Source: Halocafeteria seosinensis
Lineage: Eukaryota
Assembly (NCBI GenBank): GCA_001687465.1
Contig: LVLI01000165.1
Coordinates: 1-64,000, forward strand
DNA length: 64,000 nucleotides
Direction of reading: 5' to 3'
A program made the position numbers and the translations under genes. How positions within the stretch are numbered: position 1 is the stretch's first letter; each line of letters starts with the position of its first letter. Below are positions 1 through 64,000 of this stretch, piece after piece. The notes under the pieces were generated by a model. That model did not search any database, was not told the origin of the DNA, and saw nothing but the letters and a program-made list of their open reading frames with translations.

Positions 1-499
1 CAATGAATCTGTTAACAAAGCGGGACTGCCGGAAGCCGTTCGATGCTATGCTGGTCAGGTACCGTACGAGGCGAATCGAGATTACCGTCGCCATGACTTT
101 CTTTGACCTAGTTCCATGTAGCACATTAGGGCGTTGTGAGTCTCCACTAAAGGACTGCGAGTGCGAATAGGAAGTCATGGAGCGTTGGTGACTCCTAAAC
201 TGTTGATTATAGTGGCGAAAGGGAGCTAGCTGTAACCGGATTGTGTAAAATTTGGGTATACATACAGGCTGTTTACTTTTTTGGGGTCACGATCTCACTA
301 TACTCGAGGTTAAAGCGGGCACTGGTGCGGCAGAACAGACGAGTTGCTATTGGAGTAACTTGCGAAGATCCCGGGCGTTGCTACTTAAATAGCTTAAGTT
401 TTGTTAGCAAATGGCCTGCAGTTTCTATCCCATATCCAACCAATTTGTCCACACTCCGTGTTACAATATACACATCTGATTATTGATAGTCAAACTGTA

Positions 500-1759
500 T
501 CAGACAGATGGATTTACTTCTGTGGCAGGTAGTTTCCAGAGTTCGTAGCCGTAGTAAGTTCCGATGGCGGAAGCGACAATAAGAAGAAGGGCAAAGATAA
601 ATAAACTGAACGACAAAACCTGCAGTTCAAAGTCCACGAAATTTATAGAGTGGGAGAGTTTCCATGCAAGTCAAGGACGAGACCAACCTCCAACAGTGAT
701 GCCACCCTCAGGACCAGTTCCTTGGGCGAAAACAGCAATCAATGTTATCAGTCCGGCCACCGCTAGAATGCACAATAGACCGTTCACAAACCAATGCTGC
801 GAAACATATTCGAACAGAGAAGTCTAAAGAATTCATATTCGAGTGCTATGCTGGCTTCTTACCGTTGCGAGTATGCACCTTACTCTGCAAAAAGCTCCAC
901 CGATTCCGGTGCTGCACATGATACACGACAACTGAAGAGTTACTCGCTTAGCTCTGCAACAATTGTTTCTCATATTTCCTTACACTAAACTCAGTAGTCC
1001 CAGAACATATGATCCAGCAAGAAATCCTGCCGAACCTATCACTGCAGCTGTACTTCCGGCAGCAACAGCGAACAGAAAAGTAACAAACACCAAGCACCTA
1101 AGTACTCTCATGCGTTTCTTTGCCTCCTCATCTTGTTGACTGTACCGGTTTCCACAATCCGCTTTCAAGACAATTCCCAAATTGATAACATAGAAGCCAT
1201 ACACTCACCTTTGCTGATTTGGAGCTTGCTGTTGTGGCCGACTTACTGGCGCAGCAACAGGAATTCCAACGGAGACTGGTTCAACTGTAGCGACTCCCTG
1301 TGGTGGGTGCGGCATCTGCCCCGGTGCTTGTTGTTGAGAGTAATATTGTGGTTGCTGGAATTGGAGTTGCTGCTGCTGTGGTGATTGTGCTTGTTGCTGA
1401 GAGTAAAACGGCGATTGCTGCGGCTGGGGCGGTTGTTGTTGAGAGAAATATTGTGGTTGCTGGAATTGGGGATGCTGCTGCTGTGGCGGTAGTGGTGCAT
1501 TTGGATCACCGTATATTTCAGGCATACCGGGAGCTGAGGGTTGTGGATGGTGACTGCTTCCCAGAGCCGTTGAACTAATGGACGGCGGTTTATCCTGACG
1601 AAGTTCGTATTGTCCCGGATAGCCACTGCCGTGTTCCCATCCTTCCGGAGGAGTCTCTACTGTGCGCGATCCATGCCAACGCACATTTTCATCCATCTCA
1701 TCTGCGCTCACGTACGGAGGAGGCTCCTCGTCAACATGTACGCCAGTGCTCTTGGACAT
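500..1759 (-). CDS. Four-TM membrane protein with a Pro/Gln-rich N-terminal tail carrying a PPxY motif (5 exons)
   Basis: ATG at 1759. EEPPPYV is followed by QQP/YSQQQ repeats. GT-AG introns lie at 1140-1208, 912-983, ~797-862 and ~620-690. The spliced product has four hydrophobic segments (CLVFVTFLFAVAAG, FLAGSYVLGLLSLV, FVNGLLCILAVAGLITLIAVF, LFIFALLLIVASAIG), then TGA at 500-502. The donor and phase of the last intron are ambiguous. Confidence 0.7.
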
Positions 1760-2870
1760 ACTGTAGCTGTGCGTTGCGGTGTGGGTAATGCAAATACGAA
1801 AGAGCGTCCTAGCACAAACGCAAGACAGGATTGTGTATATCGTCTACATTGAGTGTGCTCATTTTACTCCTGTCGATCCAAATTATTGAATTTAGGAGGC
1901 AGAAAGAAACCACTTGCGTCAATCGACAGCGTGTTCTGCGGCCCACCTGCGGGTGACATAATCCAATGTGAAGCTCGATAGCGGCAAAGTTATGCCCTGC
2001 ATCAATACGATCCGGATCATCCTCGTTCAGCACCAGTAGAGCAAGGGCATTCGGGCTGCTACAGCTGTTACGCTTGCGTACATCACTGTATTAGCGTAGT
2101 ACACTGGTGCGGGATACCGCCGTTGTATTGGTAGTAGCTGTACAGTGTAGTTTAGTACGGGGAATTCTGGGTCGTCTTCCATCAGAGTCTGATGATTAGA
2201 CCTCAACTCACTCCTCCCGAGTTGCTGGTGGCTACGATATATGCGTAGTGGGATATTCAGTTTTTCTTCCTGCGGGCAGATAAATTTTCTAACATGAAAT
2301 ATATCTAGCACAAACTCCCCCTTACGATTTCGGTGTATACGGTAATGTTCGTCATATGTGAAATTGAGGGTCGGTATCCATCCGGTGTACATGTGTAGAG
2401 TGGTCGATTTTCGGCGATCAGGTAGCAATTGGGGGCAGGTGCCAGGGATGGTCGTTTAGACAGAAATCTTTGGCAGTCTCCCGGGTTCGAGAGCAGTCCT
2501 CAAATTTCGTACCGTTAGGGCTAATGATTTACCGGTACAAATATTATTGCCATGATTTCCAAGAAGAGCGTTCACTCTTCACATGGCGTAGCATACCCTG
2601 TAGCCTATACATCTTCCGGTAGCAGCAATACTACCTGGTAATACATGTAATATACACAGGGAGCGAAGGTCCGCCTGAGGGGTAAGCCCCGTTTCACTGA
2701 GACGTGTATCCCAGTTCGATAGTCTTACATATATACAGGCTGCTTGGTCTGAAATTGGACGGCAATCAAGACGAAACTGAAAGGCAGAAAAGGATTACTA
2801 AGAACCAAAGAAGAACCAACCATTTCCTTCCGACAAAGCACAGCAGAGCAACGGCCCAACGCCCAGGTAG

Positions 2871-3245
2871 TTGCTTTACTCTGGTGATACTCCAGAAACT
2901 ATCTCAATTGGCAGAATATCCTCTAACAGTGAGGATAAACTGTTGTCGGTACGCCCGGACGCGGTTGCGTCTGGGCTGAACGGGCCTGGACCCCAAACAT
3001 GTGTGACGTCCAAGCTGGCGCTGCATGCATCATGGCAGTGGTGGTGTCTTAGTACGTTCCATCAGCAAGCGAAGGTGCTTTCGATCGGCTTCTATCGCTT
3101 CTGGGAAGTTCTTCCGGTGGTTGTTGAAGATTCCGCTGAAAGAAAGCGACACGCTGAGTCATCCTTGCGCACTTATCGAGGCGCCGACTCATGCACCGAA
3201 TTTGGTTGTGCCCTACAGCGGATACTCATTTCGCACACAGTGTGA
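2871..3245 (+). pseudogene. Possible degenerate restriction-like endonuclease end of a CRE/R2-type non-LTR retrotransposon
   Basis: The translation has RPD..., LPVVVE..., HA..LR and ...CALQR in the order typical of RLE C-termini. The expected DV after RPD appears only with a frameshift (tgt gac gtc). No RT domain is visible. Confidence 0.3.
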
Positions 3246-3838
3246 ATAAAATAGATCAAGAGCAGCCTCAATCTTAGTAACACTGATGAACCGTGCGGCA
3301 TAGCCAGCGCCCGCCGTCCGCTGGTGACTGCGACCCGCCGGGTGCCAGAGGGATGTTCTGAAGGGACGACACAAGGGAGAGTGACCATGCCACTGAATAG
3401 GTCAAGGCTTGACCGTCAAGCGATGGGGAAGCCCCGGGGATACGGCATCGCAATTGGTGATTTGTTATGTTTTGTGCCAATGAAATGCGCTATTTCCATG
3501 TATGCATCTCAGCAACGTCGATTCTTCCTTCTTTGTTTTGTATGACGCCTGGGATCAGATACAGGTTATCGATCCCCTTTGCGGGGGCTTAGCTACGTGT
3601 TCAGCGAGTGTTCGCTAACGCTTCTATCGGGGGATAGCGTGCTTACGTGTGCTCTCTACGCGGTGTTATCCGTATCAGAGGGGGCACCATCACATGGACG
3701 AAAGGAATACATCTAGCTCCTGAGAGGATAAAGACGCTGGAATTTCCAAGAAAAGAGGTTACCACTTTTGCGGTCGCAGCCGAAGGGTGCCGGACTTGGA
3801 TCCGCGAACCCGAAGCCGGATACTCGGTCAAAGAAAAG

Positions 3839-6800
3839 ATGAACCATTATCTCATCTTTCTTTCGTCGGTTTTAGCACTGCTCTCAGTAGCCTTTCCTAG
3901 AGGGCATGCGAAAGCGGAGGAAGTCACAGAATGCAATGTGGTGAATCAAACATTAGTGATTCTACCGGAGGAGAGTTGCAAACTCAACGTGTCGGCCATT
4001 CCTTACCTGGATGATTTGACCGTTGACGGGATGTTGACTCTCTCCGGAAATGAGACAGATACTTTGACTGTTGGCCAAATGAAATTAACGGGGGTGTTGG
4101 AGAACAGTGGTAAGTGACACTGGATCTAACTATCAATCTTCTATCGAATCAACAGAGTAATTCATCTGGTTCGCAGACATGATGAATCCTAGGTCGCTTA
4201 AAACCACGGGCATTGAAATCAGATTACTATCGTGGTATCAGGAATGCAACGTCACAACCATGGAACGTGAAAGAATGAAAGTGAATGGAGATGTGTCGGG
4301 AGAGTTCGATCTGAAAATATTCGGAAGCACTTCCTTATCGGTGGCGGAACGCACACTCATCCGTGGAAACTCCATAGAGGCTTCCGCTACAAGCCAAGTA
4401 AACCTTAGGACCTCGGTGTCAATTACGTTACAGGGAATGTTTGAGTTGATTGAAAACAGTCTACTTGATATTTCTGGAACTGCCTCTATTGAAGCTCTTG
4501 ACTTCGTCCTTGGCGCAACAGCGGCGGTGTACGGAGTTGGGAGCGGATACGCTCCATGCCAGGGCCCAGGAAGCCCTATGCGTGTTAACGCTACCGACAG
4601 GAACAACATGGGCGGATCTCATGCCGGCATCGGAAGCGCAGCTGGTGTTGATCCAGTTGCTGGTCAGAAAATAACTTATGGAAGTTTTGCCTTCCCTTCT
4701 GTCCCTGGAAGTGGAGGATGTCCAACAGCAATGGGTGGCTCCGGCGGAGCAAGCTTACAGGTGAACGTATCGGGTCTTAGTGAAATCGACGGAGAGATTA
4801 ATCTGAGTGGTGACGATGCCAGCAGTAGTGGAGGTGGCGGTGGTTCCGGAGGAAGTTTCCTTCTTCAAACTGGTGTATTACAGTCGCTTCTCGGAACAGT
4901 AAAAACAAATGGTGGCAATGCTGGTAAATACGGGTTCCATGGAGGTGGAGGTGGACGTATTGCCGTTTTATGCAAAAACAGCCCTCCCAGCGGAAGCAGA
5001 AACCAACGCTTTTCCAATATTGAGTCGGTTGGAGGAGTTGTGGAAGCCAATTCTAAGAGGTCGGCCCCTGGTACCATTTATATAGACTGTGGACCCGTGC
5101 ATTCAGAGGAACTTACCGTGGACAACGCTGTTGCTGAGGAAACAGTGGTTCAGCAGGGCGACACATTCATTGATGCAGATGATAGCAAGTTCCTCATGAT
5201 TAAGCGGCTTCGCCTTGTACGTGGTGGCAGGCTGAGGATCAGCAGGGTGGACCAAGCCCCGAGCAACAACAAAAACCATACTGTGTTCATCTCTCACTTG
5301 GAGGGAGATCCATCTGGCCTTCTGTTTGTTGATAGGTCGCAGAGAGTAATTATTTCGAACTCCTCAGAAGCAACTCCGGTGACAGAGCAAGACAATGAAG
5401 TCGGTCTTGTTCTAGGTGTAGGCTTGAGTGTATCGCCAAAGAGCACGCTTGAGGTTAAACCAGAGCAGCACATCCTCGTAAGCAGGGCAGAAATTGACAT
5501 TCGTGGGCGTGCGGAAGGTTTCAAGAGCTTGAGTCTTTCATTGGGTGCGAAATTTACTTCATATTCTGTGGAAAAAATGTCTCGCTTCCATTTTGATTAC
5601 CTGGACGTCCAAGATTCCTCTTGCTTCGAGGCTTCTTCCCTGCAGGAGATTCAACTCGGTGGTGACAGAATGCACCTATGGGACGATGCTTCAGTTAAGC
5701 TGTGTAGTGAATATGTTAATGTTGAGTTTGAAGAGGAGGTTAGCATGACTGATAAATCTGCCTTCGAAGTCCAGTATATGGATGGCGCCTCACCTTCAGA
5801 AGGACAAGATGAACTGACCATGGACATCACGTCTGTACTTTTATCTGGAGAGAGTAAAATAGCTCTAAAGAACGCCGAGAATGTATCTATGCATGTTGAT
5901 TCGCTAGAGATCACAGGTAGCTCTGAACTGACTGTCTCCGCCGCTCAAAACATTCATATGCTAGGTAATCGTCTTATCACATTTGACGATGTCGTCGTTG
6001 ATCTCCACGGCGAACACACAGTCTTATCCTTTGCAACTAGCATCAGTTTAAATGGAAGATCTTCTCTGCCACTCAAAGGGTACAACTATATAACGACGGA
6101 TTCCCTGTATACAGGCAAGCATACAAGACTGAATGGCCAAGGCGGAGGTCATGCAGGCTGCGAAGGTCCGGGTAGCGCTCGAACTGCTACAGAACTGGAT
6201 GGGAATGTCGGGGGGTCTCATGGTGGGATAGGGATTTCCGGTAGGGTAGGAAATACTATAAGTCGGGCGTTATCATACGGTGACATCTTCCTTCCGCGAT
6301 GGTTGGGAAGCGGGGGCTGTTCCTATAATCCTGATCATGAAGGAGGCTCAGGCGGGGCATCCCTAGAGCTAGTGGTGAATCGGACAACGGAACTGCACGG
6401 AGAAATTGATCTACGTGGCGGGGATGCAAGTGTCGAGTAAGTCTCGTGTAACACTGTCTGGTGCTATGCAGCGTTATGGCACTTGTTACAATGTTGGTCT
6501 TCCATTGCAGCGCCGGCGGCGGCTCAGGAGGAAGTTTCCTCCTGAGTACGGACCATCTCTGGGCTCTAACTGGACCTGTGAAAGTGAGTGGAGGCCGCGC
6601 AGGTTGCTCGTATTCACAGTGTGGTGGTGGAGGTGGAGGCCGTGCGGCAATCCACTGTGGTTATTATGGTGCGCTGAACTCCAGTAGAGTCGACAACATC
6701 GAAATGAACCCGTTGTTGGTTCAAGCATATGGAGGGTACGATGACGTCCAAAATAAGCGTTCTGGTGCCGGAACGGTATTTATTGACTGTCTGTCAGGCC

Positions 6801-9800
6801 CTATTAATACTCTACTTGTGGACAACGGTGAGCCGCATCATGGTGATGGCTGGCAGGGAGCGACGGTGTTGCCCCAGAGAAGCCATCCCTTGTTCTTCGA
6901 TCGCCTAAGACTCATTAGGTTTGGTCGGTTGCTGTGGGCCGGTAACCAGACTATGTCCGTCACAATGCTTGAAGGAGACTCAACCGGTTACTTACGCGTT
7001 GGATCTCAGCAGGCGCTGTATATGGATGGTGCAGCAGATATAAATATGGATACGGTGGGTACCGACGCTCCAAATATTGTATGGCCTGCAATTAACTCCG
7101 CCTTCAGGGTGGCTGTGGACATCGATGTACCACAACAGGCACGATTGCGTTTACAAGGAGTCGGCTCGTTGCATCTGCTAAACGCGGCAGTGAACATTTA
7201 CGGACGGGTTGAGGGGATCGAATCGGTAAATGCTTCCATGCATTCGTCCATAACGTTCAATGGGCCAGTGAGTGATGAGGCTTCACAGGCAAAGGATGAA
7301 ACTGTGTTGCACTTCGCTAGAATAGAACTTTCAGGCGGCAGCATTGCGACTATACGCGACGCCAGCAGTGTTTCTCTATATGTTGACGCAATTGAGGCAA
7401 ACGATGATTCAGAATTGGTCATATCAAATGCCAACTATATCAATTTGAACGGAACCACGCTTCACATGAACGACGAAGCCGTCCTCCAGCTCGGGAGCAA
7501 ACACAATGATCTCTCGTTCTGCGATAGCATACAACTACACGGAAAAGCTTCCCTCTTGCTCTCTGGGTACACAAGTTTGTCCACCCACAGTCTCCTAACT
7601 GGTGAACAAACAATACTTGACGGGGTTGGTGCAGGGCATAATCCATGTGATGGACCTGGAACTGGAGTGGCGAAATCAGTGGATGGCGTTATGGGAGGGT
7701 CCCATGGCGGAGTTGGAACCCATGCTAGTTTCGGTAGTGATGTTGCTCGATCATTAACACATGGTGATGTTTTCTACCCGCGGAATTTAGGAAGTGGAGG
7801 CTGTGACGGAGACGACGGTGGAAAGGGTGGGGCTGCGCTCGAACTCATTGTGGACGAGACATGTGAGTTGCACGGAAGAATTGATCTACGTGGGGCAAAT
7901 GGACGTAGCAAGTAAGTGTTTTCGGGAGATGAGCATAAATACTGTTCTTCGTTTAATGAATGTGAAAATGTGCCTTCTTGCAGTGGTGGCGGTGGAGCAG
8001 GTGGCAGTTTTTTGTTACGGACAAGTCGCCTAGTTGCACTTGCAAACGACATTCTAGTAAACGGAGGTGAATCAGGGCACTATATCGGTGGCGGAGGTGG
8101 TGGACGTGCGGCCATACATTGCGTCTCATTCGGTGGTGAAAATTCTAGTGAAGCAGAAACGGAAGCGAAAGCAGTTCAACAAGTGAAAGCGCACGGGGGG
8201 TGGGATGAAGACGACAGAACCGAGCGTTCCGGTGCAGGGACTGTGTATTTTGATTGTGGTTCGCATATTTCCAATGTAATTGTAGTTGATAACGGAGAGC
8301 CATTAGATGATCGCGATACGCACTCCTGGAGAGGGGCGACAGTTTTGATGTCTGATACGATTCCGTTGGATTTTGAACTCGTGAGAATAACCCGATATGG
8401 CCGAGTAATGTGGGGAGGTTCTTCTAGGAGCGGCATCAGTAACCACAGTTTGTTTGCTTCAACCCTTGTAGGCGACTCAACTGGTCACTTGGCGATTGAT
8501 GACGACCAAGGACTATACTTGCAAACTTCCAAAAGAAGCCACCCCACTGCTGGTATTGGGAGCGAAAACACTCCAGCTCTATTTGGTAATGTGGCCGTAT
8601 TGGCAGTCGACGTTGAGGTTTCTTCCCGAGGACTCCTTCGTTTAGGACGCAGTGACTCGTTGAGACTGGCCGGGGTCACGGTCGACGTTCATGGACGTCT
8701 GGAAAATATTCAGTCGATCAGTGCCTCGATGGACTCGGCGTTACTTCTACACCCACCGTGGAAATTGGAGGACCCCACGGAGCGGATCAAAGAGATAGCT
8801 CTAAACTTGACACATTTGCATTTGTTTGATGGCAGTAGACTGGAGATACTAGACGCTGCCTCTGTACAACTACATCTGGAAAGCGTGGAACTCTACGGAC
8901 AGTCCGAAATGAATATATTGAACTCCCAGAATATTTCGGTGGAAGGAACCACGATGCAAATGTTCGATCAGACAAAAATGGAGCTTAATGGGTTCAATAC
9001 ATCTCTTTCGTTTCAAAGCAACATTAACCTAAAGGACAAATCGAAAATACTAGTTACTGGATACACATCCGTCTCCTCAGTGCAGCTATTCACTGGTGAA
9101 GGAACGACGCTTGACGGTGCAGGTGGAGGTCATCGTCCATGCGAAGGTCCTGGGAGTGTCGAAACGATAAAAACCTCCGACGGGCACTTTCAGAGCAACA
9201 TCGGGGGATCTCACGGTGGGATTGGAACCAATACTGAGGTTACCGGTGACGTTGCTCGTTCGCTAACGTACGGTGATGTGTTTTATCCACGGTCTTTAGG
9301 AAGCGGGGGTTGCCACTACAACCAGGGTGGGAGTGGTGGAGCTGCCCTGGAACTCATTGTGAACAGTACATGCGAATTACACGGAAGGATTGATCTGAGT
9401 GGGGCAGATGGCTACAGGTAAGTATTTTCTGGGTTTGGTGTGAACAAAATAGACGTTCATGTTAGTTAAGGTCTTCTGTGCTGCAGCGACGGTGGTGGAG
9501 CTGGTGGAAGTCTCCTTCTACAGGCTGATCGAATAGTCGCTCTAACCAACCGCATCTTAGTAAACGGCGGTCGAGTGAACCGCTACGACGGATTTGGTGG
9601 AGGAGGTGGTGGAAGGGTGGCAATACACTGTGTTTCCTTTGGTCCTGAAAATTCTAGTGATACCGACGTTGATGTGCAACATATTGAGGCCTACGGGGGC
9701 TGGGACGAGCACAGAGACGAGCGATCCGGTGCAGGGACTGTGTATGTAGATTGTGGTCTGCCTGGCTCCGATATTCTTATTGTGGAGAACGGTGAAACAT

Positions 9801-12800
9801 CAGTGGACCGTGATACCAGTGAGTGGCGAGGAACCACCGTGTTGGTGTCTGAGAGAAATCCATTGTATGTTGATCGACTTCGAATCGGACGGAATGCTCG
9901 GCTCCAATGGGCAGGTCCCAAAAGCAACACTGGCAATTACAGTTTGTTTGTTTCTATACTCGAAGGTGATTCCACGGGGTATTTGCGCGTGCTTGATAAC
10001 CAGGAGATGCATGTGCAAACCGCTCAGATGAGCAAACGTGATACTGCTAGCGGCCATGGAGATGGATCGTTTGACAATGTTAATGTTCTCTCTGTAAGCA
10101 TTTATATTGCTCCTATTGGTCTCCTTCGGATAAGTGGGAGTGGCTCGTTGAAATTAGTGGGCGTCACGGTCAATGTTCATGGATGGCTGGGAGGTGTTCA
10201 CTCGATTAATGCGTCAATGCAGTCTTCGTTCTTATTACGGCCACATTCGATATTCGAAGATCCTACGGAGCAGTTGGAGGATATCTCCATGAATTTTACC
10301 CGTTTGCAGCTCTTCGATGAGAGTAGAATGGAGCTCTTTGAGTCTACTTTCGTAAGGTTACACACGGATGTTTTAGAAATTCATGGTGACTCTAAATTGG
10401 TGATATCTGATACCCGTCGGATAGTTCTTGAAGGTAATAGCCTAAAAATGTCCGGTGCCTCCAGCATGCAACTCAATGGACGTAGGGCATGTTTGTATTT
10501 TGGAAGTGACGTTGGCCTACAGGATGAGTCCGAACTACGGTTCACTGGTCGTATATTTCTAGAATCTCCTCAACTTTTTACCGGTAAGGAAACAACGTTT
10601 GACGGTGTCGGAGGAGGCCATAGCTCATGCAAAGGGCCTGGAAGTTATTTTCGGCTTCCTGCTCACCGTCACTACATGGGGGGGTCTCATGGCGGCGTTG
10701 GATCGTCTAATGAGGTTAGCGCTGACGTCGCTCGCTCATTGACATACGGGGATGTTTTCTATCCACTTACTCTAGGAAGTGGAGGGTGTGACGAAAGACA
10801 TGGGACCAGTGGAGGCAGTGGTGGGGCTTCATTGGAACTAGTTGTAAACGATACATGTGAGTTACACGGACAGATCGATCTGAGCGGTACCGATGGTGAA
10901 TACCGGTACGTTTCCCCCTTCCATTGGTAAGTACACAGATCCAGAGCTCTCTCCCCCTTCAATACGATACATATATATTCCTTTTGTGTCTGGTTTTGCA
11001 GGGGCGGTGGTGGAGGCGCAGGTGGCAGTTTCCTTTTACAAACCAATCGTCTGGTCTCTTTTACTAGTGAGGTGCTTGTTAGTGGCGGCCGAGCGGCCGA
11101 CCATAATGTTAATGGTGGAGGGGGTGGGAGGATTGCCCTGCATTGTGTTTCATTTGGGGGTGAAAATTCTAGTAAAGCAAACACTGAAGCGCTGAACATT
11201 CAACATGTGAAAGCGTATGGGGGGTGGGATGAAGATAAACACCAACGCTCCGGCGCAGGCACCGTGTATATTGATTGTGGGTCTCACGTCTCTAATACTC
11301 TTATCATTGACAACGGCGAGGCACTAGCCCATCATGATCCGCGTATGTGGCAAGGAACGACAGTCTTTCTCTCCGAAGTGGACCCAGTGTATATTGACAC
11401 CCTCCAAATCACCAATCATGGTAACTTGAGATGGAGCGCAAGTTCTGTTAATGAGACAGCTATTCTTTCTGTAGAACGGTTAGTTGGCGATTCCTCTGGG
11501 CTGCTGAGCATTGGCAACTGGCAACAAACCGAGATACAGGCGGCCTCCGTGATAGAAGCCATGGACGGATGTAGTGGCACAAACAATATACGGGGTAGAG
11601 ATTCATTCGATGTCGGTGTGGACTTAGAGGTGCCCGCAGAAGGCAGAGTAACGGTTCCAAAAAATGAACATCTCTTCCTTTGGGGCGCCAGAGCCCAAAT
11701 ATTTGGCAGCCTCAGTGGAATGAAGAGTCTGGACTTGAAGTGCCGTGCCAAATACACGTTTAAGCCTCCTCTGTTATCTTCTGCTCAGCTTGAATATGAG
11801 CGCATTCAAGTAGAGGACACCTCGGAGCTGGTTTTCTCGGTCTCCGACAGTTTACAGTTAAATTTAACCAGTCTCCTCCTCTGGGACAATGCCAAAGTTG
11901 AATTCGTGTCACGGTATTCGGATGTCAGCGTAAGCGAACGCAGCCGGTTATATAACCACTCCGAACTAATAGTATCCGGTGAAGAGCGATTCTCCACCCA
12001 AAGTCTCTTTATCGACACGGCAGCCAGAATAAATGGTGTTGGTAAAGGATTTGGCCCTTGCTTAGGCCCTGGAAGTGCCGCGAACGGTGGGATGTCTTCG
12101 AGCGGTATTGGGGGCTCTCATGGGGGTATCGGAAGCTCAGAAGAACTTGGTAGAGAGAAAAGCGAATTGCTTACGTATGGAAGTATGTTCTATCCGGTAT
12201 CGGCAGGAAGTGGTGGCTGCAATGATCGCGGTGGGAAGGGTGGAAGTGGGTTGGAGCTCCTGGTATGGGAGGAAGCACAGATCGAAGGTGATATTGACGT
12301 CAGCGGGGGACGCGGGGAAACTGAGCGGTAAGTAAAATATCAAGTCCACAGTAGCCATTTTGTAAGCAGGACATTTTAATTTTCAACGCTTTTGCTTATG
12401 ATCATAAATTTGCAGCTATGGCGGAGGTGCTGGGGGGAGCATTACCATCAACGTGAGCAAGCTCGTCTCTCTCAACGGAATCCTTCGAGCGAATGGTGGG
12501 GATGGGCGAAACTACTATTGTGACGACTGTAATGGAGGTGGTGGAGGTCGAATAGCCGTTCTTTGCAAAATGTTTGAACATCATGAGAACACGTCACATT
12601 CCCCGAAGTTCGATGCCGCCGAAGCGCTAGGTGGCCACGGGTACCGTAATTACCTATCCGGAGCTGGAACTATATACATGTCTTGTGGGGCACAACACTT
12701 TGATAGTGTTTTCATCGATAACGGGGAAACATCAGCTCCTGGTTGGAATGAAGACTTCGGTGCAACTTACTTAGTTTCCAAAACGAGGAAAATTTCAGTC

Positions 12801-15800
12801 GACTCTTTGTTTGTTGTAGGCGGTGCTGAAGTACGGTGGGTATCATCATCAACCAACAACAGCACTCTTGACATGCATGAACTTCTTGGCGACTCTACTG
12901 GGAGAATTATTGTTGACAACCACCAAATCGCTAAGGTTGATGAATCTTCGCGAGTTGAGCGAGGTAGCTGGCGTCCATTTTCTCCGGATTCTTTTGTCTT
13001 GGGCGTTGGAATTGACATCTCGCACGGAGGGGTTCTTGAGTTGCCAAACGAACAAGTTGTCGAAATTTCAGACTCTCGTTTAGATCTTGGAGGCACAGTG
13101 TTAGGGATGAAGAGCCTTAATTTATCCAAGGACGCAAAATTTACTTTGAAGCCTCCAGCCACGCGCCTCCTACGTCTTCAGGTGAGTATACTGGATCTTT
13201 CAGGAAATTCCCAATTCGAAATAGATGTTGCAGATGGCATAGATCTCCAAGGGGGTTCGTTACTTTTATGGGATAACGCACGGGCGCATTTTCGCTCTTG
13301 GGAAAATAACCTCACGTTTACGCAGGAAATCGCATTGCACGATGAGTCGTCTATCTCAGTTGCGGGGCGCTCCCTCTTCCGAAGCGAGCACTTCTTCGTT
13401 GATAACAGGGCAGCAATAGACGGAAAAGGAAAGGGTTATTCAGCATGTACAGGCCCAGGTAGCCCCCACGAAAGAGGAATAGGAGGGTCTCATGGGGGAT
13501 TTGGAACGTGGGACGAGAACCGCTATGACAGTGAAAATGAGGCTGCGCGTTATATATATGGAGACATGTTTTTTCCGCAGCAACCCGGTAGTGGAGGCTG
13601 CCCTGTACGTGGTGGCGGCTCTGGTGGATCGCATATTCATGTAACCGCGCATCAATCAGCTGATATCCTTGGAGACATTGACTGCTCCGGCGGGGATGCT
13701 GATTTCTTCTACGAAACGAACAAGTAAGTTTTTCTTCGCGATGCAGTGACTGTCCGTTATAAAATCGCATTTGAACTTCCAACAGATACGGAGGAGGAGC
13801 TGGAGGTAGTGTTCTACTTGAAACGGCACGCCTTATACGAGTTGAGGGAAGTGTTAAGGCTGATGGTGGGGACGGCGATGGGTGCGAGAGAGAAAGAGTA
13901 TATGAAGACGATTTTACACATAACGAATTTTCCTACAATCGGGACTACCAGGAATATGAGTGCCAAGGAGGAGGGGCCGGCAGAATCGCCGTTCACTGTG
14001 ATGCTCTCGGGCCGAAGGGAGCCAATAAAAGCACACCAACCGTTCTAGAACACACTTTTGCGCGTGGTGGTCACAGTGAAGCTTACGACAGGTCAGGAGC
14101 AGGAACTGTATATCTGGATATTGGTGAAAAATATGCCGAAGTACTAAGTGTGGATAATGAGTTCAATCACGACAGCCCGATAACCTGGTTGCTGACGGAG
14201 AATCGCACACTACGCTTGGACACGCTGCGAATAGCTGGCTCATCTCAGGTTCGCTGGGCTTCCCATCCTTGGCAGGCTCATTGGGAGAATACCACCCTTG
14301 CATTGGAACACCTAGATGGCGAAGGGGATAGTAAACTGTTTGTGGGTAAAGAACAGATCCTAGACATGCGTCTTCTGTCTTGCTCAATCGAAACACCAAT
14401 GGAAGGAAGTCAACGCACTCTGAGAGCCAACGTAGAAGTGGAAGCTGGAGGTGTCTTAGGGATTCCCGAAAACGAAGCCTTGCAGGTCGACGACGCTACT
14501 CTAACCATACACGGTAAACTGTTTGGGTCCAATAGTGTGGCCCTCTGGCGAGACGGTTCTGTGAGACTCCATCCTACAGCGCTGACTTCCAGATTCGACT
14601 GGCAGTTGATTAAACTCATGGATACATCTAGTCTCCATATTGATACTGAGGGTGACATATCGCTGGTGGGAAATGAAATTATTCTTAAGGATGAAGCTAG
14701 CTTGCATTTGGAGAGCACTGAAAACCTACATCTCTGGTACAAAGACCTGCTGCTGCAACGCGAAGCAAAGATCAACTTTGATAGTTACCAGGCCAATCTC
14801 TCACTCACGAACTCAGTAAAACTGTATGACAGATCCACGTTGCTTACTCCGAAGTTAATGCATTTGGAAGCTGGACAGTTTTTCATCGGCTCATTGGCGG
14901 AAATAGATGGCCGAGGAAAAGGATATAGTCCTTGCAAAGGACCTGGAAATTCTCGTGACGCTAACGTACACGATGTTGGAATTGGAGGATCCCATGGTGG
15001 CATTGGAACCTGGAGGGACGTAGGTGATGAAATAGGTCAACAATTGACGTATGGTAATCCCTTCTATCCAAGAATGCCGGGAAGCGGGGCATGCTATGGT
15101 GGCTCAGGCGGCTCAAGCGTGCATATAGTAGTTTTCAATGACTGTCAGGTTCTCGGAACCATCGATGTGAGTGGAATTGACGGAGAGTATCATCATTCAA
15201 GGTATGTGATAGAGCAAACATCACTATACATTGCCTTTGAAGGTCACCAGTATTCTTGTACACGGATGCAGAGATGGCGGTGGAGCCGGGGGGAGTTTCC
15301 TGCTTGAAACAACGTGTATGCACACTCTTACCGGCAATATCAAAGCAAACGGTGGAGAAGGAAGAGGGGAGGATTGCTCCTCTTCAGCTGATTGTCAAGG
15401 TGGTGGAGGTGGTAGGATTGCAATCCATTGTGATAGTGGATGCCAAGGTAACAGCACAGGTGAAGTTTCACTGGATGGAGTAGAAGCTCATGGAGGATCA
15501 CCTGAAGATCGTTTTCGACATGGGATGTCGGGTGCCGGAACGGTATATGTTAATTGCAGGTTTCATCGATTAGACATGTTGGTTATGGACAATAGCGCTG
15601 ATGGAGTTAATTATCGGGGATTCACGTACTTATCTCTTGACCCGTCGCGTCCGTTTCCCAATACACTTAGGATCCAGGGCATAGCAAAGGTAAAGACCCG
15701 CTTCGAGGATACCGGCTCTCCAATAAACTCGACTCTACGGATAAACAGTTTGCAAGGAGACTACACTGGGAAGCTAGTAATCAGCGAGGGACAGGTAGTC

Positions 15801-18800
15801 AAAGTGGAGTCATCGTCAACAGCTCTGGACTCCTCCATACCGTCGCCTGCAGGGTCCTTTATATTACCTGTAAGTATGACGATAGGAATAGGCGGCACTC
15901 TCCGTCTGCCCCCGTTGACAAACCTACTGATCTCTGATGTCACCTTGGATCTGAGTGGGTCATTGGAGGGGGTAGTTGCCTTCAATCTCACACGAGAGGG
16001 TTCCTTTGTGCTGAAGCCGCCTTCTCCTGATGTGCATTTACAAATGGATCTAATAGAGCTTCAGGATAAAGCTACTTTTGATGTAGAGGTGAGCAACACA
16101 ATATTGATCCAAGGCAAATCATTCCACGCAAGCGATCAAGCTAGAGTCTATTTTGATACGTTTAACAAAGGCGAAACTAACGTAACTTTCGACGACGAGA
16201 TCCATGTAGATGGTGACGCAGAATTCCGCATTGAAGGACAGAGTGCAGTAGTGAATGCAGCAAACTTACATCTACGTAGTTATGCCATCATGGAGCTAGA
16301 TAACGTGGAGAGTGCTATACTCACTAACAGCACTACAATTGAAGGTGACTCAAAACTTGTAATCCGTGGAGACAACTTCTATTCAGATTGGAGCCATTTC
16401 AGCATCGAAGGAAATGCAGAAACACGGCTTGAGAGCTGGCAGACAAATATAACAAGTAGAGAGACTATTTTCAAAGACAGTTCTTCGGTCTCTATGAATG
16501 GGCGCGTGAAACTCGTAACAGAGCGCTTGTATGTTGGCGAGTCTGTGACAGTCGACGGCAAGGGTCATGGTTACAGTTACTGTCAAGGTCCGTTCGATCC
16601 GGAATCTGCCAGCAGTGTTGTCATGCCTGGATTTGGAGGGACACATGGTGGGATGGGGACCTGGAGAAACGACATAAGTGAAGATGTCGGATTAGCGCTG
16701 ACATACGGAGACTTGTTTTACCCTACAACCCCCGGAGCAGGAGGTTGTGGATGGTGGTACGGTGGTAGTGGTGGTGCTGCTTTGCACGTTGTCACCAACG
16801 ATGCTCGAATATCAGGCTCAATAGATCTCAGTGGCGCAGATGCGGACCCACCCACAACGGATAGTGATAGATTTGGTGGTGGCGCGGGTGGGAGCTTCTT
16901 GCTAGAGAGTGCACATCTTCAGTCATTCACTGCAAACGTCCGAGTTAATGGTGGCGACGGTCAAGGTTGTCATTACGACAACTATCAGGACGACGACTGT
17001 CAAGGCGGTGGAGGGGGGAGAATTGCACTCTACTGTGACGTTTTCGGTTTTGACATAGAACAGCCGAATCATACGTATCCTTCATCAATTGATGGTGATT
17101 GGTTTGAGGCATACGGCGGGAGGGCAGACGATTGGAGCAAACTGTCGGGAGCAGGAACTGTGTTTTTAGCTTGTGAGAATGCAGAGCGCAGAACTTTGTT
17201 GCTGGATAACCGTGAATATGAACCAAAGGGCATTACTTACATTGTTGCTGGGCGTGGTCAATTTTCTTTAGAACATTTAAGGGTTATTAACGGTGCAAAT
17301 GTTCGTTGGACTCCTCAATGCTGTGCTTCTACCGTAAATATCACAACTCTGGATCTAGGATATCTAGAGGGGGATTCAAGCGGCAAAGTTACTGTAACTA
17401 ACGCACAAGAATGGATGGTCCACTACTACTCAGTTAAACTTGAAGACTCGAGAAGCACTTGCAGCTCAGTCGTAGATAACACATTTGCATTAGGGGTTAA
17501 TGTAAAGATAGCAAAAGGAGGAGTTCTTAGTTTCCCTGACGTGAGCTCGCTTCCCATACTGGACACGGAACTTGAATTGGAAGGAGCTCTAGAGGGCATT
17601 CAAATCCTTAATATGTCGAACAGTGGGAGATTCGTCGTTACCGACGCGATCTTGTTTGAAATGAGCGTCATAGATGTATCGTGTCACGCATCGTTCGAGG
17701 TACATGTTTCCGGAAAGCAAGCTGAAACTGGTCTGAAGGGTCAGCAGTTACGTCTACGAGATGAAGGAATCATCGAATTCAACAGCGGTCAGGTGAAAGC
17801 GACATTTTCGGAAGCTATTTCTCTCTATGATCAATCGGCTATGCTTGTGCACAATGAAGTAGTGCTAAGTAGTAGCGACTTCTTTCTAGGTCAAAGAGCG
17901 ATCGTTAAAGGCAAGGGGCAGGGGTATCGCGCTTGCACTGGTCCAGGAAGTGATCCAGATCACGAACACGGGATAGGTGGATCCCACGCAGGTATAGGAA
18001 GTTGGCATCGGGATCTAGATTACGGGTTGTCCGTAGCGTACGGTGACGCGTTTCACCCCAGTTCACCCGGGAGTGGAGGTTGTTCTGAGTCCGCGGCAGA
18101 TGGTTCGGGAGGCGCCAGTTTACAGATTTATTGCCCCCAGTTCGCCAACATCTTGGGCGACATTAATATGGATGGCGAGGATGCAGAACCCTATTCACCC
18201 TCTACAGAACATCGGTAAGTTGCAACGCCAGTAGTTGCGTCCTCGTGAGATGATATTGTAGTGTGCGTTCATGTTATACAGGTTTGGCGGAGGAGCCGGT
18301 GGTAGTTTTCTTATAAAAGCAGGGAATCTGCAAAGGCTCGAAGGAAGAATATCTGCTTCTGGAGGAAAAGGCAAAGGATGTGCGGGCTCGAAGTGGGACG
18401 ATCCCGCTTCGGATGAGTGTGAAGGCGGTGGGGGCGGCCGGATCGCTATATACTGCGATGAATTCGGTTCTCCCCATTCTAACTCTTCCCTTGATGTTCC
18501 TGACGTCAGCAAAGTCAAGACGTATGGCGGCCCCGCAGCAGACCGGCAAAAATCCTCAGGTGCGGGAACTGTGTATATTGATTGCGGACAGCAGTACGTT
18601 AAAACACTAGTTATCGAGGATGAGAAAGGAAGCCATAGCCGCTGGAAGGGCAAGACGTTCTTATTTGACAAGTCCAACTACACTCATATTGAAAGATTGC
18701 GCATCGTGAGCGGAGGAAAGTTGTTCTGGATGGCCGAACCTACTTCCTCCGATATGGGGCAAACCCACAGGATGGTAAACATATCTCGACTAGAGGGAGA

Positions 18801-21800
18801 TCTCACTGGTCAGCTAGGGATCGGTAAGGGAGTGACTTCGGTGGTGCATCACTCCCCAGTGATAGCTACTGTAGATATCCCCAATTACTGTGTGAGCAAC
18901 AACAGCCTCACGCTAAATGTTGATCTCCAGGTGCGTCCGCAGGGGATGTTCAGCCTGTCTGCACCACACAATGTCAAGCTTGTTGGTGTCAACGTCGAAG
19001 TCAATGGTGGCTTCAACGGAGTCCAAAGCCTTTGCATGTCTTCGGAATCGAGTTTCAAAGCATATAATACACCAACACAATCCAGCGACTGGATTAATAT
19101 GCTGTCGCTAACTGTCGCTGAACGCAGTTTGTTCGAAGTTAAAGAGATCGAACACTTGATGGTAGAAGTAGACATGATCAAGATTCACGGAGACAGCACC
19201 TTAAGGCTTTGGGCTTCTGAGTCTCTGACTCTTGTTAGCAGGACATTGAGCATAGAAGATGAATCTTTCCTGCAGTGTCGCTCAGATGGAATCATCAAGC
19301 TGCAAGGCAGTACTTGGGATACCGAGTACGCCCAAGTGGATATTGACGCAACTCAAACACTCGTACATTTTGAAGACCACGTCGTATTGCTTGACAACAG
19401 CGATGTTAGTGTTCATGGAAAGACAAAAGTAAATACGACTTACTTCTACATGGGACAAACAGTGGACCTAGATGGAAAGGGGCATGGGTACGCAGCTTGC
19501 GAGGGCCCCGGAACCACTTCCGACGTCGTAGAGTCATTCCGAGTCGGAGGCTCTCATGGAGGTATTGGCGTCTCAAGAGATGTATCGGCGGCTGCTGGCA
19601 GAAAGCTGACGTACGACTCCGTAGTCTATCCAACTCTTCCTGGCAGCGGTGGGTGTTCGCATTCCTTTGATAGTGGAGCAGGTGGTGCAGCCGTAGAACT
19701 CGAAGTACGGGGACTTACTGAGCTGGATGGGAAAATAGATGTAAGTGGGGAGGATGGGCACCACTCCGAAAGGTACGTACCTAATAGTTTCTTTGGAGTC
19801 TTATCAACTCTGAACTTAACTTGGGTTTTTCGTCGCTGCAGTGGTGGATCCGGAGGGAGTTTTGCTTTGTTCACTACGAAACTTGTTTCTTTCAAGGGCG
19901 AAGTCAAGGCCAATGGTGGAAATGCAAATGGAGACGATCATGAAGATAATCGGTGCCATGGGGAGAGTTGTCCAGGAGGTGGTGGTGGTAGGATCGCCGT
20001 GCATGTTGCTGTTTTCGCAATCAACGACAGTATGTGCCTCAAAAGCGGTGGGATCGAATGCCAAGGTGGAAAAGCGGCAGACGATATGGCAAGGTCTGGG
20101 GCTGGAACAGTTTATCTACAGTGTGGCAGCGAACTCAGCAGGCTGAGCGTGGACAACATTGAAAGTACGGGAACTGATGATATGGGAATGACTTACCTTT
20201 CGAGCAACGTAGACCAGGTCTCTTTCTCGAGCATCCGCGTTGTGCGAGGAGGCAGACTATATGTTGGTGTTGGTTCTGCACCGCCGACCAGCGGGAAAGG
20301 CTCAATCATTACAGCTTCGGTTATTGAAGGAGATGCACATGGTGAGCTCGCGGTAGATGTTAATGTTTCAGTGCTTGTTCAGCGCTCGACCGTATTAGAA
20401 TACCAAGGAGAGGAAAGTCATGGATTTATACCAGTTTCCACATCCTCGAACGGGACTCTCCCTCTGGGGATTAATCTTGACATCCTCCAAGGCGGAACCT
20501 TCGAATTATCTGCTCCGTGGCACATTTCTCTCCAGAGTACCAGAATACGGCTAAGAGGTACACTGAAAGGAGTAGATAGTTTGAACTTATCTAGGGGTGC
20601 CATTTTCAGGGCAATAAACCCTGAGCCACGTTCGAATCAATGGCGAAGTTTGCAATCGTTGCGACTGACAGAGGATTCCGAGTTTCGCGTACAAAATATA
20701 GACAAGTTGCAAATGGATATCAAACGAATTTCTCTGAAGGACAAAAGCTCATTCGATATAACGGGCACGACATCTGCAACCTTACGAATTGAAAGCATGT
20801 GCTTGTCTGGAACAGCGAGTTTTCATGGCTGGGTGAGAAGGAATCTCCGTATTGATGCAACCAGCCTGGTTTTGAGGGAAGACTCCGGGGCTACGTTCGG
20901 CGGGCAAGTGAACAATATAAGCCTCACTAACGGTATTGAATTGCGTTTTCGGGCATACGTCGCTATCCATGGTCAAACGAAAATTATTGCAAGGGACTTG
21001 ACCATGGAAAAAGATGTTCGGATCAACGGTGTTGGACACGGGTTTGAGGAAGCCAAAGGCCCTGGAAGTCCCAAATTAATTGCATCCGAGAATAGTGCGT
21101 GGAAAGGAGGCTCTCATGGTGGAATAGGAAGTTGGAGGACACATGATGTGTCGCTCCTCGCTGAAACTGTAACCTACGACGATCCGAGGAAACCAACTCT
21201 TCCAGGCAGTGGCGGTAGCGGTTCCTTCCGTGGCGCAGGTGGCTCATCTCTACAGTTGGTTATTTCAGAAACGGCTAATGTTAATGGAGATATCGACTTA
21301 AGCGGAGAAGGAACACAGGATTCCGCAAGGTATGTAACTAGTTTTTCGTTGGTTGTCTTCCTCTTAGGTAAACAAGACAAGTTGCAATGAACCACAGGCA
21401 TGGCGCTGGGGCAGGAGGAAGCTTCTTAGTGGAGTCGACCCGAATTGAAGCATTAGGAGCAAGCATCAAAGTAGACGGAGGGGAAGCAGATGACTGTAGT
21501 TCTGTTTCTGATAAGAGAGACTGTGAAGGAGGCGGTGGAGGACGAATTGCGGTGACATGCAGCTCTTTTGGCCCAAATCAGTTGAACCTCAGCAGCTTGC
21601 ACACACTCGATATTTCCAAGTTGTCAGCGCATGGGGGCCTCAGTGCTGATGAAACAACGAGATCTGGAGCGGGAACTATTTATATTGACTGCAGTGAAAA
21701 GTACCATGATGCACTCATAGTGGATGGGGGCGACGATGCAAACCCGGAGAGTGGGGTAACGTTTTTGTTAAGTCAGGGCGACTCTGCAATTGAGTATCGG

Positions 21801-24800
21801 AAACTCGAAATACTGCAGTACGCCAAGATAAATTTTGGCACTGAGGACGGTAGTTCGCCAGAATTGGCAGTCACTGTTACAAACCTTGAGGGTGACATGA
21901 CGGGTCACCTGCAAATTAGAAAGCAGCAAACTGTTGTTGTCACTGCTTCCTCGAATAACGAGCACGGAGGCGGCTCGTTCATGTTTCGTACCAATGTGGA
22001 CGTAGATCCTCAAGGAGTGTTTTCTATCTCCCCAACAACGAATGTAACAGTGCCTGGTGCTACTGTGCGCATTCGTGGACGATTGGAAGGGGTAGACAGT
22101 TTACTCGTAACTGACAAAGGTGATCTGAGTGTGGATCAAGACGAGTCTCCCTCGACGTCCTCGGCATTTTTTGGAGACCTCTCCTCTGTGCAACTATTCT
22201 CCGAGTCGGAGTTTCGGCTGCAAAATTTCGACAACTTAACTATTCAGTGCCCCTTGGTGAGGCTTGCGGAGAGTTCAAAACTCTTCGTCTACTCTGAAGT
22301 CAGTTACAGCCTTGATCTCCAATCTTTATACGTTTCGGATGGATCGCGACTTAATGCGGACGCGGGAAAGGGGTATCTTTTTGCCAAGGAAGTATTCGTT
22401 AAAGATTCTTCAGTACTGAGTCTGGAGGGGACCCAGAGGCAGGATTTTCAGACCCACAGTCTGCAACTTTTCCACACTAGTCACGTCCAACTCGGCGCCA
22501 AGACTTACATCACGATAGTTTCCTCCGCCGAGATATTGGATAGTGCCAGCATGGTGGTCGAAGGGTGCGAGGAGCTGAACAGTCCGGAGGTGATTCTAGG
22601 AGAGGATGCGACGCTGGAGGCACCAAACTGCAACGTTTCCTCTAACGTTTTCCGGAAGGAACCCGATGAAGACGTTATAGCCCCGTCTGCCTCCCCCAGT
22701 GGAACCTCGTCACCATCAGTCTCGTCCACGCCATCATCTTCCGAGAGTGTGACACCTTCACCCCGACCTAGTGAAACGGCGACAGTGTCCTCCACAGCTG
22801 TGAGCACTCCGTCTCCTACATCGACTGGTACTGCCAGCCCCAAGTCTACTCCCAGTAGGACCCCATGGAGACAGCAACTGTATACCCAGTCGACGAAATC
22901 AAGGATATCCGCTTGCAGTCTTAGCAACCAGTACAACTGCATGACAGCGGAGTTCGATGTCTCCATTGCCTCGGTGACGCAGCAGAGTAACGTTACTGCG
23001 GGAAGCATGCAACTTCGCGCCCAGACTATCACTGGCGAGCAGCCAAGCATCGTCTCCAAGTGTGACTCAGTGAATGAAGATCAAGCAGGAATTACCTTTT
23101 ATGGGTGTGCTCCAGAATTCGAAGGCTCCTCCCTTGGAGTTGGACCACCGTTTCAGCTAGTACCAACTATCATATCAAACTCAAGTTGTGCGTCGTGGAC
23201 CGGCCGCAAAGCATGCAGGCTATACTCGTATGATATTGCTATTAAATACCTGCACGATATCAATGAAATGTTGCAAACTCAGAATACGATACTCGAAGGC
23301 ACCGGTGGCTCGAGGCGGTTGCAAGAGGGTTTACTTAACAAGGATAATTCTTCCAGAATTTTAGTGCCTACTAGAGTGGAGATTGCTCTCGATCATGAGG
23401 TGATAACGACACCGAAATTCACTTTGGCGATGCCATTGAGCAACCGGCAGTCTTCGTCGTCGGATGCTAATCGTTTGTTAGATATCACCCCGCAAACTCT
23501 AAACGTAAATATTGGTAGGAGCAGAGGAAGCAATCGACTCGTTAATCGAAGCGTATCCGTTACGTTGGAACCAGATACACATGCTGTTTGGAATATTTCG
23601 AACCAGGCAGCGGCGTATATCTCAATCCCGGAAGTACCTTCTCGGAGCTCTTCATCCAGTATTACCGTAGTGGACGAAGCAATCTCCATAAGGGTCGCAG
23701 ACGTCCCGCTTGGCTCTACCCATGCAACTATTGATGTAACTTTTTTTTCAGAGTCAGATCGGCAAGTCATTAAAAGAAGCCATATAAATGTCTTCCTAGC
23801 ACTGAGACAAGCAAAGCTGGAGCTAGCTATTTCCACTGTTCAACTTTCTCGAAGCCTTTCAGAAGGCCCCTCATACCGCGAAACGAGGATAATAAATGAA
23901 GGCGGCCATAATGCACTCTGGAACGCGACTATCTTCACGGATGAGGGGGCCCAAATCAACGGCAGTGTACTTGGCTGGATGTCAATTCCCACTGCTTCGG
24001 GAAGAATCGAAGCAGATGGAGCGTCTGATATTTCGCTAGTGTTTACCCCAAAAGGAGCACCGAGTGCAGGAGTATTTGCAGCCTGGGTTCTGATTGTGAC
24101 TAACGCCTGGCGAGGAGAAACGGAAGCGCCGCAAAGTGCCCCCCAGACATTTGAAATGCCTAACCCACCAGTGCACTTTTGGGTCCGGGTGGAATTAACA
24201 GTTACATCCATTTACGTCTGTAAGCAGTTTAGCCCTAATACCGCCCTGCAGCCCCTTGATTCTAGAGACTTGTCTCTCAGTGTAGTGAATACCGAATCTT
24301 ACGCGCTTAACGTGGGTTTATCAGATTTTCGTTTGACACGATTCTCGGAAGAAGGAAACGAAACTCAGCGTACTAGAAGTGTAAGCATGGTGAGTCGAGC
24401 AGTAGATCGCAGGATCAATGTCACTAACTGGCTGTCTGTCTCCCCTGCTCAACTGAAACTAAAGCAAGGATCGTCAAGCAGTTTCACAATTCGTCTGAGC
24501 TATCCCTCCAGCGTACTAACCCTGGAAACGAGCCGCGGTGTTACCCATAAAGTTGAGGCTGGACCGTTCGCATTAAACTTCGTGTTGGACGTTTTCTTCG
24601 AAGGTGAACGTATCGGAGAGGCATCATCATCAGTGAGCGAGAGTTTACGGTTTCAGAATGTTCCGGGGCTTGCATTTGCGTCTAATTCCTTCCTTTCGGC
24701 AGATCGCACGAATGCTACTGCCGGAGAATCAGTCGTCGTCCAGGTGAATCTTCGAGATCAATTTGATAGGGGGCCTGCGATAGCGAGGTTTCGTGGGATC

Positions 24801-27230
24801 AATGTTGGAGGCTTCAGAAGTTTGGAGACTAATGCACAACCTGAACCGCAGTTGCGACTCGGATTGTTTGCAAGAAACGCAACGCGTGCCGCAATCCCTG
24901 TTGACGCCCAGCTTCCAAATCGTTTCCGAAGTGGTCAGAGTGTAACATCTTTTGAATTACAAGTGTCGCTGCGGGGTACCGGCCAGTTCGTGTTAGATGC
25001 TCATATTGGAAATGAAGCTATCCAGGGAAGCCCGCTTGTGGTATCCTCCACACCAAATGATTGCCCTCGCGAAAACGAAGTAGCAGAAGAGTCAGGACGA
25101 GTATGTGTGTGCGAACGGGGATTTAATCGTGCAAATTCCTCATGTACACCATGTCCAGAAGGTACTTTCAAGAGTGAACCATCGAACAATGGAAAATGTC
25201 GTCCGTGTCCTGTTGGATTCTTCTCCAACGAAGGATGGGAGAAATGCGAGCGTTGCCCTGAACAAGGGGTTACCTGTGTAGACGGGCGCTTAAGGATTCA
25301 GGCAGGTTATTGGTGCGACGCATGTAGCTACGAGGGAAATGGCGCCGCTTCGGAGTTGCTAACCCAGCTTGCGGAAGGTAGCGTTACCTTCCATTCATGT
25401 TCCCCTTCGGGAGCGTGTATTGTAACAGATGATTCAAGAGAGACGAGATGCTCAGCAGGCTATACAGGGCCAGTGTGCAGCCAATGTACCCAGGGGTATT
25501 CTAAGGCTTCCGATGGATCATGTGCACGTTGTAAGGCTATTGAACTCGATGGGTTTCTCTTGGCACTCTTCGCCACTGGAGTAGTGCTTGTAATCGTAGT
25601 TTTTGCCTATCAGTCCAAGCAGGACTCCGAAGAGGAAAAGAGGACCGTGGAACGCAATAACAATGATGATGTATTGAGCGACTCGGAACCGTTTGAAAAA
25701 CCGGAGAAAGAAGCCATTTATGAATTCCAATCGCAGCATGCTAAGGTCTTGGCTGCAAAACTGGATATGAAGACTTTGCAGCACACCATTGTATTACTTG
25801 TGGACTACCTCCAGATTTGCGCTATTCTCAATGGAACCAAAATCAACCCGTTTAGAGGATCTGCCAGTTGGTTTAGTGTCATGACCACTTCCTCTACGAT
25901 GAATCCCACCAGAGCAGGTCCTTTTCGGTGTGTTGCTGATACGTCGCCCGTCGAGACTAATCTTGCGACAATGTCAACTCCAGTGGTGCTGACATTCCTC
26001 GTTATTGTTCTACAGGCATTAGTCGAATGCACCAGTCCAAAATGGAGGCATACCTTTTCCCTTCGCACATACATACGAAATTCGACAAGATCGGCGATAC
26101 TGTTGCTCAACTTGCTGCATATGTCTGTCACAGATGCCTCTTTTCGTAGTTTTGAAACTTATCCTCTTGAAATCAGAGATACGCCGAGGGCGGCAATAGA
26201 TCTCAGTGTACGGACGGATAGTCGTCGCTACCGGACATTGTGGTTGGCGGCGCTCGTTACGCTAGCTGTCTTTGTCTTCGGCTATCCCCTTCTAGTCGCT
26301 GTATACTATGTTTTATGGCACCGTCAACTCCGCACCCCAGACCAGGTAATGCAATTTGTTAAAGTTACAGGGGGTTATCGGGTACAGCTGCATGGGTTTC
26401 TTTGGGAGATGATAGCAATTGCGAGAAAAGTGTTGCTGCTAGTTATTGCTGTATGGATCGAGAATCCTCTCTGGCAATTCGCCTTTTGCACCAGCTTGCT
26501 TATGTTCTTCTATTTGATCATCATGACGATACAGCCCTATCGTAAGACCGTACTCACTAATCTACAAGGAACAATGACATTCGTAGCATCCCTGAACTGC
26601 TGTCTAGGGATTCTACTCGAGACTGGAGGTGGAGTTCTTGAAGGATCAGTCACGTTATTTACTCGCAATACGTTGGAGAGAGCAGTCCTTTTAGTTCAAG
26701 TCGCATTCTTCCTTATTTGCACATTGGTATTCCTATATCTCTCTCCGCAAGCAGTATTATCAGTAAAGAGGGCGTTGAAGCAACTCTGGCAGGGAGAAGG
26801 TGCGATAGCGCGCTCCGCTCGAGTAAGAGGTACTGGCGCGCGAACGTCACAGGCTCGACAGGTATCTCAGAAACCTACGCGTACCCGGCGAAGGCTCCGT
26901 AAGAAATCCAAGCGGAACAAGGACCTTTCAGATGCACCGAAAGCAAAGATTGACAATCCATTGTTGAAAGTTACACCCGCATATCGCTCCAACACCCCTG
27001 GGTCGAAGGAGGCACTAACTGAAACCAAAGCATCATATGGAGCAGCGACGAACCCTTTGATAAGTATATCCTCTGAAAAGTGTGAATCTGAGAAGACTGA
27101 TCGAAACCCAAAAGGCGCTGCTACGGGTGCCCCATTTACTTCCATTGACCGAAGAGTTTACGTCCCGCAAATGGTTCGTCAGAGGAAAGCTCGGCGGCGG
27201 CTCCAACGGCGAAGACAGGGTGATCCATAA
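3839..27230 (+). CDS. Giant (~7,536 aa) cell-surface receptor/adhesin-like protein: signal peptide, 12 Gly-rich repeat modules, S/T/P stalk, Ig/filamin-like domains, Cys-rich (TNFR/ephrin-receptor-like) repeats, multi-pass TM domain
   Basis: ATG 3839 begins MNHYLIFLSSVLALLSVAFPRGHAKA (signal peptide). Introns: 4110-4176, 6437-6510, 7912-7983, 9418-9486, 10927-11001, 12328-12415, 13724-13785, 15202-15271, 18215-18281, 19773-19841, 21330-21397. All are GT-AG, 62-88 bp and frame-restoring. Spliced length is 22,611 nt = 7,537 codons. The last exon has PSASPSGTSSPS, a filamin-like ...IQGSPLVV, CTPCPEGTF/CRPCPVGFF/GYTGPVCSQC and about 7-9 hydrophobic helices. Confidence 0.88.
4530..21720 (+). repeat. 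Array of 12 diverged tandem coding modules (~1.3-1.6 kb each) inside the giant gene
   Basis: Twelve copies of the ordered motif set G[HYF]xxCxGPG - GG[ST]H[GA]GxG - YGxxxxPxxxGSGGC - GGxGG - IDxSG - GGGAGGS - xGG - GGGGGRIA - SGAGT[VI]Y, separated by beta-rich spacers. Confidence 0.92.
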
Positions 27231-27670
27231 TTAGTATGCCTTACTATACTTTTCGATCGAGAAAAGAGGTTGACCAAGAGAATATTGGCTTCAACGCACG
27301 CAGGCACTGCGGATGGCGCCATTTAGAGGGTCTTTTTGGATTCTTCTACAGAGTTTACACATAAAACTGGTTGCGAAACATTTGCGCCAGAGGCGATGCA
27401 GCTTAGCAAACCTTAGACAACAGGCGGTAAAGAAATTTCATCGTCGTGTAACGCTCCGTTCTATAGCGGTTCCGTCGAAAAGACGATATTCACATGAGCA
27501 CTTCTTTCGTAGACCTAGTGAAACGGGACGATGACACGATATATTATAAATAAACGTATCACAAAAAGCAACTATAGGTAGCTAGAAAGAACCATGGAGA
27601 AACAATGCCAGTGGCAAACATTGCCGCCTTTACCACAGCTCAACGGTGGGTTCGGCAACCGTTTTGCACA

Positions 27671-29284
27671 TCAGTTGTCGTTGTCTTCCATCAGCTTGGT
27701 GCCCAGCCAACCATTGGTGTAGTACTGCAGCTTTGAGTGGTAGGAAACTGCTATGATAATACAAACATAGAGGAAGATCGTTACTCCAAGAATCGTGTCC
27801 AACACCAATGAAGTGCGAGCGGAGGATATCCAAACGCAAATACAGGTTTCCAAGGATATCGTTACCACCAGCGCGAGAGATGCTCCATACCAATAGTTAA
27901 CCTGTGCAATATTGCAAGGGTAGTACCTGTTGCTACTAGGAATAAATCCGTGACTCCAGAACAATCCAAGAACAGTAAGCGCTAGCATCGGCGAAATAAC
28001 CACTGGCTCGGTGGGTCCTAAAATAATAGCGAAGATTGTCAGCAGCATACGCAGGTTCAGTGCTTTGTATTGGAATATCGGAGACCAGACAATCAGCTCG
28101 GAAACGCTAAACGCGGACTTCCACCCAAATTTCTCGCAAGTTTTGCTTTCAAAGGAAAACAAAGGAACCGACCAGGTAATTGCATACACGCATAAGAAGT
28201 ACCAGCAGAACAATAGCGCTAGGGCTGGGAAGAGGAGTCCAACATGGTTCGATGTCCAACACTCAATAGTAGGCACCTCGATGAGCTCTCCTTTATTGTT
28301 GCATCCTACGAGCTTGATCAAAAAGATAGAGACTGGGACAAAAGTCAACTCTACCAAGGTGACCAAGTTTGCAAATAGCTGAGCAGCCCATTGCATCTGT
28401 GTCTCCTTGTTTTTATCCAACTTCTTGTCCAGAACCCGCAGAAGGAAGCGAAAGATCATCAAATGCCAAGAAAAGCAGGCGGGCAAATTCCGGGTTTCGT
28501 AAATTCCAATCGACAGACACTGCATGAATAATTTAAAGTACCTAAGACACCACGGTTCTGAAAGAAACATGGGAACGAAAAACGCTAGCAAAGTTGCTGT
28601 CCAAAGGAGGGCGACCAGGCAGTAGCATATCCAGAAGAACGTCCGAAAATCGTCCTCATTTGAGATGAACGACACGTTGAGTACAGGAATGTCAAACCCT
28701 TGCTTGATGACGGTTTTCTCTCGAAACGGGATAAGGAGAGGTTGGCATAACTGGTAAACACTCACGAGAGCTGTAGCCACTTTGAAGTATATAGCCCAAT
28801 GTCCCGGAAGGAATCCCATCCATTTCTTTGCCCCCTCTTCTGACTTTGCGGACTCACTTAGCTCCTTTACGCTCGGTGTGTGAAGATGTGCGGTTAGACC
28901 TTCGAGAGAGTCGTTGTGGTACAATTTTAGCGCGAGCGATAGGTACTTCTTGACAAAGTAGTTCATTCTCGCAGTCACGATCCAAGCCGTAAAAACGAAC
29001 ATCCCAGTTGTAACTTTCACTGCATTCTTCGGATGGAACGGATAGTAGGATAGCCAAATCAGTGCCGCCACAGTCGCGATGATTCCCACCATTACCATAT
29101 CTGTAATATGCGTCCCCGCCAAAGTCCTCTCATACCAGGGGAGCTCTCGCAAGAGGACATTCAGTTGGCGTTGCTTTTGTCGATCAGACTCCAAATCATT
29201 GTCAAACGCGGCCTTTGGATCCAGCACAGTAGCGTGTGCTGTCCCACCTTGGGCCATAGGATTTCTTAGAGGTGTCTGAGACAT
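27671..29284 (-). CDS. Intronless multi-pass membrane protein (537 aa), function unknown
   Basis: Long ATG-initiated ORF with about 9-10 hydrophobic segments. The motif LVGC...VPTIECWTSNHVGLLFPALALL resembles the C...CW...H loop of protist 7TM-like receptor C-termini. Confidence 0.75.
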   Translation of the reverse strand: MSQTPLRNPMAQGGTAHATVLDPKAAFDNDLESDRQKQRQLNVLLRELPWYERTLAGTHITDMVMVGIIATVAALIWLSYYPFHPKNAVKVTTGMFVFTAWIVTARMNYFVKKYLSLALKLYHNDSLEGLTAHLHTPSVKELSESAKSEEGAKKWMGFLPGHWAIYFKVATALVSVYQLCQPLLIPFREKTVIKQGFDIPVLNVSFISNEDDFRTFFWICYCLVALLWTATLLAFFVPMFLSEPWCLRYFKLFMQCLSIGIYETRNLPACFSWHLMIFRFLLRVLDKKLDKNKETQMQWAAQLFANLVTLVELTFVPVSIFLIKLVGCNNKGELIEVPTIECWTSNHVGLLFPALALLFCWYFLCVYAITWSVPLFSFESKTCEKFGWKSAFSVSELIVWSPIFQYKALNLRMLLTIFAIILGPTEPVVISPMLALTVLGLFWSHGFIPSSNRYYPCNIAQVNYWYGASLALVVTISLETCICVWISSARTSLVLDTILGVTIFLYVCIIIAVSYHSKLQYYTNGWLGTKLMEDNDN

Positions 29285-29839
29285 TGGGGCATAATATCTG
29301 AATATCCCGTTCGCGCCCTGGAGAGCCAGCCCTTTTCTGTCGTTGCTGTATCAAAAATATTGTATCTACGCGTACGGCCGAAACCAACCTCTATGACCAG
29401 ATATAACAGGTGCAGTTTGTGGTATTGGCAATACTATCGTATTATCGTACCCAAAGACAGGGAACGGTGCGTGGTTGGTTGCGGCGCCTGATGAAACGGC
29501 AAGTACCTACATTTCCAAGCGATTGAGATCTCGTCCTTTTCGCTCACAACTCAGAAATAATGTATTGAGCATAGCAAGTAAGGCAGTATTAGGGGCATGT
29601 TCTTTTTGAAAAGTGGGTAGATGTGATTAGTGGTACCAGTGCACTGCGGAGTTGAATTCTCACAGGGACCTACTACTGGTACCAAAATGGTACCAATACT
29701 ATGATTGTACCTTTTCCTTCCCATGACATCTAAGGATATTGTTCATTAATTTCCTAAGCGAGAGACCAAACGGTATAGCATAGACTTCAAACCGCAATGT
29801 TTCATGTGCACGGAAGTCGTCAAGTTGGGCAAGTGTGGA

Positions 29840-29935
29840 ACAACAGCAGTGGACATGACTTATATTTAGTTCCCCCAATTTGGATAAGTGCTGAAAAGCC
29901 GCATCCGTAATAGCCGACTGCTTGCAACTCGGCAT
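29840..29935 (-). pseudogene. Isolated leucine-rich-repeat fragment (cysteine-containing/AMN1-like LRR)
   Basis: The translation MPSCKQSAITDAAFQHLSKLGELNISH matches one LRR unit (C.Q..ITD.AF.HL..L..LNIS). No flanking repeats or gene structure are seen. Confidence 0.3.
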
Positions 29936-30167
29936 GTTTTTGGCGTGTTTCCAATAAGAACCAACAATGGGGTCTCATTATGGGGATTAGGAATTCCAGT
30001 TGTTGGCGCCGCTTGTACTTCAATTTTTGACTTGGAATTGCCAGATTGACAGCAGTATGCCATCTTCCATAGTCGAATACTAAGTTAATCAATACATAGC
30101 AGTATTGATGGTGGTACTAAGTGGTTAAGAGTAACATTCAGGCTTTTTGTTCTCTGAATTGGCAACA

Positions 30168-31723
30168 ATGGAGGAGAGGAAACGGAGACGGAAGCTGTGT
30201 CTTTCCCCAGTTCTCGTCGATCAGGACCCCCCTGCACCATCATTTACACCGGCATCGTCATTACCATATTCCGATGCTTGTCAGAAAAGCTCAATGAAAG
30301 TTATGCAAGGAGAAATATCGGACGCAGATCTGCGAAAAGAATTAGCGGAAACGAAAGGAATTCTTAATTCCATTCATCATGTATGTCGTGCACGTAGGGA
30401 CTTATTAAAGCATCCACCACCACCATGAATGCACCGTGTCTCTACAGAAAGTTCCAACACTCATCGATGAGTATGAGAGATGCAAACGCCAATTGAAAGC
30501 GCGAGATAAGCAAATTAGGCTCCTGTTAAAGAACCGAGTAAGATGAATTCAGAATTCTTTTTGTTGCCTTTCCTTCATTCGGTATACCTTTGCAGACAAA
30601 CCGAAATCATAGCATCTCTCCAAATGAGCATGTATTACCTTTGCTGCACGCTCTGTGGGCCGTATCTGGAAGTTCAGGGGCTACAGACACACTAGTGGGA
30701 GCAGTTTCGGTGAACAACTCAGGATATAATTCCTCTCAATCTTCAGGAAAAGATGACGGGGAGAGTATTGGCCATTATTCTAATGACTCCCATCTATCAG
30801 TTCCACGTGGAGTAATAGACGATATTGTCGCAGCCATCAGGTATGCGCCTTGCTCAGAATTCTCTAACCTGGAGTTCGAGAGTCCATTCCCTCAATGATA
30901 TGCAGAGATATCCTGCCAGCTGATGATTCCGTGAATAATACATCGGACAAACAGACATTAGAGACTTGCGTCGGTCTCTTGGGTAATATTTGCTTGCAGG
31001 AAGATGGAGCACTGACTGTCGTTGGACGGAACCAGAACTTGTTTCTGCGTCTATGTAAAACAATAGAGATGACGATCATGTCTTCTCCAGCTCCCACATG
31101 CACCTTCCAAGACAGCGGTCCCTCACAAGATGATCCTTTGCTGGATATCTTTGTTACCTCCCTTAGCAATATGTACGTTAATCCTCCGGTACTTGCAGGC
31201 TAATATTTCGCGGTAAAGGCCCCGTTGCTTCTTGCAGCACCAGCCACAAACCATGTTGCATCAGCTTGGTTTCCCAACAAGAAAACGGCCTTTCTCTCCT
31301 ACAAGTTTTAACTAGTATGATGCTTCTGACGAGCAATCATACCCTGACGCTGCGCATGTCAGCAATCAGTAAGTATCCTCTACCGAAAGATCGCTAACAG
31401 TCAACCCACTTCCACATCCTCCCACTCACGCAGCATATGCATTGTTGACTCAAGACAAGGGTGCTTTCCTTCAGCGATGCAATGAGAATGAAGACTGGAA
31501 GCAATGTGTGAATGGTCTCGTCGAGGTGATGTTATCTCATAACCGCCAATCCATACGAATAATGGGCCGTAAAATAGACGAGGCTTGCCGAGAAATGCGT
31601 GCCGCCAAACACTCCTCCAAGGGCTCCGTGTCAGACTATCACACTACAAACAAGAGCCGATATGCTAATATTCATACTCACGCCAGTGGGAATTTCCAAC
31701 CCAATAAAAAGCGCAGCCGATAG
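30168..31723 (+). CDS. Coiled-coil plus armadillo-like repeat protein, HSF2BP/MEILB2-like (6 exons)
   Basis: ATG at 30168. Introns at 30381-30447, 30538-30595, 30841-30905, 31173-31237 and ~31369-31434 give an open frame to TAG 31723. An N-terminal coiled coil (DLRKELAETK...KRQLKARDKQIRLL) is followed by helical ARM-like blocks LLHALWAVS, CVGLLGNIC and FVTSLSNITS. Confidence 0.6.
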
Positions 31724-32047
31724 CAATGAGATTGAAGTCCCAGACGCGCGGCGGGGAGCTATAGCCTACACGAAGTCAATGATCTTTTTACGGTGTATTG
31801 AAGATAACATACCTTCCGATACAACCTAAGATTCTCGATCTGGTGTATGCGCTCGTTTGTTGTTTATGAATACGACATCTGGTATTGTATAGCTGCAGTA
31901 TCATCGCCTCTGGTCATTCTGGAGGCGTGAGCAAGACGAGGACATTTACCACAACGCAAGCATTACAGAGCCCACGATCTTATACAAAAAAATTCAAAGT
32001 ATTGAGAAGAGATATTCTAACATATATTCACGCAGCCATTATCGACG

Positions 32048-33426
32048 ATGTTGAATGGAAAAGTAATCCAATCGTTCGGTGCATCCCTTGGTCGACTACG
32101 GTGCGGCTTTGGTGTCAGCAGACAAGCCTTTTCAGTTAGCAAGAGGACCATCGGAGGACCCACTCGCTACTTTGGGAGTGAGAATGGAAAGGCAGGAACT
32201 GGTCCGATTGGGGTAGCTTACCCGGGAGAAATGTATCGGTCCCCTGAGGAACAGGGCACCCGAGTTCTGGTAACAGGAGCAGGAGGGCAGGTATGTTCTT
32301 GATCTCAGCTACTGCTTGTACGAAATATTCTTTTTGGATAATTGGATCCTGGCGGACTACGTGTATATATATGCAGGTAGGAATGGAGTTGGTCCCTTAC
32401 TTGAGAAACATCCTGGGTAACGAGAACGTAATTGCTTCGGACATCAAAGCACTTCCACGTGGAAATGATATTATGCACACTGGCCCCTTTGTCTACTGCG
32501 ATGTGTAAGTTGGCTTAACCCGGAAGTGGTGTCTGAGATGAATCGCAATTTTCCCGAAATTTGTTCTGCAGACTAAACTCGGATATGTTATTGCGAGTAA
32601 TACTGGAACATCAGGTAGACATGGTTGTGCATTTGGCGTCACTGCTTTCTGCGATCGGTGAACAGAATCCTCAATTGGCGATCAAAGTGAACACCCGAGG
32701 AACTGAAAATATCTTAGATACAGCACATCGTAATAATTTGAGGGTGTTTATTCCGAGTACTATTGGGGCTTTTGGTCCTTCTACTCCCAGGAACCCTACA
32801 CCGGACGTCACCATTCAGCGTCCAACGACAGTCTACGGGATCAGTAAGGTGTACACCGAGCTCTTGGGGGAGTACTACTATAACAAATATGGTGTAGATT
32901 TCCGCAGTCTAAGGTAAGAACCAACGAGCTTCTCATTGGTTTTCAGCTAGGCAGTGCGACCCTCCCGACCTGCAGATATCCGGGTGTCATCAGCAACAAG
33001 ACACTACCAGGAGGCGGTACAACGGACTACGCCGTTGAGATCTACTATGAGGCATTGCGGAAGCAGAGATATACCTCGTTTTTGCGAAGCGACACGGCAT
33101 TGCCAATGATGTATATGCCTGATTGCATTCGTGGAACTGCGGAGTTTCTTCTGTGTGATGATGCGAAACTGAACCAACGAACATACAACTTGCAAGCGCT
33201 CAGTTTCACACCAGGAGATGTTGCAGAGAGTATCCGAAAATTCATTCCAGAATTCGAAATCGATTACAAACCAGATTTCCGACAAGCTATAGCAGATTCT
33301 TGGCCCAACGCTCTGGACGACACCAATGCCCGCCGCGATTGGCATTGGCAACACGAATACGATCTCGACAAGATGACAGAGGACATGCTCCAAGCTATTA
33401 GACCTCGTGTCAAGTCTGAGAAGTAA
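32048..33426 (+). CDS. TDH: Mitochondrial L-threonine 3-dehydrogenase (extended SDR)
   Basis: Arg/Ser-rich presequence. Motifs [38 protein letters not shown] (YxxxK), [16 protein letters not shown] and RQAIADSWP. Introns at 32291-32376, 32505-32571 and 32914-32975. Confidence 0.93.
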
Positions 33427-33516
33427 TTTCGCCACTATAATCAATACACATTGCAGTAGTGCGCTTCATTCACTCGTTGTCTTTTTACCGTTCCATGTGT
33501 TCCAGGGCGGCGAATG

Positions 33517-34681
33517 CTATTCGGGATGTTGCTGCTTCTGCTTCTTTTTCCCACCAGCAATCTTTCGAAGCAAATCACTATCAAGTGCTGACGACGACTC
33601 ATTGCCTTCCCGAGCCTGCTTCTGGGGAAAATGCCGCGGCTTGAATGACTGCTTCGGCTCAGTTACAGCATTGTCTCGTCCCTTATCCGCCTCCTCTTTC
33701 GCCATCGCTTTTTCAATCCGTTTTGCTTGATCAACCTTGGACATATAAAATTCGTTTTCTTTCTTGGCTTGGGATATCTCCGTCCTCAGCTTTTGAGCTT
33801 GTATTTGGCGTTCACAGTCTGCGATCAGCCAAGGAAAAGTTGCAAATAGCTCCATAGACGGGTGCCGAAGATGGAGAGCCAGTATCGAGCGGAACTTACT
33901 TAATTTTTCTGTTAGATAACTCCATTTGAATCCTTTTAGATATTTCATGTTCCACAAGTCCGAATCGAAAAACTTCCTACCGCTAGTACCTGTCCTCTTA
34001 TATTTAAATAGGGCCACGTACCTCAATGCAAAAAGCATCAGTGTCAATGCTGCGAATGTTCTTACCTATGGAGGTGTTATTCAATGACATAGCTACTCTC
34101 TTTGCGATCCGTTTGTCCATGAACTCCACCCATCCTTCCGTGTATTTTATCTTCCTGTTACCTCCGCTTTTGATCCTCCGTTTCCGTGTGACCGGGTCTG
34201 TACAAGCGCAAAAATGAAGCAGCTATCGGTCAATCGGCCTTAAATTGAAGCACACAAAAATGGATGGTGTATGTACCTACCTTCGGGTGCTAAATAGATT
34301 CTATCAATTTTCCCGTAGACTTCCAGTAGATGCCGTACTTTCTGCGGCTTCATGTATGGCGGAATCCGGCTCAAATAGATCTGCATACTCATTACAATGA
34401 CAATTACCGTCCAAAATTTTGCCAGAATTCGAAATTGAGCTACATACAATCCCTTTCTGCTTCTCGCGTTGCTGAAAGCGCTCCAACGATTCCTTGGAGA
34501 GTTGCAGAGGTTTCTGTTGCGAAGGGTGCACTTGCTCCTCATCCTCAGACTCGGACGATTCGTCCTCATTTTTCTCTTCATTTCGCTCTTGTTCCTCTTG
34601 CTCTGACGCATGGTATTCTTCCTCAGACGAGGAATGCGCCTCGTGTTTTTGAAGAGACTCCGAGGGGACGGCTGAGCTCAT
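33517..34681 (-). CDS. ESF2: Pre-rRNA processing protein ESF2/ABT1 (RRM)
   Basis: Acidic N-terminus. Motifs [48 protein letters not shown] and [12 protein letters not shown]. Introns at 34381-34447, 34198-34280, 33990-34065 and 33819-33899. Confidence 0.93.
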
Positions 34682-35726
34682 TCTGTGGCCTTCAAATACA
34701 AGAAAACCCGCAGAAGACAGAAAAAAGAGTACTGGTTTGTACTGTCTCTTCCTGTATACGTGCATGGATGGCTAGACTCAACCAAGACACGCGATAAAAG
34801 GAACTGTCTAAACCATCCACTGGCATGTTGAAGTTGGGACTTTGCGGTGGCCGCGGGGAACTACACACTGCACTGTATTAACAGGACAAACAGGACTACT
34901 TGTAGCTGACTACAAAATTTGCTGCAGTAGGCGCACGCTCTAGCAGGTAGTCTTTATCAATAGATTGCGTGCCGAATTATCGAAATAATTACCCGCGAAA
35001 CACATCTACAACGATGGTACATGTGTTCAACCGTTTAAGACTTCAAGAATAAAATGTCAGCTGAATTCTATAGATTCTTTACGACGATTGAATTCCTCAA
35101 GAATTCGTACTTGTGCCGCAACGGTTAAACCTACCTTTTTCCAGAGCTTCGCATTCACCATTGAGTCGAACCAGACCATCTTGAATACCAGAAAAGGCTG
35201 TATGCTACCCTACCAAATCTGATGTACGCGTTCCTCGCAGGAAGTAACGAAAAAATGTACACCATTATACAAGTAGATTTCATCTTATTTAACACGGTTT
35301 CATGGCCTTTGTCGTAGCACAGTCTGCTAGCTATTTTTCTGTGGTGCTCGCACGACCAGGGTACACGGTTACCCATTACAACATTGTACCCTCTTCCCCG
35401 TTGGTAGGTGTAGTTCCACTTGCTTGGCAGTTACGAATGGTAACTTCGATCCATTCATGTACATACGCCCTGTTTTCGCCGATAAAAATACATATGAAAA
35501 CCCTATACGAAGGAAAACCCCAATGTAATATTCGTAGTCGGAAACTACTGTAGGTAAGTAGTCCTCCGATACGTTGCTGTGTAATAAGCTAGATGTGTAT
35601 TTGCTCGACAACGAGAGGAAGAGAGGAAGACAACCGGTCGTTGTTCCCTGTCCCGTACGTTGGGTCAAGCACAAGTCTGACTACTGGTATAAACACAAAC
35701 CCTGGATAAACTTACAAAAACACTGG

Positions 35727-38087
35727 TTAGCCGCTGGTATTTACCATTAATAGCAGCTGTTGAACCTGTTGCTCTAATTGACCAATTCTCGTCTGATCAC
35801 GGTATCTCTGGGCATCTTTATAAACATTCGATTGATACCGGGAACCCTCGATGAACTTGTCGTACTGTTCCGCAAGATCGAGTGCTTCATCAGACAAGGA
35901 CAATGTTCGAATTCCATTTCTATAATGGAAAATCCAATGTAGGAGACGAAGTTTCTGCATGGTGTTATGATTGGCGATTTTCTGGAAAGATTCAGCAAAA
36001 CGACTGCACAGTTCGGATCGACCAAGTGGCCCCTTAGCGGCTTTCTGTACCTGTTCGAGCTCTGTAACAAATTGCTCAATGTCGGTAAGGGCTTGGGGCA
36101 TCTGGCTGGAAACAGATCTGAGCTCTTGACACTGTCGATGTCGCCGTTCTTCCGTAGCAGCGGGCTGAAACAGGAGCTTAAAAAGAAAGGGGCGCCGGTG
36201 GTTATTAAACTCCTCGTAATCGAAAGTTCCTTGGCTGACTGCCCGTGAGAGAGAGCATACGTTTTCAACAAACTCCGGGTTTTCTCCTAACACAACGAGC
36301 TTGAAGAAACCGTCCACAAACTCTCGATGACAATTAGAGTATGCTACACCCTCGGGGTAAACTTCAGCACACAATGGGTGCGGAACCCTCATGTTCGCTC
36401 CCCGATTAAATAGCTGGATGGCACTGGGCAAATCCCCACTTCGAGCAGCGATATGGACAAGTTGCTCACCACTCTCTGTGCGAGCATTAGCTGAGATTCC
36501 TAGGTTAATCAGCCTTTCAATGGCTTCCTTTTCTTTTTCCGTGCAGTCGTGATCATCCTCTATAGACATCTCGCTCAGTAAATAGTCACTCAAAGGAAAG
36601 GGAGATATTTCTCCACGGCTGACAATGCTCTCGAGCTCCTCCGCAACCTGTTCTCGTGCATCATCCCAGGAGTCGGGCCACTTAGTCGGTGAAAATGCTT
36701 TGACTAAACAGTAGAAGCGACGGAGTCGGCCCTCGTGAAGCTTGGCTTCCAGCTGGTCCCGCTCTGCGACTAACTCTTCTTTTTGATTCAGGTAGTCCTC
36801 CATCAGACTTACTCCTTGTCCTTTGCGTTTACTGTCCAAAAACCTGTCGTAATCTTTTTGGCATTTCTTCACCAGCTCCGGGATTTCACCTTCACTGTCA
36901 CAGTGTCTTTCAAATGGCTTTATCACTTCTTGAAACTTCTCCTCAAGTCTTCCACAGAGTCCCTGCACATACTGCGCGATTTCTTCGGCGCCTTGATGCA
37001 CTTCCACCCCGTGGTTTTCATAATAGCATGTAATCATTCCTTGGCGATCTTTCCCTCCAATTTTCTCCAGTATCATTATTTCCATTTCGCGAAAAATGTG
37101 GAACTGGCAGTTGTAGAAGGCATGTTTAAAACTACAAAACTCTAAAGGATCACCAGGAAACTTCAGAGGTGCCACACGCGCGAAACCTTCTATGCGTCTA
37201 ATCCCTTGTGACATAACCTCCGCAGCAACATCAAGGTCTCTCCGTTGTGAGCGATCGGCATTTTCCTTCATGGCTCGCAGGTTTGCCTTCCATTCATTGA
37301 GCTGTCGCACTGCTTCTTCGCAAGCTGTTTGCTGCCCTGGGTGGGTAGTTTCGCTTCCAATCCAGCCGCACACTCTTTCGAAGAACTCTTTGACTTTCTG
37401 TATCGTGCTTCCTCGACAATGAAGCGTTTGGCGCAGCTGCTCGGAGGTCATGTAGTCTTCGCTAGACAAGTCACTAGATCCATAGAAGATTGTCTCACCA
37501 CTCGACTCTCCATTCTCTTCAGCTTCCTCGGCCAATTCGATGACAATTTCTGGGATGATTTGAGTGAGTTGGCGTAACTGTGGTTGCAATTCACCCACTG
37601 AGTATGCATCCCGCATTCTCTTATATTTGAGGGGTTTATTCCAATGCTTCGCCAACGTGTAGCGCTCCTCAAAATATTTTTCTAGAGCATGTAGGAAGAA
37701 AATTTGTTCTTGCTTCTCAGTAATTAATGGTCTCGTATGAAAATGCAACCACCTGTGGAGCATTGGATTATACAAGATATCTTGCAACACCCCCGTTGTA
37801 GCAGTCTCGATGGCAGAAGCTGCATGTCTCACGAGGGTCTGTTTCAGCTCCTTGAGTTTCCGACATGACGCTTCATCATCATCACTATCCTGGGACTCGT
37901 TTGTCCTATGAAAGCATTCTGGATCTTCTTGGCACTCTGTCACAGCGGGTTCGGCAAACTCGAGAGGAAGACTATTGAGAATAGTCGAGCTGCATCTGGT
38001 AGAACGAGAAGAAGGGTGAGTTGTGTTCGCAGCCGAGAGAGATACACTATGAACAGCGTTCATCCTTGAACGGCTTGATTGCAACAT
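35727..38087 (-). CDS. Helical/coiled-coil protein with ankyrin repeats, long uninterrupted ORF (~786 aa)
   Basis: First ATG at 38087. Ankyrin-like AIERLINLGISANARTESGEQLVHIAARSGDLPSAIQLFNRGAN and E/K/Q-rich heptads. A possible donor near 35743 means the 3' end may extend through an intron. Confidence 0.7.
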   Translation of the reverse strand: MLQSSRSRMNAVHSVSLSAANTTHPSSRSTRCSSTILNSLPLEFAEPAVTECQEDPECFHRTNESQDSDDDEASCRKLKELKQTLVRHAASAIETATTGVLQDILYNPMLHRWLHFHTRPLITEKQEQIFFLHALEKYFEERYTLAKHWNKPLKYKRMRDAYSVGELQPQLRQLTQIIPEIVIELAEEAEENGESSGETIFYGSSDLSSEDYMTSEQLRQTLHCRGSTIQKVKEFFERVCGWIGSETTHPGQQTACEEAVRQLNEWKANLRAMKENADRSQRRDLDVAAEVMSQGIRRIEGFARVAPLKFPGDPLEFCSFKHAFYNCQFHIFREMEIMILEKIGGKDRQGMITCYYENHGVEVHQGAEEIAQYVQGLCGRLEEKFQEVIKPFERHCDSEGEIPELVKKCQKDYDRFLDSKRKGQGVSLMEDYLNQKEELVAERDQLEAKLHEGRLRRFYCLVKAFSPTKWPDSWDDAREQVAEELESIVSRGEISPFPLSDYLLSEMSIEDDHDCTEKEKEAIERLINLGISANARTESGEQLVHIAARSGDLPSAIQLFNRGANMRVPHPLCAEVYPEGVAYSNCHREFVDGFFKLVVLGENPEFVENVCSLSRAVSQGTFDYEEFNNHRRPFLFKLLFQPAATEERRHRQCQELRSVSSQMPQALTDIEQFVTELEQVQKAAKGPLGRSELCSRFAESFQKIANHNTMQKLRLLHWIFHYRNGIRTLSLSDEALDLAEQYDKFIEGSRYQSNVYKDAQRYRDQTRIGQLEQQVQQLLLMVNTSG

Positions 38088-38919
38088 TTTTAAATGTGCG
38101 GAGCTCAGTTTTCGGATGCGACTTGAAACTCTCACGTGAAGAATCGACTCCCTCACACAGTTCCGCTCTTGAAGTGTTCGAGGGTATCTTAGACTTCCCA
38201 ACAACTTATAGGGCAGAAGCTACAATATTGATACAATGTATTAGCTATTAACCTTGAATAATGTATACCAATGGATTGCGAGTGGAATAACTTTTCCTTG
38301 ATGTTTTTCGGAGTACAATCGTCGTCTCGTGTGACAAACCGGAAATATCAAGCATATGTGGGTACTTGTGAGTCGGACATGAGTGATATTCTGTGAATGT
38401 GAAAGATATATGCTTTGTGAAGCCTCTAGTAGGCCCTCTACGGGAGGCTCTACTTTGCAAGTCGCAAGCATCAACAGTTACTGACCCTCTCTTTACCCTC
38501 CTGCATCGAGGGACACGGAAGCAGGCTCGCACCCGTTGTCGCAGGACTCCGCACGAACCGTGCACCCCACACCGGTGAATTTAGGATATATGGAAAGCAT
38601 TTTTAAATGGTAGCTAGTCGCTATACGGAGAGTTGGTAATTTATTTGCAATAGTCCAGACAACGTCTGACGAACGTACTATAGTCCACGCTATCGACTGC
38701 AGTTGATCCGGATGACGTTCGTTCGACGCTTCTTCCCCATCCATATGGATGTATACAGTTTCATAATGATCACTAGTTTCTGCTTCTATTTTCCACAGCT
38801 TAAGAGGATATAATAGAGATTTCAACCCTTGCAGAGTTCAGACTCAGCTGCAGCTGAGCTGTGAATTTTTAATACTTGATTCCACCGTGTTAAGGCAGAC
38901 GGTCTGCCAGACCAGAGAA

Positions 38920-39606
38920 CTACAGCTCTCCACACTCTGTAATCTCACAAACATGTTTTGGTTTGTTTGTTCGCGGGTCCACGGATACGTTTTCTATCTT
39001 ATGAACCTGCACAGAAGAGGAGTTGGATTGCCGCAGTCATTACCTCACACGTGAAGAACGACATACCACTAGCATACTGTCGTAATCTAACACTTTGCCA
39101 AAGACTACATGTTTCCCGTCTAGCCAATCGCATTTCGACGTTGTGATAAAGAACTGACATCCGTTAGTATTGGGACCACTATTTGCCATAGATAATAACC
39201 CCGGTATATCATGTTGGAGTTGCAAATTCTCATCCTCAAAACTTTCCCCGTAAATGCTCATTTTGCCGGTTCCATCACCACGCACGAAATCGCCTCCCTG
39301 TATCATGAAATCCTTAATGACGCGATGAAACGTGGACCCTTTGTATCCCAGTGGAAGTCCGTTTCTCCGGTACTCTCCTGTGCAGAATTGGCGAAAATTG
39401 GCGGTGGTCTGCGGCAGCCCTCCACAACCAGCGTGAACACCCAATACCACTCAAAACTCAACCCCTGGATAACGTACTTTAGGGCATACATCATCGAATA
39501 GCTCCATTTTAATGCGCCCGATGGAATGGCCTCCTAAAGAGACATCAAAAAATACGACTGTGCGTCCCCGACGCACAGCCTCTAGCACTTTGGAATCCTG
39601 TTGCAT
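38920..39606 (-). CDS. PPIH: Cyclophilin-type PPIase H (U4/U6 snRNP SnuCyp-20-like)
   Basis: [72 protein letters not shown] and ...ITECGEL*. Introns at 39409-39477 and 39007-39066. Confidence 0.92.
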
Positions 39607-39622
39607 GGCTGCTCTATATCTC

Positions 39623-39645
39623 TGTGTGTGTGTGTGTGTGTGTGT
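39623..39645. repeat. (TG)11 microsatellite
   Basis: Read directly from the sequence. Confidence 0.95.
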
Positions 39646-39757
39646 ATATGACTCTTAATAACTTCCCCCCTCCCCGGTACGACTAGACGCCTTTATTATC
39701 AACACTACTACTGCCACAACCAATCCAGAAGTTTTTTTCATTTATTCATTTATTGTT

Positions 39758-39779
39758 TGTGTGTGTGTGTGTGTGTGTG
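39758..39779. repeat. (TG)11 microsatellite
   Basis: Read directly from the sequence. Confidence 0.95.
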
Positions 39780-39846
39780 GACAGCAACAAGAAGGAACGC
39801 CCGCCTGGAGTTGGTTTGTTAAACTCTGATGCTTTTCCTATAGATA

Positions 39847-42170
39847 ATGGACTATAAAGCACTTACAGACCCTTTGCGGTCCTTGGTATCGGGTATGTGC
39901 TAAGCTGTATAATTACCTTGTGTACGTATACCGAAGCTCCTTGTCGCAGGCGGCCGAAATCGGATGAAAGATGGCTCCTACAACTTGGACTTGACATACA
40001 TCACCCCACGGTAAGGAACCTCCCCATGCCAGATACATTCATGGGCAGTGTAATTGGTTGGCTCTCACACTAATATATCCGTTATGCGTGAATTCCAGCG
40101 TAATTGCGATGGGGTACCCCTCCAGCGGCATCGAGAGCGTTTACCGCAACCGTATTGATCAAGTAGCGTCTTTCCTCCAGGAGCGTCATGGGGACCACTT
40201 CAAGGTGTATAATCTAACAGGGCGCCCTTATGACTATGAGAAGTTTGGAGGTCGTGTCGTTGAACGAGGATGGCCTGTAAGTTGGCGCTACCTTCGCCTG
40301 GTCGATTCTTCAAGCCCAGTCTCACAACTGTTGGCTGCTTGTTTGCTGGAGACAGGACCATGAATCCCCGCCGCTGTACTTGCTATGGTCTGCTTGCTAT
40401 TCCATTCTGGAATGGCTTATTGACGATCCGGAAAATGTCGTAGTGGTTCACTGTCGTGCGGGCAAAGGCCGTACGGGAGTTGTCGTTTCGGCTTTGCTGG
40501 TAATGACAGGGTATACGTTCCTACCCGAAAAATTGGCTCAGACAATGGTACGGTCGCGATCGGCTTCTGGAGATACTATTAAACTGCGCCTTCACCGGGA
40601 CATTACCACCCATGACCTGAAGGATGCTACTGATGCAGCCAAGATCGCTTTGCAAACGTTTCGCCATCGACGTGGTGAAGGGGTAGAACAACCGAGTCAG
40701 AAGAGAATCGTACTCCACGTAGCTAGAATTGTCCAAGAATGGATCCTTCGATCCATTGAGCGAACGACGTCCCCACATCTTATCGATGACGATAAATTTA
40801 CTGAGGCGATGGAGCGTACACCAAACTATATCCGTGAATACTCTTCGGACAGCAAGGAAAGACTTCTAGAAGTACCAAAGAGATATTGCCTTCACAAGAC
40901 AATCAGCGAAACATTTCTTTCTCGGCACTTGCAAAGTTTATGGGCGCAGCGAGCAGTTCCGGTGCGACCAAGGCCTCCTATCAAGTTGCATGCTATGGTG
41001 CTAAACACTGTGCCAAATCTGCCTCACCAAGAGTTTCGACCTTATCTGCAAATTCAATCCGTGGGGACCCAGTTCGACGATGCCAAAACACATTTCAATA
41101 CTGCTTGGGGTTTGAGCGACTATGAGGCTATTCCCGCGTCCGTAACGAAGGGCAAAACACGAGTACCTGGCCGCCGAAGCTCGGGCTATGGCCACGTAAA
41201 AGCCTACGATGCCTCAGAGACTCCCATACTACTGAAAATCGAAGCTCCCCAAAATTTGGAACTGAGCGACGACGTCATAATCAGGTGTATGAATCTCACT
41301 GGAGACATTGAACTCTTCCGATATGTATTTCACACAGCGTTTCTTACATTCGAGACCACACCCGGCGTTGTCAGATTGTCTAAGTGGCAACTGGATATCA
41401 AGAATCGTTCGTTGAATCACAAGCGGTTACCGGATGATTTTCAGGTTGATTTAATGTACGACAGTGAAGATGTACGTCGTGCGGACCGAATCCCTGACCG
41501 ATTAAGAGACGTACACTGTTCTGCATCAGGTTTTGGTGTGGGTCCAACAGTCCATGGGAAAGAGGAGGCGAATATTGTTGACTCCATTGTAGAGAATAGT
41601 GAGATTTCAGGGTTTTCGACGCCGGTGGACCCGATGTTCGAGCAGTTTTCCTCAGACTCTGAGAGTGATGCGGAGGAAGAGAGTGAATATGTTCATTTAG
41701 GGCACCGTCCAGCCAGTGCTGAAGGTTCATCCATCGGTGCTTCTTCCAAACAGCACCGCACTAGACGAACGAGCGATCCGACAGCCTCAACAAAGGATCG
41801 AGCTCAAACGTTACCCACTGCTGACTCTACAAAATGGGAGAAAACGAACGTGACTGTCATGGGGTGGCTTAATAAACAAGGAAGTCTTCGAAAAAACTGG
41901 AAAAAGAGGTGGTTTGTCTTGCGACGAAATGTCCTTTCGTATTACAATGATGAGAAGACGGGAAGTTTTATCGCGGCGATTCCACTGAAGGAGTGCTCTG
42001 AGGTCCGGAAAGTACCTGTCGCTGATACAGACGGATACGAAAATATCTTCACACTGGGCCATAAGTCTAGAGTGTATATATTTCAGGCTCCAGATGCCGT
42101 AGAACTTGAACGTTGGATCACTGCATTGTCTGCGTCTTGCTCACAAGCAAAGCATTCGTCGGCCTGCTGA
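39847..42170 (+). CDS. PTEN-family phosphoinositide phosphatase with C2 domain and C-terminal PH domain
   Basis: LRSLVS|GGRNRMKDGSYNLDLTYITP|RVIAMGYP, VYRN, WP|DH and P-loop HCRAGKGRTG, with EQPSQKR. The C2 domain reads LSDDVII...LFRYVFHTAF...LD. The PH domain reads MGWLNKQGSLRKNWKKRWFVL...LERWITAL. Introns at 39893-39949, 40011-40098 and 40277-40355. Confidence 0.9.
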
Positions 42171-42550
42171 ACGATATCTCCTATCTGTCTTTTTACTTTG
42201 ATCACAGTGGATGACGTGAACAGGTTTGCATATCTGAAATCCATCTGAGGAACTTCCGCGCTACACTGATGGTGCCCCAATAAATTGCCTACCAGGCGTC
42301 TTTGTCACTGGGTTTCACTAAGGTATTACCAATGTGTACCTATATTCTTTTCCGCTTCGATTCGGTCGTTCAATTTCTTGTCAAGTACCAACCGGGCAAT
42401 CTTTTCGTCAGGTGTGTCAGTTCCTTGTGTCTTAGGCGGGAATATTTCATGCCTTTCTGTTTTGTTGTGAGTATCTTCATGAGTAATTGCTTTGAGAATC
42501 GATAGCGCAAGATCTCTCGTTGGAACTGGTAGCTAAGGCAACTGGAAGCC

Positions 42551-44728
42551 ATGCCAATCGACATAAACTTCCTCCGTGAAGACCGTGGAGGCGATCCGGA
42601 AAAATGGCGTCAATATCAGCGTAAACGCTTTAATGATCCCACTTTGGTTGACACCGTGTTGGAACTTGATAATGTACGTGCGTACTGTGTAAAGTGTGGC
42701 TTGATTGAAAGTGTATGGAGCTTGTATGCAGCAATGGAGAACCGTCCAAAGTCAAATCAATTTGGCTCGAAAAGATGTCAGTCAAGCTGGAAAAGCTGTA
42801 AGATATGCGAACCTTCCGTGTTCGAGTAACTTTATCTTACACTCCCTCGTCGACGTGAGCTGCAGGTGGCGGCGAAAAAGAAAGCGAAAGAGGATGCCAC
42901 AGAAGAAATTGAGCGTATGAAGGAACTGAAAGAAAAGATTCCCCCCTTGGAAACCCAATTGAAGGAATTGGAAGAGAAGCGGACACAGGAATTGAACAAA
43001 ATTGCCAACGAAGTACATCCATCCGTTCCGGAAAGCAATGACGAAAAGGACAACGTGAAAGTCAGAAGTTGGGGGGACTGTGTCAAACCAGAAGGAATAG
43101 AGGAACCACTACATCATCACGAACTCTTATGGATGATTGGCGGGTAGGTTACTAGGCAATCGCTAACATCTAAGCGCGATTATTAACAGATAGTATCACT
43201 GTTTAACAATTGCAGATATGAGCCGGAGAGAGGGGTCAATACTGCCGGGCACCGAGCATATTTCCTAACTGGTCCAGGACTGACTCTCAACCTGGGCTTG
43301 ATTCAATACGGACTTCAGTTACTAGAAAAGAAAGGATACATGCCTGTGCAGCCACCGTACTTTATGAATAAAGAAGTCATGTCTGGTGTTGCCCAATTGG
43401 ATGATTTCGACGAACAATTATATAAGGTAGGTGGCCTAGACGATTCGGTAGCGGCGCCTAGATAACACTTCTGACGAGATCGTGAGTGTTCGCAATACAG
43501 GTTTCTGGTGAAAAAGGTGATGATAAATATATGATTGCTACCTCTGAGCAACCGGTATGTAGCTTTCACCAGAATGAATGGCTGCAACCGAAAGATCTGC
43601 CAAGGCGATACGCTGGGTTCTCAACGTGTTTCCGTAAAGAAGCCGGGGCGCATGGGAAGGATACGTGGGGTATTTTTAGGGTGCACCAGTTTGAAAAGGT
43701 TGAGCAATTCGTGCTTTGCGAGCCTGAAAACAGCGATCAAGCTCAAGACGACATGATGAAAACTGCTGAAGAATACTACCAGGTATGCCCTTCATTTCTT
43801 CGTGTGGCTTACCAATTTGTTCATCACGCTCCGCTTTCCCCTACAGAGCCTGAAATTACCGTATCATATAGTGAATATTGTCTCGGGGGAACTAAATAAT
43901 GCCGCAGCGAAAAAGCTAGACCTTGAGGCCTGGTTCCCCGCCCTTGCTGAAATGAGGGAGTTAGTTAGTTGTAGCAATTGCACAGACTACCAGTCCCGAG
44001 GAATGAACGTACGCCTTGGGCCGAAGAAAGAAGAGCAAGACAAGGCATATGTCCATATGTTAAATTCGACCTTGTGTGCGACAACTCGAACTATTTGTTG
44101 CATTCTAGAGAACTACCAGACCCCCGAAGGGGTTCGGGTGCCAGACGTTTTGGTCCCTTTTTGTGGAGGAAAGACATTTTTTCCATTTGTACGCTCTAGG
44201 CCGCGAAACCTGAACAAAGAGAAAATGGAGCGTGCGGCCGCTAAGAAGTCTGGTGGCGTACAAGCAACCAAAGACAGCAATGCTGCCCAAACTAAGAGTA
44301 AGGAGCCGAGCACCCAGCCGAAGAAACAAATGGCTGCCGTTAGCGGCGCCAAAGATAAACCCGCCCAGACCAGTGCTAGTAGTCAAAAGGCTCCTGTAGT
44401 TTCTGGGCATTCGCTGCCAGCAAGTGTGAAGGCTTCCCTCTCGACTGAAGCCGGCTGGAGTGCTTTGAATTCTTCTTTAAGCACGCAAAGTTACGTCGCT
44501 GGATATGAGCCTTCTGCTGAAGATACTGCTGTTTTTAGGCTTGTACAGAAGAACCTAGCTGCCGTTGGTAAAGACAAGCCCGATTTTTCGAAATATCCAC
44601 ATGTGTGCAGATGGTATAAGCATATGCAGAGCTTCGTAGACAGTGAACTCAATAACTTCCCGCTTACCCAGAAGCAAATTCTGAATGGCGGACGTAACGC
44701 CAGGGAATCTTCTCTTTTCAAGGAATAA
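42551..44728 (+). CDS. SARS: Cytosolic seryl-tRNA synthetase with an appended C-terminal GST-like (EF1B-type) domain
   Basis: [24 protein letters not shown], motif 2 [38 protein letters not shown] and motif 3 [23 protein letters not shown]. About five short introns. The tail [24 protein letters not shown]...[14 protein letters not shown] follows an A/K/S linker. Confidence 0.95.
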
Positions 44729-44842
44729 GCCCCAAAATACACAACATATGGGTACGTGTGTCACAGACTCGTAGAAAATGGAGCAATTTTTATTTCCTTG
44801 AATGTTATAGATTGAGCGAACTGCTACGACTGCCAGACAGAA

Positions 44843-47800
44843 TTACTTGTTCTTTGATGATTTTTTCTTCTTTTTCTTGGACGAAACGCTAGCCACTTCA
44901 CTCATGTCACTATCGCGATTCTTCTTCTTAGATGGAGTGGAGCGTTTCGCATCTGAAAAAGGCAGTTTCTTCATCAGACTTGTCAGCTCATTTCCCTCAA
45001 CAGTGATGCCAGAGCCGACCTTGGGAGAAGGAACAGCGTGAAATCCGGGATCCACTATTTTGAGCACCAGCTGTGGACGTGTCCGGGCGGCATCTCCACC
45101 TATAGCAACTGTCTCGATCATGATGGCTACCCGAACTCGGTCAAAAACTTGAAGCCGAAGTCGGTCTCCCAGAGTGCCTTCCTTAGATTCTGAAGTCAGA
45201 GTTTGGGATTCACTGTCAAAACCCAGCTCATCTTCACTGGAAAGGGCGTAGCAGTGTAGGTGGCGAACGGGACAAGAAACATCTTCGTCGTCACCATTGG
45301 CGGAAGTGGTTTTATCAGCGACGAACTCACGGGGATTGTACTCAGTTGGCACGGGCTCTGTTTTCTCAGTAGAGCGAGGAATCAAGAACACCATTCCTTC
45401 GATCCCGAACCTCGGAACCAGGACAACCACCCCGTTCGCCCTCAGTTTCATTACTACTGCCTCTTCAAGAACAATCTTATTTCGGAAGTAAATATGTGTA
45501 TGCAAGTTAACACTTGCCCGGCCTGCCAATTGAGACATCAAGTGCCTCTTGTTCACGTTGTCACACAATGCTCGCATTCCAGTCTTATCTTCGTACTCCG
45601 TCGGTAGACTCTCTTTGCCAATAGAAGCAGCTAGGAGGCGGTGCACAATAATATCCGGATACCGGCGGATAGGAGATGTAAAGTGAGTATAAATCGGAGT
45701 CGCAAGGCCGTAATGCAGATACTCTGATCGGGAGCGTTCCCCACTCACAAAATAAACAGCCTGTATCGCAGATAACGCAATCATGAGAACATGTATACCA
45801 TAGCGTTGCAGAAATGATGGCTTACCTGCTGCATACACCTTGTCGCCAGGATCCTTAGCAACTTGTTAAAGAATGGATTGTCATCTTTTACAGCCGCATC
45901 AAGTGAGTCCGCAAGTTGCTTGCTTGTATCGACTTTAAGCTCAACTCCAACGGCTTTGGCCGCAGCAAGTAGGCTATCAAAAGCTCTCCTATCTGGAGGA
46001 GGATGACGGCGCAGCAAGGCATATTGCGGGAACGTATCGGTTATTTGTTGTGCAACGCCTATATTGGCAAACAACATGAATTCTTCGACCAGTGCATTTG
46101 TGTCCTTGGTCTCATATGCCTTTACATCCAATGGATCGTGAGTTTCGCTGTCCAGTTCAAACCTAACTTCAGGGGATGATAGGTTAAGAGCTCCCGCATC
46201 AAACCTCCTACCTCTGCAATACTCAGTAGAGCTACGCTGTATGCCTCAGAGTCAATTTGAAGAGTGGGAATAAACACACGTACCTTAACACTTTCGCAAT
46301 CTGATTCAGCGAACGAAGATTATTGGCTAAGTCACTTTCATCAGAGGGATCATCTATAATATTCTGTGCTTGGCTATAGCTCAACGCAGCCCTGCTGTGG
46401 ATTATGCTTCTCGCAAACTTCGTCCGTACAACACTAACATCAGGGGCGGGAGTTACTTCCCACACAGCACTGAAAGCAAAGCGATCTTTGTTCGGAACAA
46501 GACTGCATAGGCTGGTGGTTAGCAAACCCGGTAACATATCGAGTCTTTTCTCTACCAAATACGTTGTGTTTCCTCTGTTTGCAGCTTCCTTATCTATCGC
46601 AGTACCAGGTTTTACAAAATGCGTCACATCAGCGATGTGAACTCCAACCTCAACGTTTCCATTGTCGAGTTTCCTAAAATGAAGGGCATCGTCAATATCT
46701 TTGCATCCGGGAGGATCAATGCTGCACACTTGGAGATGCCGAAAATCTTCCCGATCTTGGCTGTTTTCTGGTGTTATCTCCCAATCAGCTGGAGGAAGAC
46801 AAGCCATAACAGCGGCACTAAATTCTCCTGTAGGAATTTCATGCTCCAAGAGCACGACTTGTGTCTCTACATCTTTCTCTCCAATTTTACCCAGAGTCTT
46901 TACGTAATGCCCTCGAGGATATTTGCTGTAAACGTCCCAACTGTCGATGGCGACCACAATTCGCTTATCAAGCAATTCTTCTCGCTGCCTCGTTTCGATT
47001 CGTATGCGCGGCATTTTAGGATCCACTGGAACAAATAATGCCCACGTAGCGCCACCTACAACATTCCCACCACTCCCTCGAGAACTAGCAGAATCAGGTT
47101 CCAGTGAGCCACAATACTGGCGCCAGTTTCTTTGGATAATCCCGACCACTTTCCCGGTAGGCTGAAGACCCTGTTGGCTTGCTTCCTTCAAGTCTTGTTC
47201 AGAAACCGCTGGCGATGTTGTTTCACTGTCCTCCGTCTTAGTATCATCCTTATTACTTTGATCGTACTCAGCCTCCTCCTTCTCCTCTTCGACTGATGTT
47301 GAGGGAGCCGGTGCCAGTCGGTTGGAGGGCTGTTTCCATTGAGACTTTGGGAGTAACTTAATGGCAACGACGTCCCCATCTGTAGCCCTATTCATATCTG
47401 TGCGACCTTGAATCAGAACAGATACTTGTTCATTATTGGACATGTTGACGTTCACACGAGCTTCGAACCAGCAGTCGCGGTTGTTTCGTAGGGTCCCCTG
47501 ACGATAGTGCCCCTTCTTGATGCCACTCTGAACCGTAGACAATGGTAAATGTTCATCATACCACTTCCTCTTTCCGCCTCCAGCTTTTCCTGCGCGTGCT
47601 GTATTCTGCTGCGTATCTTGTCCTCCGTCATCTGTGGTATTCCCGATGGGCGCCGCGCAATGCTCTAACAATTCCGGGTACGTGCCCTTTTCCTGCTCGG
47701 CCAACTCCTTCATCGTAACAGCTTCTAATCCATCTTGTTTTGCTTTATTAAGATTATCGATATCGTTCGTAACCAGTACAATATGCACACGACTACCTAG

Positions 47801-48268
47801 TTGCTGCATATACCATTTGGCCGCCAGACGTATCAAACGATCATTGTAGTCGTTGGAACTTTCCCCCGCTTGCCGTTCGGCATAGGTGTCACGATGATGC
47901 ATATTGGGGAAAACAATGAAACGACGCCTTTTATCACGAATTACATCGCAGAGACGATTATACAAGGCCAAATTCCTATGTTTGGTCTCCTCGAGCACCG
48001 TTTGCAGGACGATTACGTCCGACACAGGCGGGCACTGATGCTCCAGGACGTCGATCTGGTGAAGCACCGTGTTGGTATCGAGTAGAAGATACCTCTGTTT
48101 GTAGGGGGAGTCTGATAAAAGCACTTTATTGTCTTCTTCAGCTTCATCTCCACATAAGGGGTCCAAGGCGCTGGCAGAGCTAATGTCGTCTCTTAAATAA
48201 TGCTCCCGCAGCACTTTCAGCACCTTCCCTTTGCGGGAACGTTTGTAGAATACATGCGACGACTGCAT
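44843..48268 (-). CDS. DIS3: Exosome catalytic subunit DIS3/RRP44 (PIN, CSD, RNB, S1)
   Basis: ATG at 48268. REHYLRDDI; PIN LLDTN, VLEE, YNDR, VTND; RNB SIDPPGCKDIDDALH, LVEEFML, HYGLA..YTHFTSPIRRY; C-terminal poly-K NLS. Introns at 46214-46283 and ~45761-45825. Confidence 0.95.
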
Positions 48269-48624
48269 CCTCTTGAATACCCGTCTGAAAATGACCGATA
48301 AAGGGCTCAAACCATGGGTTTCTAATAAATTCCAGCCTGAATTTCCAGCCTCTGACACAAGCTGCAACTTCAACAAGACAAACAAATCGTCGAGATAAAA
48401 GCCCAATTCAAATGAGCCCCCAAGGATGAGTAGTCAGACTTCCAATGCTCGATTCAGGATTGATGGGGCTGTAATAACCCAATCCACAAATGGAAGACCA
48501 TAATACGTAGCTACCATACCGTAGATGGATGAGGCAGCATACGTGTTGAATAGTAGAGTCGTTTTGATCCATTTGAATTTGAAAAAGACGGTATTGACGT
48601 CGTATTTGCTTCCTACTCCACAAC

Positions 48625-51462
48625 ATGGTGCGCATTTCGATAGACGAGGTGGGATCACATTGCTATGCGCAAATCAAGGAGCATGCCGCCCAGAGCGGTT
48701 GCTCTGTCTTGCTCCTTGTAGCGCCTGATACGGACGCTCTCGCAGCATGCAGGATCTTAACGGTAAGGTCGCGACAAGTTTAGACGCTGTAGACGAGGCT
48801 TTGAAACATTGAATCATGCCTTAGGTGCATTTCAGACGCTGATGGACGCGGATAACGTTATCTATAAACTGAAAGCAGTGGCGGGGTACTTGGACATCCG
48901 GGAAGCCACTAAGACAACTGTGGTGGATAATGAGGAAGTATGTGAGAGCTCGATGTATGAACCTGGGAAAGAGATTTGATGTTTCCTGATGTGCAGCTTC
49001 GCTCCATCGTCATGCTCAACTGTGGAAATTTGGTTCACACTGATGAAAGTCTTGCGGTAGATGATCAGCCGCTGGATCTCAACGATGAAAGTGCCCCGTT
49101 TATTTACATGTTTGACTGCCACAAACCTATCTATCATACAAATATTTTGCATGACAAAGTAAGAGAAAATTAGGCTTTTCTATTCCGTTCCGTTCCTTAT
49201 CGGCATCCTTTGCGTCTACATTACAGGTATATGTGCTCGACGATGGATTCGTTCCGCCTGAAGAAGAAGTGCCTTCCGAGAATGATTCCGATTATGAATT
49301 TGACATGGAGGACGACAACGATGAGGATGAAGAAGATGACGATGAAGAGCAGGAAAACAACTCCGAATCGCTTTCTGAGAGCGAAGCCGATGAGGAAGAA
49401 AGCGCGGAGGACCAGTCAGATAACGCAGATACAGAACAGGCGTTGGAGCGGCGACGGAAGCGACTACGAAAACGCTCAAAGAAACGAAGGCAACAGGCAC
49501 AGGATAGCAAGAAGAGAAGAAGACGGCATGTTGACGAGAAGAAAATAGAGAAAAAGAAACGTTGGAAATCATATTACGACGGAGATTATTTCGGGCTCCC
49601 CATTGCTTATATAATGTACCGCCTGGCTCAACAGCTGAATAAAGTAAGCGTAGCTTCCCGACCGTAGTACAAGGGATGGAATTGTTGGAATTATGCAACT
49701 ATTGCAGGACCGGAATGATCTACTCTGGCTGGCTATTGTCGGGACGACTGATCATTACATCCATCACCGAATGGACGAAGAGGCTTACAAGGACGTTTAC
49801 AATGATCTTAGACAGGTAAGATTAGTCGCCCCTTTCTAAAGGAGTGAAATCCTGAAACAGGTGTTTTTGGCTTCCTCTTGTGTAACAGGAAGTTGTCGTA
49901 CACAACGATAGACCCGCGCCCCCTGGAAGTCAAGGTGACGTTGCCCGGGACGGCAACGGGGATTTCGACTCAGAGCACCCCTTGTATGGAGGTACCTCCC
50001 ACGGTGGTGCACCTGTTTTCGATGAGAACGGCAACTGGGTCAGAAGCAGCCACGGAGGAAACACTGGTGAAGGAGGTTCTGCTCGAGCTCCAGGAGACGA
50101 GCCTATATCTTTGGGCGTGGTTCCGGCAGGTCGTCTAGGATACATAACCCCTGTGTTGGAATACAAGTTTTTTCTGCATCGTCATTGGAGTCTGTATGAG
50201 TCTCTTTACTATTCACCAACAATTGGGACTCAGCTAGAACTCTGGACCTCAGAAGTAAGCGCTTTGTTTAAGTTACAGTAGGGAAAACAGCGGAAACGAT
50301 TGGCTTGGTCAATTCGCAGGATGGGACAAGAAAGCTTCATAAGCTGCTTGCTCATTGCGGGGTACCACTGCGAGATGCTAGACAACCGTGGCAACATATG
50401 CAAAACACTACCAAGAAAAAAGTTGCCAGGATCCCCCGCTGGTGCCGTGAAGCTCCGGAAGATCTACAGGTAATAACTGGAATACGCAACATGTTACCTA
50501 TGATCTACATACAAGTGTCGTTTTCTTTGTGTACCCTACAGGAATTCAGAATGGAACTGTTATATTCATCGTTTACCCGACAGGTTGACTACGGGACCCC
50601 TGTCTCTGCGGCCGACGTTGCGTACGCTATAACTGCCCTCCTAGAGAACGCAGTAGAGATGAACTCAGGAGAGACAGGTTCTTCCGAAGTCATGGATGTG
50701 GGCGATGAAGCGTCAGGTCTAGCTAAATCTCAAGGAGGTAATGTCTGGAGATACAACTGGCTTGCAGCATATGAAGCTCTCTCTTCGAAAAGAGTTGATT
50801 TGCTTCGCCGCGGAATTAAACTTGCTATGCGCATTCAACGAGCTATAGCTAGAGTGGGTCCGACTATTGTACGAGCAGCTCACTATATTACGAGCAGTGG
50901 ACCTGTGCGAACGGTCACTCTACCGGACTTAACAGATCAGGATCGCATGATATTTACCCAACCACTAGCCTTAGCTAAGCTCGGAAATTTCATAATTGAC
51001 TATCACCAGGTATGTATACTCAAGGGGTATTCGTTCGTCCCCGAAAAGCTCTAAACAAAATGGCTTGATGCCGAACAGATATGCCGTGAGGAATGGCTGG
51101 GACATCCTTCACGGGGAAAGCGCCTGCGGGAAAAGGATAAGGCAAAGCCGCTAATCATGTTCGCGCACAATCCTGTCACGTCCTTTTATACGGTTGTTGG
51201 GATCACGGTGACAGAGAACTCCCAACAAGTCAAAACGTACGTTGGCCTGCGGCTCGAGTTCTTTTCGACTCCTATTGTTTCAAGTCGATACCTCAATTAT
51301 TGCAGAAAATTAGCTGATGTTCTTCGAGATGCCGGACGACAGAGTGGTTGTCACTTTATGATGGATGGTTTTGACCAGAGTACGCTCTGGATACATGAAG
51401 ACTACTATGACCGCTTCAGGGAGTTCCTGACAGAGCATATGTTCAATTCTGCTACGGCATAG
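48625..51462 (+). CDS. CDC45: DNA replication initiation factor CDC45
   Basis: ATG at 48625. VLLLVAPDTDALAACRILT, IVMLNCG, FDCHKPIYHTNI, an acidic tract, LLWLAIVGTTD, FLHRHWSLYESL, SAADVAYAITALLE and FTQPLALAKLG. Multiple short introns. Confidence 0.93.
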
Positions 51463-52194
51463 ATTGAACCTTCCCTCTTTTATGCACAATAAACATACTC
51501 TCTGAGAAACATCATGAATGGAATAAGTTTATCTGTTACGATAGCGTGGGCAGCATAGTAGGAAATGTCATTGCCGGTGCTCACGTGCCACATGTGGACT
51601 TTTCCAATACATGCACCCAAGTATTCCGTTGATGATAATAGTTTGCTTCTCTACTTTTCTCGCAATCTATGGCTTTTTTGGAGCAATTCCCTGGAATGCT
51701 CTCGTGGCGTGGATAACGACGAAGTTGTAGTTCCTAGCTCGCGTGCCATGTACTTCAATTCAATGGGGCCCTAAAAACGAAATAAAATGAAAGGCCATAA
51801 AGAGCTGTTTTGTGATGCGGCTGGTTTCCAGGGATATATAACCCTTTGAATATATTGTGTTAGGCAGCAAGTTGCATCATCGTATAGCTGTAATAAGGTG
51901 TATAAAGGAACATCGGGGCTTCAGAGTAACTTTTCCGTCCATATTCCTGGACAGAAGGATATTAAGAGCTAATATAAAGTTTCCCATTGGTAGAGGAAAG
52001 CACTTTCGGTTATAAGAGACGGTTCTAAAGGCTGTGATAGGGCAACGGGTCACAGCATGAATAGTATGTAGCTGTGGCAAAAACCTCGTTTGGAACACGT
52101 ACCACACAAATGCCTGCTGAGCAGCGTGGACGCAATGAGATGCTCAATTGAGGGTATTCCACCCCACAACTATATGATTACGAGATAAAGCACC

Positions 52195-55100
52195 ATGGAG
52201 CGTGATGTATACGATGTCTCCCTCCGAGATGAGCTTGCATCTCAACAACAACGAGCTGATCACGTAGCTGCGGCCGCCCAACAGATATACGCATTAAGCA
52301 CATGGAGAAACGATCGACGCCAACGAATACGCTTCAGTCTCATACTGCTCGTACTATTCTCGGTTCTCTTCATTCTGAGGCTGTTAACCCCAGAGTTTAC
52401 GGGCTGGAAGACACACAGAATTTACGGTGTCAGCCTCACTGAAGTGTTATTGGCAACCATAGCCCTGATTTCAAGTTATAAAGTAAGCAAGCGGCACATC
52501 TTGTGATCTTATGCAGGTATTTTAATGGTTAATGGTGCAGCTTGATTTCGAGCATCGTTCTTGGGTGGAAGCTATCGTCACGTTCGTGTACATTAGTACT
52601 GTGGTAGTCCACCTCCTATTTATCGCGGTTTCTGCAGAGTTTACTGTCGGTCAGCTAACGTTATTTCTACTCATGGAGATTTTGTACGCTTTTCCAGCTG
52701 CATTCAGTATACCGTTCAAATTATACAAGTGGTCTACAACCTCCGTCCTTCTCCTGACGAGCCTGATGCTCCTGTTATCGCGATGGACCCGCCAAGTGGA
52801 TTTCGAAGGTTTTGCCAACTGCGTGTTTTTCTTGGTATTCGTTGTAGTGACGGGTAAGTATATAACGTGTCATATACTTTGAGTGGTCGTAAATGATATT
52901 CTTTTTTTCCGAAGCGTGTGCAGCTTATCCATGGTATGTCATCCATGACACCGGAGGAAAGCAGATACAATTGTTCAGCGCCATGGAGAAAGAAAATTTC
53001 ACACAGCTGTCGCTTTTGGAACGAGTAATACCAAAAGTAAGAATTATCACAGTAAGATTACGACGAAAAGCAACCCTCGTTTTATTGCACTGCCACGCAG
53101 GTGTTCCTCGATCAACTTTTTTCAAACGAGAGGATTGTCTCAACATGCTCCGGAGTGACGGTAATGTTTGTCGAGGTGATGAAGGGTCGCTTGCAACCAG
53201 ATGGGGAAGTAATATGGAAAAAACTTGGTAGCGACGTTGATCCCAGTACACTAAAAATATTGTCCAAGGTCTTCAGAGTACTGGATATCGTCGTTGAACG
53301 TAATGCTGTATTTAAAGTTGAAACAGTGGGCTCAGAGTACATGGCCGTCAGCGGTAAGTTCGTAACGTCGTTCGCCAAAGTTCCTTGCCCAGCCACTCAC
53401 AACGGACAAATTTGTTGCTATTACAGGTTTACCAGCTTCATGCTCTCATCCCAACAATACAGCCTATGCAATTATCGAAACTGCAATTGACATGCTTGAA
53501 ACCGTTCATGATCATGAGGATCTACCCGATGTAAGAATTTCTCGCATTTCTTCCAATTCGAAAATCATTTTGACAACGTTTCTTGCTACAGCTGTCACTG
53601 CAAATAGGAATCAACGCAGGAACTGTCGTGGAAAGTATTCTAGGGAGAAAATTACTTCCCCGGTGGAAATTGTTTGGCGATACCGTTAATACAGCTTCGC
53701 GGATGAAGAGCACCGGGATGGCAGGCCAGGTCCATGTCTCCAAAGCGGTACGCTCTTTAATGATGACAGATGCGATAAAGTACATAGCTTCGTTCGACCC
53801 GGAAGCAGCACTGGACTGGTGCGACACAAATCACTACCCAAAAGACAAGCTACACATAGACCCGGATGTTGTTGAGGACTACGAAAAATTCCGGGCAAAG
53901 AATCCTCCAGTTTCTGGTAGCGCATTAGAGTCGCTGACGACAAACATTGAGTCAGGATCTGAAATGTCGTCTAATTCAGAAACACCCCTGTGTCTTGGCG
54001 ATCTATGCCTAGGAGAACTGGTTGGATTCTATTTCGAGCCGAGAGGAAGAGTTATGATCAAAGGAAAAGGTGCAATGCAGACATTTTGGATAAAAGTATT
54101 TGACGAGATACCAGACAGTGAAAATGGTATGAGTACGCCTCATGCAGAAATAGATGAAGCGCCTTCTTCTGTGGGTGGGTCATTGCGTAATCTCGCTCCA
54201 GAGCTTAGCGTTGTATCGGCAGAGGAGACACCACGTTTTCCCCAGTACTCTTGGAACCGATCCACGAATTCTTTGAGGATCAACGCCTTCGATGATGTTC
54301 AGGGAGTAGCCAGTAACCATCAGTATACGGGAAGAAGCCGTAATAGTCGTAACACCGGTACAACGCTGAACTCGTATTCAAGTCACGTTCCAGCATCATT
54401 AAAGATATCTATCAGCCCTGCGCAACTAGAGGCCCAAAGGATGAAACTTTTCCCGACGCTGGCCGCTAGAAGCAACGCTGGGAAGGCTAGAATTGTAGGA
54501 AGAGAAATGCAGGAAAAATTTGTCGCCCCTCGCAAAAATACGGGGAAGTTTCGGACTGTAGCCCTGGGTGTCATCGCCGCAGGACGGCTGGGGATGCACA
54601 AAGCCTGGGCATCGTCGCTGAACCGCACAGAAAATTCAACGATCACAGATAATGATAAAGACACAGAAAAAGAAGCGTCAAACATGGAATCACGTGGTCA
54701 GCCAACTTATGAAGCTGACGACGTGGACATCCACAAACCATTACCAGAGCCTTCTAAGCTAGAAAGGAAGCAAGTTGTACCTTTCCTCGCGATAAATACA
54801 ACAAACGCATCCTACAAAATGAAGAAGGAAAAGTCCGCCCGCACAACAATCCGTAAAGATTGGGATGAATACGCTTCCCGTAGCCGGCGAAGATTGCTGG
54901 ACGCCAACTTTCCCAGCAACAACAGCGTCGATTCTGCTGAGGAGTCAACCGTGCGACAAGTAGACAGTGTCTCTAGCTTAGAAGCTGAAGATACCGGCAG
55001 TCAGAAGAAACTTGCGTCAAATAGGCTAATGCAACAGAAGAAGCTGTTTGGAAGTGTATATAGCTTTTTCCAAACTGCGAACCAATCTTCTGAACCAAAA

Positions 55101-58100
55101 CTATCTCATGGTCCGAAAAGAAACTCCTTAGAGCATATGATGAAATCTCCCGAGGAAGACTCCCAATTCGACCTACAGATTAATAAGCCCAGTCACCGCA
55201 TTAAGCAGCAAAGAATGATATCTAAAAATAGCACCAATGGGACTGTCCGCAGTGGAAACCATCTGCTCTCGCAAAACGCTAGAATCCATAGCAAGAGTAT
55301 GGGGAAACTAAGCCTGCAGAAGCCAGCAACCGTTCAAGAAGAACCTGACACCAGCAGTCACTGGACGCCAACTTTACCAGGCGGAACCACAAGTACTATG
55401 GAGCAACCTCGACTGGCTTCACCTGGAATGGATAGTGTTAATTTAAAAAGAAAATTTTATGGATTGAAACAGCAACGACAGTATAGACTGGAAGGATCCA
55501 GCATGAGGGAGTTACGGCTGAAGAATGAACGAAGGCGTCGACTCTCTAATATTTCGCAAGCCGACGCCAGCTCAAATCTTATGGAAGACATGCTCAGCTC
55601 CAAGAGACGATTAATACGAAGAGGGGTGTCAGATAAGATGTTACTGAACAAGCATAACAGATACAATCACACAAAAGACGAGATAAGCGATCACAGCTCC
55701 CAAGAGGTTGAGCAGATACGTGACACGCTCTTTAGCTCAGAGCAAAGTCGACGGAGATCCCCTGAGAGTGCGTCCGACGGAAAGACAACGGCGAATGTGA
55801 TTGAGGCCAACCGTGATATTCACACCAAGTGGCATGTGGAACAGACTGCTGTTGGACAAGGAAACGACGAAGAAAGCAGTGAAGACAGTGACGGACACTT
55901 CGAGTTAGCTGGAGAAGGGATCAAGCTGACTCAGTCTATACGGCAACATTCGGTGAAGATGAACTCCCCAGCGAACCGTAGCAGAGCTGGATCTGTGGAG
56001 AACGGACCCAAACGAAACTTTGTTCACAACTCTAGTAGTGCGAAGGACTTACAATCGAAGAACGACAGTGCAAAGTCACTTCTTCCACCATCTTCTCTTA
56101 ATTCTGGACAATCTAGACGATTCAGTGCTCCCTCTGATAATAACACAATCTATGAGATCCGCAAACAACTTAGTGGGGACAATAACGCAATTGGGCGGCT
56201 CTACCAGAATGCGCTAAACTATGCGGCTCAGAATCAGACCGGAAATACAGAGGCGAGCGAAAGTGAAACAACTGATACAAATTCGACCGCGTCAAACTCT
56301 GTGGTATATGGACATCATCAAGAAACTAATCAGTCACCAGATGAAGGACCTGTTAAACCAACATTCACCCCTAAGAAAAGCCATCACGAGATAAAAATCA
56401 AACAATTGATCAAAAAGCAAAACAGCAATACTCAAAATGATCCTGTCAAATGGACTGAAGCAGGGGAAGATTTTGCACACGGAGCATTGGCTTTCAGGAA
56501 GAGAGAAGCGACGGTCACCCCTCTAGATACCTCGGCACCGGCTGATTCTTTATTTGCGGATGCTGAAGACGGCATTAAATTCAACCCCGTAGAAAGAATA
56601 GTAAGATATCAATCCAAGACGGACTCCAACGTACCTCGTCGAGGAGCAGTTACACCTGGTAAGCGCCGTTCTTCTTCAATTGTGCTTTCACAGCAAAAAT
56701 TGGATCTTCGAGAGGAACAAAGTGTGACCTCCGTGTCTTCCCGACAAAATGTTGATGTCGAAAACATGAAACGGACTCGTGACAATGAAACAATTAACGC
56801 CTACTGTCCAAAACCCTCAAACGCTCCCAGAGCTGCAACTGCTGTGAAAGCTGGATCTAAATCCAGGTTAACAGCACCACTTGATCTTGCTCGCTACCAG
56901 ACGGAGGTCTTCGAAGACACCGCTGGTGGAAAAAATGTTTTATCGCCTCATGCAGGTGATCGAAACAGTACTGACCTACCCCGACCAAAACTGCGTAGGT
57001 ATTCCCTGAAGTTCGTAGACGATACCACGAACTTGGAAAGTCGCTTTAAAGCATCAATGCTCCGGAACAGCAATAACCTTTTCGTTGCTGGGCTGGGGAT
57101 TTTTGCTGTATCTTCGCTTTTTACTCTTCTGGCATCAGTAAATGATATGATAGTTTTTACAGTATTGAGATCATTGGCAATCGTGGCTTGCGTAGGTGGA
57201 GGTCTCATAGCGAAGACTGGAAAGGCCCCCATGAGGGCCCCGCATTTTGAGCCGCCGCGTTCCGCTCTAGCTGGATGGACTCTGAAAGAGGCGAAACAGG
57301 AGTCCATACAAAATCTTGCGACCGCTGTAGTGGTGGTAGGGATGGTGATACATCATGTACATGTCTTTGTTACCGGTGTTGTTGGCAAGCCTATTGAGGA
57401 GGGAGGAGTCGATGCCCAGTTGTCCCGCGCGGTGCCTACCCGCGAACAACAGGAAGAGTCAGGGGATCACTTTGACTCGTATCATCATATAGTGTTCCAC
57501 TTTGCAGGTTTACTGCTAATACCGTCCTTTTTCCTAGTTCAATATCGGTATTTTGTACCGCTGGCGACGGTATTAACGATTCTCTTCATCGCTTCCGAAA
57601 GTGTTGCGCAACCTCAGCTATGGGTCTGGGGAGTTGCGTGGGCGATTCTCAACACCATTCTAGCGTTCGCATTAGTTCGAATGCAAGAATTACAGCAACG
57701 TTACGACTTTTACCTGCACCACGTTTCCGAAGAAGGTAGGAAGGTAACTACAAAAATGTTGCATGCGATGCTTCCTCCAACGATTGCCGACCATATGCTT
57801 CTCAAAGAAGACCGTGCCCGGGGGTTGCCGATCGCACGAGACGAAGACAATGATGACGAGGAGCGGTCAAACAGTCATCAAACAGCCCGCAGTGAAGGGG
57901 AAGATTCGCTTCTCTATCACTATGGCCTGCAGTCCGAACCCGTCTCTCTACTAATGTTCGATTTAGTAGGTTTCACTAAGATGAGTGCTAGCATCGGTCC
58001 ACATGCTCTTGTGTCCATGTTGGACCGACTCTACGGGGCCTTCGATAAAACTGTCGAGAAGAGGTCAGCTCACAAAGTAGAAACAATTGGCGATGCGTTC

Positions 58101-58484
58101 TTAGTTTGTTGTGGTGCTCCTGACTCAAAGCCTCCCAAAGAGTCTGCCACAACTATAGCAAAATGTGCTCTTGATATGTTGCAGACCGTGGAAACGTTTC
58201 CTGCTCCGAAGGGGTACAGACTGGAAGCGCGAATTGGGATACATATTGGACACGTTCTTGGCGGAGTAATTGGGAGTAAAATGCCACGGTACCAGCTATT
58301 TGGTGTAGCTGTGGATAAAACCATGGAGCTTGAGGCGTCTTCAATTCCTGGCTACGTCCACGCAAGTAAGGAGATTCTTCATTATATTGAAGACCAGCCC
58401 GACTTGCAAATTATTGAACGGTTGGAAGATGGTAGTGGATATATAGATAGGGATAAAAAAGGCGTGCTTTCTTGTCAATGGTAG
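52195..58484 (+). CDS. Membrane-bound class III nucleotidyl (probably guanylyl) cyclase with two TM blocks and two cyclase domains
   Basis: TM block, then cyclase 1 (VTVMFVE, FKVETVGSEYM, IGINAGTV, PRWKLFGDTVNTASRM, IKGKGAMQTFW). A ~900-aa S/N/R-rich linker follows, then a second TM block, LHAMLP and cyclase 2 (MFDLVGFT, KVETIGDAF, RIGIHIG, PRYQLFG). Several short 5' introns. Confidence 0.88.
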
Positions 58485-58499
58485 ATTAATGGTGTCGCC

Positions 58500-60062
58500 T
58501 TATTCATTTTTCTCCTTTCCGGAACACCCTCGGACTAGGACCACCAACGTGATAATAACAAAGGCAATGCTACCAGCCACTACTCCAACCTGATAGTTCA
58601 CTCCGTGATACCCATTTAAAATATTTATAAACTTTTGAGGGTACTTGAAGAGTCCACGCCTTTGCTTGGGATGCGTGTCCGCCAATATATCATCTAGGAA
58701 TGACTGCAGTTCGTCTAGCTCGTCCACGGAATCATCTTCCTGTAGGCGCACAACACAATGTATAAAGGAGAACAAAGAAAGGGTTCCGTTGACGGCAGTA
58801 CTTACCCAGTATCCTCGGTCCTTAGGGTCAATGACCACATACCTAGGGAGAGTGTTGGGGCTAATATTGAACTGTGATACATAGTTCGCCCATTCATTCC
58901 CATCTATCCAAGCAAAGTTGAAACTGGCGCGAGTAGATTCCGATAAGTACGAGGAATGCATAGATGCGAATTTTTGGAACCGTTCGTTTCTTTTCGCGAA
59001 TTGGCTATCTTCTCTAGAGAAGACACCTAAGACTAGCAATCTCTCAGAGTTCAATAGTGCCCCTGCATTTCCTGGACCCATTTCTACCATAGAAGGTAGT
59101 CTGTTTCTATACATCCACTGGTATACCGCTTCCTTGTTCTTTTCTAGTGTGTCACGAGGAAGCTGAGAAGTTGTTCTCGAAAACTGTCTCGAGTCTCCAT
59201 TTCTGGCTGCCTCTGCAGGGAAGAAAATTGGCAAATCGTCCTGCTCCAGACGGCACAGGATCAAGTTGTCATCAAGCTTAGTGATAGATTCTGCGTCCAC
59301 AACTCCCTGGAGAACATCTGGGAGCCCGCCGGCCACATCCACCGCTGTAATAGGAGAGGCTGCAAATACATTCTTCGATGCTTCCCGGATCAACGAGTAC
59401 GATCGGCCTGTGGGTTCGTGCCGTTGAATGAAAGTAAACAAGACGGGCGAGGACTCAAACGCTTCCTTCAGATCCTGTGGATTCCCTAACTGCTTCAGGG
59501 GTCCCAAGCGAACCCTACTGGCCAAGTTCAGGAGCCCAGAAACATCCCGTGTGAAAAATTCTGACGGAATGGTGTAACTTTGCCCATCAATGAAAATGAC
59601 GAGTGTCGGGTACGCCTTGATGTTGAATCGCTCACAGAGACTTCTGTGGGCTAAGCAATCGACTTTCCCAAAATACACGGCGTTCGAGGAATCCTCGGAG
59701 GCCTTCTGCGCAGCTTCGTGGAAGGCAGGGGCCATTCGACGGCAATGTCCACAGTTCTGCAAAGAGGATTGAAGAAAAATAATATCATCGATCGACTGAA
59801 CCAAATCATCTGTACATCAACGCACTGGTGAATAGAATTTGATGATCCAGCGCCCCGTGCTGATGTGTTGATCAAAGTTATCCGTCTCCAATGTGCTCAC
59901 AGTCTTTTCCATTTCCGGTGATACCCACGGTTCGTCATTGGCCGAAGATGCAGCAAGGGTATATGGTCCTATCAGCGCCAAAAGACACACTAAAACAAGG
60001 GAAAACACCCTTGAACGACTGTGACTTTGACGACTGGGTGTGCAGTGACTCTGAGGTGCCAT
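58500..60062 (-). CDS. Membrane-anchored protein disulfide isomerase, TMX3-like
   Basis: Signal peptide. WIIKFYSP|NCGHC, GKVDC and IKAYPTL, then two non-catalytic Trx-like domains (FNFAWIDG), a C-terminal TM helix and KEKNE* (KxKxx ER retrieval). Introns at ~59757-59825 and 58740-58805. Confidence 0.85.
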
Positions 60063-60439
60063 TTCACCACTACCTCTCAATATTGCAAGGTTCTAAAAGC
60101 ACCTATACGTGTGCACTAATATCATCTACTAAATTAACGCAAAAACGTTCAATTCAGTTCGTCTGAATGAATGTTTTGAAAGGGAATCTGCTCTGCGACC
60201 TGAGCTCCCGCACTTCTTAGGGAGGCACCCTTGAAGCTATCAACGTCATTCTTCGGAGTAGCAAGCAGCGCGATGAATATTTCGGCAGAAATTAAGCGGA
60301 GGGGCGTGATACTTCCTTAGTCTGTTTATTGTTGTGGTTTATAACATTGGGTACTTCTTTAGCCTTCTATAGCCTACCGACGCGGTGACCCGAACCACAT
60401 GGACCCAGGCACGAAATCCATAGATACTGCCGCCTGGAT

Positions 60440-61608
60440 TCATTCATCAATCGCATCGAATTCACCCGAAGATTCATTCTTCGGATGTGTTCTCTTGAAA
60501 AATATTACTACGAGGCCACCGTAGAGGTATCCAAGCATTTGTATCAAACTGATCAGTACCATCGCAGTGAAAGGGGCATGGTTGCATGATCCCCGTTTTG
60601 ACACCTGATTGACCCTTGGAAGTCCGAATTCATGGTTCTTACAAGCATTGTTGCCCGTTATAACCCGTTTAACGTCAGTACCGAATGAGTAGAGCATCAA
60701 TAAGCCGGCAGCCACTATTAAGAATCCGACCTGGTAGCCAAGGAAGCCAAGTTCGATCAAATAGATACTTATTGAACACTTTCTTAGTCAGGGTTAAAGT
60801 ACGTACCAACTTAAACCATCCAAATTTCTGTCGTATCAGTCCAACCAGTACGTAGATGAACAGCAGCAGGGAGAAGCCGCTCAATAGTCCTCTCCAGATA
60901 TTGTTATTCGTTGGCCACGTACACCTTAGCTCACCATCCGCATGCTGTATCAAGCGCAAATTACCAAAGACTGCATAAGTTTACCTCTAGAAGAAAAAGT
61001 CATAATATACTTACAATAATCCAGAACGGAGTGTGCTTGTCCAGGTCCCCATCCCCACACTTAACCTTGTCAACTGCGCAAGTCAGATCCAGGGTTATCA
61101 AGGACATCGTCGCTTCCACAAGTAAGCATGGGCGTAACCCTTATTAGACCGAAACTGCTATACAACGTACCTTTCTCAATATTCACTGATAAGACAATGG
61201 TGGCCACTACTTGAGCTAGCGACACAAGCTGCGCATCAGAGACAACTGTAAGGCATATACCGTCTCTTGGGGATGATGCACAGGCCTACGAGCTAGACAT
61301 ACCCCTACCACAGTTGATAGTGTCAACGTTGAGCCTTTGCGCTTGCCTGCTATACGCACACAGCCTCGAAGACAGCGGTAGATCCAGCTGCAACACCTCG
61401 CAAACCATCCTCGCTCGTCTGTTGTTTCTTCCTCACGGGATTCATTCGCTCCTCCAGAGAGCTGCTTTTTCTCGCTACCCCCGGATTTACTCCCCGTCTC
61501 GGGGCTCTCACCATACAAGGGGCGCTTGGAATCCCCGTCCTTCCTATTGCTTGACACATGAACCGTCCAGTCCTCCTGATCCCGGGGATTATCTGCAAAC
61601 ATGGACAT
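60440..61608 (-). CDS. Four-TM membrane protein (MARVEL/physin-like topology), 5 exons
   Basis: The spliced product has four TMs: TLSTVVG|LVSLAQVVATIVLSV, GLLSGFSLLLFIYVLVGLI, FKL|VGFLIVAAGLLMLYSF and FTAMVLISLIQMLGYLYGGLVVIFF. Each outer loop has two Cys. Four GT-AG introns. Confidence 0.65.
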
Positions 61609-62156
61609 TGTTGTCCCTTAGTCCATACTACGTAGGAGCCTAGCTTATCAACATGGAGAAGCTTTCATGCGAATGGGGGCGAAAATTTTAACAAACCAAC
61701 GATGCGTGAGCTTGGTGCGGGGTTTTGTCGATTCGATTCGATCTCCGAACCGCCAAACCGAATCCTCAACTTGAGGACCTCAAGTCCATGCTTCGTGCAT
61801 GTCCTGTGAGTAGGAATTTTGTCACCCACAACGGAATGTTCATTATACAGAGGACATATTGTCTAGCAGCTAAGCACGAGGAGCCCAAGAAATCACCACA
61901 GGTATGATGAGTTGGACAATCGGACTTGAGTTGAGAATCCATGGTCACGGCCACGGAAACTGAATCACGTGATAAGCACATGACGCAAAGATGCAGCAAT
62001 TGTAAGTGCAAAAAACAATTCAACAGACGAATGACTTGACCGGATCTATAGGTAATGTTGTGGCTGAAGAATTGTAAAGATTTTGACACCCCATCCAAAC
62101 GTGAAGATGCGGTCAACTTCCTGACCGGTGAGCTGTCTGCCAGTGCCAGACTGTCA

Positions 62157-62160
<4 letters not shown>

Positions 62161-62190
<30 letters not shown>
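62161..62190. repeat. (TG)15 microsatellite
   Basis: Read directly from the sequence. Confidence 0.95.
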
Positions 62191-62191
<1 letters not shown>

Positions 62192-63170
62192 TCTTGGAGG
62201 GGGGCTTCCCACTTGCTTGCAAGTTGCAACCAAACTTGGTACCCGTTCAATATGCTACGATGCAGAAATGAAATTCATATACAACACTTATCATACCTTG
62301 CTCTCTGGTTAGCAATAACTTAGCATCCTTAATGCGTGCTTCCCGCAGACTCTGGTGTTGTACGTTTGTCATACGTTGATATCTATGTGGCAATAACTGA
62401 AGCCTTCCCCCTCTCCTGAACACAACAACTGCCTCTGTCGATCAACAACCTCGTAATGGATCATGTTGACACTCGAACGTCACCATCATGAATACCCCTT
62501 GAGCCTGTCTTCCTCCCTCTCTGTGGTGAGAGCGGGTGTTGGATGCCACCGAGTGGAATGCGCCTTTTCCCTTCTCTCTCTCTCCTCTCCGGGAACTCTA
62601 CACCAGCATTGGTGTCGCATAGCAATAAGATATGCCAAGAAGGCGGATCCACAGGCTTATCCCCAGCGTGGACACATCCTCATTCAGTCATCAGCGACAC
62701 GAACGACGTGATTCTCCGGAGTAGCATACATGTGTACGTGCCTCTATCACACCGAATGAATATCACTTCTTCCCTCACCTGCATCTCTGTTTCTCTCGCG
62801 ATTAAACCGAATGATCCAAAGTCACCGAATTTACCCAGTCAACGACACTATTAAGCCACCCCGTTTTGGTTAACTTTCGGGTGAAAGAATTCAACCCACT
62901 TGAAGTCGTTGGTTTTTTACTTTGTCAAATTCAACTTTTTCAACTTCCGTTAATAAGGACACACCCAAATACACATACACACACACTTCAACAAGTTGTT
63001 GCTCAACCGAAGCTCAACGTCATGATAATCAATCAGGCTTGCAAGCTGTAATTTTAAAAGACTTGTTCGGCCACTCAGTGTACGCCCCCGACTGTGCACG
63101 AAAGAAAAAGCAAAGGGGTCGTGCTTACTAAGTTAGCATCGACACTAGCACAATTGACATTCCCAAAACA

Positions 63171-63959
63171 ATGAAATGCTTCAAAGTTTCACAGGAAGCG
63201 CTCTTCGAAGTGCTCTCAATGAACAAAGGTGCTGATCCGTTTTACTATGGAACTGCTTCTGTGCCAATGTGGAACGGGCGAAAATTTGCCGAGAAGCATC
63301 CAGACGAGGGATGGCAGCTGTGGTACGCTTACTCCCGAAACCGTAGTGCCAGATACGAAGAATTGAAGACTGGGGGGCTACTTCCAGAACATGCGGAGGA
63401 ATATAGAAATGCAGAAGATGAGACCGGTGGAGAGTGTGGTTTTCTCTTCTTCTTGAAACATGTTACATCCTCTGGAGGCGGCCAGACTGGCACTTCGCAG
63501 TCATCATCCTCCAGAGCATCGTCTACCGCAGAGGCTACTGACAAAATTACCGCGTCCGAGGAAAAGGAAATCGAAAATGATATTCAGCGAGCAAGGCAAA
63601 AAAGCAAGGAACGGATACAATCAATACGCGATGGCCGAGACTATGAACGTAAACTGCGCCTCGACGCGAAGCAGTTAAGCGGGGAACTTGTAGGAGTAGT
63701 AAAACACTTGTTTCCGACACATATGGTTAATGTTTGCTTTGCCAGGCAAGATACTGATGGATCTGGATTGTGTCTTATTGTAGGATGTTTAGATCCTCAT
63801 GACGGAGCCTGGGAAGATGAGGAGCAGGATGTGAACCTGAACGAATTGTATCCGTCCTGTTGCACCACCGAAACCGTAAAAGTAAAACTGGTGCACTATA
63901 TCACCAAAGATACTCTGTGCACGGCATCTGAACCATCGGATCAGGGGCCCTGGTATTGA
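63171..63959 (+). CDS. Hypothetical protein (262 aa; may continue past the window through an intron)
   Basis: ATG-initiated ORF with a globular N-terminal part, a G/S/T linker and a short coiled coil. No family recognised. Confidence 0.5.
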   Translation: MKCFKVSQEALFEVLSMNKGADPFYYGTASVPMWNGRKFAEKHPDEGWQLWYAYSRNRSARYEELKTGGLLPEHAEEYRNAEDETGGECGFLFFLKHVTSSGGGQTGTSQSSSSRASSTAEATDKITASEEKEIENDIQRARQKSKERIQSIRDGRDYERKLRLDAKQLSGELVGVVKHLFPTHMVNVCFARQDTDGSGLCLIVGCLDPHDGAWEDEEQDVNLNELYPSCCTTETVKVKLVHYITKDTLCTASEPSDQGPWY

Positions 63960-64000
63960 AGAAGACCGTAGTATTGCCAATCTTCAGGGAGGCTCTCCAT

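What the first reader, a model, noticed from the sequence alone, without database searches (positions are those of the whole stretch)
6437..21397. Ten phase-2 introns at the same position in each repeat: every internal repeat exon is an in-frame cassette
Seen: each of the ten introns falls between IDxSG(x)n and GGG[AS]GGS, always in phase 2. The exons between them are 1401, 1434, 1440, 1326, 1308, 1416, 2943, 1491 and 1488 nt, all multiples of 3. Inference: the array grew by duplicating an exon plus its intron. Any exon can be skipped or swapped by splicing or intronic recombination without frameshift, which gives a potential Dscam-like combinatorial system for receptor length and specificity in a protist.
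Basis: partly seen in the sequence, partly recalled or inferred. Interest (0 to 1): 0.85.

Follow-up and report, generated by a model that had tools for sequence, protein, structure and literature searches.

The report
Giant receptor with allelic module number
A giant predicted cell-surface protein gene of a eukaryote (likely a protist) is built of twelve old repeats, ten joined by a tiny same-phase intron; spliced contigs show in-order splicing where they reach, and the DNA data likely hold a second allele with one extra repeat, so the gene likely varies by DNA recombination rather than by Dscam-like splicing.

Summary
In detail: ten GT-AG phase-2 introns (62-88 nt) sit at one homologous spot in the repeat junctions of a predicted 7,536-aa surface protein (signal peptide, 12 glycine-rich/beta-helix repeats, Cys-rich region, about 8 membrane segments). 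Two of the 12 junctions have no intron. The Dscam reading is not supported. Exons are 1.3-2.9 kb, introns are tiny and unalignable, no spare exons or intron-intron pairings were found, and spliced contigs join neighbouring exons in order at introns 8-10. The intron is predicted to cut the conserved glycine-rich domain in two, so an exon is not a domain. New result: in the DNA run, a 1,318-nt stretch (8722-10039) has three-copy depth (170 against 115 in the flanks), and a half-depth contig (58) loops its end back to its start. This likely marks a second haplotype with an extra in-frame 473-aa module, intron included, with breakpoints in exons. The array therefore likely grows and shrinks by in-register unequal exchange between exons, which copies the intron passively. 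Same-phase exon arrays are known in Tetrahymena and brown algae; this is a long-exon variant.

The parts
3839..27230 (+). Whole gene, 12 exons, predicted 7,536-aa surface protein
   Evidence: stop-free spliced frame; last three phase-2 introns supported by spliced contigs
3839..4109 (+). Exon 1 with predicted signal peptide (aa 1-24); followed by a predicted phase-1 intron 4110-4176
4177..6436 (+). Exon 2: partial repeat plus module 1, with an intronless junction near 4830
6437..6510 (+). Intron 1, phase 2, 74 nt
7912..7983 (+). Intron 2, phase 2, 72 nt
8722..10039 (+). Segment S (3' part of exon 4, intron 3, 5' part of exon 5) at three-copy depth; likely tandemly duplicated in a second haplotype with a 170-nt diverged junction, unit 1,488 nt = 473 codons + intron
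   Evidence: depth 170.2 vs 112-115 in flanks; 230-nt loop contig at 57.8 joining 10010-10115 back to 8651-8751
9418..9486 (+). Intron 3, phase 2, 69 nt (inside S)
10927..11001 (+). Intron 4, phase 2, 75 nt; alternative in-frame donor at 10906
12328..12415 (+). Intron 5, phase 2, 88 nt
13724..13785 (+). Intron 6, phase 2, 62 nt
15202..15271 (+). Intron 7, phase 2, 70 nt
15272..18214 (+). Double-module exon (2,943 nt) with an intronless junction near 16865
   Evidence: crossed without a gap by contig 16091-16937 of run X2
18215..18281 (+). Intron 8, phase 2, 67 nt
   Evidence: 8-nt loose end equal to the end of the upstream exon
19773..19841 (+). Intron 9, phase 2, 69 nt
   Evidence: spliced out in an X2 contig
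21330..21397 (+). Intron 10, phase 2, 68 nt
   Evidence: spliced out in the same X2 contig
21398..27230 (+). Last exon: partial module, S/T/P-rich linker, about 750-aa region without a Pfam hit, Cys-rich repeats, about 8 membrane segments, basic tail
   Evidence: Ephrin_rec_like 28.7 bits vs cut-off 23.1; hydropathy; 28% identity over 1,450 columns to P0068

Best explanation
This is a predicted giant multipass surface adhesin or receptor whose 12-repeat ectodomain likely grew, and likely still changes length, by in-register unequal exchange between homologous exon sequences, with the phase-2 intron copied along as a passenger and likely spliced constitutively. Shown: intron positions and phase, old divergence of the modules, in-order splicing at introns 8-10, three-copy depth of 8722-10039 and the half-depth loop contig in exact module register. 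Inferred: that the loop is a tandem extra module on one haplotype (13 repeats against 12); that it is an old module-4/module-3 crossover product whose two flanking copies were recently made identical by conversion, the shorter allele then arising by pop-out; that two junctions lost the intron. Predicted: each repeat is a beta-helix stalk plus a glycine-rich domain that spans the intron; the rod binds a surface ligand (prey, substrate or another cell) and signals or anchors through the Cys-rich and membrane base. The ligand and role are untested.
For: Module identity is 25-52% (protein) and 39-62% (DNA), fourfold sites average 0.29, and the longest exact match is 21 nt. Adjacent modules are more alike than chance (p=0.0009); the window's 12 cores group at SH-aLRT 97 and junctions 1-4 at 100 (quick tree). 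One X2 contig (19225-21662) joins three consecutive exons through introns 9 and 10. Depths in X1 are 111.8, 96.7, 170.2 and 115 along the gene and 57.8 for the loop, ratios 1.93, 1.67, 2.94, 1.99 and 1. The loop's offset of 1,488 nt is the module-3/4 register (102 of 170 identities, against 29-64 at the 29 other offsets tried) and leaves 1,419 coding nt = 473 codons. The loop is module-4-like at its start (19 of 24 diagnostic sites) and module-3-like at its end (7 of 11). The same repeat forms tandem arrays in intron-free open frames (L003, 333-aa period; L005), so it duplicates without introns. A model centred on an intronless junction scores pLDDT 88.1/pTM 0.90, with the glycine-rich region mostly 80-98; the exon-bounded model scores 75.7/0.78, with those halves at 38-76. 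The stalk matches beta-helix adhesins (EtpA Z 17.7, rmsd 4.6, 265 aligned).
Against: The extra module rests on one contig in one DNA run, probably the run the window came from; no long read or second strain was available. A circle, a 50:50 mixed culture or a copy elsewhere could give similar depths. Eleven of the loop's 28 differences are not listed, so a stop cannot be excluded. One listed change replaces a glycine invariant in all 11 modules (position 237 of A1), and 13 of 17 listed changes are at codon positions 1-2 (p=0.036 against the module-3/4 split, p=0.28 against neutral), so the extra module may be decaying. Introns 1-7 are not shown spliced. The two folds differ in module and in alignment depth (11 vs 33 rows), so their comparison is not controlled. 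The tree is the quick one and unrooted.
Confidence: 0.75

Rival explanations
1. Dscam-like or regulated exon skipping yields many receptor isoforms (up to 512 in-frame combinations of nine exons).
For: All nine internal exons are 2-2 symmetric. Brown algal ROCO genes with phase-2 LRR exons do show splice variants (PMC11378527, passages). RNA depth of 1-8 over the array is too low to exclude minor isoforms.
Against: Skipping goes with short exons, long introns and weak sites (PMC6142364, passages); here exons are 1.3-2.9 kb, introns 62-88 nt, and 7 of 10 donors are GTAAGT. No spare or reversed module copies were found in six frames, and 0 of 45 intron pairs pair below z -3. Consecutive exons are joined in order at introns 8-10. 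Skipping would fuse halves of different glycine-rich domains.
Confidence: 0.07
2. The array is an old, fixed exon-duplication product; the loop contig comes from something else (an excised circle, a mixed culture, or a partial copy at another locus).
For: Modules are deeply diverged. The loop is one contig in one run, and the tool filters some records. Paralogous loci exist in the same run.
Against: Depths fit 3:2:1 closely. Among the 7 contigs of X1 laid at 80% likeness, no other branch enters or leaves S. The loop is in exact module register and in frame.
Confidence: 0.15
3. The ten introns were gained independently at a favoured insertion site in each repeat.
For: The introns share no detectable sequence; several have AG or G at the exon edge; two junctions lack an intron.
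Against: All ten have the same phase and aligned position. The likely duplicate carries intron 3 inside the copied unit. Synonymous sites are saturated, which already explains unalignable introns.
Confidence: 0.03

Closest known systems
Tetrahymena 90-bp-exon LRR genes (PMC6564038, passages read)
   Same: Protist repeat genes with tandem exons flanked by phase-2 introns, expanded by proposed unequal crossing over; gene family
   Different: Exons here are 1.3-1.5 kb and of unequal length, introns 62-88 nt, the repeat is a glycine-rich/beta-helix module, and no retroelement link was seen
Brown algal LRR-ROCO and NB-ARC-TPR shuffling genes (PMC3341825, PMC11378527, passages read)
   Same: One repeat per exon, phase 2, repeat number differs between related copies, candidate receptors
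   Different: Those have 72-nt exons, spare and inverted exons in introns, and reported splice variants; none of these was found here, and this is a predicted surface multipass protein rather than a cytosolic NTPase
Arthropod Dscam1 (PMC7430681, passages read)
   Same: Duplicated homologous exons in a surface-receptor gene
   Different: Dscam picks one exon per cluster through docking-selector RNA pairing; here consecutive exons are included together where seen and no such pairing was found
CRMPs of apicomplexans and ciliates (PMC9815656, PMC9670195, passages read) and related protist Cys-rich multipass proteins (P0070 Thecamonas, P0076 Bodo)
   Same: Very large ectodomain, ephrin-receptor-like Cys repeats next to a multipass membrane domain, proposed contact sensors
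   Different: No CRMP was among the 9 hits; 8 segments by hydropathy against 9 (5 in Tetrahymena); ectodomain is a different repeat; no functional data
Unnamed glycine-rich repeat of giant bacterial and eukaryotic proteins (G8-associated; DUF8003 as a weak lead)
   Same: Same motif series and tandem arrangement; Atlas clusters mostly eukaryotic at 0.95-0.96
   Different: Units here are longer (436-535 aa against about 250-440) and fused to a Cys-rich multipass base; G8 reaches its cut-off in only 1 of the 7 repeat-bearing exons scanned

Membership tests
Dscam-type mutually exclusive splicing | Only one exon of a duplicated cluster per mRNA | tested here: not met
   One contig holds the end of module exon 10, all of exon 11 and the start of exon 12 in order; covers introns 9-10 only
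Dscam-type mutually exclusive splicing | Intronic docking site pairing with selector sequences | tested here: not met
   0 of 45 intron pairs below z -3, best -2.7; none of the 25 longest of 54 inverted repeats has both arms in introns. Exon-intron pairing and conservation across species were not tested
Dscam-type mutually exclusive splicing | Many isoforms in transcripts | tested here: inconclusive
   Only low-depth contigs of one sample were available
Symmetric-exon repeat arrays (Tetrahymena LRR, brown algal ROCO/TPR) | One repeat per exon, same intron phase throughout | tested here: met
   10 of 12 junctions, all phase 2
Symmetric-exon repeat arrays (Tetrahymena LRR, brown algal ROCO/TPR) | Repeat number varies between alleles or close copies | tested here: met
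   Likely extra 1,488-nt unit at half depth; one run only
Symmetric-exon repeat arrays (Tetrahymena LRR, brown algal ROCO/TPR) | Short exons of identical length; spare or inverted exons in introns | tested here: not met
   Exons 1,308-2,943 nt; no extra module copies in six frames
CRMP | Cys repeats adjoining the membrane domain | tested here: met
   PF07699 above cut-off; DUF7630, EGF_3 and NCD3G below cut-off
CRMP | Nine-helix membrane core homologous to CRMPs | tested here: inconclusive
   8 segments at hydropathy 1.2 or more; no CRMP among 9 hits of a word-limited search; no direct comparison with a CRMP was run
CRMP | Role in contact-triggered exocytosis | not testable with these tools
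   needs knock-out and localisation
Polyglycine-II bundle domains (gp38, ALK type) | Glycine runs forming a PGII helix bundle | tested here: inconclusive
   Glycine runs have high pLDDT and no helix or strand call, but no such structure was listed; the wide fold search of this model did not run

The most novel reading that the evidence does not exclude
A protist receptor family whose 470-aa modules are actively gained, lost and homogenised between alleles by exon-internal recombination, building chimeric glycine-rich binding heads and swapping whole ectodomains onto a shared Cys-rich multipass base: a heritable DNA-level diversification system for recognising prey, pathogens or kin, possibly topped up by low-level exon skipping.
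Probability: 0.15. Interest if true: 0.72.

Novelty: new variant of a known kind. Interest (0 to 1): 0.42.

Why it matters
It appears to catch, in one genome, the step that multiplies same-position introns: a module-sized duplicate that carries its intron and has breakpoints in exons. That separates 'symmetric exons' from 'alternative splicing', which are often conflated. It also gives a directly testable allelic length polymorphism (likely 12 against 13 modules) in an uncharacterised receptor built from a widespread but unnamed repeat. Repeat-number alleles of surface proteins are in themselves common (recalled: fungal flocculins and adhesins, mucins), so the importance is moderate unless selection on module content is shown.

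Tried and rejected
No RNA holder is listed on record; X2-X4 were treated as RNA only because their contigs lack introns. No exon-skipping joint was listed among 50 contigs of X2-X4 or 41, but contigs drop rare variants, depth was 1-8 and introns 1-7 were not bridged, so this is not evidence of absence. No X2-X4 contig covered the loop junction. No whole genome is held, so paralogues are known only from short matches. Intron-intron similarity: best z 3.1 of 45 pairs, mean -0.05, rejected as chance. Foldseek found no match at E 0.001 or better for either model; sequence searches of solved structures gave three weak hits (E 0.024-0.6) and none. The wide fold search of the junction model never ran, and the profile search of cluster representatives had not returned, so the family's range and the polyglycine reading stay open. 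Alignments A2 and A3 placed the first 30 residues of the 5' halves on the preceding, similar strand; this was left as is. The convergent neighbour (27671-29350, minus) is not similar to the membrane base (E 0.68). The tree used 39 of 158 homologue cores, from a hand-picked list of 16 proteins, and the careful search did not finish. Literature searches (listings only) showed no paper describing this repeat or gene; most subscription papers are outside the library. Earlier-findings look-ups by place and by sequence were empty.
Full report
Observation. With a predicted phase-1 intron at 4110-4176 they join into one stop-free frame of 7,536 codons from 3839 to 27230. Eight split codons lie three residues before the GG[AS]GGS anchor, one four and one one residue before it; chance placement is negligible (about 1e-21 under a naive model). 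There are 12 junctions, and two (near 4830 and 16865) have no intron. Intron 4 has a second in-frame donor at 10906.

The protein. It has a predicted signal peptide, 11 complete modules of 436-535 aa with partial ones at both ends, an S/T/P-rich linker, about 750 residues with no Pfam hit, Cys-rich repeats (PF07699 above cut-off), eight hydrophobic segments and a basic tail. P0068 shares the whole base (28% over 1,450 columns) under a different N-terminus without these repeats, so the base carries interchangeable heads. Other hits to the base include Thecamonas and Bodo proteins (9 hits among 7,593 candidates). This architecture resembles CRMPs, which are proposed contact sensors (PMC9815656, PMC9670195; passages read), but membership was not shown. 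The repeat is widespread: 66 hits among 7,985 candidates, several named as bacterial, nine metagenome loci, some with intron-free tandem arrays, and mostly eukaryotic Atlas clusters at 0.95-0.96 (the recognition score was below the tool's usual level). An earlier AI note (e1-9537589) describes what looks like the same module in an invertebrate; it is a lead only.

Exon is not domain. The alignment with metagenome homologues shows the conserved glycine-rich motif series running straight across the intron site. A model of one exon's product has pLDDT 75.7 and pTM 0.78, with the two glycine-rich halves at 38-76. A model centred on the intronless junction has 88.1 and 0.90, with 19 of 22 ten-residue blocks in that region at 80 or more. 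The comparison is not controlled for module or alignment depth, but it suggests that each exon encodes the second half of one glycine-rich domain, a stalk, and the first half of the next. The stalk matches right-handed beta-helix adhesins (EtpA Z 17.7, HMW1 16.9, pertactin 15.4; a shared fold shows no function). A polyglycine-II bundle for the glycine-rich part is a guess from the motifs (background: bioRxiv 10.1101/2023.11.25.568672, passages read); two searches listed no such match.

Age and growth. Modules are 25-52% identical in protein and 39-62% in DNA; fourfold sites average 0.29; the longest exact match is 21 nt; introns do not align. Neighbours are more alike than shuffled order (p=0.0009), and the window's 12 cores form one side of a branch against 39 selected homologue cores (SH-aLRT 97; junctions 1-4 at 100; quick tree). 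This supports expansion within this lineage by tandem duplication. Loss of the intron at two junctions is the simplest reading but was not shown.

Splicing. Runs X2-X4 (one sample, kind not on record) give intron-free contigs. One X2 contig joins three consecutive exons through introns 9 and 10, an 8-nt loose end supports intron 8, and another contig crosses the intronless junction. Dscam1 relies on docking-selector pairing to pick one exon per cluster (PMC7430681, passages read); here 0 of 45 intron pairs pair unusually and no spare module copies lie in the window. Across 65 eukaryotes, skipping goes with short exons, longer introns and weak sites (PMC6142364, passages read), the reverse of this gene (781 intron nt in 23.4 kb). 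The data are too thin to exclude minor isoforms.

DNA-level variation, the new result. In DNA-like run X1 the gene is covered by contigs at depth 111.8 (to 7437), 96.7 (7436-8751), 170.2 (8722-10039) and 115 (from 10010). A 230-nt contig at depth 57.8 runs from 10010-10115 back to 8651-8751. The ratios are about 2:3:2 with the loop at 1. The simplest path is one haplotype as in the window and one with segment S twice, separated by 170 new bases. The unit is 1,488 nt, exactly the module-3/4 register, and holds a copy of intron 3 plus 473 codons, so the frame is kept. Both ends lie in exons. The 170 bases are module-4-like at the start and module-3-like at the end, but of the 17 listed differences (of 28) 12 match neither module (compared by eye). 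Near-identical S copies beside a junction about 20% diverged suggest an old crossover duplicate, recent conversion between the copies, and pop-out to the shorter allele; that order is inference. One change hits a glycine invariant in the 11 modules, and 13 of 17 fall at codon positions 1-2, which fits relaxed or diversifying selection. Limits: one contig, one run that is probably the window's source, no long reads; a circle or mixed culture is not excluded. Two letters differ between the spliced runs and the window (14064, 18610), consistent with heterozygosity but from another sample.

Mechanism. Any in-register crossover between homologous modules keeps the frame and copies whatever lies between, intron included. 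Equal phase is therefore a by-product of growth and needs no splicing function. The likely product is a long beta-helix rod studded with glycine-rich domains on a multipass base, acting as adhesin or contact receptor; ligand and role are untested.

Comparison and verdict. Phase-2 exon arrays in repeat genes are documented in Tetrahymena (90-bp LRR exons, PMC6564038) and brown algae (72-nt LRR exons with shuffling and splice variants, PMC3341825, PMC11378527; passages read in each, supplements not consulted). This gene works like those at the DNA level but has exons 15-20 times longer, tiny introns, no spare exons, and an intron inside the conserved domain. It is not a Dscam-type system on the features tested. 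Searches (listings only) showed no description of this repeat. Verdict: real feature, duplication origin supported, splicing-based diversification unlikely (0.07), allelic module-number variation likely; new variant of a known kind; interest 0.42.

Noticed in passing
window 21633-21662: An X2 contig matches these 30 nt and is preceded by 255 or more unrelated letters that are not in the window; there is no AG acceptor there and X1, X3 and X4 show no such branch. Probably a template-switch chimera; unexplained.
   Followed up: partly
run X1 contigs matching window 6500-6535, 11009-11040, 13482-13507, 15155-15174, 21106-21128: At least three other contigs (55.8, 5.7 and 17.5 kb) carry the same motifs, so this is a gene family. 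One has a 1,629-nt motif period; one match includes the acceptor end of intron 1 with an in-frame stop just upstream (likely the same intron); another junction appears to read through without an intron.
   Followed up: partly
window 10906 and 10927: Two in-frame donors for intron 4 differ by seven codons in the variable linker; which is used is unknown.
   Followed up: no
window 7436-8751: The X1 contig here has depth 96.7, below the 112-115 of its flanks, and overlaps the previous contig by only 2 nt; the haplotypes may differ here too.
   Followed up: no
window 27671-29350 (minus): Convergent 559-codon frame for a multipass membrane protein with no Pfam hit and no similarity to the receptor's base.
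   Followed up: partly
window 40281-42170 (plus): PTEN-like phosphatase with C2 and a C-terminal PH domain.
   Followed up: no
window 53574-58484 (plus): 1,636-codon frame with C-terminal adenylate/guanylate cyclase domains; strong AT skew at 54-57 kb.
   Followed up: no
L003:9173-16396 and L005:3500-21796: Intron-free giant frames with near-identical tandem copies of the same glycine-rich module.
   Followed up: partly
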